Source of the DNA: an uncultured Planctomycetota bacterium
GTDB taxonomy: Bacteria > Planctomycetota > PLA2 > JAEUHO01
NCBI GenBank assembly: GCA_963752285.1
Contig: CAVVXN010000005.1
Coordinates: 448,001 to 512,000, forward strand
Length of the DNA stretch: 64,000 nt
Direction of reading: 5' to 3'
The position numbers were made by a program, and so were the translations under genes. Below the pieces are notes generated by a model, which was given only the letters and a program-made list of their open reading frames with translations, made no database searches and was not told where the DNA came from. This document shows positions 1-64,000 of the stretch, piece by piece; position 1 is the first letter of the stretch, and every line of letters begins with the position of its first letter.

Positions 1-212
1 TCGCCGCCGCGCTCGACGGCCACGACGGGGACGCCGGGCGGATAGGCGCCGCCCGCCGGTGTCTTCCGCCCGAGGGTGATCACCGGGTCGTGCTCGCCCG
101 TCAAAAGGAGGTTCGGGCAGAGCCCGTTGGCGCGCGCGTGGACCAGTCGCTCCTGGAGGGCGTGGATCTCTTCGTACGGGGCACGACCCCAGTCGTGGTG
201 GACGCCGGTCAT
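1..212 (-). CDS. lipB: Lipoyl(octanoyl) transferase, N-terminal part (runs off the window start)
   Basis: Hand translation from ATG at 212: MTGVHHDWGRAPYEEIHALQERLVHARANGLCPNLLLTGEHDPVITLGRK...VVAVERGG, with the LipB EH-P-V-TLGR and RGG motifs; not in the ORF track. Confidence 0.85.
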   Translation of the reverse strand, partial: MTGVHHDWGRAPYEEIHALQERLVHARANGLCPNLLLTGEHDPVITLGRKTPAGGAYPPGVPVVAVERGG

Positions 213-274
213 CCCCTGATCCTCGCCCGGACGAGCGGGGAGGACGAGCGGCGCCGAAGGGAGCGCTGCGCGCG

Positions 275-523
275 CTACGCCGGTGCGGACCCCGGGAGGA
301 GCGACTGCGCCTTCTGGAGCTGCTCCACCGCGTGCGCGAGATCGATGGAGCTCCCCGCGTGGTGGATCAGGCCCAGGATCTCCTTCGCCGCGGGCTCCTT
401 GCCGCCGTGGAGCATCCGCTCGGCGGAGCTGCAGTGGACCCGCAGGGAACCGCGCTCTCCCTTCTCCGCCGCGTGGAGGCTCCGCTCGATGGCCTGCTTG
501 ACCTTGCCCCAGTCCACGTTCAT
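275..523 (-). CDS. Small hypothetical helical protein (82 aa)
   Basis: GC-rich third codon positions, GGAGG RBS before the ATG, co-oriented just upstream of lipB; no family recognised. Confidence 0.65.
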   Translation of the reverse strand: MNVDWGKVKQAIERSLHAAEKGERGSLRVHCSSAERMLHGGKEPAAKEILGLIHHAGSSIDLAHAVEQLQKAQSLLPGSAPA

Positions 524-721
524 GTGACCTCCGCCGCCCCGTCTCCGGGACCCCTGTCCGTCCGTGGGAACGAGATCCGCCCCGGGAGCCGGGCCCTACG
601 CACGTCAGGCCCGACCCTTGGCCGACATGATCCGTCCGCCGCGCCCCAGGGTCAACGTCCGTCGGTTCGAAACGCCAACGGAGGCCCGATATCCGGCCGC
701 AGCGGGCTCGGAGCCCGCACC

Positions 722-944
722 GCCCACGGACCTTCGCGAATCACGCGGCCCCTGCGCACGCCAGGACCCCGAGGACCGCGTTGCTCGTCGTCGGCGACCC
801 GCCTCCGGGGTCGGCTCCTCCTCTCCCCTCGTCCGCCGGGCCCAGGCGCACGCGGGACACCCCGCAGGCGGAGGCGTCATCCTTTCGGGATCGCAACTCG
901 GGCTTGCATCGACACTTCCGCCGGACACGTCGCGTGCGACATGG
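722..944 (-). repeat. Dispersed intergenic element, copy 1 (possible structured ncRNA, leader or MITE)
   Basis: Reverse complement aligns with 35802-36039 in two conserved blocks (CGGAAGTnTCGATGCAAGnCCGAGTTGCGAT...ACGCCTCCG and TCGGGGTCCTGGCGTGC...GGGCCGCGTGATT). Confidence 0.8.
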
Positions 945-954
945 TCGATTCGGA

Positions 955-1995
955 CTAGGTGGACACCTCGCGGAAGGCCGCCTCCTCCACCAGGTCCGCG
1001 AGGCGCTCCGGGTCCGTGCGCGCGTTCGCCGCGGGCACGGCGAGGGTTCCCTGCACGTACGCGACGCCCACCTGGTTGTCGGTCGCCGGGCCCGCGATCG
1101 CGTCCACCGGGAGACCGCGGTCGCGGAGCCACCCGAGGCCCCCCCAGGCCGCGACGAGATCGTTCGCGCAGAGCACGTGCGCGCGGATCTCGGCCCGGAA
1201 CGCGGGCATCGTGAGGATCGTCTCGACGCCGTAGCACCCGATGATCCCGTCGCCCATCTCGGCCACGACCACGTCGAGTTCGGCGCCGGCCTCCTTCTCG
1301 ATCGAGCGGAGGAGGTGCATCGCTACGGGGCCGACGTCGTCGAGACCGGCCGTGCTGGGGAGCCCGCAGTCCACGAAGGACAGGGTCGCGATGGCGCCGT
1401 GGTCGGTCATGTTGAGGAGGTCGCGCTGCGCGGCGACGCCGGTGAGCTTGACGCCCGCGCACGCGTACCCGCGCGCCGTGAGCTTGGCCACGATCTCGCA
1501 CGCGGCCTGCGTCTTGCCGCTGCTCATGCAGGTACCCGACACCACGATCACGGGTGGGATCTGGGCCTCGGCGCCCGGATCGGGCAGCGCGGCGTCGGCG
1601 ATGTTCACGCCGCGGCCGTCCTTCGTGACCATGCCCAGGACTTCGACGCGGAGCGGGTGCCCGACGTCCTGGTTCTCTCCGATGGCCTCGCCGAGCACGC
1701 AGCCCAGGTTGAGGAGATGGAGGACGTCGCCGGCCTTGACCCGCTCGGGGACCCGGCCCACGTAGCCGCGGAGTGCGTCGCGCCGGCCGAGCGCGCCGAC
1801 CAGCACGTCGCCCTTTCCGACGTGCGCCATGCGGCCGGTCGTGAGCTCGACCTGGTCGTAGACGCGTTTCTCCTCCAGCGCGCGGACCACGAGCACCTGG
1901 CCGGTCCGGACCTCGACCATGCGTGTGAACTCGACCTCCGGCGGGAGCCGGAGCCGCTGGACGACGCTTCCGATCTTGTGGGGACGGATCTTCAC
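955..1995 (-). CDS. DUF1611-like P-loop protein (346 aa)
   Basis: GTG start overlaps the argG stop (GTGA); motifs VELTTGRMA..GD.LVGALG.R.A, GTCMSSGKT (P-loop-like), KLTG...RD...M.D.GA, SFVDCGLPST, EMGDGIIG. Confidence 0.75.
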   Translation of the reverse strand: MKIRPHKIGSVVQRLRLPPEVEFTRMVEVRTGQVLVVRALEEKRVYDQVELTTGRMAHVGKGDVLVGALGRRDALRGYVGRVPERVKAGDVLHLLNLGCVLGEAIGENQDVGHPLRVEVLGMVTKDGRGVNIADAALPDPGAEAQIPPVIVVSGTCMSSGKTQAACEIVAKLTARGYACAGVKLTGVAAQRDLLNMTDHGAIATLSFVDCGLPSTAGLDDVGPVAMHLLRSIEKEAGAELDVVVAEMGDGIIGCYGVETILTMPAFRAEIRAHVLCANDLVAAWGGLGWLRDRGLPVDAIAGPATDNQVGVAYVQGTLAVPAANARTDPERLADLVEEAAFREVST

Positions 1996-3224
1996 CTTGC
2001 GCCCTCCCGGCCGCCCTTCGCGGCGTCGCCGCGCGCCTCGGCGCGGCGGGCGAGCATGGAACCGAGACCATAGATCCGGGCGAAGCCCGCCGCCTCCGCG
2101 CCGGTCCACGCGCGGGCGCCCTCGCCGTACGTCGCGACCTCCGGGTCCAGCATCGAGTACGGCGAACGGACGCCGACCACCCGGATCGCACCCCGATGGA
2201 GCCGAACGCGGGCGTCGCCCGTGACGCGCGCGTTCACGCTGTCGAGGAACGCCTCGAGGTCGCGCATCACCGGGTCGAAGTAGAGACCCTCGTGGAGGAG
2301 GTTCCCGTAGAACGAGCCGAGCTGATCCCGCCACCACGCCTGCCAGCGGGATTGGACGACCTTCGTGAGCTCCCGGTGCGCCTGGACGAGGATCAGGGGG
2401 CCCGGCGCCTCGAACGCGAGCCGGCCCTTGACGCCGAGGATCGTGTCGCCCGTGTGGATGCCGCGGCCGACCCCGTGGGGCCGGGCGCGGACGTTCAGGG
2501 CGCGGACCAGGTCGGCGCCGGGCCGGCGCGCCCCGTCGAGCGCGACCGGCACGCCGCGTTCGAACGAGACGACGAGCTCCTCGGGCGGCGCGTCGGACGC
2601 GTCGGGGTCGTCGGTCATCCGATACACGTCGGCGGGGGGCTCGCACCACGAGTCGTGGATGTCGCCGCCGCCGATCGTCGTGCCGAAGAGGCCTTCGTTG
2701 ACCGAGTACGAGACCGTGCGTGCCGGGATCTCGACCCCGCGTTCGGCGAGCCAGGCCGACTCCTGGGCCCGCGACCAGTTGAGGTCTCGAATCGGAGCGT
2801 GGATCGTCATGTCCGGCGCGAGCGCCCGGATCGCGACGTCGAAGCGCACCTGGTCGTTGCCGGCTCCGGTCGACCCATGCGCGACCGCGTCGGCGCCGAT
2901 CTCCTTGGCGAACCGGACCACCGCCTCGGCCTGCGCGGTCCGCTCGGCGCCGACGCTCACGGGGTACGTCCCGCCCCGCAGGCAGTCGCCCTTGATCAGG
3001 TACGAGACGAACCGGTCGAAGACGTCGCCGGTGGCCACGATCGTGCGGTGGTCCACGACGCCGAGCCGGCGCGCGTGGGCCTCGATCCGGCGAAGCTCCT
3101 CTTCCGAGAAGCCGCCCGTGTCCACGGTCGCCGTGAAGACCTCGGCGCCGAGCGTCTCCTTCAGCCAGACCGCGAGAAAGGTGGTGTCCAGCCCTCCCGA
3201 GAAGGCGAGCACGATCCGGGGCAT
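1992..3224 (-). CDS. argG: Argininosuccinate synthase
   Basis: LAFSGGLDT PP-loop, AHGSTGAGNDQVRF, YSVNEGL, GVKGR..FEAP motifs; 410 aa. Confidence 0.97.
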   Translation of the reverse strand: MPRIVLAFSGGLDTTFLAVWLKETLGAEVFTATVDTGGFSEEELRRIEAHARRLGVVDHRTIVATGDVFDRFVSYLIKGDCLRGGTYPVSVGAERTAQAEAVVRFAKEIGADAVAHGSTGAGNDQVRFDVAIRALAPDMTIHAPIRDLNWSRAQESAWLAERGVEIPARTVSYSVNEGLFGTTIGGGDIHDSWCEPPADVYRMTDDPDASDAPPEELVVSFERGVPVALDGARRPGADLVRALNVRARPHGVGRGIHTGDTILGVKGRLAFEAPGPLILVQAHRELTKVVQSRWQAWWRDQLGSFYGNLLHEGLYFDPVMRDLEAFLDSVNARVTGDARVRLHRGAIRVVGVRSPYSMLDPEVATYGEGARAWTGAEAAGFARIYGLGSMLARRAEARGDAAKGGREGAR

Positions 3225-3418
3225 CCGACGATCTCCCGGCCCCCCACGAGCCGAACGGCGGATCGTAGGGCGTGCGCACGGGAAGAGGGACCGAAAAGGT
3301 CCGCTCCCTGCGGCGCGCCGCGCGGTCCGCGAGGCGTCGGCGCGGCCTCGGCGGAGCCTCGGCGCGCCGTCCGCGGCTTGCGCCCGCCCGCATCGAGGGG
3401 TAGGTTCTGCCGCTCCTC

Positions 3419-3495
3419 GCGGGCGTAGCTCAATTGGATAGAGCGTCGGACTACGGATCCGAAGGTTGAGGGTTCGACTCCTTCCGCCCGTACCA
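3419..3495 (+). tRNA. tRNA-Arg (anticodon ACG)
   Basis: Acceptor stem GCGGGCG/CGCCCGT, anticodon arm TCGGA-CTACGGA-TCCGA, T-loop GTTCGAC, encoded CCA. Confidence 0.97.
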
Positions 3496-3596
3496 GTCAG
3501 GGAGCCCGGGAGCGGCCGTCGAGCCCTCCCGGGCTCTCCTCGATCCGGCCTCGCGCCGCCGTGCCGACACGCGGGCGGAAGAGGAACGGTCCCCCC

Positions 3597-5585
3597 GTGA
3601 CGAGAGCACGGGCGCTCGGCTGTGTTCTCCTCGCGCTCCTGCTCGGGACGAGCGCCTGGTGGCTCCTCCGCGGTTCCGGCGTTCGACCCGGGCCGAACGG
3701 CGGCGTCCCGTCGGCCCCGTCCGAGGCCCGACCGCCCGAGCTCGTCGGGACCGGCGTCGCGCGTCCCGTCGCACCCGGCTCACCTCCCGCCGCGGAGTCG
3801 AGGCCCGCTCAGGAACCGGCGGGGGAAGCTCGGCGCGAGGCCGCTGACCCCCACCTGCTCGACGGAGAGCTCGTCGGGTTCGTCCCCGCGGGTGAAGCAA
3901 AGGCCCGCATCGTCGTGACGGGGGTCACGGTGGAGTACGAGCCGGTGCCGGCCCACGCGGAGACGACGGCGGGGCCGGACGGACACTTCTCGCTCGACGT
4001 GACGCCGATCTTCGGGGCGGGCACGACGATCGTCGAGCTGCACGTTCGCGCGGACCACCCCGACTACGTGCCGGCCGAGGCGCGCGTCCCCGTGACGAGC
4101 TCCGCGGAGGCACGCGCGCGGCGCTACCACGTCCGCATCCCGCTGGAACGCGCGGGCGTTCTCTCGGGCCGCGTCGAGACGGCGCGGGGCGACCCCGCGA
4201 AGACGACCGTCGCCGCGTTCCGGATGGACGGCGGGAAGCCGACGACGGATGCGGCCTGCGCGGCCGAGTCCGACGCCGAAGGCCGCTATCGCCTTCGCGT
4301 CGGGAAGGCCGCGTCGTACCTGGTCGTGGCCGCGGGGAGCGAGCTCGGCACGCCGGCCCAGGCGCTCGTCGATGCGGCTCCAGGCTCCCACGTGGAGGTA
4401 CCGACGCTCGTTCTGGGGGAGGGGGTCGGCATCCGGGGCGTGGCGCGCGATCTCACCGCCCCCCTCGCGGGCGCGTCGGTCGAGGCCCACCCCGACCGGG
4501 AGGGCGCCGTTCACCTCTCGGTCGGCGGCACGGACATCGACTGGAGGCCGCACCTCCCCGCGATGTCCGGCGCGACGGCGCGCACGGACGTGCGCGGTCG
4601 ATTCGACCTGACGGGTCTCGCGCCCGGCCCCTACCGGCTCCGCGTGGCGCACGCCGCCGGGTTCACGGTCCACGTCGATGCGGCCTTCGACTCGGAGGTC
4701 GTGGTGGAGGCCCCGACGACCGACGCGCGCCTCACCCTCCATGGTTGCCTCGTGACGCTCGCGGTCGTTCGAGACGGGCGCCCGGTCCCGCGCTCCGCGC
4801 TGACGGTGATGGGCACCTCGGGCTGCGTTTCGCTCGTGGCGGATGCGGCGGGCGAGGCGCGGCTCCTGCTTCCGGCGGGAGACGAGATCCAGGTGACGTC
4901 CGCCGACGCGTCGGGCGCCTTCGAGCCCTGGACGTTCACGGCGCCCACGGACCGGCCCGAGACGCGGGAGGTCATCGACCTCTCCACGCATGGCGGGAGG
5001 GCGGCCGTGGTGGTGACCCTCGGCGGTGCGGGTGCGTCGAGCGTCGCAGGGGCCGGCGTCGCGTTCTTCTCTTCGGACACGGATTCGTGGCCCGCAGAGA
5101 CCTACGACCTCCAAGCCGAGGAGGGCCGACTCCGGGTGGAGGGTGCGCCGGCGGGCCGGTTCGTACTGCGTGTGCGGCCTGGAGGACCCTGGTGGGGGGG
5201 GCACGGGCTCTACCGGGAGGAGTCCGTGGAGGTGGAGGTCCCTTCCCACGGCGAGATCGACGTGGGGGTCACCCTCCATCCCGCCGGGCGCCTCCGTGTC
5301 GCGGCGCGGGATCCCGACGGCGACTTCCTCGAGGCCGGGTGCGAGGTCCACGACGCGCGGGGCGAGCGGGTTCCGGTCGTGTTCGTTCAACGGACGCCCG
5401 GCGGCTGGTCGGCGACGGACGGGACGCTCGAGAGCGACGCCATCTCGAGCGTGGACCCGGCCCTCGCCCCCGGCACGTACGAGGTCCGGTTCGCGATGCA
5501 CGGGTACGAGGAGAAGGTCGTGTCGGTGGACGTCGTCGCGGGCGAGAGCCGGGACGTCGAGGTGACGCTCGAGCCCGCGCGCTGA
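3597..5585 (+). CDS. Membrane-anchored protein with repeated carboxypeptidase-regulatory-like beta-sandwich domains
   Basis: N-terminal hydrophobic anchor; repeated G.V....G.P...A.V / TD..G.F.L.GL.PG.Y.L.V motifs; start uncertain (3561 or 3597). Confidence 0.75.
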   Translation: MTRARALGCVLLALLLGTSAWWLLRGSGVRPGPNGGVPSAPSEARPPELVGTGVARPVAPGSPPAAESRPAQEPAGEARREAADPHLLDGELVGFVPAGEAKARIVVTGVTVEYEPVPAHAETTAGPDGHFSLDVTPIFGAGTTIVELHVRADHPDYVPAEARVPVTSSAEARARRYHVRIPLERAGVLSGRVETARGDPAKTTVAAFRMDGGKPTTDAACAAESDAEGRYRLRVGKAASYLVVAAGSELGTPAQALVDAAPGSHVEVPTLVLGEGVGIRGVARDLTAPLAGASVEAHPDREGAVHLSVGGTDIDWRPHLPAMSGATARTDVRGRFDLTGLAPGPYRLRVAHAAGFTVHVDAAFDSEVVVEAPTTDARLTLHGCLVTLAVVRDGRPVPRSALTVMGTSGCVSLVADAAGEARLLLPAGDEIQVTSADASGAFEPWTFTAPTDRPETREVIDLSTHGGRAAVVVTLGGAGASSVAGAGVAFFSSDTDSWPAETYDLQAEEGRLRVEGAPAGRFVLRVRPGGPWWGGHGLYREESVEVEVPSHGEIDVGVTLHPAGRLRVAARDPDGDFLEAGCEVHDARGERVPVVFVQRTPGGWSATDGTLESDAISSVDPALAPGTYEVRFAMHGYEEKVVSVDVVAGESRDVEVTLEPAR

Positions 5586-5639
5586 CGTCCCGAGGCGTCG
5601 CGAGGGCGATCCGGAGGGTCTTGGGGTGGGGTGCCGCGG

Positions 5640-6173
5640 ATGAGCGTTCTCGGCTGCGACTGGTTCGCGCGGCCGTCGTACCGCGTCGCGCCGGAGCTCC
5701 TCGGAAAGGTGCTCGTCGCCCGGTCGCGTCACGGCGAGATCGCGCTGCCGATCACCGAGGTCGAGGCGTACCACGGACCGCGCGACCGCGCGTCGCACGC
5801 CGCGCGCGGCGAGACGCCCCGCAACCGACCGATGTTCGGGCCGGCGGGCGTCTGGTACGTGTACTTCGTCTACGGCATGCACTGGATGCTGAACGTCGTG
5901 TGCGACGCGCCGGGAACGCCCTCGGCGATCCTGATCCGCGGAGCGGGCGACGTGGTGGGGCCCGCGCGCCTCACGAAGCGACTGGGGGTCACGAAACGCT
6001 TCGACGGGCGCCCCGCGACGCCGCGCACCGGCCTCTGGGTCGAGGACCGAGGCCACGTGGTCCCGCGCCGCGCGGTCCGACGAACGCCGCGGATCGGCGT
6101 GGCGTACGCGGGCGAGACGTGGGCCGCGAAGCGGTGGCGCTTCGTCGTGGAGGGCGGGGCGCTCCCCGGGTAG
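5640..6173 (+). CDS. mpg: DNA-3-methyladenine glycosylase (MPG/AAG family)
   Basis: VAPELLGK.L, ITEVEAY.G..D.ASHA, MFGPAG..YVY.VYGMH..LNVV, GPARLT, TPRIGV. Confidence 0.95.
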   Translation: MSVLGCDWFARPSYRVAPELLGKVLVARSRHGEIALPITEVEAYHGPRDRASHAARGETPRNRPMFGPAGVWYVYFVYGMHWMLNVVCDAPGTPSAILIRGAGDVVGPARLTKRLGVTKRFDGRPATPRTGLWVEDRGHVVPRRAVRRTPRIGVAYAGETWAAKRWRFVVEGGALPG

Positions 6174-6463
6174 GGCCGGGTCCCGCGAGCCCCTCGGCCG
6201 TCCCCGCCGGTTTTGTCTGGCGCCGAACGTGCGCCGGCGTTCCGGCAAGCGCTACCGCCGAGCCGGGCTGGCCGGACGTCCTCGCCGGGCCGCGCGGGCG
6301 GCCGCGGCGTGGGGGCCCGGGACGACCGGCGACGCGCGTGCGCCCGCGCGTCGCGTCCGCCGAGCGCGCGAGACCGGTCGGGTCCCGTTGCATTCCGGTC
6401 GGCCACCGGAGAGACTCGCATGTCGAGGTACCGGCACGGGGCCCGCGGGCCCGAGGAGGGATC

Positions 6464-6955
6464 ATGGGGAAACGAACTCTGGGGAACGGGATCGGGACTC
6501 GACGCTCCGCACGCTCGGTGGCGTCGCTCCTCCTCGGTCTCGCCCTGCTCGGCTCGGCGGTCGTCGCGCTCGGCACCACCGGATGCGGGAGACCGGACGA
6601 CGACCGGAAGGGGGGGCGCGTCGAGGCCGTGACCGTCGCGTGGATCGAGTACTACGACTCCAAGTACACGGGCGTGGATCCGACGAAGGACCGCGTCTTC
6701 CACCTGATCGCCAACCTGATGCAGAAGGCGGCGAGTCGCTACCGCCTGGAAGGCGCTCACAACGACGAGGACACGGCGATCGAGCACCTGGCGGACAAGC
6801 TGGTCGCCTGTCTCGACGGGCCCCACCGGGTCAAGCCGATGAAGGACGCGTGGGCCGAGCTCAAGACGGCTTCCGACGCCGTGACGGCCAAGCTCCCGAA
6901 GAGCGCCCAGGAGTGGAACGACGTCGCGGACGGGCTCATGCACGGCCACGACTGA
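6464..6955 (+). CDS. Hypothetical lipoprotein (163 aa)
   Basis: GAGGAGG RBS, ATG at 6464, hydrophobic stretch ending in lipobox-like LGTTGC; host-like codon usage. Confidence 0.7.
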   Translation: MGKRTLGNGIGTRRSARSVASLLLGLALLGSAVVALGTTGCGRPDDDRKGGRVEAVTVAWIEYYDSKYTGVDPTKDRVFHLIANLMQKAASRYRLEGAHNDEDTAIEHLADKLVACLDGPHRVKPMKDAWAELKTASDAVTAKLPKSAQEWNDVADGLMHGHD

Positions 6956-7201
6956 CCGGCGTCGAAATTCGCCGGCCGGGGGGGAGGCTCGGGCCTCGCG
7001 TACGACTTTCGACCCGGAGGACCCGGGTTTGGGGCGCCGTCGTGCGGGAAGCGCGGCGCCCCGCTCGTGCAGCCCCTCGCGCCGAGCGCCGATGTGAGCG
7101 GGGTGTTGGGCACTCCGTCACGAGCCGGTTGGCGACCGACGTTCGAACCCTTGGGAGATGCCGAGAATCGTAGGGTGGTCGCGTCGGAGCCGCCGGAGAT
7201 G

Positions 7202-7549
7202 ATGCACCTCGCGGATCAGCGCTGCGAACCGTGTCGCGGTGCCGTGCCGCCGCTCGCGGACGGCGAGGTCCGTCGGCTCCTCGCCGAGCTCGACGGCTGG
7301 ACGGCGCAGGAAGCGCACCACCTCGAGAAGCGGTGGTCCACCGGCGACTTCGCGCGGGCGCTCGACCTCGTGAACCGTTTCGGCGAGGTCGCCGAGGCGG
7401 AGGGCCACCACCCCCTCCTCGCGTTCACGTGGGGCTGGGTCGAAGCCCGGGTCTGGACCCACCGGATCGACGGGCTCACCCGGAGCGACTTCGTGCTCGC
7501 CGCGAAGCTCGACCGGGTCGCCCGGCGCGCCGAGGCGACGCCGGGCTGA
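7202..7549 (+). CDS. phhB: Pterin-4-alpha-carbinolamine dehydratase
   Basis: LA...C.PC.G..PPL, AE.EGHHP, WTH.I.GLT.SDFVLAAKLD. Confidence 0.92.
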   Translation: MHLADQRCEPCRGAVPPLADGEVRRLLAELDGWTAQEAHHLEKRWSTGDFARALDLVNRFGEVAEAEGHHPLLAFTWGWVEARVWTHRIDGLTRSDFVLAAKLDRVARRAEATPG

Positions 7550-7637
7550 GGCGGTCCGGGAAGGGGGAGGCCGGGGCCTCGAGCCCCCAGGTTCCCCGGG
7601 AATTGGCTTGTCGATCGCCGGGTCAGGAATTATGATC

Positions 7638-7654
7638 TTGAGAACGGTTCTCAA
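7638..7654. promoter_or_regulatory. Fur-box-like palindromic operator upstream of the feo operon
   Basis: Perfect 8-1-8 inverted repeat TTGAGAAC-G-GTTCTCAA in an AT-rich patch about 55 nt before feoA. Confidence 0.7.
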
Positions 7655-7708
7655 TATCGTCCGTGACCCCGCGGGCCCGCCCCGCCCGGTCCGCAGCCCC
7701 GAGAGTCG

Positions 7709-7957
7709 ATGAACCCGCCCCGTTCGAACGTCGTCTCGCCGCTCCGCGCCGCCTCCCTCCCCCGGGGGGCCCGAGGCCTCGTCACCGCCGTGGACGGCTC
7801 CGTGGAGACGGTCGAGCGCCTCGCCGCGCTCGGCCTCGTCCCGGGCGCCGCCTTCCGCGTGCTCCGGGGCGGCTCGCCCCTGGCCCTCGCCGTCGGTGAG
7901 GCCCGGTTCGCCCTGGGCCGCGAGTGGGCCGAGGCCCTGGTGGTCTCCCCGCTGTGA
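7709..7957 (+). CDS. feoA: Ferrous iron transport protein A (copy 1)
   Basis: RLAALGL.PG..F.V.R...P......GE.R.ALG FeoA pattern; first gene of the feo operon. Confidence 0.88.
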   Translation: MNPPRSNVVSPLRAASLPRGARGLVTAVDGSVETVERLAALGLVPGAAFRVLRGGSPLALAVGEARFALGREWAEALVVSPL

Positions 7958-8211
7958 CGGCGCCGCCCGGCGGGGCGGGGCGGACGCTCGCGGACCTCCC
8001 CGTGGGCGGGCACGGGCGGATCCGGTCGATCGACGCGCCCGCGGCGCTCCGCCAACGCCTGCTCGAGATGGGTCTCGTCGAAGGCACGCCGGTCGAGGTG
8101 GTGCGGTTCGCGCCCCTCGGCGACCCGATGGAGATCCGCGTGCGCGGCTACCACCTGAGCCTCCGGCGCGCCGACGCGCGCGGCGTGACCGTCTCGGAGG
8201 ACGACGCGTGA
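7954..8211 (+). CDS. feoA: Ferrous iron transport protein A (copy 2)
   Basis: RQRLLEMGL.EGT.VEVVRFAPLGDPMEIRVRGYHLSLRR; GTGA overlap with copy 1. Confidence 0.93.
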   Translation: MTAPPGGAGRTLADLPVGGHGRIRSIDAPAALRQRLLEMGLVEGTPVEVVRFAPLGDPMEIRVRGYHLSLRRADARGVTVSEDDA

Positions 8212-10592
8212 GCCCGGCCTTCGCCCGCGAGCCCGTCGTCCTGCCCGTCGTCCGGGCCGAGCGGTGGGTGGCCCTGATCGGGAACCCGAACACGGGGAAG
8301 ACCACGCTCTTCAACGCGCTGACGGGTGGCCGCGCGCGCACGGGTAACTACCCCGGCGTCACCGTGGACAAGCGGATGGGCACGCTCCGCGGCGCGGACG
8401 GACACGTCGTGCGCGTGCTCGACCTGCCCGGCACGTACAGCCTCGCTGCGCGCTCGCCCGACGAGATGGTCGCGGTGGACGTGCTGCTCGGTCGTCTCGC
8501 CGACACGCCCCGCCCGGGCGCGGTGGCGGTCGTGGTCGATGCCGCGAACCTCGAGCGGAACCTCTACCTCGTGACGCAGGTGATCGAGACCGGCGTTCCG
8601 ACGATCGTCGCCCTCAACATGATGGACGACGCCGCGGCGCGAGGCATGCGGATCGAGCCCGCCGCGCTCTCGGAGCGCCTGGGCGTCCCGGTCGTGCCCA
8701 CCGTCGCCTCGCGCGGCCAGGGCGTGGACGCGCTTTGCGCGGCGCTCGTCGGAGCGCTCGACGCGCCCGCGCCCGCGTCCCGGCTCGACTGGCCCCCGGC
8801 GATCGAGTCCGCCGAACGGGCGCTCGCGCGGTCCATCGCGGATGCCGGGCTCGACGGCGTGACGTCGGTCGAGGTGCGCCGCGCGCTCCTCGACGCGGGC
8901 GGCGAGACCGAGCGTCGCCTCGTCGCCCGGGGTGGACCGCGCGTCGCGCAGTCGATCGCCGCCCACCGCGCGGCGGCCGAGGCCGAGGGCGGTTCGCTCG
9001 CGGCGCTCGAGGCCGCGACGCGCTACGCGTTCATCGCCGGCGTCGTGGAGGGGAGCCTCTCCCGCGAGGCGGCCCCCGCCGTCACCCGGTCGGACCGGAT
9101 CGACACGGTCCTGACGCACCGGATCTGGGGCACGCTCGCGCTCGCGGCCGTGATGACGACCGTCTTCACGTCGATCTTCTCGGGCGCGGCGCCGATCATG
9201 GACTGGATCGACACCGGCGTCTTCAAGCCGCTGCAGCAGGCCGTGGCCGGTTGGGCCTTCCTCGGCGACGGCGCGGTGAAGAGCCTCGTCGTGGACGGGG
9301 TCATCGGCGGGGTGGGGAGCGTCGCGGTGTTCCTCCCGCAGATCGCGATCCTCTTCGCGTTCATCGCGCTCCTGGAGGGCTGCGGCTACATGGCCCGGGC
9401 CGCGTTCCTGATGGACCGGCTGCTGCGCGGGTGCGGGCTCTCGGGGCGCTCGTTCATCCCGATGCTGTCCTCGTTCGCGTGCGCGGTCCCGGGAATCATG
9501 TCCGCGCGCACGATCGAGAACCGGCGGGACCGGATCGTCACCGTGCTCGTCGCGCCCCTCATGTCGTGCAGCGCGCGGATCCCCGTGTACGTGCTCATGA
9601 TCGCGGCGTTCGTGCCGCCGATCGCCCTGCTCGGCTTCGTGAACCTGCAGGGCGTGGTCTTCGCGGGGATGTACCTGGTCGGCATCCTGGTCGCGATCCC
9701 GGTCGCCCTCCTCCTCAAGCGCACCGTGCTCCGCGGCGACACGCCCTCGTTCCTCGTCGAGCTCCCGCCGTACCGCATCCCCCGGCCGGGCGTCGTGGTG
9801 GCGCGCGTCGTCGAGCAGGCGTGGGCCTTCCTCGCGCGCGCGGGGACGATCATCTTCGCGGCGAGCATCGTGATCTGGGCGCTGTCCTACTTCCCGCGCC
9901 CCGACGACCCCGAGGCGCCCGTCCGCGCCGCGGTCACGAAGGCCGAGGCCGGCGTGGCGCCGCGGCGCGAGCGTCTCCGGATCGAACGCGCGCGCCAGGA
10001 TCAGGCCGTGACCGCGGCCGAGGCCCAGGGGCCCGCGCTCGGTGTACCGGCGCGCCAGGCCTACACCGCCTTCCTCGCGTACGCGGACGACGAGGAGGCG
10101 AAGCTCCGCGGCGAGGTCGAGTCGGCGCGGGTGGAGGCCGAGCACGACGTCCAGGGCGAGGCGCTCCGCGAGAGCTTCCTCGGCCGGGCCGGCCGCGCGC
10201 TCGAGCCGGTCTTCGCGCCGATGCGGTGGGACTGGAAGGTCGCCGCGGCCGTCGTGGCGTCGTTCCCCGCGCGCGAGGTCGTCGTGAGCACGCTGGGGGT
10301 CATCTACAACCTGGGATCCGACGCGGACGAGGAGAGCGAGGGTCTTCGCGACCGCCTGCGCGCGGCGTCGTGGGACTCGGGACCGCATGCGGGGCAGGCC
10401 GTCTTCGACCTCCCGGGGGCCATCGCGCTCATGGTCTTCTTCGCGCTGTGCGCCCAGTGCGTCTCGACGCTGGTCACGATCCGGAAGGAGACCGGGGCCT
10501 GGCGGTGGGCCGCGTTCTCGTTCGGCTACATGACGATCCTCGCCTGGTGCGCGGCCGCGCTCGTCGCGGTCGGGCTGAGGGCCCTTCTCTGA
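8208..10592 (+). CDS. feoB: Ferrous iron transport protein B
   Basis: GNPNTGKTT, GNYPGVTV, DLPGTYSL, LNMMD G-motifs; membrane domain GYMARAAFLMD, CAVPGIM, MSCSARIPVY, CAQCVST. Confidence 0.97.
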   Translation: MSPAFAREPVVLPVVRAERWVALIGNPNTGKTTLFNALTGGRARTGNYPGVTVDKRMGTLRGADGHVVRVLDLPGTYSLAARSPDEMVAVDVLLGRLADTPRPGAVAVVVDAANLERNLYLVTQVIETGVPTIVALNMMDDAAARGMRIEPAALSERLGVPVVPTVASRGQGVDALCAALVGALDAPAPASRLDWPPAIESAERALARSIADAGLDGVTSVEVRRALLDAGGETERRLVARGGPRVAQSIAAHRAAAEAEGGSLAALEAATRYAFIAGVVEGSLSREAAPAVTRSDRIDTVLTHRIWGTLALAAVMTTVFTSIFSGAAPIMDWIDTGVFKPLQQAVAGWAFLGDGAVKSLVVDGVIGGVGSVAVFLPQIAILFAFIALLEGCGYMARAAFLMDRLLRGCGLSGRSFIPMLSSFACAVPGIMSARTIENRRDRIVTVLVAPLMSCSARIPVYVLMIAAFVPPIALLGFVNLQGVVFAGMYLVGILVAIPVALLLKRTVLRGDTPSFLVELPPYRIPRPGVVVARVVEQAWAFLARAGTIIFAASIVIWALSYFPRPDDPEAPVRAAVTKAEAGVAPRRERLRIERARQDQAVTAAEAQGPALGVPARQAYTAFLAYADDEEAKLRGEVESARVEAEHDVQGEALRESFLGRAGRALEPVFAPMRWDWKVAAAVVASFPAREVVVSTLGVIYNLGSDADEESEGLRDRLRAASWDSGPHAGQAVFDLPGAIALMVFFALCAQCVSTLVTIRKETGAWRWAAFSFGYMTILAWCAAALVAVGLRALL

Positions 10593-10798
10593 TGGACACC
10601 GCCGTCGCCCTCGCGATCGTGCTCGTCGCGCTCGTCTACCTGGGACGGCGTCTCCAACGCGTCCTCGGGGCGGGGGCGGGGGGATGCGGCTGCGGAGCCC
10701 GCGCGGGCACGTGTCCCGCCGCGCGCGAGATGGGTCGCGAGATGGACGCGGCGGCGAAGGCCGCCCTCGGGAGCGGCGGCCCGCGCCGCGCGATCTGA
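10592..10798 (+). CDS. FeoB-associated Cys-rich small membrane protein
   Basis: One TM helix followed by GGCGCG...TCP; start overlaps the feoB stop. Confidence 0.75.
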   Translation: MDTAVALAIVLVALVYLGRRLQRVLGAGAGGCGCGARAGTCPAAREMGREMDAAAKAALGSGGPRRAI

Positions 10799-10899
10799 CC
10801 CCGGACCCGCGGGGGGCGGGGGGTCCCGCGGCGACGGAAGGGAACCGACGCCTGCTATCCTCCGTTACTCCACTCGTGATCCCCCACGGAGGAGGTGCC

Positions 10900-12201
10900 A
10901 TGCGCGCTCTGTCCCGGCCCCGTTCGCTCGCCCTCGTGCTCGCCCTCGCCGGACTCGCGGCGGGGTGCGGGGGAAAGGAAGAGTCGCAGTCGGGCAAGGC
11001 GGCCGCGGCCCCGCCGGGGACCTCTCCCTACGCCGCGTCCCCGTACGCGGAGATCCACGGCGCGGCGTCCTCGGGCCTCGCCCAAGACCTCGTGAAGAAG
11101 GCCGAGACCGCGGTCGGGAAGGGTCGGGAGGCGCTGCTGAAGGCGCAGGATCCATCGGGCGCGTTCGGCGATCCGACGCTCAAGATGCCGCCGAACGTGG
11201 GGTACACCGCCATGGCGGTGGAGGCCGTCATCGCGGCGACCCCGCAGCGCGAGGTGGCCAAGGACGAACACGTCGGCAAGGCGCTCGCGTACCTCGCCAA
11301 GCAGCAGAAGGACGACGGGTCGATCTACGACAACGACCAGTACGTCAACTACATGACCTGCGCGTCGATCGGCGCGTTCTCGATGGCGAAGGTCGCCCAG
11401 TACGCCCAGAACGAGCTGAAGGCCCGCGACTTCGTCGTGAAGAGCCAGATCGGCGGTGACGAGAAGGACATGTCCTACGGCGGGTTCCCGTACGGGGAGG
11501 AGCCCGACGAGCTGCCGGACCTCTCGAACGCGCAGTTCGCGGCGCAGGCGTTCCACGACGCCGAGCTCCCCGCCGACGCCGAGGCGTGGGCGCGGCTCCG
11601 CGTGTACCTCGACCGCGTGCAGAACCGCTCCGAGTCGAACAAGACCGAGGTCGAGGCCAAGGTGGACGACGCGAAGGGCGTGGTGGTCGCGGGCGACGAC
11701 GGCGGGGCGTACTACCGTCCGGGGATGAGCCAGGCCGGGCTCGTGAAGCGCGCCGACGGCACATACGAGCCGCGTTCGTACGGCTCGATGACGTACGCGC
11801 TCGTGAAGTGCTACCTGCTCGCGGGCGTGAACGCGAAGGACCCCAAGGTCCAGGCGGCGATCGGCTGGATCCAGGACCACTTCACGCTCGACCGGAACCC
11901 GGGCTTCGAGAGCGCGAAGGACCCCGAGAAGGCCGGTCAGCAGGGCTGGTACTACTACGTCTTCACGATGGCGCGCGCGCTCACGGCGTACGAGCTGGTG
12001 ACGGGCAAGCCCCTGGAGATCAAGGACGACCAGGGCCAGACCCACAACTGGAGGGCCGAGCTCGTCCAGGCGCTCCTCGACCGCCAGAAGGACGACGGCA
12101 CGTGGGTGAACCCGACGGATCGCTGGGAGGAGAGCTCCCCGACCCTCGCCACGTCCTACGCGCTCGTCTCGCTCGCGGAAGCGCTCGGCCGGTTGCACTA
12201 G
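10900..12201 (+). CDS. Prenyltransferase/squalene-cyclase-repeat lipoprotein
   Basis: GGAGG RBS, lipobox LAAGC, QW-like repeats (LLKAQDPSGAF, YLAKQQKDDGSI, RQKDDGTW), GGFPYG..PDLSN, SYGSMTYA. Confidence 0.85.
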   Translation: MRALSRPRSLALVLALAGLAAGCGGKEESQSGKAAAAPPGTSPYAASPYAEIHGAASSGLAQDLVKKAETAVGKGREALLKAQDPSGAFGDPTLKMPPNVGYTAMAVEAVIAATPQREVAKDEHVGKALAYLAKQQKDDGSIYDNDQYVNYMTCASIGAFSMAKVAQYAQNELKARDFVVKSQIGGDEKDMSYGGFPYGEEPDELPDLSNAQFAAQAFHDAELPADAEAWARLRVYLDRVQNRSESNKTEVEAKVDDAKGVVVAGDDGGAYYRPGMSQAGLVKRADGTYEPRSYGSMTYALVKCYLLAGVNAKDPKVQAAIGWIQDHFTLDRNPGFESAKDPEKAGQQGWYYYVFTMARALTAYELVTGKPLEIKDDQGQTHNWRAELVQALLDRQKDDGTWVNPTDRWEESSPTLATSYALVSLAEALGRLH

Positions 12202-12221
12202 GAGCGGCGAGGAGGCTCCCC

Positions 12222-12929
12222 GTGGCGGACCGTCCCGCCCCGCCCGATCCGGGGCCTTCCTGGCGGGCGGCGGCGGCCCTCGGTCCGCCCGCGCTCCCGG
12301 TCCTCGCGTTCGTCGCCGTGCGGCTCGCGGGCGGCGCGGGCGCGGCCGGCACGTACCGCGCGATGGCCTTCGCGCTCGTGGCGTCGGCCGCGGTGGGGGC
12401 GTTTTGCGCGCGGTCCGCGGCCGTCTCGTCGCTCCGCGCGGTCGTGGTGGCCGCCACGCTCGGCGGAGCCGCGGCCGTCTCGACGACCGAGGTCGCGCGG
12501 GGCCTCGCCGCCGCCTTCCTCGGGGGGAGCGTCGTCCTGTCCGCCTCGGGCCTCTCGGCGCTCGGACGCCGCGTCGGCGCGCCGGGCGTCGCCGCGGGCG
12601 CCGTCGCGGCGTCGGTGCTCTGGGTGGCGATGCTGGGGCTCTACTGGGCCGACCCTCTCTCGGAGCACGTGCCCCTGGCTCTCCGCCGTGGCGTGCGGCA
12701 GGCCGTCCTCTACGTCGATCCGGTGCTCGCCGCGTCGTACGGCGCGGCGGGTCACGACCGTCTGCACGACCCCGACGTCTACTTCGAGGTCCCCCTCGCC
12801 TCGTCGCTCATCCAGGCGCCGGACGCCCGGACGACGGGCCTGACCTGGACCGCCGTGGGCCTCCTCTCGTGGGCCGCGGCGCTCGTGGGACGGCGGCGCG
12901 GTCCGGGGACCGCCCGGCCGGCGCCGTAG
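12222..12929 (+). CDS. Hypothetical multi-pass membrane protein
   Basis: Several hydrophobic helices; fills the gap between co-oriented genes; start inferred at GTG 12222. Confidence 0.6.
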   Translation: MADRPAPPDPGPSWRAAAALGPPALPVLAFVAVRLAGGAGAAGTYRAMAFALVASAAVGAFCARSAAVSSLRAVVVAATLGGAAAVSTTEVARGLAAAFLGGSVVLSASGLSALGRRVGAPGVAAGAVAASVLWVAMLGLYWADPLSEHVPLALRRGVRQAVLYVDPVLAASYGAAGHDRLHDPDVYFEVPLASSLIQAPDARTTGLTWTAVGLLSWAAALVGRRRGPGTARPAP

Positions 12930-12939
12930 CATCGACCCC

Positions 12940-14406
12940 GTGCGCACCGTTCCGGGCTCTCTCGCGGACGCCGAGGTCGTCGTGGTCGGCGCGGGCGGCC
13001 TCGGGTGTCCCGCCGCGTGGGCGCTCGCGGCCGCCGGCGTCGGGCGCGTGACGATCGTAGACCCCGATCGCGTCGAGCCCTCGAACCTCCCGCGCCAGGT
13101 CCTGTTCGGCCCGGACGACGTGGGCCGGCCGAAGGCGCTCGCCGCCGCGCGGCGCCTCGACCCGGACGGCGCGCGCGTGCACGGCGTGGCCGAGCGCCTC
13201 GACGACACGAACGAGATGCGCGTGCTCGCGGGCGCCTCGGTCGTGATCGACGCCACCGACGGCGCGCCCGCGAAGGACTGGCTGAACGCCGTCGCGGTCC
13301 GTCGGGGCCTGCCGCTCGTGCACGCGGCAGCGCTCCGGTCGGAGGGCCGGGTCCTCGAGGTGCCTCCGGGCGGTCGGCCCTGCCTCGCCTGCCTCTTCGG
13401 TCGGCTTCGGGAGGAGGGCGGGGCGTGCGCGGACCTCGGCGTCTGGCCCGGCGTCGTCGGCGCGACGGGCTACCTGGCGGCGGCCGCCGCCGTGCGGCGC
13501 GTGCGGGCGCCCGACGCGCCGTCCCCCGGCTACCTCCTGCTCGACCGCGGCGGCGGTCGCACCGTCGTCCTGACGGCCGCGCCCGACTCCTCGTGTCTGG
13601 TGTGCGCGCGCGGCGAGGCGCCGCCGGAGCCGTACCCGTCCGTCCCCGCCTGCGCCGTGGACCCCCTGGCCGGTACGGCGCCGCTCGACGGAGAGGCGCG
13701 GCTCGACCTTCGCGACGAGTCGTGCCCGTTGAACCTGCTCCGCGCGCGCCGCGCGGTGGAGGACCTGGCGCCCGGCCGCGTCGTCCGGATCGTCCTCGGC
13801 GCCGAGGGCCGGGAGAGCGTGCCGGAGGGCCTGCGTGCGCTCGGGCACCGGCTCGTGGACGTCGAGGCCCGCGCCGACGGACTCGAGCTCGTGGTCGCGC
13901 GCGGTCGGACCGACGCCGGGCCCGGACCCGGCACACGCCTCTCGCGCGACCAGCTCCTCCGCTACGCGCGGCAGGTCGTGCTCCCGGAGGTGGGGGAGGC
14001 CGGGCAGCGCCGCCTGCTCGACGCCGCGGTGGGGCTCTCCGGCTCGGGCCCTCTGCTCGAGGCGGCCGCGGTCCACCTCGCCGCGTCGGGCGTCGGGCGA
14101 CTCGTGATCGATGGGGAGGGCGCGCCGCCGCGGAACGGGTTCCCGTACGGTCGCGGACGGACGGCCGCGGAGGCGCTCGCCGCGTTCCTCTCGCCGCGGT
14201 CCGACGGCCGGGTCGAGGCGGGTCCGCTCCGAGGCGACCTCCTCGTCGTGCGCGCGGACGACGCGGTTCCCGGGACGGAGGGGCTCGACCTCCTCGCGCC
14301 CGGCGCGGGCGCCGACCGGGACGCGCGGCTTCGCGCCCGAGGGGCGCTCCTCGCAGACGGCGCGATGCGCGCCGTCGTCGGCGCGGCGTACGCTGGACGT
14401 CCGTGA
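12940..14406 (+). CDS. ThiF/MoeB-family adenylyltransferase fused to a TusA-like domain and a second degenerate ThiF domain
   Basis: VVGAGGLG, D.D.VEPSNLPRQ, DATD, CLAC/CLVC Zn motifs; LDLRDESCPLN (TusA-like); then LSRDQLLRYARQVVLPEVGEAGQRRL. Confidence 0.88.
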   Translation: MRTVPGSLADAEVVVVGAGGLGCPAAWALAAAGVGRVTIVDPDRVEPSNLPRQVLFGPDDVGRPKALAAARRLDPDGARVHGVAERLDDTNEMRVLAGASVVIDATDGAPAKDWLNAVAVRRGLPLVHAAALRSEGRVLEVPPGGRPCLACLFGRLREEGGACADLGVWPGVVGATGYLAAAAAVRRVRAPDAPSPGYLLLDRGGGRTVVLTAAPDSSCLVCARGEAPPEPYPSVPACAVDPLAGTAPLDGEARLDLRDESCPLNLLRARRAVEDLAPGRVVRIVLGAEGRESVPEGLRALGHRLVDVEARADGLELVVARGRTDAGPGPGTRLSRDQLLRYARQVVLPEVGEAGQRRLLDAAVGLSGSGPLLEAAAVHLAASGVGRLVIDGEGAPPRNGFPYGRGRTAAEALAAFLSPRSDGRVEAGPLRGDLLVVRADDAVPGTEGLDLLAPGAGADRDARLRARGALLADGAMRAVVGAAYAGRP

Positions 14407-15326
14407 GGTCGCTCGCCCCGGTCTACCGCACGCTCGCCGCCATGCACCGCGCGGGGATCCCGTGGCCGCGCGCGGTCCAGAGCGCGACGCTCGACGACGC
14501 GCGCTTCGTGACCGTGCGGCGGGACCTCGAGACCGGCCGGACGCTGTCGGAGGCGCTCGGGGGGATCGTAGACCCGCTCGACCGGGCGCTGATCGAGGCG
14601 GGCGAGAAGGACGGGTCGCTCGATACGACGCTCGACCGCCTCGCCGAGCGACACGAGGACGCGCGCCGGAGGGGCCGCGAGCTCCGCGCGCGACAGGCGT
14701 ACCCCGTGTACCTTGCGCACGTCGCGGCGGTCTTGATGGCGCTGCCCGACGTCATCCAGTCGCACACGCTCGCCGCGGTCGGCTGGGCCGCACTCGTGCT
14801 CGTTCCCGTCTGGACCTGGCTGCTGCTCCAGCGTCGGTTCCTCGGCGCCGAGCGGCGGCCCGCGACGTCGGGCGACCCGCCCGCACCGCCGCCGCTCGTC
14901 GGTCCCCTCCGGTCGCGGGTGGAGGAGGCCGACGCCCGGGCCCTCGAGGCGCTCGGGCGGCTGTACGAAGCGGGCGTCCCCCTCGCCGAGGCGACGCCTC
15001 TCGCGCTCCGGGCCGGGTGGGGCGGGCGCGCCGCGCTCGACCTGGCGACGCTTCGCGACCGGGTCCGGCGTGGCGACGACGTCGCGGGGGCCTTCCGGCA
15101 CCTCCCGCCGGATCTCGCGGGCCGGATCGCCGCCGCCGAGGAGTCGGGCTCGCTCGGCGAGGCGCTGGTCCAGATCGCGGGGGAGCTCGCCTTCGACGCG
15201 GAGGTGCGCCGCAAGAAGCTCCATCAGCTCCTGCCCCTCGTCCTGATGCTCCTCGTCGGAGGGATCATCGCGGCCCGGCTGTTCACCTTCTACGCGCAGT
15301 ACTACAGCCAGCTCTCGGGCCTCTGA
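14403..15326 (+). CDS. Type II secretion system F / PilC-family platform protein
   Basis: Two repeats of L...AG.P...A / G..LS.AL / AGE..GSL...L.RLA and YP before a TM segment; GTGA overlap with the ThiF gene. Confidence 0.85.
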   Translation: MRSLAPVYRTLAAMHRAGIPWPRAVQSATLDDARFVTVRRDLETGRTLSEALGGIVDPLDRALIEAGEKDGSLDTTLDRLAERHEDARRRGRELRARQAYPVYLAHVAAVLMALPDVIQSHTLAAVGWAALVLVPVWTWLLLQRRFLGAERRPATSGDPPAPPPLVGPLRSRVEEADARALEALGRLYEAGVPLAEATPLALRAGWGGRAALDLATLRDRVRRGDDVAGAFRHLPPDLAGRIAAAEESGSLGEALVQIAGELAFDAEVRRKKLHQLLPLVLMLLVGGIIAARLFTFYAQYYSQLSGL

Positions 15327-15434
15327 CCGGCCCTCGTGCGGGGGGGGCCGGGACCCGGGTCCGGGTGCGCGTGGCGCGAGCCCGAGCGGTAGGATGGACG
15401 GCCGTCGCCCGCCCGATCTCCCTCGGAGCCCGTC

Positions 15435-16601
15435 ATGGAGCAGGAACAGATCATCCAGTGTCCGACCTGCGGGAAGAAGTACCGGTTGAAGGGAGCCCCG
15501 CCTCCGACCTTCACGTGCCGCGGCTGCCAGACCGTGATGGACCTCTCCGGGTTCCAGGCCGCGGCGGCGCCCGCGCCCGGCCCCGTCGAGACCGCGCGAC
15601 GCGGCGCCTCGCCGCCGCGTGGGGGCGGCGGGGGCGCGCCGAGCTCGCGTCACCGGCCCGGTCATCGCGCGGGCGCGTCGTCCCGGCGTAGCCGTCGAGG
15701 CGAGCCCGCGGCGGACGCGGGCGAGGACGAGGGTCGGCCCCGGTACTCCGGTCGCGAGAAGAAGCCGAACACGGCGCTCCTGATCGGTTCGGTCGCGGGC
15801 GTCGTCGTCGCGGGCCTCGCGCTGTTCCTCTTCATGACCGGCGGGGACAAGCCGGACGCGAAGAAGGATGCAGCGAAGAACGTGGCGCCGGTGAGCGCCA
15901 CGCCTCCGGAGACGACGAACACAGGGCCCGAGACGCCGACCACGGGGCCGGCTACGACGGACGCCACGGAGTCGCCGGACAAGCCGAACGATCCGCCGAA
16001 GGAGAAGCCGAAGCCGAAGGACGTCGAGGAGGCGCGGCCCGAGCTCTCGGAAGGCGACTACGCGAGCATCCCGATCCCCGAGGGGAAGACGAAGTACGGG
16101 TGGAACGCGGCGCGCATCCAGACGTACCCCTGGCCCTCGTACGTGACCGGCGAGGAGAAGAACCAGATCGACCAGTGGGTCCACACGCTCGTCTGGGGGA
16201 GCGGCCGGGACGCGGACGAGGCGGGGGACGCGCTCGTGAAGCTCGACGCGTTCCCGAAGAAGGGCGAGGAGTTCAAGGCCGTGGGACGGTTGATCACGGA
16301 GTTCAAGAACGTGCTCGGCCAGGGCAGCGCCAGCGACCCGATGACCCTGGCGCGTCTCCGGGTGATCGACCGCACGCTCCGCCGGATCGACGGCGCGATG
16401 GAGCGTGAGTTCAAGGACATCGACGGCATCAACATCAACTCCTCCGACCGTGACGCCGAACGTCTGATCAAGCGCTGGAACTGGTGGTACGACCTCGAGA
16501 AGTGGCGCCTTCGCCGGCAGCCCTACGATCCGCGAGAGGACATGACGGACTCTCCCGACAGCGGCGGCGACGACGGGGGCCTCGCGCCGCTCGACCATTG
16601 A
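15435..16601 (+). CDS. Hypothetical protein with N-terminal zinc ribbon, one TM helix and an extracytoplasmic helical domain
   Basis: CPTC..KY.L...CRGC zinc ribbon, low-complexity linker, TM LLIGSVAGVVVAGLALFLF, C-terminal WNWWY motif. Confidence 0.8.
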   Translation: MEQEQIIQCPTCGKKYRLKGAPPPTFTCRGCQTVMDLSGFQAAAAPAPGPVETARRGASPPRGGGGGAPSSRHRPGHRAGASSRRSRRGEPAADAGEDEGRPRYSGREKKPNTALLIGSVAGVVVAGLALFLFMTGGDKPDAKKDAAKNVAPVSATPPETTNTGPETPTTGPATTDATESPDKPNDPPKEKPKPKDVEEARPELSEGDYASIPIPEGKTKYGWNAARIQTYPWPSYVTGEEKNQIDQWVHTLVWGSGRDADEAGDALVKLDAFPKKGEEFKAVGRLITEFKNVLGQGSASDPMTLARLRVIDRTLRRIDGAMEREFKDIDGININSSDRDAERLIKRWNWWYDLEKWRLRRQPYDPREDMTDSPDSGGDDGGLAPLDH

Positions 16602-18682
16602 CCCCGACGGAGCCGGGCACGCCGGGGCCGAAGCTCGAGTCGGCGCCGTTTCGGCTGACGACGGCGTTCCGCCTGTCGGACGACCAGTCGCACGCGGTGG
16701 ACGCGCTCGTGCGCGGACTCGCCGCGGAGAAACGGCACCAGGTGCTCCTCGGCGTCACCGGCTCGGGCAAGACGTTCACGATGGCGAACGTGATGGCGCG
16801 CGTCGCCCGCCCCACGCTGGTGCTCGCGCCCAACAAGACGCTCGCCGCGCAGCTCTTCGACGAGTTCCGCGAGCTCTTCCCCGAGAACGCCGTCGAGTAC
16901 TTCGTCTCCTTCTACGACTACTACCAGCCGGAGGCGTACCTCCCCTCGTCCGACCTCTACATCGAGAAGGACGCGAGCATCAACGACCGCATCGACCGGA
17001 TGCGGCACTCCGCGACGCGCGCGGCGCTGACGAGACGGGACGTCGTGGTGGTGGCGAGCGTCTCGTGCATCTACGGCCTCGGCTCCCCCGAGGAGTACCG
17101 TGACTTCCACGTCGAGCTCGAGGAAGGACAGTCGATCGACCGCGACCTCGTGCTCCGGCGCCTCGCGCGGATCCAGTACCACCGCGACGACTTCCAGCTC
17201 GGGCGGGGCGCGTTCCGGGTCCGGGGCGACGTGGTCGAGATCGGGCCGGCCGACCAGGACGACCGGGTCGTGCGCGTCGAGTGGTTCGGCGACGAGATCG
17301 AGCGCATCGAGGAGGTGGACACCCTGACCGGCGAGATCCTCGGGCGTCGTGCGAAGGCCGCCTTCTTCCCGTCCACGCACTACGTGCAGAGCGACGAGGC
17401 CCTCTCCCGCGCCATCGACGGCATCGAGGCCGAGCTCGACGAGCGCGTCGCCGCGTTCAAGGCGAAGGGCCGTCTCCTCGAGGCGGACCGGATCCTGAGA
17501 CGCACCCGGTACGACCTGGAGCTGCTCCGCGAGACGGGCTTCTGCCCCGGCATCGAGAACTACTCGCGCCACCTCGACGGCCGGCGGCCCGGGGAGCCGC
17601 CCGCGACGCTGCTCGACTACTTCCCCGAGGACTTCCTGCTCTTCGTGGACGAGAGCCACGTCGCGATCCCGCAGGTGGGGGGCATGTACTTCGGGGACCG
17701 GCGCCGGAAGGAGAACCTCGTCGAGTACGGCTTCCGGCTGCCCTGCGCCCTGGACAACCGGCCTCTGACCTTCGAGGAGTTCGAGGCGCGGGTGGGTCCG
17801 TCCGTCTACGTGTCGGCGACGCCGGGCGCGTTCGAGCGGGAGGCGGCCGGCGACGCGGTCGTCGAGCAGGTCATCCGCCCCACGGGCCTGGTCGATCCCG
17901 AGGTCGTCCTCCGACCGGCGCGGGGGCAGGTCGAGGACGTGCTCGGCGAGATCCGGGCGCGCGTCGCCGTGGGCGAACGGGTCCTCGTGGCGACCCTGAC
18001 GAAGCGGATGGCCGAGGAGCTGACCGAGCACCTCGGCGAGGTGGGCGTGCGGGCCCGGTACATGCACTCCGACATCACCACCCTCGAGCGCGCCGAGATC
18101 CTCCGGGACCTCCGGCTCGGAGTGTTCGACGTGCTGGTCGGCATCAACCTCCTCCGCGAGGGGCTCGACCTCCCGGAGGTCTCGCTGGTGGCGGTGCTCG
18201 ACGCCGACAAGGAGGGGTTCCTGCGTTCCGAGACCTCGCTGATCCAGGTGTCCGGCCGCGCGGCGCGAAACCTCAGGGGCACGGTGATCCTGTACGCCGA
18301 CCGCGAGACGGAGGCGATCCGTCGGGCGACCTCCGAGATGTCCCGCCGGCGCGAGATCCAGAGGCGGTTCAACGAGGAGCACGGGATCGAGCCGAGGACC
18401 GTGGTCCGCGCGGTCCGGGACACGGTGGGCCAGGTCTACGCCGACCGCGACTACGTGGACGTGAGCGCGCTCGCCGCCGAGCGCGAGGCGCTGCCGAAGA
18501 GCCGTCGCGGCCTCCTCGATCGGCGGACGCAGCTCGAGAAGGAGATGCGCGAGGCGGCGCAGGCGCTCCGCTTCGAGGACGCGGCGCGCCTCCGCGACGA
18601 GATGCGCCGCGTGGAGGCCCTCCTGCTCCGCGGCGCCGAGGCGGTCGAGGAGGAGGCGCCCGCAGAAGAACCCGCCCCGTAG
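16598..18682 (+). CDS. uvrB: Excinuclease ABC subunit B
   Basis: LLGVTGSGKT, YYQPEAY, DESH, GINLLREGLD.PEV, GRAARN, C-terminal FEDAARLRD; TTG start overlapping the upstream stop. Confidence 0.98.
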   Translation: MTPTEPGTPGPKLESAPFRLTTAFRLSDDQSHAVDALVRGLAAEKRHQVLLGVTGSGKTFTMANVMARVARPTLVLAPNKTLAAQLFDEFRELFPENAVEYFVSFYDYYQPEAYLPSSDLYIEKDASINDRIDRMRHSATRAALTRRDVVVVASVSCIYGLGSPEEYRDFHVELEEGQSIDRDLVLRRLARIQYHRDDFQLGRGAFRVRGDVVEIGPADQDDRVVRVEWFGDEIERIEEVDTLTGEILGRRAKAAFFPSTHYVQSDEALSRAIDGIEAELDERVAAFKAKGRLLEADRILRRTRYDLELLRETGFCPGIENYSRHLDGRRPGEPPATLLDYFPEDFLLFVDESHVAIPQVGGMYFGDRRRKENLVEYGFRLPCALDNRPLTFEEFEARVGPSVYVSATPGAFEREAAGDAVVEQVIRPTGLVDPEVVLRPARGQVEDVLGEIRARVAVGERVLVATLTKRMAEELTEHLGEVGVRARYMHSDITTLERAEILRDLRLGVFDVLVGINLLREGLDLPEVSLVAVLDADKEGFLRSETSLIQVSGRAARNLRGTVILYADRETEAIRRATSEMSRRREIQRRFNEEHGIEPRTVVRAVRDTVGQVYADRDYVDVSALAAEREALPKSRRGLLDRRTQLEKEMREAAQALRFEDAARLRDEMRRVEALLLRGAEAVEEEAPAEEPAP

Positions 18683-18742
18683 TCGGAGCGCGGTCCGGCT
18701 CGATTGCGGAGCGCTGGCCCTCGGGTAGGTTCATCCGCCGAC

Positions 18743-20119
18743 GTGGTCTTCAGCACGCCCTTCTTCGTGACCGTGTTCCTGCCGCTCGCACTCGGCGGGT
18801 ACTACCTCGTGGCCCGCTGGCCGCGGGTCCGACGCCTCGTGCTCGCGGGCGCGTCGGTCGTCTTCTACGGCTGGTGGGACCCGCGACTCGTCCCCCTGCT
18901 CGTGGGATCCGTCACCGTGACGTGGCTGGTGGCCCGCGCGTTCGCCCGATCGAAGCGGAGGGCTTGGTTGGCGCTCGGCGTGGCGGCGGGCCTCGGGACG
19001 CTCGCGTTCTTCAAGTACGCGGACTTCCTCGCCTCGAGCGTGCTCGCGCTCCTCGGGCGCGGTCCCTCGCACCTCGACATCGTGCTGCCCCTCGGCATCT
19101 CGTTCTTCACGTTCCAGCAGATCTCCTACCTCGTGGACCTCCGGCGCGGGCAGGCGCCGATCTACGGGTATCTCGACTGGTTCCTCTACGTGACGTACTT
19201 CCCCCAGCTCATCGCGGGGCCGATCGTCCGCCACGACGAGATCATCGACCAGTTCCGGCTCGACCCGCGCCGCGACGAAATGTGGGAGAACCTGGGCCGC
19301 GGCGCGGTCCTGTTCCTGCTCGGCCTCGCGAAGAAGGTGCTGCTGGCGGACCGACTCGCGCGGCTCGTGGACCCCCTCTACGCGGAGGCGCTCGGGGGCG
19401 GGTCGCTCGGGTTCGTGGGGGGCTGGGCGGCCGCGGGCGGCTTCCTCCTCCAGGTGTACTTCGACTTCTCCGGCTACTCCGACATGGCCGTCGGCATGGG
19501 CCGGATGTGCGGCTTCGACATCCCCCTGAACTTCGACGCGCCGCTCCGAGCCGCGTCGCTCACCGACTTCTGGCGTCGCTGGCACATGACGCTCTCCCGG
19601 TTCTTCCGCGACTACCTGTACATCCCGCTCGGAGGCAACCGGAAGGGGCGCCCGCGCCAGGCTGCGAACATCGTGGTGACCATGGTGCTCTGCGGGCTCT
19701 GGCACGGTGCGGGGTGGACGTACGTCGCGTGGGGGGGCACGCAGGGCGTCGGTCTCGCCCTGAACGTCGCGTGGCGGAAGGGGGGACGCTCGCTCGGCCC
19801 TGCGCTCGGCTGGGCGACGACCCTCGGCTACTTCGTGGCGACGATCGTCGTGTTCCGGGCCAGCACGTTCGTCGCGGCGGGGCGCATCCTCGCGTCGATG
19901 GCGGGGGTGTCGGGGCTCGGGGGGATCGACCCGGGGCTCGGGCGCTGGCTCGTCCTCGGCTGGATCCTCGCGCTCCTCGGCCCGACGAGCCAGGAGATCG
20001 CGCTCCAGCGCCTCGCGCCACGGCGCCTGGTGGCTGCCGCCGCGGGCGCGGCGGTCGCGTACCTCGTTCTGCTCCTCGGAGAGGGGTTCCACCCTGAGTT
20101 CATCTACTTCCAGTTCTGA
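18743..20119 (+). CDS. MBOAT-family O-acyltransferase (AlgI/DltB-like)
   Basis: LPLGISFFTFQ, FPQLIAGPIVR, YFDFSGYSDMA, FWRRWHMTLS..FRDYLYIPLGGN, GLWHGA, terminal EFIYFQF. Confidence 0.95.
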   Translation: MVFSTPFFVTVFLPLALGGYYLVARWPRVRRLVLAGASVVFYGWWDPRLVPLLVGSVTVTWLVARAFARSKRRAWLALGVAAGLGTLAFFKYADFLASSVLALLGRGPSHLDIVLPLGISFFTFQQISYLVDLRRGQAPIYGYLDWFLYVTYFPQLIAGPIVRHDEIIDQFRLDPRRDEMWENLGRGAVLFLLGLAKKVLLADRLARLVDPLYAEALGGGSLGFVGGWAAAGGFLLQVYFDFSGYSDMAVGMGRMCGFDIPLNFDAPLRAASLTDFWRRWHMTLSRFFRDYLYIPLGGNRKGRPRQAANIVVTMVLCGLWHGAGWTYVAWGGTQGVGLALNVAWRKGGRSLGPALGWATTLGYFVATIVVFRASTFVAAGRILASMAGVSGLGGIDPGLGRWLVLGWILALLGPTSQEIALQRLAPRRLVAAAAGAAVAYLVLLLGEGFHPEFIYFQF

Positions 20120-21176
20120 TCCCGCGACCCGCGCGGCCTGGCGGCGGTTCTTCCTCGCGCTCGTCGCCACGGCGCTCGGGCTGTGGACCCTCACGTGCCT
20201 GTTCATCGTCGTGATGGACCCGTTCGACGACCTGCCGTTCTCGCCGCGCTTCCAGCGGGCGCCGATCGAGGAGAACCAGCGCTACTCGTTCCCCGGCCTC
20301 GCGCGGAGCCCGCGGTTCGACAGCGCGGTCGTCGGCACGTCCACGTCCCGCCTCCTCCGGCCGGAGCAGCTCGACCGGCTCTTCGGCGCGCGCTTCGTGA
20401 ACCTCGCCATGAACAGCTCCGTCGCGTGGGAGCAGTACCGGATCCTCGGTGTGTTCCTCGACCACCACCCGGCGCCTCGCGTGGTCGTGATGGGGCTCGA
20501 CGACGACCGATGGCTCGCGCCCGGCACGACGCTCCCGCACTCGGTGCCCGAGTACCCCTTCCCGGAGTGGCTCTTCGACGACGATCCCTGGAACGACCTG
20601 CCCCACATGTTCGACACGTGGACGCTCGAGCGGGCGCGGCGGCAGCTGGTCGTCCTCCTGGGGATGCGGCGCCCGACGTACGGCTACGACGGCTACCGCT
20701 CGTTCCTGCCCGACTTCGGGACGTACGACCTCGAGAAGGCGGAGCGCCTCCTCCACGCGACTCCACAGCGGGGGGGAGAGCCGCGCGATCCGCCGATCGA
20801 CCTCTCGGAGGCGGAACGGCGGCGCCTCGTCTATCCTGCCGACGCCCTCCTCGAAAGGATCCTCGCCCGGCTCCCGACCCCGACCGAGCTCGTGCTCTTC
20901 TTCCCGCCCTACCACCATCTGCACCTCCCCGCGGAGGGTTCGCACGCGGCGGCCGTGCTCGAGGAGGGCAAACGCCGCGTCGCCGACCTCGCCCGGGGGC
21001 GACCGCGGACTCGCGTCGTGGACTTCATGATCTCCAGCCCGATCACCGAGCGGGACCAGAACTTCTGGGACCCGGTCCATCCGACCGAGGAGGTCGCGGC
21101 GCGCGTGGACCAGTCGCTCCGGGCGTCACGGGACGCCGCCGTCGGCGACGACGGCTACGTGCGGCGGGTGCCCTGA
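20094..21176 (+). CDS. MBOAT-associated membrane-anchored partner protein (possibly SGNH/DltD-like)
   Basis: Frame is open from CTG 20094 through an N-terminal TM helix; VVGTSTS, FVNLAM, FFPPYH, NFWDPVHP (DxxH) motifs. Confidence 0.75.
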   Translation: MSSSTSSSDPATRAAWRRFFLALVATALGLWTLTCLFIVVMDPFDDLPFSPRFQRAPIEENQRYSFPGLARSPRFDSAVVGTSTSRLLRPEQLDRLFGARFVNLAMNSSVAWEQYRILGVFLDHHPAPRVVVMGLDDDRWLAPGTTLPHSVPEYPFPEWLFDDDPWNDLPHMFDTWTLERARRQLVVLLGMRRPTYGYDGYRSFLPDFGTYDLEKAERLLHATPQRGGEPRDPPIDLSEAERRRLVYPADALLERILARLPTPTELVLFFPPYHHLHLPAEGSHAAAVLEEGKRRVADLARGRPRTRVVDFMISSPITERDQNFWDPVHPTEEVAARVDQSLRASRDAAVGDDGYVRRVP

Positions 21177-21187
21177 GGGGCGCGACG

Positions 21188-21898
21188 ATGCGATTCGTCG
21201 TCCAGATCGTGGCCCGCGCGCTCCTCCTGCTGCTCGCGCCGTTCTGCCGCACCCGGGGGACGCAGCGCGCCCTCGCTCGTCTCCAGACGGAGATCCGGTC
21301 CCAGCGCCGGGACCGGGGCGGGCGCCGCGCCGCCCGCCGCTACCGGGGCCGGAGGGGGCTTCTCCTGAACCTCGGGAGCGGGCAGCGGGGCCGGGAGGGG
21401 TGGGTGAACGTGGACCTCTCGCCGAAGGACGCCGACTGCCGGGTGGATCTCCGCGAGCGTCTGCCCTTCGACGACGCCTCGGCCCGGACGGTCTACACCG
21501 AGCACTTCCTCGAGCACCTCGACTACCCCCACGACGCGGAGCGCTTCCTCGCGGAGTGCCGCCGCGTCCTCGCGCCGGGCGGCACGATCCACGTCGGCGT
21601 CCCGGACACCGAGTGGCCGCTCCGCGCGTACGCCGGCGCCGACGACTCGTACTTCGAGTTCGTCGGAAGCGGCCTGCACCCCGCGTTCTGCCGGACGCGG
21701 CTCGACCACGTGAACTGGCACTTCCGCCAGGGCGGGGAGCACCGCCACGCGTTCGACACGGAGTCGCTGCTCGCCCTACTGGGGCGCGCCGGGTTCGTGG
21801 ACGTAGCCGCGCGCGGGTTCGACCCCGAGCTCGACAGCGAGAGCCGGCGGCGGGGCACGATCTACGCCGTCGCGACGCGCCCGGCCGAGCCCTCGTGA
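21188..21898 (+). CDS. Class I SAM-dependent methyltransferase domain protein
   Basis: LNLGSG..GW.NVD, DLRERLPF.D, EHFLEHL, ECRRVL.PGG...VPD. Confidence 0.85.
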   Translation: MRFVVQIVARALLLLLAPFCRTRGTQRALARLQTEIRSQRRDRGGRRAARRYRGRRGLLLNLGSGQRGREGWVNVDLSPKDADCRVDLRERLPFDDASARTVYTEHFLEHLDYPHDAERFLAECRRVLAPGGTIHVGVPDTEWPLRAYAGADDSYFEFVGSGLHPAFCRTRLDHVNWHFRQGGEHRHAFDTESLLALLGRAGFVDVAARGFDPELDSESRRRGTIYAVATRPAEPS

Positions 21899-21927
21899 CG
21901 GGACGCCCGTCGGGCGCCGCCGGGCGC

Positions 21928-22673
21928 TCAGGCGCGGCCCGCGAAGAGCGACTTCCGAACGTCCCGGTGGAGCTCCTGGATGAACGTGACCGGGATCTCC
22001 TTCGGACAGGCGGCCTCGCAGTCGTACGTGTTGGAGCAGGCTCCGAAGCCCTCCGCGTCCATGGCCGCCACCATGGACCGCGCCCGGTGGCGCCGCTCCG
22101 GCTGGCCCTGCGGCAGGTGGTGCATGTGCGCGACCTTCGCGGCCACGAAGAGCATCGCGGAGGCGTTCTTGCAGGCCGCGACGCAGGCGCCGCAGCCGAT
22201 GCACGCGGCGGCGTCCATCGCCGTCTCGGCCTCGTCCTTCGGCACGGGGATCAGGTTCGCGTCGGGCGCCCCTCCGGTGCGGACCGAGACGAAGCCGCCG
22301 GCCTGGATGATCCGGTCGAACGCCGACCGGTTGGTGGCGAGGTCCTTGATGACCGGGAACGCGCCCGCGCGCCACGGCTCGACGGTGACGGTGTCGCCGT
22401 CCCGGAACTTGCGCATGTGGAGCTGGCACACGGTCGTGCCGCGGTCGGGCCCGTGCGGGCGGCCGTTCACCATGAGCGAGCACATGCCGCAGATGCCCTC
22501 TCGGCAGTCGTGGTCGAAGGCGACGGGGTCCTTGCCCTCGACGAGCAGGCGCTCGTTCAGGACGTCCAGCATCTCGAGGAAGGACATGTCCGAGGAGATG
22601 TCCTGGACGGAGTAGACCTCGAACCGCCCCTCGGCGGTCGCGTCCTTCTGCCGCCAGATCCTGAGTGTGAACT

Positions 22674-22677
<4 letters not shown>
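21928..22677 (-). CDS. sdhB: Succinate dehydrogenase/fumarate reductase iron-sulfur subunit
   Basis: [40 protein letters not shown] overlap with sdhA. Confidence 0.96.
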
Positions 22678-24593
<1,916 letters not shown>

Positions 24594-24601
24594 GCCCTCC
24601 G

Positions 24602-25285
24602 TCACGGGTTCCCGACGACGTGGAGCAGGATCAACACGGGCATCGCGACGTTTCCGACCACGATGACGGCGGCGAGCCCGCGCCCCAGGGCGCGGGTGAA
24701 GCCCTGGTACTTCGGCGCGTTCCATCCCATGCTCTGGAAGACGCTCGAGATGCCGTGCTTCAGATGGAAGAAGAGCAGGATCATCGCGATCGCGTACGTC
24801 GCGGCGACCGCCGGCTGCTGGAAGCCGCGGACCACCATGCCGTACACGTCGTGGCGCCCGAGCGGGTCGTGGAGGGCGTACGCGGACGGGTCGGTCACCC
24901 CGAGGGTGAAGTGGAGCAGGTGGTACACGATGAAGGCGAAGACCACGAGCCCGGTCCAGATCATCGTCCGCGAGGCGAGCGTGGACTTGAGCGGGTGCTT
25001 CTCGACGTACGCGACGGGCCGTGCGCCCCAGTTCCGGAGCTGCAGACGGAGCACCGCCCAGACGTGGAGCACGAAGGCGACCAGCAATCCGCCGCGGAGC
25101 ACCCACAGGAGCGCGCCGAGGTGCTGGAGCTTCTCCGCGTACGAGTTCAGGGCATCGGGCCCGAGGAACACCTGCAGGTTGCCGAGCAGGTGGACGATCA
25201 CGAACAGGAGGAGCAGGAGCCCCGTGATCGCAGCGACGAACTTCGTCCCCACGGTCGAGCCGAGACCGCGCACCAGCCAACCCAT
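24602..25285 (-). CDS. sdhC: Succinate dehydrogenase cytochrome b subunit
   Basis: Five TM helices with His ligands (HLLGNL, LHV, HLLHF, HLKHG); ASRTM..TG; upstream of sdhA. Confidence 0.93.
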
Positions 25286-25336
25286 GGGCTTCTCCTAGCC
25301 GCCCGACCGGCTCGCGTGCTCGCGCGAGAGATCGGG

Positions 25337-26524
25337 CTAATCGACGCGCAGGACGAGCGCCGCAGCGGTGTCGCCGGCGGCGCATCCCGCGAAGAGGACG
25401 TGGCCGCCGCCGAGGAGGCGGGCCTCCGCGATGCCCTCGGCCACCAGCCGGGCGCCCGTGGGGCCCTGCGGGTGGCCGTAGATCAGCGAGCAGCCGTTGT
25501 TGTTGAACGACTCGGCCTCGATGCCCATCTCGCGGGCGAAGTACAGGTCGTTCACGGCGAACGGGTTGTGCGTCTTGATGACCTTGACGTCGCCGATCCC
25601 GATGCCGGCCGACGCGAGAGCGCGCTGCGCCGCCGGGACGACGGCCTTGGCCATGTAGCCCTTCTCGACGCGCGCCGTCCCCATCGAGAGCAGCCGCACG
25701 GGGGTATCGCCGTGGCTCCAGGCGCGGGCCTTCTCCTCCGTCGCGACGAGGAGGCCGGCGAAGCCGTCTGCCGGGTACGTCTGCGTGCCGAACGTGATCG
25801 TCCCGTCGGGAAGGACCGGCTTCAGGCGCTCGAGACCCTCCTTCGTGGTGGGGAACACGCCCTCGTCGGACGTCACGCTGGCGACCACCTTCTTGCCCCG
25901 CAGCACCTCGACGGGCGCGATCATGAACTCGTTCGGGAAGCCCGACGCGAGGCCCTCCTGATACTGCCGGTGGCGGTGCACGGTGAGCGCGTCCTGCGCC
26001 TCGCGGCCGATGCCGGCCTCGCGCGCGACGTTCTCGGCCGTCTGGATCATCGAGTTCCGGGCCCAGGGGTCGAACGAGAAGTTGTCCCAGACCCAGTCCT
26101 CGGCGTCCGCCTTCCCGCCCGGGGCGGAGGGGTCGGGGTACACGAGGTGGGGACCGTTGCTGCACTTGTCGGCGAGGACCACGAGCGTCGCGCCCGCGCC
26201 CCCCGCGTCGGTGGCCGCCGCGGCGTGGGCGATCGCCGCCGCCGAGGTGGCGCAGGCCTGGCTGATCATGGCGCCCGTCGCGCCCGGCGCGCCGACGAGC
26301 CCGGCCAGCCACGGCGCCCCGTAGAAGACGTGCTTCGAGGGGACCGTCCAGCCGAACACGACCGACTCGAGCTCCGCGGCCGCGATGCCCCGGTCCTGGA
26401 GCGCCTTCTTCGTGACCTCGCTCGCGAGGTGGATGGGGTGAGCCGACGCCAGCGACCCCTGCCACTTGCAGAACGGGGTGGACCACGCGCCCCGCGCGGG
26501 CACGAACGCCTTCTCGAATCGCAT
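25337..26524 (-). CDS. Thiolase-family protein
   Basis: [36 protein letters not shown]. Confidence 0.9.
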
Positions 26525-26658
26525 CGTGGACCTCCGGAACCGAGGAGGCCGGATTCTAGCCCTCCACGGTGGTACCGCCCCGTCGTGCGCCGGAGCCGCC
26601 GGGCGGGTCCCACGGAGCGTCGGGCGACGGTCGCGCCGCGCGTGGCGCGGCGCGGGGC

Positions 26659-27243
26659 TCACGCGCCGGCGCCCGCCTCCCCGCTCCCCCCGAGCCCGAC
26701 GACCGGCGCGGGGACGCCCACGGCGCGGCGGCGGTCGATCTCGGCCACGATGCCGAGGTGGTGGCGCGTGTGCACGTGCGCGTACCGAACCCACTCCGTC
26801 GCGTCGAACGGGCCGAGCCGCGGATGGAGGATGCGCCCCTCGAGCGTCCCGAGCGCGCGCGCGCGCGGCCGCAGCTCCGCGTACGCGCGCTCGGACTGAC
26901 GCAACGCGTCGCGCAGCACCGCGCGGGGGGGGCGCGGTTCCGGGGCGAACGCCTCGGGCGTCTCCGCGCGTCCCCGGGGGATCCATCCCGTGACGAGCAC
27001 CATGCGCCCCGCGATGGAGGGGTGTCCCACACGAAGGATCGCCGGGTCGCGGCCCTCCTCGAGCATCGCGACGAAGTCCCGGACGCATTCGAGGGCCCGG
27101 GCCACGTGGCTCATGTGCTCGGCCGGAGACCAGGCGGACACCTCGTCCATGACGACGTGAAGGCGCTCATCGGGCCAGGCCACGACGCCGAGGGCGTCCG
27201 CGAGGTCCACCGCCAGCCGATCGATGTCCTTCTCGACGCTCAT
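26659..27243 (-). CDS. DinB-family protein
   Basis: WSPAEHMSHV, HPRLGP, HTRHH metal-ligand pattern; ATGA overlap with the upstream gene. Confidence 0.85.
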   Translation of the reverse strand: MSVEKDIDRLAVDLADALGVVAWPDERLHVVMDEVSAWSPAEHMSHVARALECVRDFVAMLEEGRDPAILRVGHPSIAGRMVLVTGWIPRGRAETPEAFAPEPRPPRAVLRDALRQSERAYAELRPRARALGTLEGRILHPRLGPFDATEWVRYAHVHTRHHLGIVAEIDRRRAVGVPAPVVGLGGSGEAGAGA

Positions 27244-28319
27244 CTTCCTTCGCCGGTACGCCTGTCTTCGGGCCTTCGCCACCCAGGATACGACAGGGCC
27301 TCGCGGGCCCGCCCGAGGGCTTCGTCGGCGCTCGTGGCGAGCTGTACGCCCGGCGCGTCGCGGGTCCACGTCGCGTGGAAGGCCGAGAGCTTCGAGGTCC
27401 GCCCGTCGAGGATCACGTGCGGTTGCCCCCGCAGGAGGCAGAAGAGGTGTCCGTGGAGGCGGTCGGTCACGACGACCCGGGCGCCGTCGAGGACGCGTTC
27501 GGCCGCGCGGACCCGTTCCCGCGCGACGGGTTCGTACGTGGCCTCGAGCCGCGCACGGAGCGCGCGCGGCGGGTCGAGGCGCCGGCGGAGGCGGCGCGAC
27601 CGCCGCGACAGACGGCGGTAGCCCGGCGTGCGCGTCGCGTCCGCCCAGTCGCGGACGACCACGTCCGCGGCGTCACGGGGTGGGAGGATGCGCGCTTCCG
27701 CGTCGTCGCGCGCGAGCCAGAGGATCCGGGCGGGCACGTCCAACGGGGCGGGTCGGAGGTCCAGGAACAGCGCGAGATCCGGGCAGAGCGGCGCGCCGAA
27801 GCCCAGGTCCTCGACGGCGGCTCGCCGGCTCGGCTCGTCGCGGACGAGGAGGCGCAGCGTCGGATGTCCCGAGACGACGGCCCGGGCCCGTGCGAGCGCC
27901 TCCTCGGTCTCGAAGTGGAGCGACTGCGGGAGCTGCACGAGCGGCCGGTCCCGCGTCGAGGCGAGCACGCGCTCGCGAAACGCCTCCCGCTCGGGCCACA
28001 CGTCTCCGAAGGAGCCGCCCCCGGCCAGCAGGACCGTGCCGTCCCTCCCGAGGGCGCGGGCGAGGTCGTCCTCGCGGTGGCACCGCGCCTCCGTGCGGTA
28101 GCTGGGGCTCGGGAGCCCGAGGGCCGCGAGCGCCCGGAGCGTACCGAGCCAGATCGCGGCGTCTCCGGGATTCGGGTACGCGGGGAAGTCCAGGAGCGCG
28201 GTCGCCGGCGGGCGCCCGAGCGTCTCCGAGAGGACGGCCAGGGCGTGGCGCCGCAGCGCGCCGACGATCGCGCGGTGGGAGCGGGCGGCCAGGCGCGCCG
28301 CGATCGCGATCCCCCTCAC
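27240..28319 (-). CDS. Polysaccharide pyruvyltransferase family protein (EpsO-like)
   Basis: DFPAYPNPGD.AIW.G, GGGSFGDVW, QLPQS, VRDE.S, CPDLA, TDRLHG. Confidence 0.9.
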   Translation of the reverse strand: MRGIAIAARLAARSHRAIVGALRRHALAVLSETLGRPPATALLDFPAYPNPGDAAIWLGTLRALAALGLPSPSYRTEARCHREDDLARALGRDGTVLLAGGGSFGDVWPEREAFRERVLASTRDRPLVQLPQSLHFETEEALARARAVVSGHPTLRLLVRDEPSRRAAVEDLGFGAPLCPDLALFLDLRPAPLDVPARILWLARDDAEARILPPRDAADVVVRDWADATRTPGYRRLSRRSRRLRRRLDPPRALRARLEATYEPVARERVRAAERVLDGARVVVTDRLHGHLFCLLRGQPHVILDGRTSKLSAFHATWTRDAPGVQLATSADEALGRAREALSYPGWRRPEDRRTGEGR

Positions 28320-29284
28320 CGGCCGGCGCCCGCGGGAGGCCGCGCTCCGCGCCACGCGCACGCGATCCACCAGAGGAGCGGACGCGCGCGCCAGGGACGC
28401 GTGCGCCACCACGCGGCGAAGTACGGCCGCGCCCGCGACCACATGCCCTGGCGCCAGTAGAACTTCGCGAACCGCCGGAACACGTGGGAGGGGCGCCGGA
28501 TCGAGCGCCGCTCCGCGGCCGAGAGGGCCCACCAGTGGCGATCGTGGACCTCGATCCACCACTGGTCCATCTCCTCCTTCTGACGCGAGAGCCGCGGCGT
28601 GCCGCCCGCGAACTCGTCGTCCGCGTACACCACGAGCACCTCCGAGAGCAGCATGGCCCGACGTCCGGAGGCGAGGAACCGAAAGAGGAAGTCGGTGTCC
28701 TCCTGGTACGGGATGGTCGCGTCGAAGCGGAGCGCGCGGGCCGCGTCGATCCGCAGCATCCACGTGCTCGGGGCCGCCCACGCGCCGTCGAACATCGCCT
28801 CGAGGGACGTGGGGGGGAGGAAGCCCTTGTGCGCGTGCATCGTGCAGAGCACCTCACCGTCTTCGGTCTCGAAGCGCGCGTCGCAGATCGAGATCGCGGC
28901 GTCGGGACGCGCGTCGAGCCCCTCCGCCTGACGGGAGAGACGCCCGGGGAGGCAGGTGTCGTCGCTGTCGAGGAAGGCCACGTAGCGACCGCGGGCGCGC
29001 TCGATCCCGACGTTCCGCGCGCTCGAGCACCCGCCGTTCTCCTTCTCGACGAGCACGACCCGCGCGTCGCTTCCCCACCGCGCGCGGACGTGCTCGGCGG
29101 TGCCGTCCGTCGAGCCGTCGTCCACGACGATCAGCTCGATGCGGACGCCCTCCTGCGCGAGCACGCTCTCGATCGCGCGGTCCACCAGGGCTCGGCGCTG
29201 ATACGTCGGCAGGACGACCGTCACGTCGGGCCGGCGGTCGTGGCCCGCTTCGTGACCGTCGGGGGGCTCGGGAGGATCGGACAT
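28316..29284 (-). CDS. Glycosyltransferase family 2
   Basis: VVLPTY, SVLAQ, VVDDGSTDGT, N.G.SSARN.G, FLDSDD, ED. Confidence 0.93.
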   Translation of the reverse strand: MSDPPEPPDGHEAGHDRRPDVTVVLPTYQRRALVDRAIESVLAQEGVRIELIVVDDGSTDGTAEHVRARWGSDARVVLVEKENGGCSSARNVGIERARGRYVAFLDSDDTCLPGRLSRQAEGLDARPDAAISICDARFETEDGEVLCTMHAHKGFLPPTSLEAMFDGAWAAPSTWMLRIDAARALRFDATIPYQEDTDFLFRFLASGRRAMLLSEVLVVYADDEFAGGTPRLSRQKEEMDQWWIEVHDRHWWALSAAERRSIRRPSHVFRRFAKFYWRQGMWSRARPYFAAWWRTRPWRARPLLWWIACAWRGARPPAGAGR

Positions 29285-29405
29285 CGGCGGACCTCGGCGG
29301 CGGGTCGCCAGCATACGCGCCCCGGGGCGCGCGCCGGCGCAATCCTCCGCGACCGGCAGCGCGGCCGGTAGCCTTCGCGTCTCCGACGGTCCCCGGGAGA
29401 AGCCC

Positions 29406-31034
29406 ATGTTCAACGCGTTCCCGCGACTCGATGCCCCCGCGAACGAACCCATCCGCGCCTACCGGCCCGGAGACGAGGCGACCCGCGCGCTGAAGGCACG
29501 CCTCGCCGAGATGGCGGGCGAGACGATCGAGGTCCCGCTGATCGTCGGCGGGCGCGAGGTGCGCACCGGGAACCTGGCCGAGCACCGCTGCCCCCACGAC
29601 CACGCGAACGTGCTCTGCCGGTACCACACGGCGACGCCGGAGGTCGTCAGGGACGCGGTCCGCGCGAGCCAGGAGGCGTGGAAGCAGTGGGCCGCACTCG
29701 GCGCGACCACGCGCCTCGCCGTGTTCCTCCGCGCGGCGGAGCTCCTGGCCGGCCCGTGGCGCGACACCCTGAACGCCGCCACGATGCTCGGGCAGTCGAA
29801 GACCTGCCACCAGGCGGAGATCGACTCGGCGTGCGAGCTGATCGACTTCTACCGGTACAACCCGTACTACGCGCTGCACCGCGTCTACTCCGAGCAGCCG
29901 AAGAGCCCGCAGGGCATCTGGGACTACGTCGAGTACCGCCCGCTCGAGGGGTTCGTCTTCGCGGTGACGCCCTTCAACTTCACGTCGATCGCCGGGAACC
30001 TCCCCACCGCGCCCGCCATGATGGGCAACGTCGTGCTGTGGAAGCCGGCGTCGTCCACCATCCTCTCGAACTACTACCTGATGCGGCTCTGGGAGGAGGC
30101 GGGCCTGCCGCCGGGCGTGATCAACTTCGTGCCCGGCCCCGGGGCGTCCGTCGGCGACCCCGTCCTCTCGGCTCCCGAGCTCGCCGGTATCCACTTCACC
30201 GGCTCGACCGCCGTGTTCCAACGCATGTGGCGCCAGATCGGCGAGCGCATCGCGACGTACCGCACCTACCCGCGGATCGTCGGCGAGACCGGGGGCAAGG
30301 ACTTCATCTTCGTCCACGCCTCCGCCGACGCGGAGGAGGTCGTGGCCAACGCGATCCGCGGCGCGTTCGAGTTCCAGGGCCAGAAGTGCTCCGCCGCGAG
30401 CCGGATGTACGTTCCGAAGAGCCGGTGGAAGGAGATCCGTGACCGTCTCGTCGCCGAGATCGCCGGGATCTCCATGGGCGACACGAGCGACTTCCACAAC
30501 TTCATGGGCGCCGTGATCGACGAGGGCGCATTCGACACGATCACGGGCTACATCGACGCCGCCCGGTCGTCTTCGAAGGCCCAGATCCTCTGCGGCGGCG
30601 GCTCGGACCGCACGACGGGCTGGTTCATCGAGCCCACGGTCATCGAGTGCGAGGACCCCCGGTTCAAGACGATGGCCGAGGAGATCTTCGGCCCCGTGCT
30701 CTCCGTGCACGTGTACGACGACGCGCGTCTCGAGGAGGCGCTCGACCTCTGCGACACGACCAGCCCCTACGCGCTGACGGGCGCGGTGTTCGCGAAGGAC
30801 CGCGCGGCCGTCGAGCGGATCGGCGCCCGCCTCCGCTACGCCGCCGGCAACTTCTACGTGAACGACAAGCCGACCGGCGCGGTGGTGGGCCAGCAGCCGT
30901 TCGGGGGCGCGCGCGCCTCGGGCACCAACGACAAGGCCGGCAGCCCGATGAACCTGCTCCGCTGGGTGAGCGCGCGGGCCGTGAAGGAGAACCTGCTCCC
31001 CGCGCGGGGCTGGCGCTACCCCTTCTTGGGGTAG
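29406..31034 (+). CDS. pruA: L-glutamate gamma-semialdehyde (P5C) dehydrogenase
   Basis: NEP, QAEID.ACELIDF, PFNFTSI, FTGST, GETGGK, GQKCSA, EEIFGP, QPFGGARASGTNDKAG. Confidence 0.96.
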   Translation: MFNAFPRLDAPANEPIRAYRPGDEATRALKARLAEMAGETIEVPLIVGGREVRTGNLAEHRCPHDHANVLCRYHTATPEVVRDAVRASQEAWKQWAALGATTRLAVFLRAAELLAGPWRDTLNAATMLGQSKTCHQAEIDSACELIDFYRYNPYYALHRVYSEQPKSPQGIWDYVEYRPLEGFVFAVTPFNFTSIAGNLPTAPAMMGNVVLWKPASSTILSNYYLMRLWEEAGLPPGVINFVPGPGASVGDPVLSAPELAGIHFTGSTAVFQRMWRQIGERIATYRTYPRIVGETGGKDFIFVHASADAEEVVANAIRGAFEFQGQKCSAASRMYVPKSRWKEIRDRLVAEIAGISMGDTSDFHNFMGAVIDEGAFDTITGYIDAARSSSKAQILCGGGSDRTTGWFIEPTVIECEDPRFKTMAEEIFGPVLSVHVYDDARLEEALDLCDTTSPYALTGAVFAKDRAAVERIGARLRYAAGNFYVNDKPTGAVVGQQPFGGARASGTNDKAGSPMNLLRWVSARAVKENLLPARGWRYPFLG

Positions 31035-31277
31035 GGCCCGTCCGTGAATCCCTCTCGCTCTCGCATCCCGGCGTCCCGCCCGCTCCGACGGCCTCTCCGC
31101 CGCGGGTCCCTCCAGGGAGCGGGCGTTCCGCCTGCGGAGCCGCTCCCGCGTCGCCGCCGAATCTGATCCCGATCCGGGCGCGATCGGCCCGACGTGTTCC
31201 CGGCCCGGCCCCGGGCGGCACCCCGCCGCGCGGCCCGCCGGCACGCCCGCCGACCCCGGGGCGGGGCGTCGTGGGCG

Positions 31278-31781
31278 TCAGCCGGCCTTCGGCGGGGGCG
31301 GGAGGGTCGTGTCGCGCAGGGTGGCCTCCGCGCGGAGCGCCTTCACGCGCTCCTGGACCTCCGGCTTCGCCACGCCCAGGATCTGCGCGGCGAGGATCGC
31401 GGCATTCCGCGCGCCGGCCTTCCCGATCGCGAGCGTCCCGACCGGCACCCCGCCGGGCATCTGGGCGATCGAGAGGAGGGCGTCGAGGCCGTCCGTCGCC
31501 CAGCCCTTCATGGGGACGCCCAGGACGGGGCGGGCGGTCAGGCTCGCCACCACGCCCGGCAGGGCCGCGGCGCCCCCCGCGGCGGCGATGAATACGAGCG
31601 CGCCCCTCGACTCCACGTCGGCGACCCAGGCCTGGAGCACGTGGGGTTGGCGGTGGGCCGAGATGGCCCGCGCCTCGTGCGAAACGCCCAGCTTCTCGAG
31701 CTCCTGGCTCGTGTGGCGCATGGTGTCCCAGTCCGAGGGCGAGCCCATGACCACGGCGACGAGGGGCGGGGCGTCGTTCAT
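31278..31781 (-). CDS. purE: N5-carboxyaminoimidazole ribonucleotide mutase
   Basis: VMGSPSD, SAHR, AAGGAAALPG, PVLGVP, GLDALLSI.QMP.GVPV.T. Confidence 0.96.
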   Translation of the reverse strand: MNDAPPLVAVVMGSPSDWDTMRHTSQELEKLGVSHEARAISAHRQPHVLQAWVADVESRGALVFIAAAGGAAALPGVVASLTARPVLGVPMKGWATDGLDALLSIAQMPGGVPVGTLAIGKAGARNAAILAAQILGVAKPEVQERVKALRAEATLRDTTLPPPPKAG

Positions 31782-31867
31782 CGGGTCCTCCTCCGAGGGG
31801 GGATTCAACCATCCGCCGGGGCCGCGTGGGGGCCTCCCCGGCTCGGGGGGGCGTAGCATGCCGCGCC

Positions 31868-34615
31868 GTGCGACGCATCCGACTCACGCTGGCCCTGCTC
31901 CTTCTCCTCGGACTCGCCCCCGGCGCGGCCGCGGACGACGCCCCGCTCCACCTCGCTTTCGAGCGATACGTGCTGGACAACGGCCTGACCGTCATCCTGC
32001 ACGAGGACCATCGCCTCCCCCTCGTGGCGACCGACCTCTGGGTCCGGGTCGGCGCGGCGGACGAGCCGCCGGGCCGCTCCGGTTTCGCGCACCTCTTCGA
32101 GCACCTGATGTTCATGGGCACGGAGCGCGTGCCCCACGGTCGCTTCGACGAGATCATGGAGGAGGGCGGCGCCTCCAACAACGCCGACACCGACTTCGAC
32201 CGCACCGAGTTCCACGCGCTCGGACCCGCGCGCATGCTGCCGACGCTCCTGTGGCTCGAGGCCGAGCGGCTCGACGCCCTCGGCCGCTCCATGACGCAGG
32301 AGAAGCTCGACCTGCAGCGCGACGTCGTGAACAACGAACGGCGCGAATCGTACGAGGCGTCTCCGGACGGCGAGCTCTGGTTGCAGCTCTACCCGCGCAT
32401 GTTCCCCCGCGGGCATCCGTACCACGACCCCGTGATCGGCTCGCCCCGCGACCTCGCGCGGGCGACCGTGGAGGACGTGCGCGAGTTCTTCGAGTCGTAC
32501 TACGTCCCGAACGACATGTCGCTCGTGGTGGCCGGCGACTTCGACCCGACCGTCGTACGACGTCTGGTCGGCGATCTCTTCGGGGGCCTCCGCTGCGGTC
32601 TCGACCTCCCGCGTCCCTCGGCGCCGCCCGCGCGCCTCGACGCCCCCGCGCGGATCGTCCTCCGGCGCGACGTCGAGGCCGCGCGCCTCCTCCTCGCGTG
32701 GCACGCGCCCGCCCAGTACGCCCCGGGCGACGCCGAGATGGACCTCCTGGCGGACATCCTCGCGGGTGGGGACGAGAGCCGCCTCGTCCGGCGGCTGGTG
32801 CACCAGGATGCCGTCGCCACCGACGTCTCGGCCTGGCAGGAGAGCTTGCGGCTCGGTTCCCTCTTCTGCGTGCTCGTGACCGCGCCCGCGGACGCCGACC
32901 GGGGCGCGATCGAACGGGCGGTCGGCGAGGTGCTGGCCGACGTCCGCGAGAAGGGCGTCACGGACGCGGAGGTCCGGCGTTCGGCCTCCAAGATCCAGAC
33001 GGGCGACGTCGCCGACCTGCAGTCGCTCGTGGACGTCGCGGGCCGCCTGAACGACTACGAGACCGCGTTCGGCACGCCGGACGGCCTCGCGCGCGACCTG
33101 CGGCGGTACGCCGACGCGAGCCCGGCGACGGTGGACGACCACGCCCGTCGGGTCCTGGGCGCGCCGGGCCTCACGATGTGGCTCGTCCCCTCGGGCGGCG
33201 AGGGCCATCTCGACACGCGCCCCGAAGACCTCCCCCCCCGGCCCGCGCCGACGCCCGTACCCACGACGTTTCGCCTCGCGAACGGGCTCACGGTGTGGTT
33301 CCTCCCGCGGCACGACGTGCCGCTCGTCTCCGCGCGCCTCCTCCTGCCCGGCGGCGGGTCGCTCGACGGTCCGACCGAGAGCGGCGAGACCGCGCTCGCA
33401 TCCGGTCTGAGCCTCGAGGGGGCCGGACCCCTCGACGCGCCGACCTTCGCGGAGAAGGTCGCCGAGGCCGGCACGCGCATCGACGTCAGCACCGACCGCG
33501 AGGCGACCACGTACTCGTTCGTGGCCCTGCGCGCGCACGCCGACGACGCCATGGGCCTCCTCGCGCTCGCCGTCACGAGCCCCCGGCTCGAGGAGGGCAC
33601 GTTCCAGCGCCTGAAGGAGCGCCGTCTCGAGGGCCTCGCCGAGGACGCCGAGGACCCCGACGCCCTCGCCCAGCGCGTGGCGTGGGACGCGTACCTCGCG
33701 CCGCGCGTCCCCGCGCTCGCCCGTGCGGCGGACGGCACCCCGGCGTCGGTCGGCCGGCTGGACGTCGCCACCGTGGCGGGCGCGTGGCGCCGCGGGGCGC
33801 GGCCCGACGGCGCGGTGCTCCTCGTCGCGGGCGACCTCCAGCCCGACGAGGCCCGCGCGCTCGCCGAACGGGCCTTCGGCGGGTGGACGGCGCCGGCCGG
33901 CGACGCGTCGCCGCCGGCGCCCGCCGCGGTAGCGCCCGCGGGCGCGGCGACCGCGGGGGCGGCGTCGCCCGGCGCGGGCATCGTCCGGGTCGTCTTCGTG
34001 GACCGGCCCGGCGCCACCCAGACGACGATCCGCCTGCTCCTTCCGGCGCCGGCCTGGGGCGATCCGGACCGTCAGGGGTTCCGGGCGCTCGGGCTGGCGC
34101 TCGGCGGCGTGTTCTCGAGCCGGCTCAACGCGAGCCTGAGGGAGTCGCACGGCTGGACGTACGGCGCCTACGCGAACGTCGTCCCCGAGGGGCCGATCGG
34201 GGTGCTCGACGTGGGCACGTCGGTCGAGACCTCGGTCACGGGCCCCGCGCTGGCCCAGACGCTCGCCGAGATCCGGCGCCTCGCGAAGGGCGACCTGACG
34301 GCGGAGGAGGCGTCGAAGGCGATCCGCACGCTCTCCCAGCTCACCGTCGAGTCGCTCGCCACGCTCGGCGAGACGCTCGGCCTCTTCGAGCCCTTCGCGA
34401 GGCACCGAAGCCCGCCCGAGGCCCTCCTCGCCGAGGCGCGGGACACCGCGAAGCTCGACGCCGACGTCCTGAACGCGCTGGCGCGCAAGCGGCTGACGCT
34501 GGACGGCGGCGTGCTCGTCCTCGTCGGAGATCGCTCCGCGTGGGGCGAGCCCCTGAAGGACCTCGGCCTTCCCGAGCCCCGCGTGCTCACGCCGGAGGAG
34601 GCGCTCTCGCACTGA
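31868..34615 (+). CDS. Secreted M16-family (pitrilysin-like) zinc metallopeptidase with fused halves
   Basis: Signal peptide; L.NGL.V, GFAHLFEHLMF (HXXEH), NA.T..DRT; second LANGL half; SRL...LRE..G.TY. Confidence 0.93.
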   Translation: MRRIRLTLALLLLLGLAPGAAADDAPLHLAFERYVLDNGLTVILHEDHRLPLVATDLWVRVGAADEPPGRSGFAHLFEHLMFMGTERVPHGRFDEIMEEGGASNNADTDFDRTEFHALGPARMLPTLLWLEAERLDALGRSMTQEKLDLQRDVVNNERRESYEASPDGELWLQLYPRMFPRGHPYHDPVIGSPRDLARATVEDVREFFESYYVPNDMSLVVAGDFDPTVVRRLVGDLFGGLRCGLDLPRPSAPPARLDAPARIVLRRDVEAARLLLAWHAPAQYAPGDAEMDLLADILAGGDESRLVRRLVHQDAVATDVSAWQESLRLGSLFCVLVTAPADADRGAIERAVGEVLADVREKGVTDAEVRRSASKIQTGDVADLQSLVDVAGRLNDYETAFGTPDGLARDLRRYADASPATVDDHARRVLGAPGLTMWLVPSGGEGHLDTRPEDLPPRPAPTPVPTTFRLANGLTVWFLPRHDVPLVSARLLLPGGGSLDGPTESGETALASGLSLEGAGPLDAPTFAEKVAEAGTRIDVSTDREATTYSFVALRAHADDAMGLLALAVTSPRLEEGTFQRLKERRLEGLAEDAEDPDALAQRVAWDAYLAPRVPALARAADGTPASVGRLDVATVAGAWRRGARPDGAVLLVAGDLQPDEARALAERAFGGWTAPAGDASPPAPAAVAPAGAATAGAASPGAGIVRVVFVDRPGATQTTIRLLLPAPAWGDPDRQGFRALGLALGGVFSSRLNASLRESHGWTYGAYANVVPEGPIGVLDVGTSVETSVTGPALAQTLAEIRRLAKGDLTAEEASKAIRTLSQLTVESLATLGETLGLFEPFARHRSPPEALLAEARDTAKLDADVLNALARKRLTLDGGVLVLVGDRSAWGEPLKDLGLPEPRVLTPEEALSH

Positions 34616-34659
34616 TCCGGTCGCCTGTGCTGGCTCGCGCCCGCGCCGGGCCGCGTCGG

Positions 34660-35709
34660 TCACAGCGCCTCGCTCAGGACCGCGATCGACCCGCCCCAGC
34701 CCGCGCCCTGGAGCCGCGCGCCGAACACCTCGGGCTCCTCCATGAGCTCCGCCACCCGGAGGTCGATGGCGGGGAGCGACGACTCGAAGTCTTTCGAGAG
34801 ACTTTCGTGGCCCTCGCGCATGAGACGACCGACCATTGGCGCGTCGCCGGCCGCGAGGGCCTCGACGGCGCGACGCACGCGCGCCACCTCGGTCACGACG
34901 TGGCGCGCCCGTCGGCGGAGCGGATCGGGGAGGGCGGGCTCGATCTCCGCGAACGCCTCGGGGGCGAGGTCCACGAGCGCGCGCACGTCGGGGCGCAGGC
35001 GCCGCACGTGCCGGAGCGCCTCGGCGAGCTCCGATCGGCGCTCGTTGTACGGCGTACGGTCGAGCCGGCGCCGGATGCCCGTGGACTCCGGCTCGAGCAC
35101 CACGCCCTTCGGCAGCGCGAGGGTCTCGTGCACGAGCTGGCGCGTGTCGAGGTGCACCACGAGGTCCGGGGTGCCGACCATCCCGACGTACGGGTCGAGC
35201 GGCCCGCACGCGACCCCGCCCCAGTCGCGCTCGATCGCGGCGACGTCGCGCGCGACGACGGCCGGGTCCTCCGGCCGGTCGGTCGCGCGGAGCACCGCAA
35301 GGACGAGCGCCGTGACGTACGCCGCGGACGAGGCGAGCCCCTGGTGGGGAGGGAGGTCGCCGTACGCGACGAGGTTCAGGCCGGGGAGGCGCCACCCGCC
35401 CTCCTGGAGGCGCGCGAACACGCCGCGCGCGAGGTCGGCCCAGTGCCGGCCCGAGCGCACGAGTCGTTCGAGCTCGAACACGTCCGACGCGCGGGCGTTC
35501 AGGGCGTGGAGCATCACGCGCCGGTCGGGCCGTATGCCGTACGCCACGTGGACGCCCTCGGGCAGGGCGACGGCGAGTACGGGGCCGCCCTGGTGGTCGA
35601 GGTGCTCGCCGAGGAGGACGAGCCTCCCCCGGGCGAACGCGACGCCCGACGGGGCCCCCCCGACCCGGGCGGCGTAGTAGAGCTCGGCGCGGGTGCTCGC
35701 CGACGGCAC
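34660..35709 (-). CDS. galK: Galactokinase (GHMP kinase)
   Basis: GR..LLGEHLD..GG.VL, GDLP..QGLASSAA, YNERR.E, RRARHVVTE..RV, GARLQGAGWGG; start approximate. Confidence 0.85.
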   Translation of the reverse strand: MPSASTRAELYYAARVGGAPSGVAFARGRLVLLGEHLDHQGGPVLAVALPEGVHVAYGIRPDRRVMLHALNARASDVFELERLVRSGRHWADLARGVFARLQEGGWRLPGLNLVAYGDLPPHQGLASSAAYVTALVLAVLRATDRPEDPAVVARDVAAIERDWGGVACGPLDPYVGMVGTPDLVVHLDTRQLVHETLALPKGVVLEPESTGIRRRLDRTPYNERRSELAEALRHVRRLRPDVRALVDLAPEAFAEIEPALPDPLRRRARHVVTEVARVRRAVEALAAGDAPMVGRLMREGHESLSKDFESSLPAIDLRVAELMEEPEVFGARLQGAGWGGSIAVLSEAL

Positions 35710-35801
35710 GAGGCAGGTCTCCGCCAGAGGGTGGCCGCACAGGGTAGCGGACGACGGGCGGAAACGGACGGCCTCCCGTGTCGGATGCCCGCCCGGACGA
35801 G

Positions 35802-36039
35802 CCGTGAAGCACGCGCCGTGTTCGACGGAAGTCTCGATGCAAGGCCGAGTTGCGATTGCGAGAACATCACGCCTCCGTCTACGGGGTGTCCTGCGCGCGC
35901 CGGGGCCCCGAGGACGGGACGGTGTGCAAAGGTGGCGCCTCCGAGTCCGTTCCCGTGATGGGGGGGCGCCGACGACGCGAAACGCCGTCATCGGGGTCCT
36001 GGCGTGCACAGGGCCGCGTGATTTACGACGGTTCATGGC
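35802..36039 (+). repeat. Dispersed intergenic element, copy 2
   Basis: Homologous to the reverse complement of 722-944; lies between divergent galK and folE and ends 22 nt before the folE ATG. Confidence 0.8.
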
Positions 36040-36061
36040 TGATCCGGGCTAGGTTCGGGCC

Positions 36062-36697
36062 ATGGACCCGTCCTCGCCGCGACTCGACAAGGTGATCCTC
36101 CCGGAGTCCAGCGAATGGACCGCCGAGGGGATCGGCGCCGGGCGCCTCGGCGACCTCGCTGGGCACGTGAAGGGCCTCCTCGAGTGCGTGGGGGAGGACC
36201 CGGCCCGCGAGGGCCTTCGGCTCACGCCCGAGCGCGTCGCGCGGAGCCTCGCCTTCCTCACCCGGGGCTACCGCCAGGACCCCGAGGAGATGCTGAAGGA
36301 CGCCGTCTACACGAGCGACACCGACGAGATGGTGGTCGTCAAGGACATCGAGCTCTACAGCCTCTGCGAGCACCATATGCTGCCCTTCTTCGGGCGCGCG
36401 CACGTGGCCTACCTGCCGCGGAAGCACATCGTCGGGCTGTCGAAGCTCGCGCGCGTCGTGGACGTCTACGCGAGCCGTCTCCAGGTCCAGGAACGCCTGA
36501 CCACCCAGATCGCCGAGGCCGTGCAACGCGCCCTGGAGCCGCGGGGCGTCGGCGTGCTGATCGAGGCGCAGCACCTCTGCATGATGATGCGCGGCGTGGC
36601 GAAGCAGAACAGCAGCACGGTGACGTCGTGCATGCTCGGCGGCTTCCGGAGCGACCCGAAGACGCGCACCGAGCTCCTGGACATCATCCGGCGCTGA
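36062..36697 (+). CDS. folE: GTP cyclohydrolase I
   Basis: [48 protein letters not shown]. Confidence 0.97.
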
Positions 36698-36758
36698 GCG
36701 GCGCACGGGCCGTACGGCGTCGGACGGGTCCCCGGGGGTGCGACGCGGGGCGCGCGGA

Positions 36759-37181
36759 TCAGCGCAGCGGCGTCGGGACCCCGCGCGGCAGGGGGCGGCG
36801 GTCCGCGAACCCCTGCGACGCGGAGTGCCACCACAGCACCTCGGCCTCGCCGGGCCGCCAGCAGAGGAACGCCGGCTCGCCGTTCACGATCGTCGGGAAG
36901 TCCACGAGACCCGTCTCGAGGTCCCGGAGCTCCACGCCGAGCTCGTCGAGCTCCCGCAGGTACCGCTCCACGCGCGAGGACGCGGCCTGCACGTGGTCGC
37001 GCAGCGTCGCGAGGCGTTCCTCCGCCCCGCCGCTCACCACGGTCTCGGCCTCGAGGGCGCGCTGCTCGCGGCCGGCCGCGCGGAGCGAGTGGAACTCCTC
37101 CACGACGTCCCGCACGATCGAGCGCACGAGGGGAAGCGTGCGATTCGCGGTGTCCGTCTCGTAGAGCGTCCGCTGACCCAT
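36759..37181 (-). CDS. DUF2203-like protein
   Basis: AN.TLP.V..IV, LGV.LRD...GLVDFP......LCWR.GE....WH....GF..RRP. Confidence 0.85.
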   Translation of the reverse strand: MGQRTLYETDTANRTLPLVRSIVRDVVEEFHSLRAAGREQRALEAETVVSGGAEERLATLRDHVQAASSRVERYLRELDELGVELRDLETGLVDFPTIVNGEPAFLCWRPGEAEVLWWHSASQGFADRRPLPRGVPTPLR

Positions 37182-37340
37182 CCGACGGCCCTCCCGGCGG
37201 CGGCCCGCCACCTGAAGAGGTAATCGGGCAAACGCCCCGCCGGGCTGAGCCCCGATCCGTGACCTCGCCCCGGGCCGCACCGGCGGTCGATTCTCCGCGC
37301 GGCTCCGACAGGCCCGCGCGCGGTCCACGCCGGCGGGCGC

Positions 37341-38174
37341 TCAGGCGGCCTCGATCGACACCTCGACCTCGTCCATGACGATTTCCCGCAACATCTCGCG
37401 GGCGACGGCCTGTGCACCGCGCGGGCTGAGGCCCGCCCCGGGCTGGGACGTGCGGACGTGCAGGACGACGCCCCGATCCGTCATCCCCACGTCACGAAGG
37501 GGGATGCGGTGCGCGGCGAGGAAGGGTCCCACCCGCGCCCACGCGATGCGTGCGAGGGGCGCCATGTCGCGCGGGGGCGGCGGCCAGGGCGCGCCCGCCT
37601 CCTCGTGGAGGAGGAGCAGGAGGTCGGAGCGACACGAGCGGCAGCCCGTGCACGCGCCGCACGCCTCGCCGATCTCCTCGGGCGTCCGGGCCCCCTGGTG
37701 GATGGCGCGACGGATCTGGCGGTCGCCGACCGTGAGGCAGCGGCACACGAGGATCCCCTCCGACGGGTCGGCGGGTCGGCAGCCCGGGAGGCCGAGCGCA
37801 CAGCGCAGCGCCTCGACGGCGAAGACGGCGCCTCGGTGGACGGCGTGGGGCAGTCGCGCCGCGCACGGACCGGCGAGCCCGTCGAGCAGGTCCTCCGGCG
37901 TGATGGCCGCCGCGGCCTCCGGCGTCATGCCGACGAGGTAGCCCGAGAGGTACGACGCCGCGGGCAGCGCGGCGGGGCTCCCGAACGCGCGGGCCGCCGC
38001 GTCGCGGATCACCGCGTCGCCCTCCGGGCCCGGGCGCCAGCGGAGGGTCACGCGAACGCCGAGGCCGCTGACCATGCTGCCGCGCTGGCCGGTGGCCTCG
38101 GGCGCAGGCAGATCGTCCTGGCCGCGCGGATCGGCGAGGTGCTCGACGTAGAGGTCGGGGAGAGGATGGATCAC
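37341..38174 (-). CDS. NifU-architecture protein (IscU-like + BFD-like [2Fe-2S] + Nfu-like) with degenerate scaffold cysteines
   Basis: Colinear with NifU; VCRC...CTGCRSC BFD motif intact; start approximate. Confidence 0.75.
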   Translation of the reverse strand: MIHPLPDLYVEHLADPRGQDDLPAPEATGQRGSMVSGLGVRVTLRWRPGPEGDAVIRDAAARAFGSPAALPAASYLSGYLVGMTPEAAAAITPEDLLDGLAGPCAARLPHAVHRGAVFAVEALRCALGLPGCRPADPSEGILVCRCLTVGDRQIRRAIHQGARTPEEIGEACGACTGCRSCRSDLLLLLHEEAGAPWPPPPRDMAPLARIAWARVGPFLAAHRIPLRDVGMTDRGVVLHVRTSQPGAGLSPRGAQAVAREMLREIVMDEVEVSIEAA

Positions 38175-38304
38175 GAGGTCGGGACCGACGTCCGGCGGGG
38201 TGACCGAACTGGGCCCGGGAGGAGACGTTCCTCCCCGCCCGGATCGTCCCGAGTCTATTCTCAACGCGGATACGGTCGCATTCCTGCCGGAGGGTCTCTC
38301 GACG

Positions 38305-38508
38305 ATGGACAAGATCTACAAGAAGCTCGAGGTGGTGGGCGTGAGCGAGACTTCCCTATCGGACGCCGTCCAATCCGCGATCCACCACGCGGGCGAGACC
38401 GTCCGGAACATCTCCTGGTTCGAGGTCTGTGAGATGCGCGGCGCGGTCGCCGACGGGAAGATCACGCAGTACCAGGTGACGGTGAAGCTCGGCTTCCGCC
38501 TGGAGTAG
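38305..38508 (+). CDS. Dodecin (flavin-binding)
   Basis: YKKLEVVG.S..S..DAV..AI..A..T.RNI.WFEV.E.RG....G.I..YQVT.K.GFRLE. Confidence 0.93.
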   Translation: MDKIYKKLEVVGVSETSLSDAVQSAIHHAGETVRNISWFEVCEMRGAVADGKITQYQVTVKLGFRLE

Positions 38509-39913
38509 CGCTCCGCGGTTCCAGGACCTTGTCGGGGTTGAGGAGCCCCGCCGGGTCGAGCGCGTCCTTGATGCGCCGCATCCACGCGATCGCGGTGGGA
38601 TCGCGGCAGAGCCGGAGGTACCGGCTCTGCACGCAGCCGACGCCGTGCTCGCCCGTGATCGTGCCGCCGAGGGCGACGACCTCGCGGAACACGTCCTCGG
38701 CCGCCGCGGCGAAGCGCGCGCTCCGTCGCTCGAGGTCCGCGTCGGCCGACAGGAGGTTGACGTGGATGTTGCCGTCGCCGGCGTGCCCGTACGAGACCTC
38801 TTCGACCCCGTGCCGCGCCGCGACCTCGCGCGCGGCGCGGAACACGTCCGGCACGTTCGCCGGAGGAACCGCGACGTCGCACTCCACGTGCGCGGCGCTC
38901 TTCTTGACCGCCTCGCCGAGACAGCGCCGCGCGGCCCACACCTCGGCCTCCTTGGCGGGCGTGTCGGCGAAGAGCACGTCGGCCGCGCCGGCGTCGAGGA
39001 GCGCCGCGCCGACGCGCTCCGCCTCGCGGTCGAGTGCGTCGGGGTCGGCGCCGTCGAGCTCCAGGATCACGTGCGCCTCGGCGCTCGGGAACGGACTCTC
39101 CCTGCCCAGGTGGCGCGCGGCGATCTCGAGGGCGGAACGTCCGACGATCTCGAGGACCGACGGAACGGCGCGCGCGCGGTACACCGCGCCGACGGCCGCG
39201 CCCGCCGCCTCGAGCGTCGCGTAGGGGACGAGCAGGAGCCGTCGGTGGGGCGGCATCGGGATCAGGCGGAGCGTCACCTCCGTCACGACCGCGAGCGTGC
39301 CCTCGCTCCCGACGAGGAGACGCGTGAGGTCGTAGCCGGCCACGTCCTTGCGCAGTCGCCCGCCGGTGCGGAAGACGTCGCCTCGCACGTCCGCCGCCTC
39401 GAGCGCGAGGACCCACTCGCGGGTCACGCCGTACTTGACCGCGTGCGGCCCGCCGGCGTTCTCGGCGACGTTTCCGCCGATCGTGCACGATCCGCGGCTC
39501 GCCGGGTCGGGCGGGTAGTAGAGCCCCCGCGCGGCGACCGCGTCCTGCAGCCGTTCCGTCACGACGCCGGGCTCGACGACGCACGCGAGGTTCGTCTCGT
39601 CGATCTCCGAGATCGAGTCCATCCGGTCCACGGAGAGGAGGACCCCGCCGTGGAGCGCGAGGGCCCCGCCGGACAGGCCCGTGCCGCCGGCGCGGGGCGT
39701 CGTGGGGACGCCGGCCTCGTGGGCGAGGCGCAGCACGGCGGAGACTTCCGCCGTGGTTCGCGGGCGCACGACGACCTCCGGCGGATGGCGGCGGCCCTGC
39801 GTCTCGTCGTGCGCGTACGGTTCGACGCCCGCGCGGTCCACGAGGACGTACGGGCCGCCGACGGCGCCTTCGAGGCGGGAGACGAGCCTGTCGGTGACCG
39901 CGGGGAAGCGCAT
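38462..39913 (-). CDS. FAD-linked oxidase, GlcD/D-2-hydroxyacid dehydrogenase family
   Basis: PRAGGTGLSGG, PDP.S...CTIGGNVAENAGG, GSEGTL, GHAGDGNIH, GEHGVG, K.ALDP..LLNP.K. Confidence 0.92.
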   Translation of the reverse strand: MRFPAVTDRLVSRLEGAVGGPYVLVDRAGVEPYAHDETQGRRHPPEVVVRPRTTAEVSAVLRLAHEAGVPTTPRAGGTGLSGGALALHGGVLLSVDRMDSISEIDETNLACVVEPGVVTERLQDAVAARGLYYPPDPASRGSCTIGGNVAENAGGPHAVKYGVTREWVLALEAADVRGDVFRTGGRLRKDVAGYDLTRLLVGSEGTLAVVTEVTLRLIPMPPHRRLLLVPYATLEAAGAAVGAVYRARAVPSVLEIVGRSALEIAARHLGRESPFPSAEAHVILELDGADPDALDREAERVGAALLDAGAADVLFADTPAKEAEVWAARRCLGEAVKKSAAHVECDVAVPPANVPDVFRAAREVAARHGVEEVSYGHAGDGNIHVNLLSADADLERRSARFAAAAEDVFREVVALGGTITGEHGVGCVQSRYLRLCRDPTAIAWMRRIKDALDPAGLLNPDKVLEPRSATPGGSRASPSPGTA

Positions 39914-40082
39914 CTCCCGATCTTCGTCGCGACGGAGCCCCCCGCGGGATTCCGGCCGACCGATGGCTCGTCGCGCCGGCGGGCGGGGGTTTCGCGCGCG
40001 GACCGATCGACGTATCCTCCGGCTCGACGCCCGCCGCGCTCACTTCGGGTGCCGGCCCCCGCGACGGGTGGGAGGGAAGTCC

Positions 40083-41942
40083 ATGGGCCGCATCGTGTCC
40101 ACCTTCATCGCACTCGCCGTTCTCGCCACGGCGCTCTTCGTCGGACGCGCGCGCGCCGACACGGACGGGCCCGTGCTCCGCCTCCACCGCGTCGGCGCGC
40201 TGACCCACGGCCGGCCCTCGTACCTGCGGCCGCAGGAGCCGGTTGTCACCCCCGACATGGTCTCGGACGAGGAGCGCCCGCTCTTCGGGGCCGTAGGCGA
40301 GGAGCCCTGGTATCCGCTGGGGACGGTAGACGAGCTGGTCGAGCAGGTGAAGTCGATCGTCGAGCCGAGCTACTGGGAGCGGACGGAGGGCGCGGACATC
40401 GCGACCCAGGGAGAGGACGCGATCCTGGTCCGCGCGTCGCCGCAGATGCAGGACGCCGTCGCGCGCTTCCTCGACGACCAGCTGCGTCGCCTGGGCCGCA
40501 CGGTGACCGTGGACCTGCGCGCCGTCCGGATCGCCCCCGACGCGGCGAGGCAGGTGACGGCGTCGTCGCCCGGCGTGACGCTCCCCGACGACGTCGCCGC
40601 GCGCCTGCTCCACGACGCCGCGCCCGGGCCCTCGTTGTCCCTCACCTGCCTCCCCGGACAGCCCTCCGTGGCCTGGGTCGGTCGCGAGGCGACCTGGATC
40701 TGCGACGCCGACGTCGAGGTGGCCCAGGACGCTTCGACGAGCGATCCCATCGTCTCGACGTCCAACCTCGGTCTGATGGCGCAGATCCGGCCCACGCTCG
40801 AGGACGGAGGGCACAGCGTGCTCCTCGAGCTCGACCTCGCGTGGGCCGACATGGGCGCGCCGCGGGCCCTCGCGACGGCGCGGAACGGAACGCTCGAGGC
40901 GCCGCCGCACCGCGTGGTGACGTGCCGTCCGACGCTCCACGTCCCCGTCGGGCGTTGGGCGGTGGCGGACGCGCGCGCCGAGGGCCCCGACGGTGGGTGG
41001 ATCCTCCTCGCGCGGGCGACGCCGCACCCCTACGAGACCACCGGCGGGCGGCCGGCGGCGATCGACCTCGGGGCCGCGGTCGCGCCGGGGACGGGCGACA
41101 TGGCGTCCCGGTCCTTCGGCGTGGGCGTGCTCACGACGCCCATCTGCGCGCGGCGATCCTGGAGCTGGCGGATGGACCTCGTCCCGTCGCGGTACACGCC
41201 GCCGGAGCCGCCCGAGCTCCCCGAGCCCCTGCCCGCGGTCTCGCTCGACCAGCTCGTCGAGATCGTCCGCGCGGCCACCGGCGAGGCGTGCTGGGAGGAA
41301 CCGGCCTCCCTCGACGCGCGCGGGGACCGGATCATCGCCCGGAACCGGCCGGGCGTGCTCGATCGCGCGGCGGGGATCTTCGACGAGCTGGCCGCGCGCC
41401 TCGCCGAGAACGTCGTCGTCGAGGCCGAGGTCCTGGACGTCTCGCCCGACCTCGCGTCGCGACTCGACGCGCGCGGTGCGCTCGGGCCGCCCGAGGTCCA
41501 GGCGCTCGCCGCCGCGCGCGCCGCGGGGGAGGCGCACACCCTCGCGGCGGTCCGACTGGTCGCGCGGCCTGGCGTCCCGAACGGCGTCGCCTCGGGGGAC
41601 GAGGTCCCGTACCTCGCCGACTACTACGTCGAGATCGCCGAGAAGACGGCGATCGGGAACCCGGTGGTGCTCCACGCGTTCTCGGGCGTGTCGCTCGACG
41701 TGGACGCGGCCCCGAGCCCCGACGGCGGGTCGGTGCTCCTGAACGTCTCGTACGCGCGAAACGAGCTGGCGCGACCCTTCCGGACGCGCGCGACGGAGCA
41801 CGGCGAGATCGAGCTCCCCTCGATGGGCGTCGAGCGGTTTCGGACGTCGGTGGAGGCGCCACTCGGCCGTCCGCTCGTCCTCTCCGCGTGGACCGAGGGC
41901 GAGCGTCACCGGATCCTGGTGCTGACGCCCCGGATCGAGTGA
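40083..41942 (+). CDS. Secreted protein with two tandem secretin-like modules
   Basis: Signal peptide; two repeats of LVE.V......W...I.....I.R.......L.......V.V followed by a beta-rich region ending L.TP. Confidence 0.65.
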   Translation: MGRIVSTFIALAVLATALFVGRARADTDGPVLRLHRVGALTHGRPSYLRPQEPVVTPDMVSDEERPLFGAVGEEPWYPLGTVDELVEQVKSIVEPSYWERTEGADIATQGEDAILVRASPQMQDAVARFLDDQLRRLGRTVTVDLRAVRIAPDAARQVTASSPGVTLPDDVAARLLHDAAPGPSLSLTCLPGQPSVAWVGREATWICDADVEVAQDASTSDPIVSTSNLGLMAQIRPTLEDGGHSVLLELDLAWADMGAPRALATARNGTLEAPPHRVVTCRPTLHVPVGRWAVADARAEGPDGGWILLARATPHPYETTGGRPAAIDLGAAVAPGTGDMASRSFGVGVLTTPICARRSWSWRMDLVPSRYTPPEPPELPEPLPAVSLDQLVEIVRAATGEACWEEPASLDARGDRIIARNRPGVLDRAAGIFDELAARLAENVVVEAEVLDVSPDLASRLDARGALGPPEVQALAAARAAGEAHTLAAVRLVARPGVPNGVASGDEVPYLADYYVEIAEKTAIGNPVVLHAFSGVSLDVDAAPSPDGGSVLLNVSYARNELARPFRTRATEHGEIELPSMGVERFRTSVEAPLGRPLVLSAWTEGERHRILVLTPRIE

Positions 41943-42018
41943 GCCGGCGCGCGGACGGCCATCTCCGAGTCCGTGGGGGAATGGGCCGAAGCTCCGGACC
42001 CGATTCCCTCACGGGCTC

Positions 42019-42729
42019 TCAGTCGCGGGACTGGAGGAAGAGGAGCAGCACGTACCAGAAGAGGAGCGCGACGGACGCGAACAGCGCGAGCGCGGCCGCG
42101 ACGTGGCGGTCCTCCGGGTAGTGGTGCAGCACGTTCGACGTGTCGTAGAGGATCATCCCGCCCGCGAGGGCCACCATCGCGACGCTGAACCACATGCCGA
42201 GCGTGAACCCGAAGATCGCCGCGGCGACGATGGCGACGAGCGCCACGATCCCGCCGTACATGACCACCCCGCGGAGGAACGAGAAGTCCTTCCTCGTGAC
42301 GTACACGATGGCGGTGAGGCCCGTGAACGCCGCGAGCGTCACGAGCGCGGCCGAGCCGATCACGCCGCCCGCGTACCGCTCCGCGACGAGGAGCAGCGGG
42401 ACGAAGATCAGCGCTTCGAGGAGGACGTACGTGGCCAGGGCGGCGTACTGGGCTCCCGTCGTCCGCGCGGTCACCGCGACCCGGCTCGCGAGCGAACCGA
42501 GGAGGACGAACGCGCCGAGGAACAGGAGCCAGCGGAGCGAGCTGCCGGCCAGGAACCCGGCCATGCTCTCGGGCAGGCTCGTCTGGAAGACCGCGACCTC
42601 GATCAGGACGAAGGCGACGATCGCGCCGAAGAGGGTCGCGTACGTCCGGCCGAGGAACGCCGCGCGGGCGTCTACCCCCATCGCATCGACCGGGCGACCG
42701 TCGCGGGGCCAGGAGATCGTGTCGCGCAT
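42019..42729 (-). CDS. Bax inhibitor-1/YccA family membrane protein
   Basis: R..FL..TY, seven TM helices, KDFSFL, ILYDTS, AAL.LF. Confidence 0.92.
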   Translation of the reverse strand: MRDTISWPRDGRPVDAMGVDARAAFLGRTYATLFGAIVAFVLIEVAVFQTSLPESMAGFLAGSSLRWLLFLGAFVLLGSLASRVAVTARTTGAQYAALATYVLLEALIFVPLLLVAERYAGGVIGSAALVTLAAFTGLTAIVYVTRKDFSFLRGVVMYGGIVALVAIVAAAIFGFTLGMWFSVAMVALAGGMILYDTSNVLHHYPEDRHVAAALALFASVALLFWYVLLLFLQSRD

Positions 42730-42756
42730 GGGGCTCTCCTCGAGGGGCCGGGCATT

Positions 42757-43488
42757 CTAGGGGAGATTCGACGGTCTCGCGGTCGCCCCGAACGAAGGGG
42801 CGGACGGACAGAGCGCGGCCACGGGGCAGTCCGCGCAGCGCGGGGCCCGGGCCGTACAGAGCGTTCGCCCGTGGTGGATGAGCACGTGGGCGAGGTCCAC
42901 CCACGCGCTCGCCGGATGGAGCGCCATCAGGTCGCGCTCCACGTGCACGGGATCGGTCGCCTTCGTCCAGCCGAGCCGGCGCGCGATCCGCTTCACGTGC
43001 GTGTCCACGACGACGCCGTCGGCCAGGTTCCAGATCACGCCGCGCACGACGTTCGCCGTCTTCCGCGCGACGCCCGACAGCGTCAGGAGGTCGTCCATCG
43101 CCGACGGCACCTCGCCGCCGTACCTCTCGGTCACGCGCGCGGCCATCTCCTGGAGGCTCTTCGCCTTGTTGCGGAAGAACCCGGTCGAGTGGACCGCCTC
43201 CTCGACCTCGCCGCGCTCGGCCCGCGCGAGCGCCGCGGGGGTCGGCCAGCGATAGAACAGGGCGGGCGTGACCATGTTCACGCGCGCGTCCGTGCACTGC
43301 GCGGAGAGGATCGTCGCGACGAGGAGCTCGAACGCGTTCCGGTGCTCGAGGGCGCAGCCTGCGTCGGGGTAGCGGGCGGAGAGGCGGGCGCGGACCTCCG
43401 CCGCCTTGGCGCGCTCGGCCTCGGTGGGGGGGCGGCGCCGGGGGCCCGCGCGGGGGCGCCGCGCGGTCTTCGTCGAACGTCCGCCCAT
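42757..43488 (-). CDS. nth: Endonuclease III
   Basis: LL.ATILSAQCTD.RVN, GFFRNKA, L.GVARKTANVV, VDTHV, C.A..PRC..C.....C 4Fe-4S motif. Confidence 0.97.
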   Translation of the reverse strand: MGGRSTKTARRPRAGPRRRPPTEAERAKAAEVRARLSARYPDAGCALEHRNAFELLVATILSAQCTDARVNMVTPALFYRWPTPAALARAERGEVEEAVHSTGFFRNKAKSLQEMAARVTERYGGEVPSAMDDLLTLSGVARKTANVVRGVIWNLADGVVVDTHVKRIARRLGWTKATDPVHVERDLMALHPASAWVDLAHVLIHHGRTLCTARAPRCADCPVAALCPSAPSFGATARPSNLP

Positions 43489-43612
43489 CGCCTCGACCTC
43501 CCGGCGCACCGCGCGCCCGGCCGCCCGTCCGGCGGGGACCCGCGCGGTCCACGGCCTGGATGATGCCATCCCCCGTCCCCGGTCGGCCCGGCGCCTCCGC
43601 TATCGTGGCGGC

Positions 43613-44278
43613 ATGCGGCGCGTGGAGGTCACGGCGGCGGTCCTGGTGATCGGGGTCGCGGCGTGGGGCGTCGCGAGCCAGCTCGCGAGCGGTCCCGAGA
43701 TCGTGGCGGCGCCCGTCCGTCCGATCGGCCTCGGGGAGGCCGTGGATCCGGACGTCCGGCTCCTCGACCTCCAAGGTCACGGCGTCCGGATCGGGGACCT
43801 CTTCGGGACCCGGGCGACGGTCCTCTACTCCTGGAGCACGACCTGCCCCTGCATCCCGTTCTGCGAGCCCGAGATCGAGCGGGTCGCGGGCCGACACGGC
43901 CCGGACGAGGGCGTCCGCTGGGTCGGGATCGCCGGCGAGCCCTCCGACGGTCCCGACGAGGTGCGGCGCACGCTGGCGAAGCTCGGCGCGCCCTACCCCG
44001 TCCTCCTCGATCCCGGACACCGGCTGTGCGGGCGCGTGGGGTTCGACCGCGCGGCGATCGTCGCCGTCCTCGACCGCAACGGCTATCTGCGCTTCCGCGG
44101 CAACCCGAGCGACAGCCTGAGGCACCCGAAGCGCTTCTTCGTCGAGCCGGCGCTCGTCGCCGTCCTCCAGGGCGACCGCCCGGAGGTCCCCGAGACGCCC
44201 CGCTTCTACGGCTGCGAGTTCGCCGCCGCGATCGCCTGCCCCGACGCCTCTCCGACCGGGGCCTCGCCGTCGGAGTAG
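43613..44278 (+). CDS. Membrane-anchored redoxin (thioredoxin-fold, AhpC/TSA-like)
   Basis: N-terminal anchor, L.DLQG..V...D, WSTTCPC, YPVLLD, VLD..G.LRFRG, C-terminal YGC. Confidence 0.8.
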   Translation: MRRVEVTAAVLVIGVAAWGVASQLASGPEIVAAPVRPIGLGEAVDPDVRLLDLQGHGVRIGDLFGTRATVLYSWSTTCPCIPFCEPEIERVAGRHGPDEGVRWVGIAGEPSDGPDEVRRTLAKLGAPYPVLLDPGHRLCGRVGFDRAAIVAVLDRNGYLRFRGNPSDSLRHPKRFFVEPALVAVLQGDRPEVPETPRFYGCEFAAAIACPDASPTGASPSE

Positions 44279-44429
44279 GCTTCCGCCCCGGATCGGGCGG
44301 TTCCGGGCGGCGCCGGGACCCCGGGGGCGGCGTGACGGCGCGCCGCGCGGGGTCACGGCCGGGACGCGAACGGTCGCCTCCGCGTGGCCCCACGGGTACC
44401 GATCCGAGCCCCGGGAGCTTCGTGCCCTC

Positions 44430-45881
44430 GTGAAGATCAAGGTCGGCATCCCCGTGTTCATCGCCGCGGCGGGGACCGATCCCCGCTTCGCGCGGCTCGT
44501 CAGCCGGTACCTCTTCGCGGCCGCGGCGTGGCTCCTCGCCGGAAGCGTGATCGGCGTCGTCGTCGCCTTCCGACTCGTGGATCCCCACCTCCTGGGGCAG
44601 CCCGAGTTCCTCTTCCACGGCCTCGTGCGACCCGTCCACACGATGGTGGTGCTCTTCGGCTGGCTGTCCCTCGCGCTCGTCGCGATGGCGCTCTACGTCG
44701 TCCCGAAGTCCTCGCGCGTCATGCTGACCGGGGGCGAGATCACGGCCGCCAACGTGGTGCTCGTGCTGTGGAACGTCGGGCTCGTGCTCGGCGCGCTCGC
44801 GCTCCTGACCGGCCACTCCACCGGACGGGAGTACCGCGAGGCCCCGTGGTGGGCCATGGGCTTCATCGCCGTGGGCGTCGTGACGCTCTTCGGGATCTTC
44901 CTCCGCGTGATCGCGCGACGCGCCGTGAAAGGCATCTACATCTCGTGCTGGTTCGTCCTCGCCGCGTGCTTCTGGCTCGCCATCGTGGTCGTGGTCGGCT
45001 ACATGCCGTTCTTCCGCCAGGGCCTGTCGAACACCATCATCGAGGGGTTCTACATCCACAACGTGGTGGGGATGTGGTTCACGCCGCTGGCGGTCGGGTT
45101 GACGTACTACACGCTCCCGAAGCTCCTGAACAAGCCGATCTACTCGTACGCGCTGGGCGTGCTCGGCTTCTTCACGCATCTCCTCTTCTACACGGTGATC
45201 GGCACCCACCACTTCGAGTTCTCGCCGCTGCCCGATTGGCACGAGACCGTCGCCGTGGTGTTCAGCGTCGCGATGATCGTCCCCGTGTGGGCCAGCACGG
45301 GGAACTTCCTCCTCACGATGAAGGGCGAGCGCACGGCGATCTCGCTGTCGTACAGCCTCCCGTTCATCCTGGTGGGGGTGGTGGCGTACGGGCTCATCTC
45401 GCTCCAGGGGAGCGTGGAGGCGCTGCGCTACGTGCAGGAACACTGGCACCTCACCGACATGACGATCGGCCACGCGCACGGCGCGCTCTACCTCTTCGCG
45501 ACGTTTCTCGTGTGGGGGTCGATCTACGGGCTCTTCCCCCGCATCACGGGCCGCGAGCCCGAGCCCGGCATGGTCGCCGCGCACTTCTGGCTGGCGCTCG
45601 CCGGCATGGTCATCTACGTGGGCGCCCTCACGCTGGCCGGCGACGTCGAGGGCCGCGCGTGGGTGGACGGCCTCCCGTTCATGGACTCGGTGCGGAACGT
45701 GATCCCGCACCTGGTCTGGCGCGGGGTCGGCGGGCTCTTCCTGGTCGCCGCGCACGTGGTCTTCCTGATCAACCTGTTCGCGATGCGCCCCGGCGCGTTC
45801 ACGATGGCGTTCGGCAAGGGCGGCGCCGCCGGCTCGAGCGCCGCGGGACCCGTGCCGTCGAGCGCGGGCCGGGAGGCGTGA
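44430..45881 (+). CDS. ccoN: cbb3-type (C-family) heme-copper oxidase subunit I, divergent
   Basis: RPVHT, REYRE, HNVVG, YY.LPK...PIYSY.L, Y...GTHH, IGHAH; about 12 TM helices. Confidence 0.88.
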   Translation: MKIKVGIPVFIAAAGTDPRFARLVSRYLFAAAAWLLAGSVIGVVVAFRLVDPHLLGQPEFLFHGLVRPVHTMVVLFGWLSLALVAMALYVVPKSSRVMLTGGEITAANVVLVLWNVGLVLGALALLTGHSTGREYREAPWWAMGFIAVGVVTLFGIFLRVIARRAVKGIYISCWFVLAACFWLAIVVVVGYMPFFRQGLSNTIIEGFYIHNVVGMWFTPLAVGLTYYTLPKLLNKPIYSYALGVLGFFTHLLFYTVIGTHHFEFSPLPDWHETVAVVFSVAMIVPVWASTGNFLLTMKGERTAISLSYSLPFILVGVVAYGLISLQGSVEALRYVQEHWHLTDMTIGHAHGALYLFATFLVWGSIYGLFPRITGREPEPGMVAAHFWLALAGMVIYVGALTLAGDVEGRAWVDGLPFMDSVRNVIPHLVWRGVGGLFLVAAHVVFLINLFAMRPGAFTMAFGKGGAAGSSAAGPVPSSAGREA

Positions 45882-45884
45882 GGC

Positions 45885-46520
45885 GTGCGGTTCGACGTCC
45901 ACACCAGCCTGAAGACGTTCCTCGTGCTCGCGGCGGGCGGCTACCTCGTCCTCGTGGTAGGCGTGGCGATCGTGCCTGCCGCGGTCCTCCACGCGCAGTA
46001 CCCGCCGTCCCCGCCGGGGACGTGGAAGGACGAGCGCGTGGAGCGCGGCCGAGAGCTCTACCGTCGCTACGGGTGCATCGCCTGTCACACGCAGCAGGTC
46101 CGCGGCGACGAGCGCTTCCCCACGGTGGACGACGAGGGCACGGTGCGGATCCCGGTCCTCGCGCCGGACCGCCGCTTCGGGCTCGAGTCGCCCACGCGCG
46201 CCGAGGACTACCGGGACGGCGATCCTCCGTTCCTCGGGACGCAGCGCCGCGGTCCCGACCTCACGAACGTGGGCGCGCGCCTCCCGAGCGCCACCTGGCA
46301 CTACTGGCACCTCTACGACCCTCAGAGCGTCTCTCCCGACTCGATCATGCCGGGGCTCCCCTGGCTCTTCCACACGGAGGAGACGAAGCGCCCCGAGGAC
46401 GAGAAGGTCGATCCGCTGGCGCGCCTGGACGTCCCGAAGGGCCGTCTCTACGCCACGCCCGACGCGCAGGCGCTCGTCGAGTACCTGCTGAGCCTCCGGC
46501 ACAAGGAGGACGTGCGGTGA
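45885..46520 (+). CDS. ccoO: cbb3-type oxidase subunit II-like monoheme cytochrome c
   Basis: GC..CH.QQVR (CIACH), LGTQR.GPDL..VG.R....WH..HLY.P......SIMP. Confidence 0.88.
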   Translation: MRFDVHTSLKTFLVLAAGGYLVLVVGVAIVPAAVLHAQYPPSPPGTWKDERVERGRELYRRYGCIACHTQQVRGDERFPTVDDEGTVRIPVLAPDRRFGLESPTRAEDYRDGDPPFLGTQRRGPDLTNVGARLPSATWHYWHLYDPQSVSPDSIMPGLPWLFHTEETKRPEDEKVDPLARLDVPKGRLYATPDAQALVEYLLSLRHKEDVR

Positions 46521-46747
46521 GCTTCCTGGCCGGCCACGTTCACGACCTCTCCGGGCTCGGGACCGCGGGCTGGGTCATCGTCGGGGTGGCCTCTCTCTTC
46601 GTGGCCTGGGTGTTCTGGCGCGCCGTCGTCCTGACGATCCGACCCGGCGAGGAGGAGCCGGACCACATCAAGCGCACGATCCTCGACGACGACCCTCCGG
46701 TCGGCACGCGCGCGGTCCACGGGCCCGTGGCCGGTGGCTCGAGGTGA
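46517..46747 (+). CDS. Small single-TM protein in the CcoQ position
   Basis: GTGA overlaps with both neighbours; one TM helix then PGEEEPDHIKRTIL. Confidence 0.7.
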   Translation: MSFLAGHVHDLSGLGTAGWVIVGVASLFVAWVFWRAVVLTIRPGEEEPDHIKRTILDDDPPVGTRAVHGPVAGGSR

Positions 46748-49341
46748 CGGGCCCCATGTACGACATGGGAACCACCGAGCCGCTGAAGCTCTACCTGGAC
46801 GACGACACCGAGCCGTTCAAGGTCGCGCCGCCTCCGCTGACGTTCCAGTTCAACACCATCTCGCTCCCGGACGGTCCGCACCGCCTGCGGATCGAGGCCC
46901 CGAACGGCCTCGCGCCGCCGACGATCCGCGAGATCCCGTTCGTCGTCCGAAACGGCGTCGCCATCACCGTGTCGGGCCTCGAGTCCTCGCAGACGATCGC
47001 GGGGCAGGTCCAGATGGTGATCAACGCGTACGCGGGGAACACCGAGGTCGACTTCGAGCCCCACCGCGCCGAGACGCCGCAGCCGATCCCCACCTGGGCG
47101 TGGGTGGTGCTCCTCGGCGTGGCGGCGTGGGCGCTCTTCTACGTCTTGAATCCCCAGGTTCGCGGCCCGGCCGAGGCGAGCGCGGCCACCTCCAACGACG
47201 CCATGCTCGGCGAGCGCGTGTTCATGGACGTGTGCGCACGCTGTCACGGGGAGGACGGGAAGGGCCAGCCGCCGAAGGTCCCGCCCCTCCGTGACTCCGA
47301 CATCGCGCTCGCCGAGACGCCGGCCGACCTGCTGGTGAAGGTCACGGCTTCCACCCCGGGCTCGATGATGCCCGAGTGGGGCACGCGTCTCACGAACGAG
47401 GAGATCATCGCCGCCGTGAACCACGTGCGGCGTTCCTGGGGGCACGACGGCAGCCCGATCCTCCTGTCGCACGCCCGGCCGCCCCCGCCGATCGCCGAGC
47501 TCCAGGAGGAGTTCACGCGCGCGCTCGAGGCGAAGGACGTCTCCGCGCTCTACGACTGCTGCATCCCGACGGGCGGCATCACGCCGCAGCTGTTCCGCAC
47601 CGACGGCATCGACGCCCGCGGTCGGGACGCGGTGGCCGTGGCGTGGCAGAACTTCATCGAGGAGCTGGAGCGGGCGGGCTCCGAGGTCCGCCACATCTCG
47701 TATCCGGACGACCGCTACGACTACGACCCGACGACGATCGACCAGGACGGGAGCATCGTGATCGGCGCGGGACGCATCTTCGTCGAGACGCGCGACCGGA
47801 GCGGCAAGCAGGACCGGGACAAGGGTCGCTTCCTGCACGTCTACCAGCGCCACGAAGGCCGCTGGCGATTGGTGTTCGACTTCGCCGACATTCGGATGGC
47901 GATCGGCTGCCTGCCCGGCGCGGGCGAGCGGATCTGCCCGGAGCCCGGCGAGGTTCCGCGTCCGACGAACGGCACGCCGCCCGCGACCACGGGACCGAAC
48001 CCCACCGTCGTGCCGCCGACCGACACGGGCCCTCGCCCCGGACCCGGCCCGTCCGCCGCGCCCGGTCCCGGCCAGGCCGCGGGCGTCGGCTACGCCCAGG
48101 TCCAGCAGATCGTCCGGAAGCTCGGGAAGCAGGCGCGGTCGGCCCCGCACGAGTCGTTCTGGGAGTTCCCGTACAAGGACTTCGTGGGCTTCTCCTTCCC
48201 CGAGGACTTCGGTGAGGAGGGAATGATCCAGGCGGTCGTTCCCTGGTCGTCGAAGGACTCGAACCTGATCCGCGCGCTCCGGGACGGGAAGGGCATCGTC
48301 GTGCGGTACCCGAACGGCACGACGAAGGTGCGAAACGACATCGGTCGCATGCCGAAGGGCGGACCGTTCCTGTCGGACGCGGACATCCAGACGATCGCCG
48401 CGTGGATCGACGCGGGCTGCCCCGAGGTCGCGGGCAAGCCGAGCGCCCTCCCGCGGCCCGCGGGCGCGGCCACGCCCGCGCCCGGCGGCGACAACACCTC
48501 GCCGCCGGACCCGTTCGCCCCCGGTCCGACCCCGGGTCCCGCGCCCGGGTTCCCCCCTGCCGGGGGCGGGGACACGACGCCCGCACCGGGCTTCCCGGCG
48601 CCGTCCGGCGGGGGCGACGCACCGCCCGCGCCCGGGTTCCCGGCGCCGTCCGGCGGGGGCGACGCACCGCCCGCGCCCGGGTTCCCGGCGCCCTCCGGCG
48701 GAGGCGACGCAGCGCCCGCGCCCGGGTTCCCCGCGCCGTCGGGCTTCCCACCGGCGTCCGACGCCGGCGCGGCGCCACCCTCGCCGGGGTTCCCGGCGCC
48801 CTCGGACGCCGGCGCCGCGCCCGCCCCGTCTGCGTTCCCTCCGCCCTCGGACGCCGGATCGCCCCCGGCGCCTGCCGGCTTCCCGCCGCCCGACGGGACG
48901 GAGACGCCACCGGCCTTTCCGCCGCCCACCGCGGCGGGCGGCGCGCCCGGGGCGCCGAAGGTCACGGGACCCGTGATCGGCTACGCGGCCGTCCGCGCCC
49001 TCCTCGCGCGCGTCCCCACGAACGCGCCGGTGCGCCTCGGCGACGTCGCGTACGCCGACCTGTTGAAGCTGAGCTTCCGTCCGCCGACGGGACCGGGCGT
49101 CATCCGTCTCGTGGTGCCCGGGGACCCCGCGCGGTCGAACCTGCTGCGCCTCCTCGCCGACGGCAAGGGCGTCGCGGTCACGGACGACCCCGACGCGGCG
49201 GACACGACGGCGATCCGCCGGATCGACGTGGCGCCACTGCGAGGTCCGGACGGAGGACTCGCGGTCGGGGACGTGGAGCAGGTCCGCCGCTGGATCGCTG
49301 CGGGCTGCCCCGAGGCGCCGGTCCCCGCGCCGGTGCGCTGA
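46744..49341 (+). CDS. Multidomain c-type cytochrome (beta-rich domain, TM, CxxCH cytochrome, NTF2-like domain, two CxxCH-less cytochrome-like modules, Pro-rich repeats)
   Basis: CARCH...MP.W..L...EI..V..HVR; GRF..VY....G.WRLVFD; two modules with SNL...L.DGKG and W(I).AGCPE. Confidence 0.8.
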   Translation: MTGPMYDMGTTEPLKLYLDDDTEPFKVAPPPLTFQFNTISLPDGPHRLRIEAPNGLAPPTIREIPFVVRNGVAITVSGLESSQTIAGQVQMVINAYAGNTEVDFEPHRAETPQPIPTWAWVVLLGVAAWALFYVLNPQVRGPAEASAATSNDAMLGERVFMDVCARCHGEDGKGQPPKVPPLRDSDIALAETPADLLVKVTASTPGSMMPEWGTRLTNEEIIAAVNHVRRSWGHDGSPILLSHARPPPPIAELQEEFTRALEAKDVSALYDCCIPTGGITPQLFRTDGIDARGRDAVAVAWQNFIEELERAGSEVRHISYPDDRYDYDPTTIDQDGSIVIGAGRIFVETRDRSGKQDRDKGRFLHVYQRHEGRWRLVFDFADIRMAIGCLPGAGERICPEPGEVPRPTNGTPPATTGPNPTVVPPTDTGPRPGPGPSAAPGPGQAAGVGYAQVQQIVRKLGKQARSAPHESFWEFPYKDFVGFSFPEDFGEEGMIQAVVPWSSKDSNLIRALRDGKGIVVRYPNGTTKVRNDIGRMPKGGPFLSDADIQTIAAWIDAGCPEVAGKPSALPRPAGAATPAPGGDNTSPPDPFAPGPTPGPAPGFPPAGGGDTTPAPGFPAPSGGGDAPPAPGFPAPSGGGDAPPAPGFPAPSGGGDAAPAPGFPAPSGFPPASDAGAAPPSPGFPAPSDAGAAPAPSAFPPPSDAGSPPAPAGFPPPDGTETPPAFPPPTAAGGAPGAPKVTGPVIGYAAVRALLARVPTNAPVRLGDVAYADLLKLSFRPPTGPGVIRLVVPGDPARSNLLRLLADGKGVAVTDDPDAADTTAIRRIDVAPLRGPDGGLAVGDVEQVRRWIAAGCPEAPVPAPVR
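48538..48740 (+). repeat. Coding 45-bp tandem repeat (PAPGFPAPSGGGDAP)
   Basis: Unit TTCCCGGCGCCGTCCGGCGGGGGCGACGCACCGCCCGCGCCCGGG starts at 48592, 48637, 48682 and partially at 48727; degenerate units flank it. Confidence 0.9.
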
Positions 49342-49529
49342 CGGGCGCCGCCTCCGCGGACCCGACCGGAGCCTCGAACCCCCGAGCGACACGGACCCCC
49401 TGACGACCTGTCGCGCCGCCGGCGGGGCCGGCCCCGGCCCGGGAAGGCCGTCCAAGACGTGCCGCGCCCGCCCTCGCGCTTGGCTCGGGCGCCCGACCGG
49501 GGTATGTTCCGCGCCCTGACGAACCGGGT

Positions 49530-49605
49530 GCCTGCTTAGCTCAATTGGTAGAGCAGCGGACTCTTAATCCGTTGGTTCGGGGTTCGAGTCCCTGAGCAGG
49601 CACCA
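49530..49605 (+). tRNA. tRNA-Lys (anticodon CTT)
   Basis: Acceptor stem GCCTGCT/AGCAGGC, anticodon arm GCGGA-CTCTTAA-TCCGT, T-loop GTTCGAG, encoded CCA. Confidence 0.97.
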
Positions 49606-49646
49606 CTCTCCCTCGGCGATTCTTGGCCCGCCGGGGCTTTGCAACC

Positions 49647-50120
49647 TCAGCAGTCGCAGCAGGTTGCGTTCGTCCCGCATCGCGGTCGCTTCGCCACGCC
49701 GGTGCGCCGCTTGCGCTGTTGGTTCGGGTTCTCGCAGCTGTTGGACGTCCGCAGGCGCTTTCGCTGGGCCGCGGTGAGTCCGAGGTCGAACACCGTGAAT
49801 CCGTCCGGCACGCTCTCCTCGGCCCACGCCGCGAGGCGGGGTGCCGTCCCGCGCCAGGCGGCCACGGCCGCGGCGAGCTTCTCGGTGACCTCGCGGCGCG
49901 TCGAGCCGTTGAACACGGCCCGGAGCTCCACCGCGACCTTCTCTCGGTCGGCGACACGGGGCACGTAGGCCTGGGCGTTCTGCTGCAGGTGGATCTGGCA
50001 GCGCTGCCAGGCCACGTCGGCGAGCAGCACCCGGATCGCCTCGCTCATGCCGCCGAAGTCCTCTTCGGCGACCACTTCCAGGATCCGATCGATGGACGTA
50101 GCCTGCGGGTGGTGGGTCGC
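49647..50120 (-). pseudogene. IS256-family transposase remnant with internal deletion
   Basis: WQRCQIHLQQNA, LRTSN..E..NQ..KRRT.V motifs; N-terminal THHPQATSIDRILEVV joined directly to the CxxH region; GCG sits where the start codon is expected after AGGAGG. Confidence 0.85.
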
Positions 50121-50200
50121 GCCGGTTCCTCCTGCTTGGTTTGGTCACCTGCAGTTGGATCGGCGCTGATCCGCCACCGCTTTCCCCCCGGCGCGGTCGC

Positions 50201-50255
50201 GCCGGGGCCCTCTCGCTTCCGCTCGCTACGCTCGCTGCAGCGAGAGGGCCCCGGC
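50201..50255. repeat. Perfect 17-bp inverted repeat in the IS256 leader
   Basis: GCCGGGGCCCTCTCGCT pairs with AGCGAGAGGGCCCCGGC around a 21-nt loop containing CGCTCGCT twice. Confidence 0.85.
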
Positions 50256-50272
50256 TCCTCCGGTCGGGGAGG

Positions 50273-50298
50273 CATTTACAGATAGAACGTTACACCCC
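50273..50298 (-). mobile_element. Probable left terminal inverted repeat of the IS256 element
   Basis: Minus strand reads GGGGTGTAACGTTCTATCTGTAAATG, an AT-rich end resembling IS256 termini, upstream of the transposase remnant. Confidence 0.55.
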
Positions 50299-50483
50299 CG
50301 GACGTCGCGCCGAGCGTGGGACGGGTTGGGCTGGGGCTCCCTGATCGGGCGAGCTACCATGCGCGGGTGGCATCGTAGACGGCGGTAACGTGTCTCGTAG
50401 TACGATCGGGAGGCGACGGGCTTTCCGGTGGCTGGGGGCCAGCCCGGCGCCGGTGCCCTGGCGCTGGGGAAAGGAGGGCCCCC

Positions 50484-52103
50484 ATGGCGAGTCGACTCGC
50501 TTTGCGTGTTCGTGGTCACGGGATCTTCAGAACCTCCCTCCTACTCGTGGGACTTCTCGCGGCGGCTTCCGCGGTCGCGCTGGCGGACAGTCCTGTTGCG
50601 CCCGCAAAACCAGCGCCCGTCCCCGCAGTCGATCTCGATCTGCTCCTGAACCAACTGTTTCCTCTGGTCAAGGATCCAGCCTTCAACAGCCTCGGGGTCC
50701 GGAAGGGCGAGGAGCTGACGCGCGCTGTATTGGAGCGACTTCCAGTGGGTCGGCGGGCGGAGATCGCTCTCGGCCTCGCGGATGCGCGCATGGGGACCGC
50801 GATGATCTTCAGCGTTCCCGCCACATTGGACGCTTACGTTCTTGACTTTCGTCGGCCGGAGGACGCCCGCGCCTTCGTGAGCGCCATGCGTGCCGCCTCC
50901 GAACAGCAGGACGCGACCAGGGACGGCCATCCCGACACCGACCGGATTCTGGAGGCTACATACGACAAGGGCGCCGGGCCGGATGGTCGCATGCCAGGCT
51001 ACGTCGTCCGAAAGCGAAAAACGCGCGGCAATCGCCCTTTCCAGCTACTCAGCGAGGTGGCCCAGTTGGGATCGATCGTCGTCATGATCGATGTCGAGAA
51101 CTTGGTGGACATCGGCCGCCGCGAACTCGATGACGCGATCGCGCGCGTCGAGGCCGCCCTCGCGAACCCCGACGCCGCGCGGAAGGCGCCGAGTGCGAGA
51201 CCGGTCCTCCTCCGTTCACTCGGTCCACTGACGTCCGTGCGTGCCGTCGGAGCGGACGGAAGCCGTGTGCCCCGCTTCAACTACCTGGTGCAGTGGGAGG
51301 AGACGGGCGGCTATATGAGTGATTCCGGTGGCGCCGAGGGCGTCGCTCTGGTGCGCGTGCCGCCGCACGTATCTTGCGTGGTGAAAGTGTGGGCCGCTCG
51401 CTCCGCTACGGACGAGCCATTGCCCTGGGGACCGGCGTCAGGGGAGTTCAAGGCCGACTCCCAGGATGCGGAGATCAGGTTGCCAACGGGTCTGGCCCTC
51501 TCGGGCACCGTCCGCGACGGGCAGGGCGAGGCGGTCGAGGACGTCCGCGTGGTGGCAATCACGACGGAAGGTGAACGCGGGATGCCCGCGAGTGCCCTTC
51601 CACCGGGCGGACTAGGGGTGTCAGACGCCTTCGACGCGCACGGCCAGGACACGAGCGGGTCGGACGGGACCTTCTGCCTGCAGGGCCTCGGCCCAGCACG
51701 CTACCGGGTCACGGTTGCCCCTGATCGGGAGTGGTTCACGGTCAATGACGTGGAGTCCGATGCGGGGTCGGAAGTCCCAGTCACGTTGGTCGTCGAGAAG
51801 GCAGTGGCCGTCGACGTCGTGGTTCTCGGGCCGGACGAGAAGCCAGTAGTAGGAGCCGAGGTCTCCGCGTTCTCCGTCCGGAAAGGCCGAGTCACTTCTG
51901 TTCGTTGGGACCGTGATCTGACGTTCACGACCGACGGATCGGGTGTGGCTCACATGCGCGGTCTCAGGCCGGGCGGGAACTACCGACTGAGCGTGCGTCC
52001 ACCCAAGGAGCGAGAGGATCTCAGCTCGCGCGATCAGGAAGACTGGTCGCCGGAGGCGACGATCGTGCGGCTCGACGCAGTGGGGGCGGTCAAGACGCGA
52101 TGA
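50484..52103 (+). CDS. Secreted protein with C-terminal carboxypeptidase-regulatory-like domains (island cargo)
   Basis: AGGAGG RBS, signal peptide, LSGTVRD..G..V..V.V, SG.DG.F.L.GL....YRV.V; codon usage less GC-biased than the flanks. Confidence 0.75.
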   Translation: MASRLALRVRGHGIFRTSLLLVGLLAAASAVALADSPVAPAKPAPVPAVDLDLLLNQLFPLVKDPAFNSLGVRKGEELTRAVLERLPVGRRAEIALGLADARMGTAMIFSVPATLDAYVLDFRRPEDARAFVSAMRAASEQQDATRDGHPDTDRILEATYDKGAGPDGRMPGYVVRKRKTRGNRPFQLLSEVAQLGSIVVMIDVENLVDIGRRELDDAIARVEAALANPDAARKAPSARPVLLRSLGPLTSVRAVGADGSRVPRFNYLVQWEETGGYMSDSGGAEGVALVRVPPHVSCVVKVWAARSATDEPLPWGPASGEFKADSQDAEIRLPTGLALSGTVRDGQGEAVEDVRVVAITTEGERGMPASALPPGGLGVSDAFDAHGQDTSGSDGTFCLQGLGPARYRVTVAPDREWFTVNDVESDAGSEVPVTLVVEKAVAVDVVVLGPDEKPVVGAEVSAFSVRKGRVTSVRWDRDLTFTTDGSGVAHMRGLRPGGNYRLSVRPPKEREDLSSRDQEDWSPEATIVRLDAVGAVKTR

Positions 52104-52139
52104 GGCGCGGTTACCGCCGCGGCGTCGCGGTGCGCCGAC

Positions 52140-52640
52140 CTGCCACGCGAGCGACGAGGAGAAGCGGGTGATCCTGGCGCTGGTGGCGTTGCTCGGAACG
52201 CGCCTCTCCTACGAGCGGATCCGGTACTTCCTGACGGGGCTCGGCCGGCGGGACTTCGCTAAGGACCGGGAGCGAGGGCCCACCACCTGGAGGCGTGGGC
52301 CGGACGGCCCGACGAGTGGACCTTGGAGGACCTGGAGCGTGCTCGATGCTGCGGCAACGAGTTCCGACGCCCGTTCGGGCGAAGCCGGCCCGTGCCGGCG
52401 GGCGTCTGGGCGACGCGGCGACCGCCGACGACGGAGGCGTGCGACGCCCTTCGCGACGCGCTCGCCCGTCACCGGGAGGCGCTGGCCGCGGTACGACATC
52501 CCGAGTCGGGACGTTCCCGACTCGCGCTCGACGAGCGCACGGCGATCACGCGCGCGCTCACCGAGCCGGGCTACCTGGAGTTCAAGACGAGGCGCGTTTC
52601 TCTACCCATTTCCCCGCCCTTGGCGGCAGGGATTCTCTGA
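52140..52640 (+). pseudogene. Frameshifted gene fragment of unrecognised family
   Basis: Two overlapping frames each look protein-like (SDEEKRVILALVALLGTRLSYERIRYFL; WTLEDLERAR...EPGYLEFK) with no clean start. Confidence 0.35.
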
Positions 52641-52815
52641 GGACCACACTTGGGGGACCTGATGGAACCCGGAATTGGATTCTGCCAATGAGAGTGCGAG
52701 AGCTAGCCCGCATGACCCACGAAGGCCGGCGGGAGGGCAGCTGGCTCCGCCCGCGGTGCGCGCTGATGCATATGCTGATTCGGGTTGGCAGCTGTGGTCT
52801 GAGGATCGCCGGCAC

Positions 52816-54414
52816 ATGAGCACCCAGCCCCACGCATTCCACTTCGATAGGCCGCATGTGCCTTTTGAGTCACAGTGCGGGGGGAGAAGGCTAGGGGGCG
52901 TCCTGGTTCTCCTGGCAATGGCGTTCGCGGTCGGACGCGCAGGGGCGGCGCCCGCTGCCCCAGAGACTGAGACTCTGCTGCATGAGCCCGTGCAAATCTT
53001 TGACACTTGGGACACGATGACGCTGTGGTCTAGGAGTAAGGTAGAATTGACCGATGTAGAGGAGGGGATGCGTAAGATCCTAACGGACGACCTCAGTCGA
53101 TTGGCGGTCAAGGAAGCGGTGGTCCAAGCCGATCTCGCGGCCTGTGACGTAGTCGTCGTCCCGGACCGGCACGATGTGCCACAACTTGCTGCGGCCGTTC
53201 CCTTGGTAGTGGGCATGCTGGCGGGAGAGGGAAGTCCGGACAATCAGGTAGACGTTGCCTTGGAGTTTCTGCCGCTGGGGTTCGACGCAACCATCTCACA
53301 ACGCAGTGCACGCGGACCCGATGCATCGCCCGCCGAGGAAGTCTTGGCGAAGGTGAAGGGGGTAAGCACTTGGCCGACGTTGGGTTACGAGTCGGCGTTT
53401 CGAGACCCTCGGCTCCGTGGCGTTTCGATCCATGGGTTCTACCCGGGGCCGTCCAAGGGAAACCAGCCACAAGCCTCGCGACTCCCTCCTGCGTATGCGA
53501 GCCCTCTCACTCTCTTAGCGAAACGCATCTGTCGATCCGCGTCGTCGAGAATGCGTAAGCTCGTAATCCTCGTCGGGTCGGCACATCTTTGTCCGCCTGA
53601 TGACTGCGTGCGCGTGCTCCGCGAGGCGGGATTCACGGTGGGTGTTGTTGGCCCTCTTCTCGAAGACTGGGAGTCAGCCCTTCAGCATCGATTCGGGTCG
53701 CGGGCGGACCGGGGATGGCTGCAGTTGGGTGACCACGTATTCCGGGCGCCTTGGCTGACGAACGTGACGATTATAGACCAACCAAGGACATTTGAAGCTC
53801 CGAAGCCGCAGCGGCCGTGCCCGGATGGTGTTTTTGCGCGCCTTGTGAGCGAGGGGAGCGATGCGGATACGCGGATAGGGCTCTACGTGGATGACACAGT
53901 CTCTCGGCTGCGCGAGAGGATCTTCGATGATTCTGCCGCGGGCGTGTCCAGGCTTCGCGCACTATTCGCGCTGAATCGTCTGGCCGAGGTTTGGAGTGCA
54001 GCCCGATCGACGCTGGTGGACGTTGCCCTATCTGGCAGTAGATACGCATTGCCCGCGGCGAGCGGCCTTGCTGGGTGTGGCTGGAGCGAAGGAACGACGG
54101 TTCGCATACGCCAGGCATTGCGCGACAAGACAGTCGGATCAAGTGTGGGTTTCTTCTTGGCTCTTTACTTGGGTGACTACCTCGAGGAGGAGCCGGCGGT
54201 TGCCGACACCCTGGTGAGTGTTCTTCAGTCGAGAATGTCGCTCGCCATTCGCCGGCGGGCCGCTATCGTACTTGCCAATTACGGGCACGGATGCGCGCCC
54301 ATCAGAGATCGGTTGATGCAGGTTGTAGCCGACCCTGACCCGACAATTGCACGTGCGGTTCGGCTGGCCCTGGATCGATCGACCGACGGGACGTTAGGGT
54401 CCGCTACGAAATAG
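52816..54414 (+). CDS. Hypothetical exported protein with C-terminal HEAT-like repeats (island cargo)
   Basis: 579-codon open frame in lower-GC DNA; hydrophobic signal-like segment; RRRAAIVLA, DPDPTIARAVRLAL; start uncertain. Confidence 0.65.
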   Translation: MSTQPHAFHFDRPHVPFESQCGGRRLGGVLVLLAMAFAVGRAGAAPAAPETETLLHEPVQIFDTWDTMTLWSRSKVELTDVEEGMRKILTDDLSRLAVKEAVVQADLAACDVVVVPDRHDVPQLAAAVPLVVGMLAGEGSPDNQVDVALEFLPLGFDATISQRSARGPDASPAEEVLAKVKGVSTWPTLGYESAFRDPRLRGVSIHGFYPGPSKGNQPQASRLPPAYASPLTLLAKRICRSASSRMRKLVILVGSAHLCPPDDCVRVLREAGFTVGVVGPLLEDWESALQHRFGSRADRGWLQLGDHVFRAPWLTNVTIIDQPRTFEAPKPQRPCPDGVFARLVSEGSDADTRIGLYVDDTVSRLRERIFDDSAAGVSRLRALFALNRLAEVWSAARSTLVDVALSGSRYALPAASGLAGCGWSEGTTVRIRQALRDKTVGSSVGFFLALYLGDYLEEEPAVADTLVSVLQSRMSLAIRRRAAIVLANYGHGCAPIRDRLMQVVADPDPTIARAVRLALDRSTDGTLGSATK

Positions 54415-55129
54415 CTGAAGCATTCGTGCGGCCCATTCGATCTCATGGGGCGTGGCCGCCGGTGGTGTGCTGCCGCCGAGGGTGCGTGAATCCGGGCCGC
54501 AGCGGAGGTGCGCATCAGTCGCTTCTGTAGATTCCTGCCGTGTACTCGAACACGGGGACGGTGGGTCGTCTTGCCGCGACGAGGGCCGCGGCGGGCGCGA
54601 GCAGGACGGTGGTACGTACGTTCGCGCTGGCCGTGCGGAGGCTTGAGGTGTCGGAGGTCCTCCTTGGCCGTCAGGCGCTGCACACGCCGCAGCGTGGGGC
54701 CTGGTTGGGGGCCAGCCGGGGCGGCACGGGCCTCGCGGCGATGCGTGGCGAGGAGCTCGGGGACGTGGGCGCCGGTCGAGGAGTTCGGGCCGAATTCGTA
54801 AGATTTCACGAGGCGGAACGCGCCTGCTGATGCGACTGCTTACGTGAGAGGCCAGTGTCCGAGGATGCGTCCCCCCACAGCCAGGCACCCATTGAGGTCC
54901 GGGCCCTCATTGGCCCCGGCACGGGGGCCGAGCTTTCCAACATGCCCCTGGCGCGGCTGGCGGGCGACCTACTAGAGGCAGCTTGGCCGGCCGTCCCGCC
55001 CGATGTCCAGCGGCAGTTGGTTGAAGCCTTGCTGACCAATCTTGAGGGCGTGCAGGAGGTCGCCGCTTCGCTCCTACGCGACGACTCCGGGGCGTGCCCC
55101 CACCTCGGGCTCCCGTCATACTGCGCGTT

Positions 55130-55570
55130 CAACCGTTCCACGGTGATCGTCGTCAGGACCACCGAGCCTCGCTCGTGGCGGCCGGAGATGACCTGGAACA
55201 GGAGATCCGCCCTGTGACGGTCGATGGGCAGGTAGCCGAGCTCACCGAGGCAGAGAACGTCGGGAGCCAGGTAGGAGCGTAGTCGTCTGAGGAACGTGCC
55301 GTCGCTGTGAGCGGCGTGCAGCTGGTTCACCACGTTGATCGCCGTGGAGAAGAGCACGCGATGTCCCCGCTGGCAGGCGGCGTAGCAGAGCGCGGAGGCG
55401 AGGTGGGTCTCGGGAAGGTTCGACCACTCGATCCTCGACATCACGCCCCGAAGGTCAGACGGGGGAGCTCGTCGGTGAGCCGCTCCCGCTCGCTCGGGTA
55501 CTTCTTGCTACGCAAACGCTCCAGCAGCTCGAGGTAGTGGCGCTCCTGTCGCTCCTTGCCCCCGCGCCCT
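55130..55570 (-). pseudogene. istB: IS21-family helper ATPase (IstB) remnant
   Basis: THLASALCYAACQRGHRVLFSTA, LCLGELGYLPID...ADLLFQVISGRHERGSVVLTT; Walker A truncated and Walker B Asp replaced by Gly. Confidence 0.85.
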
Positions 55571-55651
55571 GTCGAGGCACGATGGAGCTCGCGTTCATCG
55601 ACGGCGTGTGGGAGCGTGTGCGCACCGGGGCCGCCGCGTGCGGCTGCGAGC

Positions 55652-56407
55652 CTAGCGCTGGTGGATCTCGAAGCCGACGACCTGCCAGGCGAGTCCGTCC
55701 CACTCGCACTTGATGCGTGCGTCACCCGTTCCCTTCTCGAACGGGACCTCGAACTGGGCGACCACATGGCCTCCTTCGACGTCCTCCAGGGCCTGGAACT
55801 TCGGCGAACGCATGTTCCCCATCCGTGTGCGGAACGCGTCCATGTCGGTCTGGAACTTCTCGGCGGGCCACACCTTCTGGAGCGCGCTCGAGAAGCGCTG
55901 ATAGAGGGCCACGATCTGCTGGCGCTGGAGCAGACCCAGCAGCTCCTCGCCGAGCGGCTGGACGAGGGCCCGGTCGGCCTTCGGCGCGAGCTGCTCCGGG
56001 ATCACGACCTTGAAGCCGAGGAGCTTCCAGGCCCCGTCCTCCTTCACGAAGTCGAAGTCGCCCTTCGTCTCTCCGCGCTCGTACGCGAGGGTGAGGTGCA
56101 CGACCCCCGTCGTGCCGGACGACGTGGACGTGGAGGCGCCGGCGCCGGTGGTCGCCGTCACGCGCTGGAAGGCGCCGAGCGCCGTGTGCCGGAACGCCAC
56201 GTAGCGCTCGAAGTCGTCCCGGGAGGTCGCCTCGCGGAACTTCGACGAGGCCGCGGCGTAGACGTCGGCGACCGCGCCGGTATCGAGCTGGTGCAGGAGG
56301 TCCTCGGCCAGGGGGCGCAGCTCCTTCGAGGTCTTGTTCACCAGGAACGCGACCGCCGCGATGCCGGCCACCACGACGACCAGGATCCCCACGAGGACCT
56401 TCTTCAT
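55652..56407 (-). CDS. Membrane-anchored protein with two tandem NTF2-like (DUF3887/DUF4019-like) domains
   Basis: N-terminal TM; repeated Y...S..F/L.....F......LG/MG and YERG/FEKG...WK/WQ..GF; host-like codon usage resumes. Confidence 0.75.
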   Translation of the reverse strand: MKKVLVGILVVVVAGIAAVAFLVNKTSKELRPLAEDLLHQLDTGAVADVYAAASSKFREATSRDDFERYVAFRHTALGAFQRVTATTGAGASTSTSSGTTGVVHLTLAYERGETKGDFDFVKEDGAWKLLGFKVVIPEQLAPKADRALVQPLGEELLGLLQRQQIVALYQRFSSALQKVWPAEKFQTDMDAFRTRMGNMRSPKFQALEDVEGGHVVAQFEVPFEKGTGDARIKCEWDGLAWQVVGFEIHQR

Positions 56408-56629
56408 GCCGACGCCTCCCGCCCCCGAGCCCGCGGCTCGCGGCCCGCGGTCATTCTGCCGTTCCAGAACGGCCGACACCAGACGCGACGTCCCGGACGC
56501 CTCGACGCCCGGCGTACGCGCCGCCGGACGCGGAGGCGGCGCCGCCGGGGGGCGCCGGTCGCGGTGCGGTGTCGGAGGTCCGGGGTTATCTGTCGTCGGT
56601 GTCGGACGGCGGCAGCGGAGCACGGGGCC

Positions 56630-56884
56630 ATGCGTTGCGCGATCCACGACGAGGTCCTGACGTCGAGACGCGCACGCGTCCGCTACGGCCTTCCGCGCTT
56701 CCCGGAGGGCTACCACGAGGCGGCCGCGCGGCTCTTCATGCACGGCGGCGCGTCCCCAGAGGGCGGCTGTCTCGTCGGGGAGGGGCCGGCGTTCGTGACG
56801 ATCGACGTGTGCCCGCGGTGCGAGGAGGCGCGTCGGGCCTGGCTCCGCGACCACGAGGACGTGGACCGCGCGGGTCCCCGCTGA
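56630..56884 (+). CDS. Small putative zinc-binding protein (84 aa)
   Basis: CAIH...YGLP...GGC...CPRC pattern. Confidence 0.65.
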   Translation: MRCAIHDEVLTSRRARVRYGLPRFPEGYHEAAARLFMHGGASPEGGCLVGEGPAFVTIDVCPRCEEARRAWLRDHEDVDRAGPR

Positions 56885-56893
56885 GCACGTGGG

Positions 56894-59530
56894 TCACTCG
56901 CGCCAGGGACGCTGTTCCTCGTAGGCCTGCAGGTGCTCGCGGAGCGCCGAGGCGAGGCCCGCGCGGTCGCCCTTCGCGAGCAAGAGCGCCTGCCGGATGG
57001 TTGCCACGGCCTGTGCGAAGTGGCTCGTCTCGGCGAGCGACGCGGCGAGGGCGTCCAGGGCTTCGACGCTTCGGCCGCGGGTCATCTGCGCGGCGGACCG
57101 CGCGAGCTCGAGCGCGCGGACCCCGTCGCGGTCGGCCGCGTCCTCCGTGGTCGCGAGCGACCACGCCAGCATCGCGCGGGGCTTCGGGTCGTCCGGGCGA
57201 TCCGCGACCAAGGCCTCCAGGTGCGGACGCGCCTCCTTCGCGTGTCCGCCGCGCGTCAGCGCTTCGACGAGGAGCGCGTGGACGTCGTCGTCGTCGGGCT
57301 TCGCCGCGAGCGCCTTCTCGAGCTCCCGGCGCGCATCGCCGAGCCGACCGCGCTCCAGGAGCACCGACGCCAGGTTCTTGAGCGCGACCACGTAGGTGGG
57401 ATCGACCTCGAGGGCCAGCCGGAGGTGCCGTTCGGCCTCGTCGAACTCGTGGCGGCGGGCGAGGAGCATGCCGAGGTCGTTGTGCGCCACGGGGTCGGAC
57501 GGATTCACCTCCAGGGCCTTCGTCCACGCGCCGAGGGCCTCGTCGCCGGACCCCGTCGCCGCGTAGGCGAGCCCGAGGTTGACGCGCGCCTCGAAGTTCT
57601 CCGGGTCGAGCGCGAGGGCCTTCTCGTACATCGGGATCGCCTCGGCCGTCCGGCCCGTGTGGTCGTAGGCCATCGCCAGGTTGACGAGCGCGTGGCTGAA
57701 GTCGGGCTCCGCCGCGATCGCCTTCTCGAGGAGCGGGATCGCCTCCTTCCATCGGTGCTCGCTCGCGAGCGTCCAGCCCTGCTGGTAGTAGCGATGGTGC
57801 TGCGCGGCCGGGACCTCGATCGACTGGAGGTCGTCGAAGGACACGTTCACGAACTCGGGGATGTTGACGGCGCGGTTCGCCGCCGTCGTCCCGCGGAGAA
57901 GCAGGGCCGGGGTGTCGCGGCCGTCCTCGTCCACGTGGGTCAGGAAGAGCTGCGTGTACGGCGTGTTCTGCTTCGACGAGAACACCAGCCAACGTCCGTT
58001 GGGGGACCACGAGTGCCAGGAGTTCATCACCTCCTGATTGCAGCGCATGACGCGCGGCTTTCCGCCCTCGTACGGCACGATCACGAGCCGGCCGTCGGGC
58101 CGCATCAGCAGGCCGTTTCGGCAGCGCGTGTAGACGATCCACCGCCCGTCCGGGGACACCTTCGGGAACGTGTTGCTCATCCCGTTCCGGGACGCGCCTT
58201 CCACGGGTGTGGGGGTGCCGCCGCGGCCCTCGTTGAACGGGATGCGGTAGAGGTCGTAGTGGACCTGCGCCTCGTTCGGGTCGTTCGGGTGGGTCGCGAG
58301 GGGCCGGCCCTCGACGTACGGGTCCTGGGCGGGCGCACGGCAGAAAAGGAGCTCCTTGCCGTCGGGAGACCAGTCGGCCGCGCAGTGGACGTAGGCCGGG
58401 TCGTCGGCGCCCGGCAGCGCCCGCATGGTCTTCTTCGCACGGTCGTAGACCGCCAGGATGCCGCGTGTGGGGAAGAACACCTGCAGGAACTTGTAGTTGG
58501 TGAAGTTCGCCACGTACAGCGACTCGTTGACCGTCGTGACCACGTACCGGCCGTCGGGGGACACCCGGGAGAGGAAGCCGATCGTTCGGTGCCCCTTCGG
58601 CTTGTCGGGGAAGTCGTTCCATGTGATCACGTCGTCGTAGTCGATGCGCGTGTCCTTCTGGAGCCGTGTGATCGCGTAGGCGCCCTTGTCGCCCTGAGGA
58701 CCGTCCACGTCCATCGCCAGGGTCTTCCCGTCGCGCGAGAACGAGTGGCAGTTCGCGCACGACGGCATGCCCGAGAGGAGCAGGCGGCTCCGGCGCGTCG
58801 CGAGGTCGTAGAGGCGCCAGCCGATGATCGGGATCGCCTTCGGCCCGAGGGGCTGGATCTTCCCCGCCTCCCCGACGGACGGCATGAGCGGCACGTCGCG
58901 GTAGAAGACCGGCGCGCCCACGGGGTCGGCGGACCACGCGACGTGGACCTCGCCGCGCGAGAGGGGCGCGCCGTCGGCGTCGAGGCCCGAGAGGACGATC
59001 GTCGCCCCGTCCGCGCCCGCGGCCTTCCGCATCGCCGCCCACACGTCGGGCGCCGGCGTCCACGACCGGGCCGACGCCTGGTAGGGCGTGGGCGTGTAGA
59101 GCGTGTTCGTGGGGCCGATCGCGCGCTCGTCCACCTCGCCCTTCGGCGGCGGGTCCCCCGGCACGAGGAGCGACATCCGCGTTTCGCCCTGCACGACGAG
59201 GTCCACGACGAACCGGGTCGCCTCGGCGTCGTCGTGCCAGAGGAAGGTGGGCGCGGCGAGGTCCGGCGGGAGGAGCGCGCCCTCGGGCGGGTCGTCCACC
59301 ACGAGCTTCGCGAGGGCCGGATCGGCGGGGCGCGCGCGCGCGAGGAGCGCGCGCTCGGCCGCGTCGTCGGGCGGGGGCAGTCGCTCGGTCCGGTCGAGCA
59401 CCGGGTTGCCGGCGGCGGAGGGGGCCTGCGGAGCGACGCCGGGTTCCTTGCCGCCGCAGGCGGCGAGCGCCAGCAGGGCGGGCAGGACGAGCAAAAGGAC
59501 CAGGAGCGAGGAGGGGAGGAACCGGCGCAT
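56894..59530 (-). CDS. Lipoprotein with a CxxCH motif, TolB-like (PD40) beta-propeller and TPR repeats
   Basis: Lipobox LAAC; CANCH; repeated SPDGR/WSPDGK/WSPNGR; C-terminal TPRs (A..NLG, KAL..DP). Confidence 0.88.
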   Translation of the reverse strand: MRRFLPSSLLVLLLVLPALLALAACGGKEPGVAPQAPSAAGNPVLDRTERLPPPDDAAERALLARARPADPALAKLVVDDPPEGALLPPDLAAPTFLWHDDAEATRFVVDLVVQGETRMSLLVPGDPPPKGEVDERAIGPTNTLYTPTPYQASARSWTPAPDVWAAMRKAAGADGATIVLSGLDADGAPLSRGEVHVAWSADPVGAPVFYRDVPLMPSVGEAGKIQPLGPKAIPIIGWRLYDLATRRSRLLLSGMPSCANCHSFSRDGKTLAMDVDGPQGDKGAYAITRLQKDTRIDYDDVITWNDFPDKPKGHRTIGFLSRVSPDGRYVVTTVNESLYVANFTNYKFLQVFFPTRGILAVYDRAKKTMRALPGADDPAYVHCAADWSPDGKELLFCRAPAQDPYVEGRPLATHPNDPNEAQVHYDLYRIPFNEGRGGTPTPVEGASRNGMSNTFPKVSPDGRWIVYTRCRNGLLMRPDGRLVIVPYEGGKPRVMRCNQEVMNSWHSWSPNGRWLVFSSKQNTPYTQLFLTHVDEDGRDTPALLLRGTTAANRAVNIPEFVNVSFDDLQSIEVPAAQHHRYYQQGWTLASEHRWKEAIPLLEKAIAAEPDFSHALVNLAMAYDHTGRTAEAIPMYEKALALDPENFEARVNLGLAYAATGSGDEALGAWTKALEVNPSDPVAHNDLGMLLARRHEFDEAERHLRLALEVDPTYVVALKNLASVLLERGRLGDARRELEKALAAKPDDDDVHALLVEALTRGGHAKEARPHLEALVADRPDDPKPRAMLAWSLATTEDAADRDGVRALELARSAAQMTRGRSVEALDALAASLAETSHFAQAVATIRQALLLAKGDRAGLASALREHLQAYEEQRPWRE

Positions 59531-59550
59531 GCCCCGAGACTACCCCTCGA

Positions 59551-60729
59551 TCAGCCTCCGCTGACGAGCACCTCCGCCTCGGCGCCCGGCGAAGCGTCGT
59601 CCTCCAGCTGGTCGAGGTAGCCCTCGGGCAGCGAGACGCGCTGCCGGCCGCCCGACTTCCCCCGCTTCACGCGGAGCGCCGCCTCCGGGAAGGGCAGGGC
59701 GGGATCCATCTCGGAGAGCAGCGCCTCGAGCTCCGACAGGCCCGCGACACGCGAGAGGCGCGCGCGGAGCGGCGCCGACGCGGGGAACGCCTTCGTGTAC
59801 CAGGCGCCGAACTTCCGCATCGTCCGGATGCCGTGCGGCTCGCCCCAGGCCTCGCACGCCAGCCGCGCGTGGCGGAGGAACACGCGAGCCACCTCGCCGA
59901 AGGCCGGGGGGACCTGGGGCTCGCGCCCGTCGAACACGTCGGCGAGGTCGCGGAAGAGCCACGGGCGGCCCAGACACCCGCGGCCGACGATCACGCCGTC
60001 GCAGCCCGTCTGGCGCATCATGCGAAGCGCGTCGAACGCCTCCCAGACGTCGCCGTTCCCGAGCACGGGCACCGACTTCACGTGGGCCTTCAGGTCGGCG
60101 ATCGCCGACCAGTCGGCCTCCCCGTCGTAGAGCTCCGCGGCCGTTCGCGCGTGGAGACCGACGGCCGCGCAGCCCTCCTCCTCGCCGATCCGACCCGCCT
60201 CGCGGTACGTGAGGAGGTCGTCGTCGATACCCTTGCGGAACTTGATCGTCACAGGCACCGGGCCCGCGCTCGCGACCACCGCACGGATGAGCCGGCGGAG
60301 GAGGTTCGGCTTGGCGGGGATGGCCGCGCCTCCGCCCTTCGACGTGACCTTCCGGACGGGGCAGCCGAAGTTCAGGTCCACGTGGTCCACGTGGCCCTCG
60401 CCCACGAGACGTCGCGTCGCCTCGCCGAGCGAAACCGGCTCCGTGCCGTAGAGCTGGATCGAGCGCGGATGCTCGTCGGGATGGAACGCCGCGAGCCGGA
60501 GCGTCTTCGGGTGCACCTCGACGAGGCCCCGCGCGGTGATCATCTCGCTCACGTAGAGCCCGGCGCCGTACGCGCGGCAGATCCGGCGGAACGGGTGGTT
60601 CGTGACGCCCGCCATGGGCGCCAGGACGACCGGGGGCCACACCGGGATCGGGCCGATCGCGAGCGGCCGGAACTCGCCCTCCCGGGCGACCGGAACGTCA
60701 CGGTTGAGCTCGGAGCGTGTGGCCGACAC
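59551..60729 (-). CDS. dusB: tRNA-dihydrouridine synthase B
   Basis: LAPMAGVT, SEM, QLYG, DLNFGCP, PVT.K.R.G, LHART, GNGD, GRG.LGRPW; start approximate. Confidence 0.93.
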   Translation of the reverse strand: MSATRSELNRDVPVAREGEFRPLAIGPIPVWPPVVLAPMAGVTNHPFRRICRAYGAGLYVSEMITARGLVEVHPKTLRLAAFHPDEHPRSIQLYGTEPVSLGEATRRLVGEGHVDHVDLNFGCPVRKVTSKGGGAAIPAKPNLLRRLIRAVVASAGPVPVTIKFRKGIDDDLLTYREAGRIGEEEGCAAVGLHARTAAELYDGEADWSAIADLKAHVKSVPVLGNGDVWEAFDALRMMRQTGCDGVIVGRGCLGRPWLFRDLADVFDGREPQVPPAFGEVARVFLRHARLACEAWGEPHGIRTMRKFGAWYTKAFPASAPLRARLSRVAGLSELEALLSEMDPALPFPEAALRVKRGKSGGRQRVSLPEGYLDQLEDDASPGAEAEVLVSGG

Positions 60730-60811
60730 GACGCGTCGGAGTGTACGTCGCCCGCCATGGTCCAATGCCGCGCCCGCGCGCGGGACGCGCGGGGGCCGCG
60801 ACGGAGCACGG

Positions 60812-61585
60812 ATGACGAACGCGAGGCGAAGCCGAGGGGCGGCGCGGCCGGCCGCCTCGGAACGGACGAAGCTGGTGGCGTCGGCGCGTCGGCGCCGCGG
60901 CGCGGCCGTGCGCGCGCTCGCGGCGCGGGAGCCGCGGTACCGGGACCTCCTCCGGCGCGTGGGCCCGCCGACCTTCGACCTCTATCCCTCGTCGTTCCAC
61001 TCCCTCGCGCGCGCGATCGCGTACCAGCAGCTTGCCGGGCACGCGGCCCGCGCCATCTGGGGTCGGGTCGAGGCGCGGCTCGGGCCCGAGGTCACCGCCG
61101 ACGCGATCCTTCGCGCCCGCTCCGCCACACTTCGCGCGGCCGGGCTCTCGACCGCGAAGATCGCGAGCGCGAAGGACCTCGCGCGGCACGTCCGGGACGG
61201 GCGCGTCGTGCCCGACCGGCTCGCCCTGCTCGACGACCCGTCCGTCGTCGCAACGCTTACGCAGGTCCGCGGCATCGGCCGGTGGAGCGCGGAGATGCAC
61301 CTGATCTTCGCGCTCGGCCGGCTCGACGTGTGGCCCTCGGCGGACCTCGGCGTGCGCAAGGGGCTCGCGCGCTGGCTCGGCCTCCCGGACGTCCCGACGC
61401 CCCGCGCCGCCGAGTCGCTCGGCGATCCCTACCGGCCGTACCGGACGCTCGTCGCGTGGTCGATGTGGCGGGTCCAGGAGACGAAGCTCTGGGACGAGGA
61501 GCGCCGCGAGGACGAGGCGGGCCGGACGTCGGTCGGACGCCGGCGCGGACGTCAACGGCCGGCGAGGCCCAGCTCCTCCGCGTGA
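60812..61585 (+). CDS. alkA: DNA-3-methyladenine glycosylase II (AlkA/HhH-GPD family)
   Basis: L.RAI.YQQL...AA..I, GLS..K, L..VRGIGRWSAEM.LIF.LGR.DV.P..DLG, PYRT. Confidence 0.9.
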   Translation: MTNARRSRGAARPAASERTKLVASARRRRGAAVRALAAREPRYRDLLRRVGPPTFDLYPSSFHSLARAIAYQQLAGHAARAIWGRVEARLGPEVTADAILRARSATLRAAGLSTAKIASAKDLARHVRDGRVVPDRLALLDDPSVVATLTQVRGIGRWSAEMHLIFALGRLDVWPSADLGVRKGLARWLGLPDVPTPRAAESLGDPYRPYRTLVAWSMWRVQETKLWDEERREDEAGRTSVGRRRGRQRPARPSSSA

Positions 61586-62115
61586 GGTCGGAGCGCGCCG
61601 ATCAGGAAGTCCACGTGCTCCGCGAGGTCCACGCCGAGGAGGTCGCAGCCGGCCTGGACCTCGGCGCGGTCCACCTTGGCCGCGAAGGACCGGTCCTTCA
61701 GCTTCTTCTTCACCGACTTCGAGCCGAGGCTCGCGATCCCGTCGGGGCGGACGAGGCAGCACGCGCCGATGAAACCCGTGATCTCGTCGCAGGCGAGGAG
61801 CGCCTTGTCGAGCGGCGTCTCCCAGGGCACGCCCCAGTGCGTGTAGTGCGCCGAGACCGCGTGGGCGATCTCGGGCTCGCCCCGCTCGCAAAGCCAGGCG
61901 ACGATGCGCTGCGGGTGGTCCTCGGGCCACTTCTCGTAGTCGGCGTCGTGGAGCATGCCCGCGACACCCCAGCGCTCGACGTCCGCCTCGCCGGCACCGT
62001 AGCGCGTGGCCGCGGCGCGCATCACGATCTCGACCGCCCGCGCGTGCTTGCGGAGCGCGTCCGTCTCGGTCCAGGTCTCGAGATGGGCCCAGGCCTCTTG
62101 GCGGGTGAGTCCCAT
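61552..62115 (-). CDS. HD-domain metal-dependent phosphohydrolase
   Basis: L.KH..AVE..M, GMLHD.DYE, H, ACDE..G, S.KKKLK...FA..V.R. Confidence 0.9.
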   Translation of the reverse strand: MGLTRQEAWAHLETWTETDALRKHARAVEIVMRAAATRYGAGEADVERWGVAGMLHDADYEKWPEDHPQRIVAWLCERGEPEIAHAVSAHYTHWGVPWETPLDKALLACDEITGFIGACCLVRPDGIASLGSKSVKKKLKDRSFAAKVDRAEVQAGCDLLGVDLAEHVDFLIGALRPHAEELGLAGR

Positions 62116-62137
62116 GGCCGCCTCCCGTCGGGCCGCG

Positions 62138-64000
62138 TCACACGGCCGTGCCGATGATGGCTTCGTTGTAGGCCTTGATGACGTCGTTCCGGTCGAGCGT
62201 CCCCACGGGACGCTGCGGGTCGGCCGGGTCCACGACGACGAGCGACGTCCGGTCGGCGCGGAACATGATGTTGATCGCCGCGAGGACCGTCTCGGAGGGG
62301 AGCACCGTCACGGCGGGCTTCTGGATGTCCCCGGCGATCACCAGGTTCTCGACGGCCGTCTCCGTGATCATGGCGCGCAGGACGTCGGCGTCGATCAACC
62401 CGGTCAGGTGGCCCTCGCCGTCCACGACGGGGAAGCAGACCTGGTTCGTCCAGCGGAAGGCGCGGATCAGCTCGCCAAACGTCGTCTCCACGTGGAAGAC
62501 CTCGAAGTCCTTCGCGGGGGGCGCGCCCATCGCGTCCTTGACGAGCAGGCGACGGAGGATCGCGCGCGCCATCGGGCCGACCTTGCTCGGCGCGTCGAGG
62601 CGGGAGGGGAGCTGCTGGCGGTACAGGGTGACGTTCCGGCAGAGCAGGAACGAGATCAGGCAGACGAGCATCGCGGGGACCAGTAGGTCGTAGTTCCCGG
62701 TCATCTCGCTGACCATGATGATGGTCGAGATCGGCGTGTTCGCGGCGCCCGCGAAGAAGCCGGCCATCCCGACCAGCGCGAACGCGCCCGGCTCCGCCGC
62801 CAGGTTCCCGGGAAGGAAGTGCTGCGCGAGGATCCCCACCGCGCCGCCGATGGCGCCGCCGACCACGACCGCGGGCCCGAACACGCCTCCGCTGCCCCCG
62901 CTGCCGATCGAGAACGCCGTCGTCGCGATCTTGCCGAGGGCGATGACGCCCAGGAGCACCGCCATCGTGACGGCCGGCGCCACGCCGCCGGGAAGCATGT
63001 TGCCGAGCTCGTGCGCGCTCGGGAGGTTCAGGATCCCGGGCCCCTTGCCCGCATCCTGGTTGAAGCACGCCTGGATCACGCCGTAGCCCGTGCCGAGCGC
63101 CTCGGGGAGGAAGAAGCCCACCATGCCCGTCAGCAGGCCGCCGATCGCGGGCTTGACGTGGTCCGGGATGCGCTTGAGCTTGTTGAAGAAGACGTTCCGC
63201 ACGCCGTAGAACGCCGACGTGTAGGCCCGGGCGCCGGCGGCGCAGATGACGCCGAGCACGGCGAACGGCACGAGCGAGAACACGTTCGTGTACACGTAGC
63301 TCGGCGTGACGAAGAGCGGGTGGAAGCCGTAGATGCTGCCGAAGACGCTGTACGCGATCACCGAGGTCACGAACGCGGGCACCAGGACCTCGTGCTCGAG
63401 GTCGGGCCCGCGGTACAGGACCTCGGCGGCGAAGAGCGCGCCGGCCAGCGGCGCGTGGAAGATCGCGCCCACGCCGGCGCCGAGGCCGGCGGCCATGAGG
63501 ATCCGGCGTTCCTCCGGACGGACGTGCATCCAGGCGCCGAGCATGGAGCCGAACCCGGAGCCGATCTGGGCGATGGGGCCCTCGCGGCCGCCCGAGCCGC
63601 CGGTGCCGATGGTCAGGGCCGAGGACAGCGCCTTCACGAAGGGCACGCGCGCTCGGACCGCGCCGTCACGGTAGTGGTAGGCCTCGATCGCGGCGTCGGT
63701 GCCGTGGCCCTCCGCCTCGGGAGCGAACGTGAAGACGAGCCAGCCCGAGAGGAGCCCCCCCGCGGTAGGGAGCGCGAGGAGCAGCCAGCGGATCGGCATC
63801 GCGTTCGCCGCGACGGCCGCGGCGACGAACGTGTTGCCCTCGAAGCCGGGCGACGCCGGGTAGTAGCCGGCGATCCCCCCGAGCAGGTAGGCGGTGCCGG
63901 CCTCGAGGACGACGAAGAACCCGGCGGCGCCGAGCCCCGCCACGATGCCGACCGCCACGCACATGAGGAGCATGCGCCGGAGTCCCGGCGCGCCGATCGG
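62138..64000 (-). CDS. ClC-family chloride channel/antiporter with C-terminal CBS pair (5' end at or beyond the window end)
   Basis: GHG, GGSGGREGP, GGVFGP, P......SEMTG.Y; CBS motifs FPVVD..G.L.G and VVVD. Confidence 0.95.
   Translation of the reverse strand, partial: PIGAPGLRRMLLMCVAVGIVAGLGAAGFFVVLEAGTAYLLGGIAGYYPASPGFEGNTFVAAAVAANAMPIRWLLLALPTAGGLLSGWLVFTFAPEAEGHGTDAAIEAYHYRDGAVRARVPFVKALSSALTIGTGGSGGREGPIAQIGSGFGSMLGAWMHVRPEERRILMAAGLGAGVGAIFHAPLAGALFAAEVLYRGPDLEHEVLVPAFVTSVIAYSVFGSIYGFHPLFVTPSYVYTNVFSLVPFAVLGVICAAGARAYTSAFYGVRNVFFNKLKRIPDHVKPAIGGLLTGMVGFFLPEALGTGYGVIQACFNQDAGKGPGILNLPSAHELGNMLPGGVAPAVTMAVLLGVIALGKIATTAFSIGSGGSGGVFGPAVVVGGAIGGAVGILAQHFLPGNLAAEPGAFALVGMAGFFAGAANTPISTIIMVSEMTGNYDLLVPAMLVCLISFLLCRNVTLYRQQLPSRLDAPSKVGPMARAILRRLLVKDAMGAPPAKDFEVFHVETTFGELIRAFRWTNQVCFPVVDGEGHLTGLIDADVLRAMITETAVENLVIAGDIQKPAVTVLPSETVLAAINIMFRADRTSLVVVDPADPQRPVGTLDRNDVIKAYNEAIIGTAV

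Follow-up and report, generated by a model that had tools for sequence, protein, structure and literature searches.

Among the closest described counterparts of the protein reported here are ThiF and MoeB of E. coli (PDB 1zud, 1zfn, 1jw9), which are homodimeric sulfur-carrier adenylyltransferases. In ThiF, Arg11 has been described as an arginine finger and Arg70 as a second ATP arginine, coordinating ATP in cis, and the passages of the same source that deal with these residues report the finger (Arg11 in ThiF, Arg14 in MoeB) to be catalytically non-essential (PMC13139853). The sulfur that MoaD-AMP receives on E. coli MoeB is reported to be supplied as persulfide by IscS and TusA, and MOCS3 uses a fused rhodanese domain; in the relevant part of that source TusA and rhodanese are said to have no sequence homology (PMC5372717).

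There are also systems in which the labour is split between two ThiF-like units. In yeast, the active site of Tcd2 is reported to receive its arginine finger from Tcd1, which has itself lost another ATP-binding arginine (PMC13139853). According to the relevant part of the preprint by Chambers, the known bacterial E1-like proteins are all homodimers except BilD, the inactive domain of which donates a key arginine, Arg9 (PMC10557695). A search of open-access full texts (supplements excluded) found no description of a ThiF/MoeB-TusA fusion, a permuted ThiF or a heteromeric bacterial MoeB, and the words 'heterodimer', 'inactive' and 'rhodanese' are absent from a 2025 review of ThiF. To our knowledge, the rise of the asymmetric eukaryotic E1s from symmetric MoeB/ThiF homodimers is usually reconstructed by inference only.

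The gene considered here lies in a window of 64,000 nucleotides, the whole stretch of DNA that was analysed, from an uncultured Planctomycetota bacterium, and belongs to a family of fused proteins that public annotation describes only as 'ThiF family adenylyltransferase'. It is probable, at roughly two chances in three, that it encodes a housekeeping MoeB/ThiF-type sulfur-carrier activating enzyme that has been recast in one chain as an asymmetric, pseudo-heterodimeric E1.

Gene layout and domains

The reading frame joins an active adenylation domain, a TusA domain and a degenerate adenylation domain, in that order. The gene and the features of its first domain are as follows.

12841 to 12843, + strand: in-frame upstream TGA, limiting any N-terminal extension to 32 codons, in which RYxRQ is absent
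12940 to 14406, + strand: whole gene, single-chain E1-like enzyme of 488 aa, GTG start, TGA stop
12940 to 13635, + strand: domain 1, residues 1-232, active ThiF/MoeB-type adenylation core, beginning at strand beta-1
12988 to 13005, + strand: glycine loop GAGGLG, residues 17-22, with G17, G19, G20 and G22 invariant
13060 to 13098, + strand: DPDRVEPSNLPRQ, residues 41-53, with D41, D43, N49, R52 and Q53 invariant
13249 to 13260, + strand: DATD, residues 104-107, with D104 and D107 invariant, D107 aligning with ThiF position 127
13381 to 13392, + strand: first putative zinc CxxC pair, CLAC, with C148 and C151 invariant
13426 to 13428, + strand: Cys163 in GACADLGV, invariant, opposite ThiF position 184 of the crossover loop
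13594 to 13605, + strand: second putative zinc CxxC pair, CLVC, with C219 and C222 invariant

Every motif named in a preliminary description of this DNA was found at its place in the frame, and the Pfam scan that it had proposed returned both ThiF and TusA, each far above chance. The ThiF match (PF00899; E 3.8e-52, 177.2 bits against a cut-off of 28.1) runs over residues 8-203, corresponding to profile positions 18-219 of 238, and residues 8-229 align with residues 26-250 of E. coli ThiF. In that sequence alignment R52 falls on Arg70, whilst D107 stands at a position that we take to be catalytic in ThiF. K65 is also present and, like the other catalytic residues, invariant in an alignment of 47 sequences. 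The core is thereby complete except for the N-terminal RYxRQ helix, as the preliminary description had it: the domain starts at ThiF profile position 18 with no such helix preceding the catalytic Rossmann domain, and the same is true of every family member. The stop at 12841, which the description had invoked as blocking an extension, is real and allows the helix no space; no RYxRQ-like motif is encoded in the 32 codons that separate this stop from the GTG start. None of the 25 NCBIfam families listed scored above its equivalog cut-off, the values being 181.1 against 275.25 for TIGR02356 (ThiF) and, for the MoeB families, 180.2 against 449 (NF006444), 142 against 376.55 (TIGR02355) and 173.7 against 266 (NF004281).

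The remainder of the gene carries the following features.

13636 to 13692, + strand: linker, residues 233-251, model confidence low at 238-247 (pLDDT <50)
13693 to 13899, + strand: TusA-like domain, residues 252-320 (Pfam PF01206 at residues 254-319)
13723 to 13728, + strand: Cys262-Pro263 in LDLRDESCPLN, invariant, putative persulfide-carrying cysteine
13942 to 14385, + strand: domain 2, residues 335-482, degenerate adenylation-type domain comprising RYARQ helix, beta1-alphaA-beta2, variable middle and C-terminal helix
13960 to 13974, + strand: RYARQ, residues 341-345, with A343, R344 and Q345 invariant and R341 at least 90% conserved
14035 to 14058, + strand: LSGSGPLL, residues 366-373, degenerate glycine-loop remnant

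The TusA-like character claimed for the middle domain is confirmed by a Pfam match above cut-off (E 4.2e-11, 43 bits against 28.6) and by the invariance of Cys262 and Pro263. E. coli TusA belongs to the same Pfam family and has the same Cys-Pro, but is free-standing, whereas here the domain is covalently built into the E1. The fused TusA is the sole match to its family in the 4.64 Mb genome. No rhodanese domain was matched by Pfam in the 488-aa protein, and the one rhodanese match of the genome is located elsewhere.

In domain 2, residues 338-364 align with residues 5-31 of E. coli ThiF, which places R344 opposite Arg11. The invariant residues of the 47-sequence alignment (A343, R344, Q345, V347, G355, Q356, G384) concentrate in the RYARQ and G..GQ helices, outside the scaffold; the C-terminal helix is conserved (G468, A472, R477) and the middle is hypervariable (110-194 aa), being almost missing in some members. 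SNLxRQ is absent, and a GxGGxG motif is conserved nowhere across the 22 domain-2 sequences of the family. When domain 2 was folded alone its best matches were Uba4, MoeB and inactive E1 subunits, and a profile-profile comparison with domain 1 (hhalign) aligned only 36 columns (probability 36.6%, E 3.7e-4), so that full-domain homology of the two domains rests on fold and not on sequence. The earlier account of a retained RYARQ, a broken glycine loop and a missing SNLxRQ holds, but the domain has to be redescribed as a complete, reduced alpha/beta domain rather than a helix-bearing tail. A circular permutation of one ThiF domain, suggested by the coverage of both ThiF 26-250 and ThiF 5-31, was rejected because domain 2 amounts to an entire adenylation-type domain in reduced form, and because split and tandem relatives exist.

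Distribution, relatives and genome context

The fused gene is restricted to one Planctomycetota family. About 85 clusters match with both ThiF and TusA at E <= 1.8e-76, after which the values fall to 7.5e-38. Domain 2 and its arginine are retained by the homologues, R344 being invariant in all 47 aligned sequences and in 22/22 domain-2 sequences, and the pattern [FY]ARQxV[LM] is found 3' of the core in every one of 22 loci (L006-L027). Core and domain 2 share one open frame in 21 of these 22 independent MAG loci, the other being cut by a contig end, and the recurrence of the frame in 21 independent assemblies allows an assembly or frameshift artefact to be dismissed.

A variety of related arrangements occurs outside the fused family, the stand-alone and tandem degenerate ones being found in other phyla. 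The sister family has three genes, namely a core without RYxRQ, a NIL gene and a RYARQ subunit, and its core and RYARQ subunit share 49% identity with domains 1 and 2; canonical MoeB-like genes of ~390 aa are retained by this family alongside the split form. The fused cores cluster with the split ones (SH-aLRT 96) in a core tree in which MoeB-rhodanese proteins were classed as canonical on account of an RYxRQ ahead of the glycine loop. One further fusion, P0095, is active-then-inactive, with a linker of only ~25 residues and without TusA, and tandem inactive-then-active fusions occur in Myxococcota. Stand-alone short RYxRQ proteins form at least 100 clusters, two of them named as Vicinamibacterales and Binatia, and these degenerate subunits currently go wholly unrecognised in annotation. 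A delta-proteobacterial MAG encodes a pair of paralogues with complementary decay. Of all features, the RYARQ-type motif is the one best preserved in the degenerate forms, whether split, stand-alone or tandem.

A profile search found the E1-like gene to be the only ThiF-family gene in the 4.64 Mb genome, which is 89% complete, so that a second could be unassembled; among 29 genomes of the fused-gene family a ThiF match was present in 26 and an extra ThiF gene in only 4. The search for partners with a C-terminal Gly-Gly was successful: the genome encodes a MoaD with a GG end, adjoining MoaE, an in-frame ThiS-ThiG fusion, and a third GG-ended carrier. It also encodes MoaC, three MoeA matches and several genes of cysteine-desulfurase type. 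The neighbourhood of the fused gene shows conserved synteny over ~20 loci, in none of which does a sulfur-carrier, MoaE or ThiG gene lie beside it, nor was an E2-like gene seen among the neighbours compared. The gene downstream of the E1-like frame is T2SSF.

Predicted structure and proposed mode of action

The AlphaFold2 monomer model (pLDDT 88, pTM 0.90) predicts a pseudo-dimer of one active and one inactive adenylation domain. By VIA-align, UBA7, UBA1 and UBA6 superpose on the model from residue 3 to residue 488 (323-350 residues aligned, at 2.9-3.9 Å), and the superposition on these single-chain eukaryotic E1s takes in both adenylation-type domains, but it shows arrangement and not roles, because the alignment is sequential, gives ranges only and pairs domains in chain order, the inactive, N-terminal domain of the E1 falling on domain 1 and the active one on domain 2. 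ThiF, MoeB and the catalytic subunits of heterodimers superpose on domain 1 only (~213-225 residues), and that domain is ThiF-sized and free of insertions (220 of 243 residues aligned). With Foldseek alone the two-domain superposition is not apparent, the Uba1 matches having an rmsd of 16-17 Å. The model does not hold the two ThiF domains apart, as its pTM and the joint E1 superposition indicate, and the intramolecular pseudo-heterodimeric E1 proposed in the preliminary description is supported, nothing having been found against it in the homologues, in the model or in the integrity of the reading frame.

Compared with ThiF and MoeB, the arginine-finger helix is absent from the catalytic domain and is found on a degenerate second domain in the same chain, TusA has been inserted between the two, and a symmetric homodimer with two sites is replaced by a predicted pseudo-heterodimer with one. 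Uba4 and MOCS3 keep an N-terminal RYxRQ helix of their own. In MoeZ/MOCS3/Uba4 (PDB 6yub) a MoeB-like domain is followed by a C-terminal rhodanese, at the equivalent place of which TusA is found here. With respect to the eukaryotic E1s (Uba1, UBA6, UBA7; NAE1-UBA3; SAE1-SAE2) the domain order is reversed, with the active domain at the front; the crossover loop carries no catalytic-cysteine domain, a ubiquitin-fold domain is absent, no E2-like gene is seen among the neighbours compared, and the chemistry would be sulfur transfer instead of a thioester relay. BilD, from the antiviral ubiquitination-like system BilABCD (PDB 8tyz), is likewise bacterial and combines an inactive and an active domain in one E1 chain, although sequence similarity to it is weak (E 3.2e-5 over 68 residues); it is inactive-then-active, with a mobile CYS domain and an E2, and serves protein conjugation, in contrast to the active-TusA-inactive order and housekeeping sulfur metabolism envisaged here. 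Tcd1 and Tcd2, ThiF-like ct6A dehydratases, split their labour between two chains as it appears to be split here between two domains, but each is a full-size eukaryotic protein in its own right, with tRNA as substrate and neither a sulfur carrier nor TusA involved.

If the protein is an asymmetric single-chain E1, domain 1 would bind ATP and adenylate the C-terminal glycine of MoaD, as its intact, invariant catalytic motifs suggest, and probably other ThiS-family carriers too. Domain 2 would be a second, degenerate copy of this fold, no longer able to bind ATP, which in the model packs on domain 1 like the second MoeB/ThiF subunit or the inactive domain of Uba1. We infer that assembly is in cis and that the RYARQ helix brings R344, the homologue of the ThiF Arg11/MoeB Arg14 finger that domain 1 has lost, into contact with the domain-1 ATP pocket. 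TusA would stand in for the rhodanese domain of MoeZ/MOCS3/Uba4: Cys262, persulfurated by a cysteine desulfurase, would attack the acyl-adenylate to yield the carrier thiocarboxylate, and Cys163 may resolve an acyl-disulfide. The in-frame ThiS-ThiG fusion, which puts in doubt whether that carrier can be adenylated at all, counts against this scheme, as do the sub-threshold NCBIfam scores, the want of a carrier gene beside the E1-like gene in the ~20 syntenic loci, the short profile match between the two domains, the reported dispensability of the finger and the incompleteness of the genome.

An important consideration is whether domain 2 acts on its own chain. In a trans-complementing oligomer it would dock on domain 1 of another chain to give a symmetric homodimer with two composite active sites, an arrangement for which there is precedent in canonical ThiF and MoeB, reported to complete their active sites across subunits (PMC12596934, PMC13139853). 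The linkers around TusA are long, with the poorly modelled stretch noted above (238-247), and the existence of the three-gene version shows trans association of the parts to be possible. However, the monomer model is already one compact and confident unit with the E1 pseudo-dimer formed in cis, and P0095 has only its short linker and no TusA, so that such an oligomer is considered unlikely. It is also to be asked whether the arginine contributes to catalysis, as domain 2 might be a structural stand-in that does no more than shield the dimer interface and keep domain 1 stable. RYARQ may be conserved for structural reasons, because the finger is reported to be non-essential in MoeB and ThiF, and it is reported to be absent from E. 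coli TcdA (PMC13139853); the middle of domain 2 is, moreover, hypervariable. Yet the invariant positions sit in the RYARQ and G..GQ helices and not in the scaffold, the motif is what the split, stand-alone and tandem forms keep best, and a RYxRQ helix is exactly what domain 1 has lost in every family member, all of which makes a purely structural role distinctly improbable.

The breadth of the substrate range can be questioned in the same way. An enzyme specialised for one pathway, acting for instance only on the third GG-ended carrier or on a non-carrier substrate, would fit the uniformly sub-threshold NCBIfam equivalog scores, the lack of a carrier gene in the neighbourhood, the canonical ~390 aa MoeB-like genes that the sister family has beside its split version, and a genome only 89% complete. 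It is nevertheless highly improbable, given that the gene is the sole ThiF-family match in its genome and usually the sole one in the 26 related genomes, and that MoaD-MoaE, MoaC and MoeA are present and need MoeB activity.

Origin and significance

The fused gene most likely arose from the three-gene arrangement of core, small protein and RYARQ subunit that is kept in the sister family, and the grouping of its core with bacterial MoeB-like split forms argues for an origin independent of the eukaryotic E1s. It may be, at somewhat less than even odds, that the fused, split, tandem and stand-alone forms belong to a fairly widespread and unrecognised bacterial class in which MoeB/ThiF cores devoid of the finger work with degenerate, ATP-blind, ThiF-like 'arginine-finger' partners, all stages of the process surviving. 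Such a class, if real, would be an independent bacterial replay of the transition from homodimer to pseudo-heterodimer that lies behind the eukaryotic E1s, the second site, once freed, serving as a docking place for a sulfur-relay module (TusA or NIL, for example).

That MoeB and TusA are covalently linked supports, on independent genomic (Rosetta-stone) grounds, the view that TusA hands sulfur directly to MoaD, and the fusion shows that TusA and rhodanese can replace each other as modules of E1-like enzymes. The proteins are small and soluble-looking, so that what asymmetry and the arginine finger contribute is directly testable. The fused family and its split relatives would be living intermediates of E1 asymmetry inside sulfur metabolism.

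Motifs and conservation of the fused gene

In a window with a G+C content of about 73%, translation located within one 488-aa frame all the motifs that the preliminary description had named for the E1-like gene:

12940..14406 (+): E1-like ORF, GTG start, TGA stop, 488 aa
residues 17-22 (+): GAGGLG
residues 41-53 (+): DPDRVEPSNLPRQ
residues 104-107 (+): DATD
residues 148-151 (+): CLAC
residue 163 (+): Cys163
residues 219-222 (+): CLVC
residues 262-263 (+): Cys262-Pro263, inside LDLRDESCPLN
residues 341-345 (+): RYARQ
residues 366-373 (+): LSGSGPLL, replacing the glycine loop

The upstream in-frame TGA is real (12841-12843) and RYxRQ is absent from the 32 codons that follow it (PGPPWASS...SIDP). 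Pfam recognises both expected families in the protein, ThiF in two stretches (E 3.8e-52; the best being residues 8-203, profile positions 18-219 of 238) and TusA at residues 254-319 (E 4.2e-11). The NCBIfam ThiF and MoeB models rank first, and none of the 25 families shown reached its curated cut-off, the best scoring 181.1 bits against 275.25.

A protein search that scored 8000 candidates gave 780 at E <= 0.001, headed by the window's own protein, and among the best 120 of the 780 PF00899 and PF01206 occurred together in 85 clusters, own included (about 314-566 aa; E 1.1e-131 to 1.8e-76), the named sources of which were all Planctomycetota, Planctomycetes or Planctomycetia MAGs. These were followed by one 300-aa ThiF-only protein and then by a fall to 7.5e-38 (ordinary MoeB-type proteins). 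In an alignment of 47 of the 85 clusters, picked for spread and longer contigs, domain 1 was invariant at G17, G19, G20, G22, D41, D43, N49, P51, R52, Q53, K65, D104, D107, C148, C151, C163, C219 and C222, TusA at C262 and P263, and domain 2 at A343, R344, Q345, V347, G355, Q356 and G384, the central part of domain 2 being hypervariable. It had been proposed that the interpretation would fail if homologues lacked domain 2 or its arginine, or if the fusion were an assembly or frameshift artefact. Relatives are encoded at 27 loci in the genome contigs searched, and at all 22 of the loci L006-L027 (L028-L032 were handled apart) the motif [FY]ARQxV[LM] lies 3' of the core, in the same open frame in 21 of them and broken off by the contig end in the other (L022). 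With R344 invariant as well, neither objection holds, and the ThiF-TusA fusion is a conserved family, not an artefact. At L029 TusA and domain 2 lie within a single 249-aa frame.

Synteny around the E1 gene is kept in about 15-21 of the 27 loci, with no sulfur-carrier gene in the conserved part, and places the E1 gene between the second and third of the following genes (window coordinates):

10684-12201: prenyltransferase-like toroid protein
12186-12929: membrane protein, no Pfam match, ending 11 nt before the E1 start
14403-15326: T2SSF-domain protein, its GTG start overlapping the E1 stop
15435-16601: zinc-ribbon protein
16484-18682: UvrB

Most relatives have T2SSF encoded on the opposite strand.

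Split, stand-alone and tandem relatives

An exhaustive search of 1.84 billion representatives with a domain 2 profile matched 11,784 proteins at E <= 0.001, three of them at E <= 1e-30. When the 133 newly returned proteins (P0121-P0253) among the best 150 of these were sorted by motif, 100 were short (<= 282 aa), with RYxRQ no more than 25 residues from the start and GxGGxG and NLxRQ absent thereafter, 16 resembled C-terminal fragments of the fused form, nine were canonical-like, two tandem and six of other kinds. Examples of the stand-alone short form are P0142, P0147, P0151, P0154, P0156, P0163 and P0167, and its sources include Vicinamibacterales and Candidatus Binatia MAGs. In the stand-alone sequences read the loop is broken (e.g. 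GGGDAA) and both CxxC pairs are often kept; their Pfam match takes in ThiF profile positions 1 to about 50 only.

A sister GTDB family carries the system as three genes, examined at four loci:

L045:3305-3784 (+): three-gene locus, contiguous
L046:844-2589 (-): three-gene locus, contiguous
L047:1701-3734 (-): three-gene locus, contiguous
L048:1879-5603 (-): three-gene locus with an inserted gene

The insert in the last is a 517-aa open frame. The first gene encodes a core without RYxRQ (ThiF profile 19-232, E 2.5e-55), the second an approximately 80-aa protein with a NIL domain and no cysteine (E 1.1e-12) and the third an RYARQ protein, some 150 aa long, whose loop reads HGNAPL; the NIL gene occupies the position that TusA holds in the fused gene. 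The split core is 49% identical to domain 1 of the window over 146 residues (E 1e-37) and the RYARQ protein 49% identical to domain 2 over 53 residues (E 4e-8), and canonical MoeB-like frames, each some 390 aa in length, are retained in the sister family. P0095 consists of a core, a short linker and an RYARQ domain, TusA being absent. In tandem proteins P0088 and P0172, the latter from Myxococcota, a degenerate RYxRQ domain precedes a full core without its own RYxRQ; single-chain tandem forms in this canonical E1 order are P0088, P0172 and P0178. In a delta-proteobacterial MAG (L032:3836-4669 and 7347-8357, +) a core without RYxRQ has a paralogue 2.7 kb away that keeps RYSRQ and has its ATP motifs altered to GAGAVG, SLTALRRQ and DTAPG, a pair that may be an early stage of division of labour. 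In a Binatia MAG (L031:4001-4657 and 4743-5018, +) the gene immediately after a truncated core is MoaD/ThiS-like and encodes a GG-ended product of 92 aa.

An IQ-TREE quick tree of 55 cores (SH-aLRT support only, midpoint root just for drawing) held the window, 14 hand-picked of the 84 other fused forms, five split cores, two tandem cores and 33 others (all of P0087-P0120 except P0088). All 15 fused cores fell on one side of a branch with support 99, and these together with the four sister-family split cores and P0095 on one side of another with support 96. Canonical sequences enclosed both the tandem forms and the delta-proteobacterial core, a placement that suggests a separate origin for the tandem forms.

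Homology and predicted arrangement of the domains

In a phmmer search of solved structures, E. coli ThiF 26-250 matched query residues 8-229 (E about 1e-30) and ThiF 5-31 weakly matched residues 338-364, so that the two segments together span the entire ThiF chain. Counted along that alignment, R344 equals ThiF Arg11, R52 equals Arg70, D107 equals position 127 and C163 equals position 184; for D107, C163 and the CxxC pairs we presume the functional roles of ThiF Asp127, Cys184 and the zinc ligands. A 2026 NAR paper describes ThiF Arg11 / MoeB Arg14 as an arginine finger given by the adjacent subunit, catalytically non-essential in both enzymes, and Arg70/Arg73 as their other ATP arginine (PMC13139853). 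Domains 1 and 2 share 34% identity over 112 residues (BLASTP, E 6e-5), and profile-profile comparison of 22-sequence alignments matched 36 columns, the beta1-alphaA-beta2 unit alone (probability 36.6%, E 3.7e-4).

The AlphaFold2 model built from the 47-sequence alignment had a mean pLDDT of 88.2 and a pTM of 0.90, with low confidence only at residues 238-247 and 483-488. Its best Foldseek match was ThiF 1zud_3 (E 2.8e-16, target TM 0.82, rmsd 2.1 A, 219 columns), and Foldseek's 1000 best chains were realigned with VIA-align.

VIA-align fits of the model (chain; VIA-align value; A; residues aligned; model range)
ThiF 1zkm_C; 29.2; 2.6 A; 220; 3-222
UBA7 9jtc_A; 27.9; 2.9 A; 334; 7-488
UBA1 9mc5_A; 26.6; 3.5 A; 338; 11-488
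Uba1 5l6h_A; 25.4; 3.5 A; 344; 3-488
UBA6 7pvn_B; 24.6; 3.3 A; 338; 3-487

For MoeB, MccB, UBA3 and SAE2, the last two being catalytic subunits of heterodimeric E1s, the fit covers model residues 3 to about 232 only. As single-chain E1s extend to residues 487-488 and ThiF/MoeB-type chains over domain 1 alone, about 110 or more extra residues share the same rigid fit. The two domains, which the preliminary description had allowed might lie apart, thus superpose on UBA7, UBA1 and UBA6 together, and we read the model as placing them like the two adenylation domains of E1. VIA-align gives ranges only. Being a sequential aligner, it pairs domain 1 with the inactive E1 domain, which is N-terminal, and domain 2 with the active E1 domain, so what the fit shows, by way of the pseudo-twofold axis, is how the domains are arranged and not which role each has. 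Predicted alone from 22 sequences, domain 2 gave a pLDDT of 81 and a pTM of 0.71, and its 13 best matches among 48,161 PDB representatives, taken without Foldseek pre-filter, were all E1/ThiF-superfamily domains.

Genomic role and proposed mechanism

The source genome (4.64 Mb, five contigs, 89% complete) contains the E1 gene as its only ThiF-family gene, in which domain 1 matches profile positions 18-220 and domain 2 positions 1-49 (E 1.5e-4). Its only TusA domain is the one inside this gene, and its one rhodanese match lies within an unrelated 1101-aa frame. GG-ended carriers, which the preliminary description had suggested looking for, are present: a 79-aa MoaD immediately 5' of MoaE, and a 98-aa ThiS-family protein with an SGG end as a third carrier after MoaD and the ThiS described below. 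There are also one MoaC match, three MoeA_N matches and eleven Aminotran_5 matches, seven of these at E <= 7.7e-30. This gene set implies a need for MoeB activity, and the E1 gene is the only candidate found for it in this genome. ThiS is joined in frame to ThiG:

L004:703-1935 (-), source-genome contig C5, about 1,433,000-1,434,300: ThiS-ThiG fusion, 410-aa open frame

ThiS corresponds to Pfam residues 80-145, ending ...FVGGG, and ThiG to 156-398; as the internal GG would escape adenylation unless cleaved, thiazole sulfur supply may work differently in this organism. The flanking genes scanned around the third carrier (carboxypeptidase-regulatory-like domain, BNR repeats, ABC transporter) gave no clue to its pathway. 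An IS66-family transposase and Orf2 (TnpB_IS66) lie about 2 kb from it (L033:2216-4342, -; contig C3, about 18,200-20,300).

Across the same GTDB family 26 of 29 genomes, source included, have a ThiF match, the main one starting at profile position 7-24 and never at 1; a second weak match downstream (1 to about 50-85) occurs in 14, and additional ThiF genes in four (G391, G407, G352, G409). A full-length profile run over 401 Planctomycetota genomes gave two-domain matches (E < 1e-150) for 15 of the family's 17 genomes, the exceptions being G148, with no match, and G294, interrupted by a TGA; among the matches listed there was none in the other 384, the best reaching 1.8e-55 with domain 1 only. 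In G294 (C7:33688-34962, -) the gene lies in separate pieces, which could mean that it is a pseudogene, that its frame has shifted or that the assembly is wrong.

Motif content and conservation, predicted fold and arrangement, and sole-copy status are established for this enzyme, and its families suggest how it might work. Domain 1 would adenylate MoaD, possibly along with the other carriers, at the GG terminus. R344 of domain 2 would complete the ATP site, a part taken in the ThiF/MoeB dimer by Arg11/Arg14 of the opposite subunit; a desulfurase would persulfurate Cys262 of TusA, this persulfide would turn the adenylate into a thiocarboxylate, and Cys163 may release the product. PMC5372717 describes two parallels for this, E. 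coli MoeB working with free TusA and MOCS3 with its rhodanese domain. Iyer et al. (2006) noted E1-like genes without rhodanese beside separate SirA (TusA-like) genes (PMC1779556), and in Chambers et al. BilD is a bacterial E1 that pairs an inactive with an active domain, the other known bacterial E1-like proteins being, according to these authors, homodimers (PMC10557695). In the open-access full texts searched, no description was found of a ThiF/MoeB-TusA fusion, of an active-then-inactive single chain or of heteromeric bacterial MoeB-like enzymes. Behind the fused ThiF-TusA enzyme there is possibly a wider unrecognised class.
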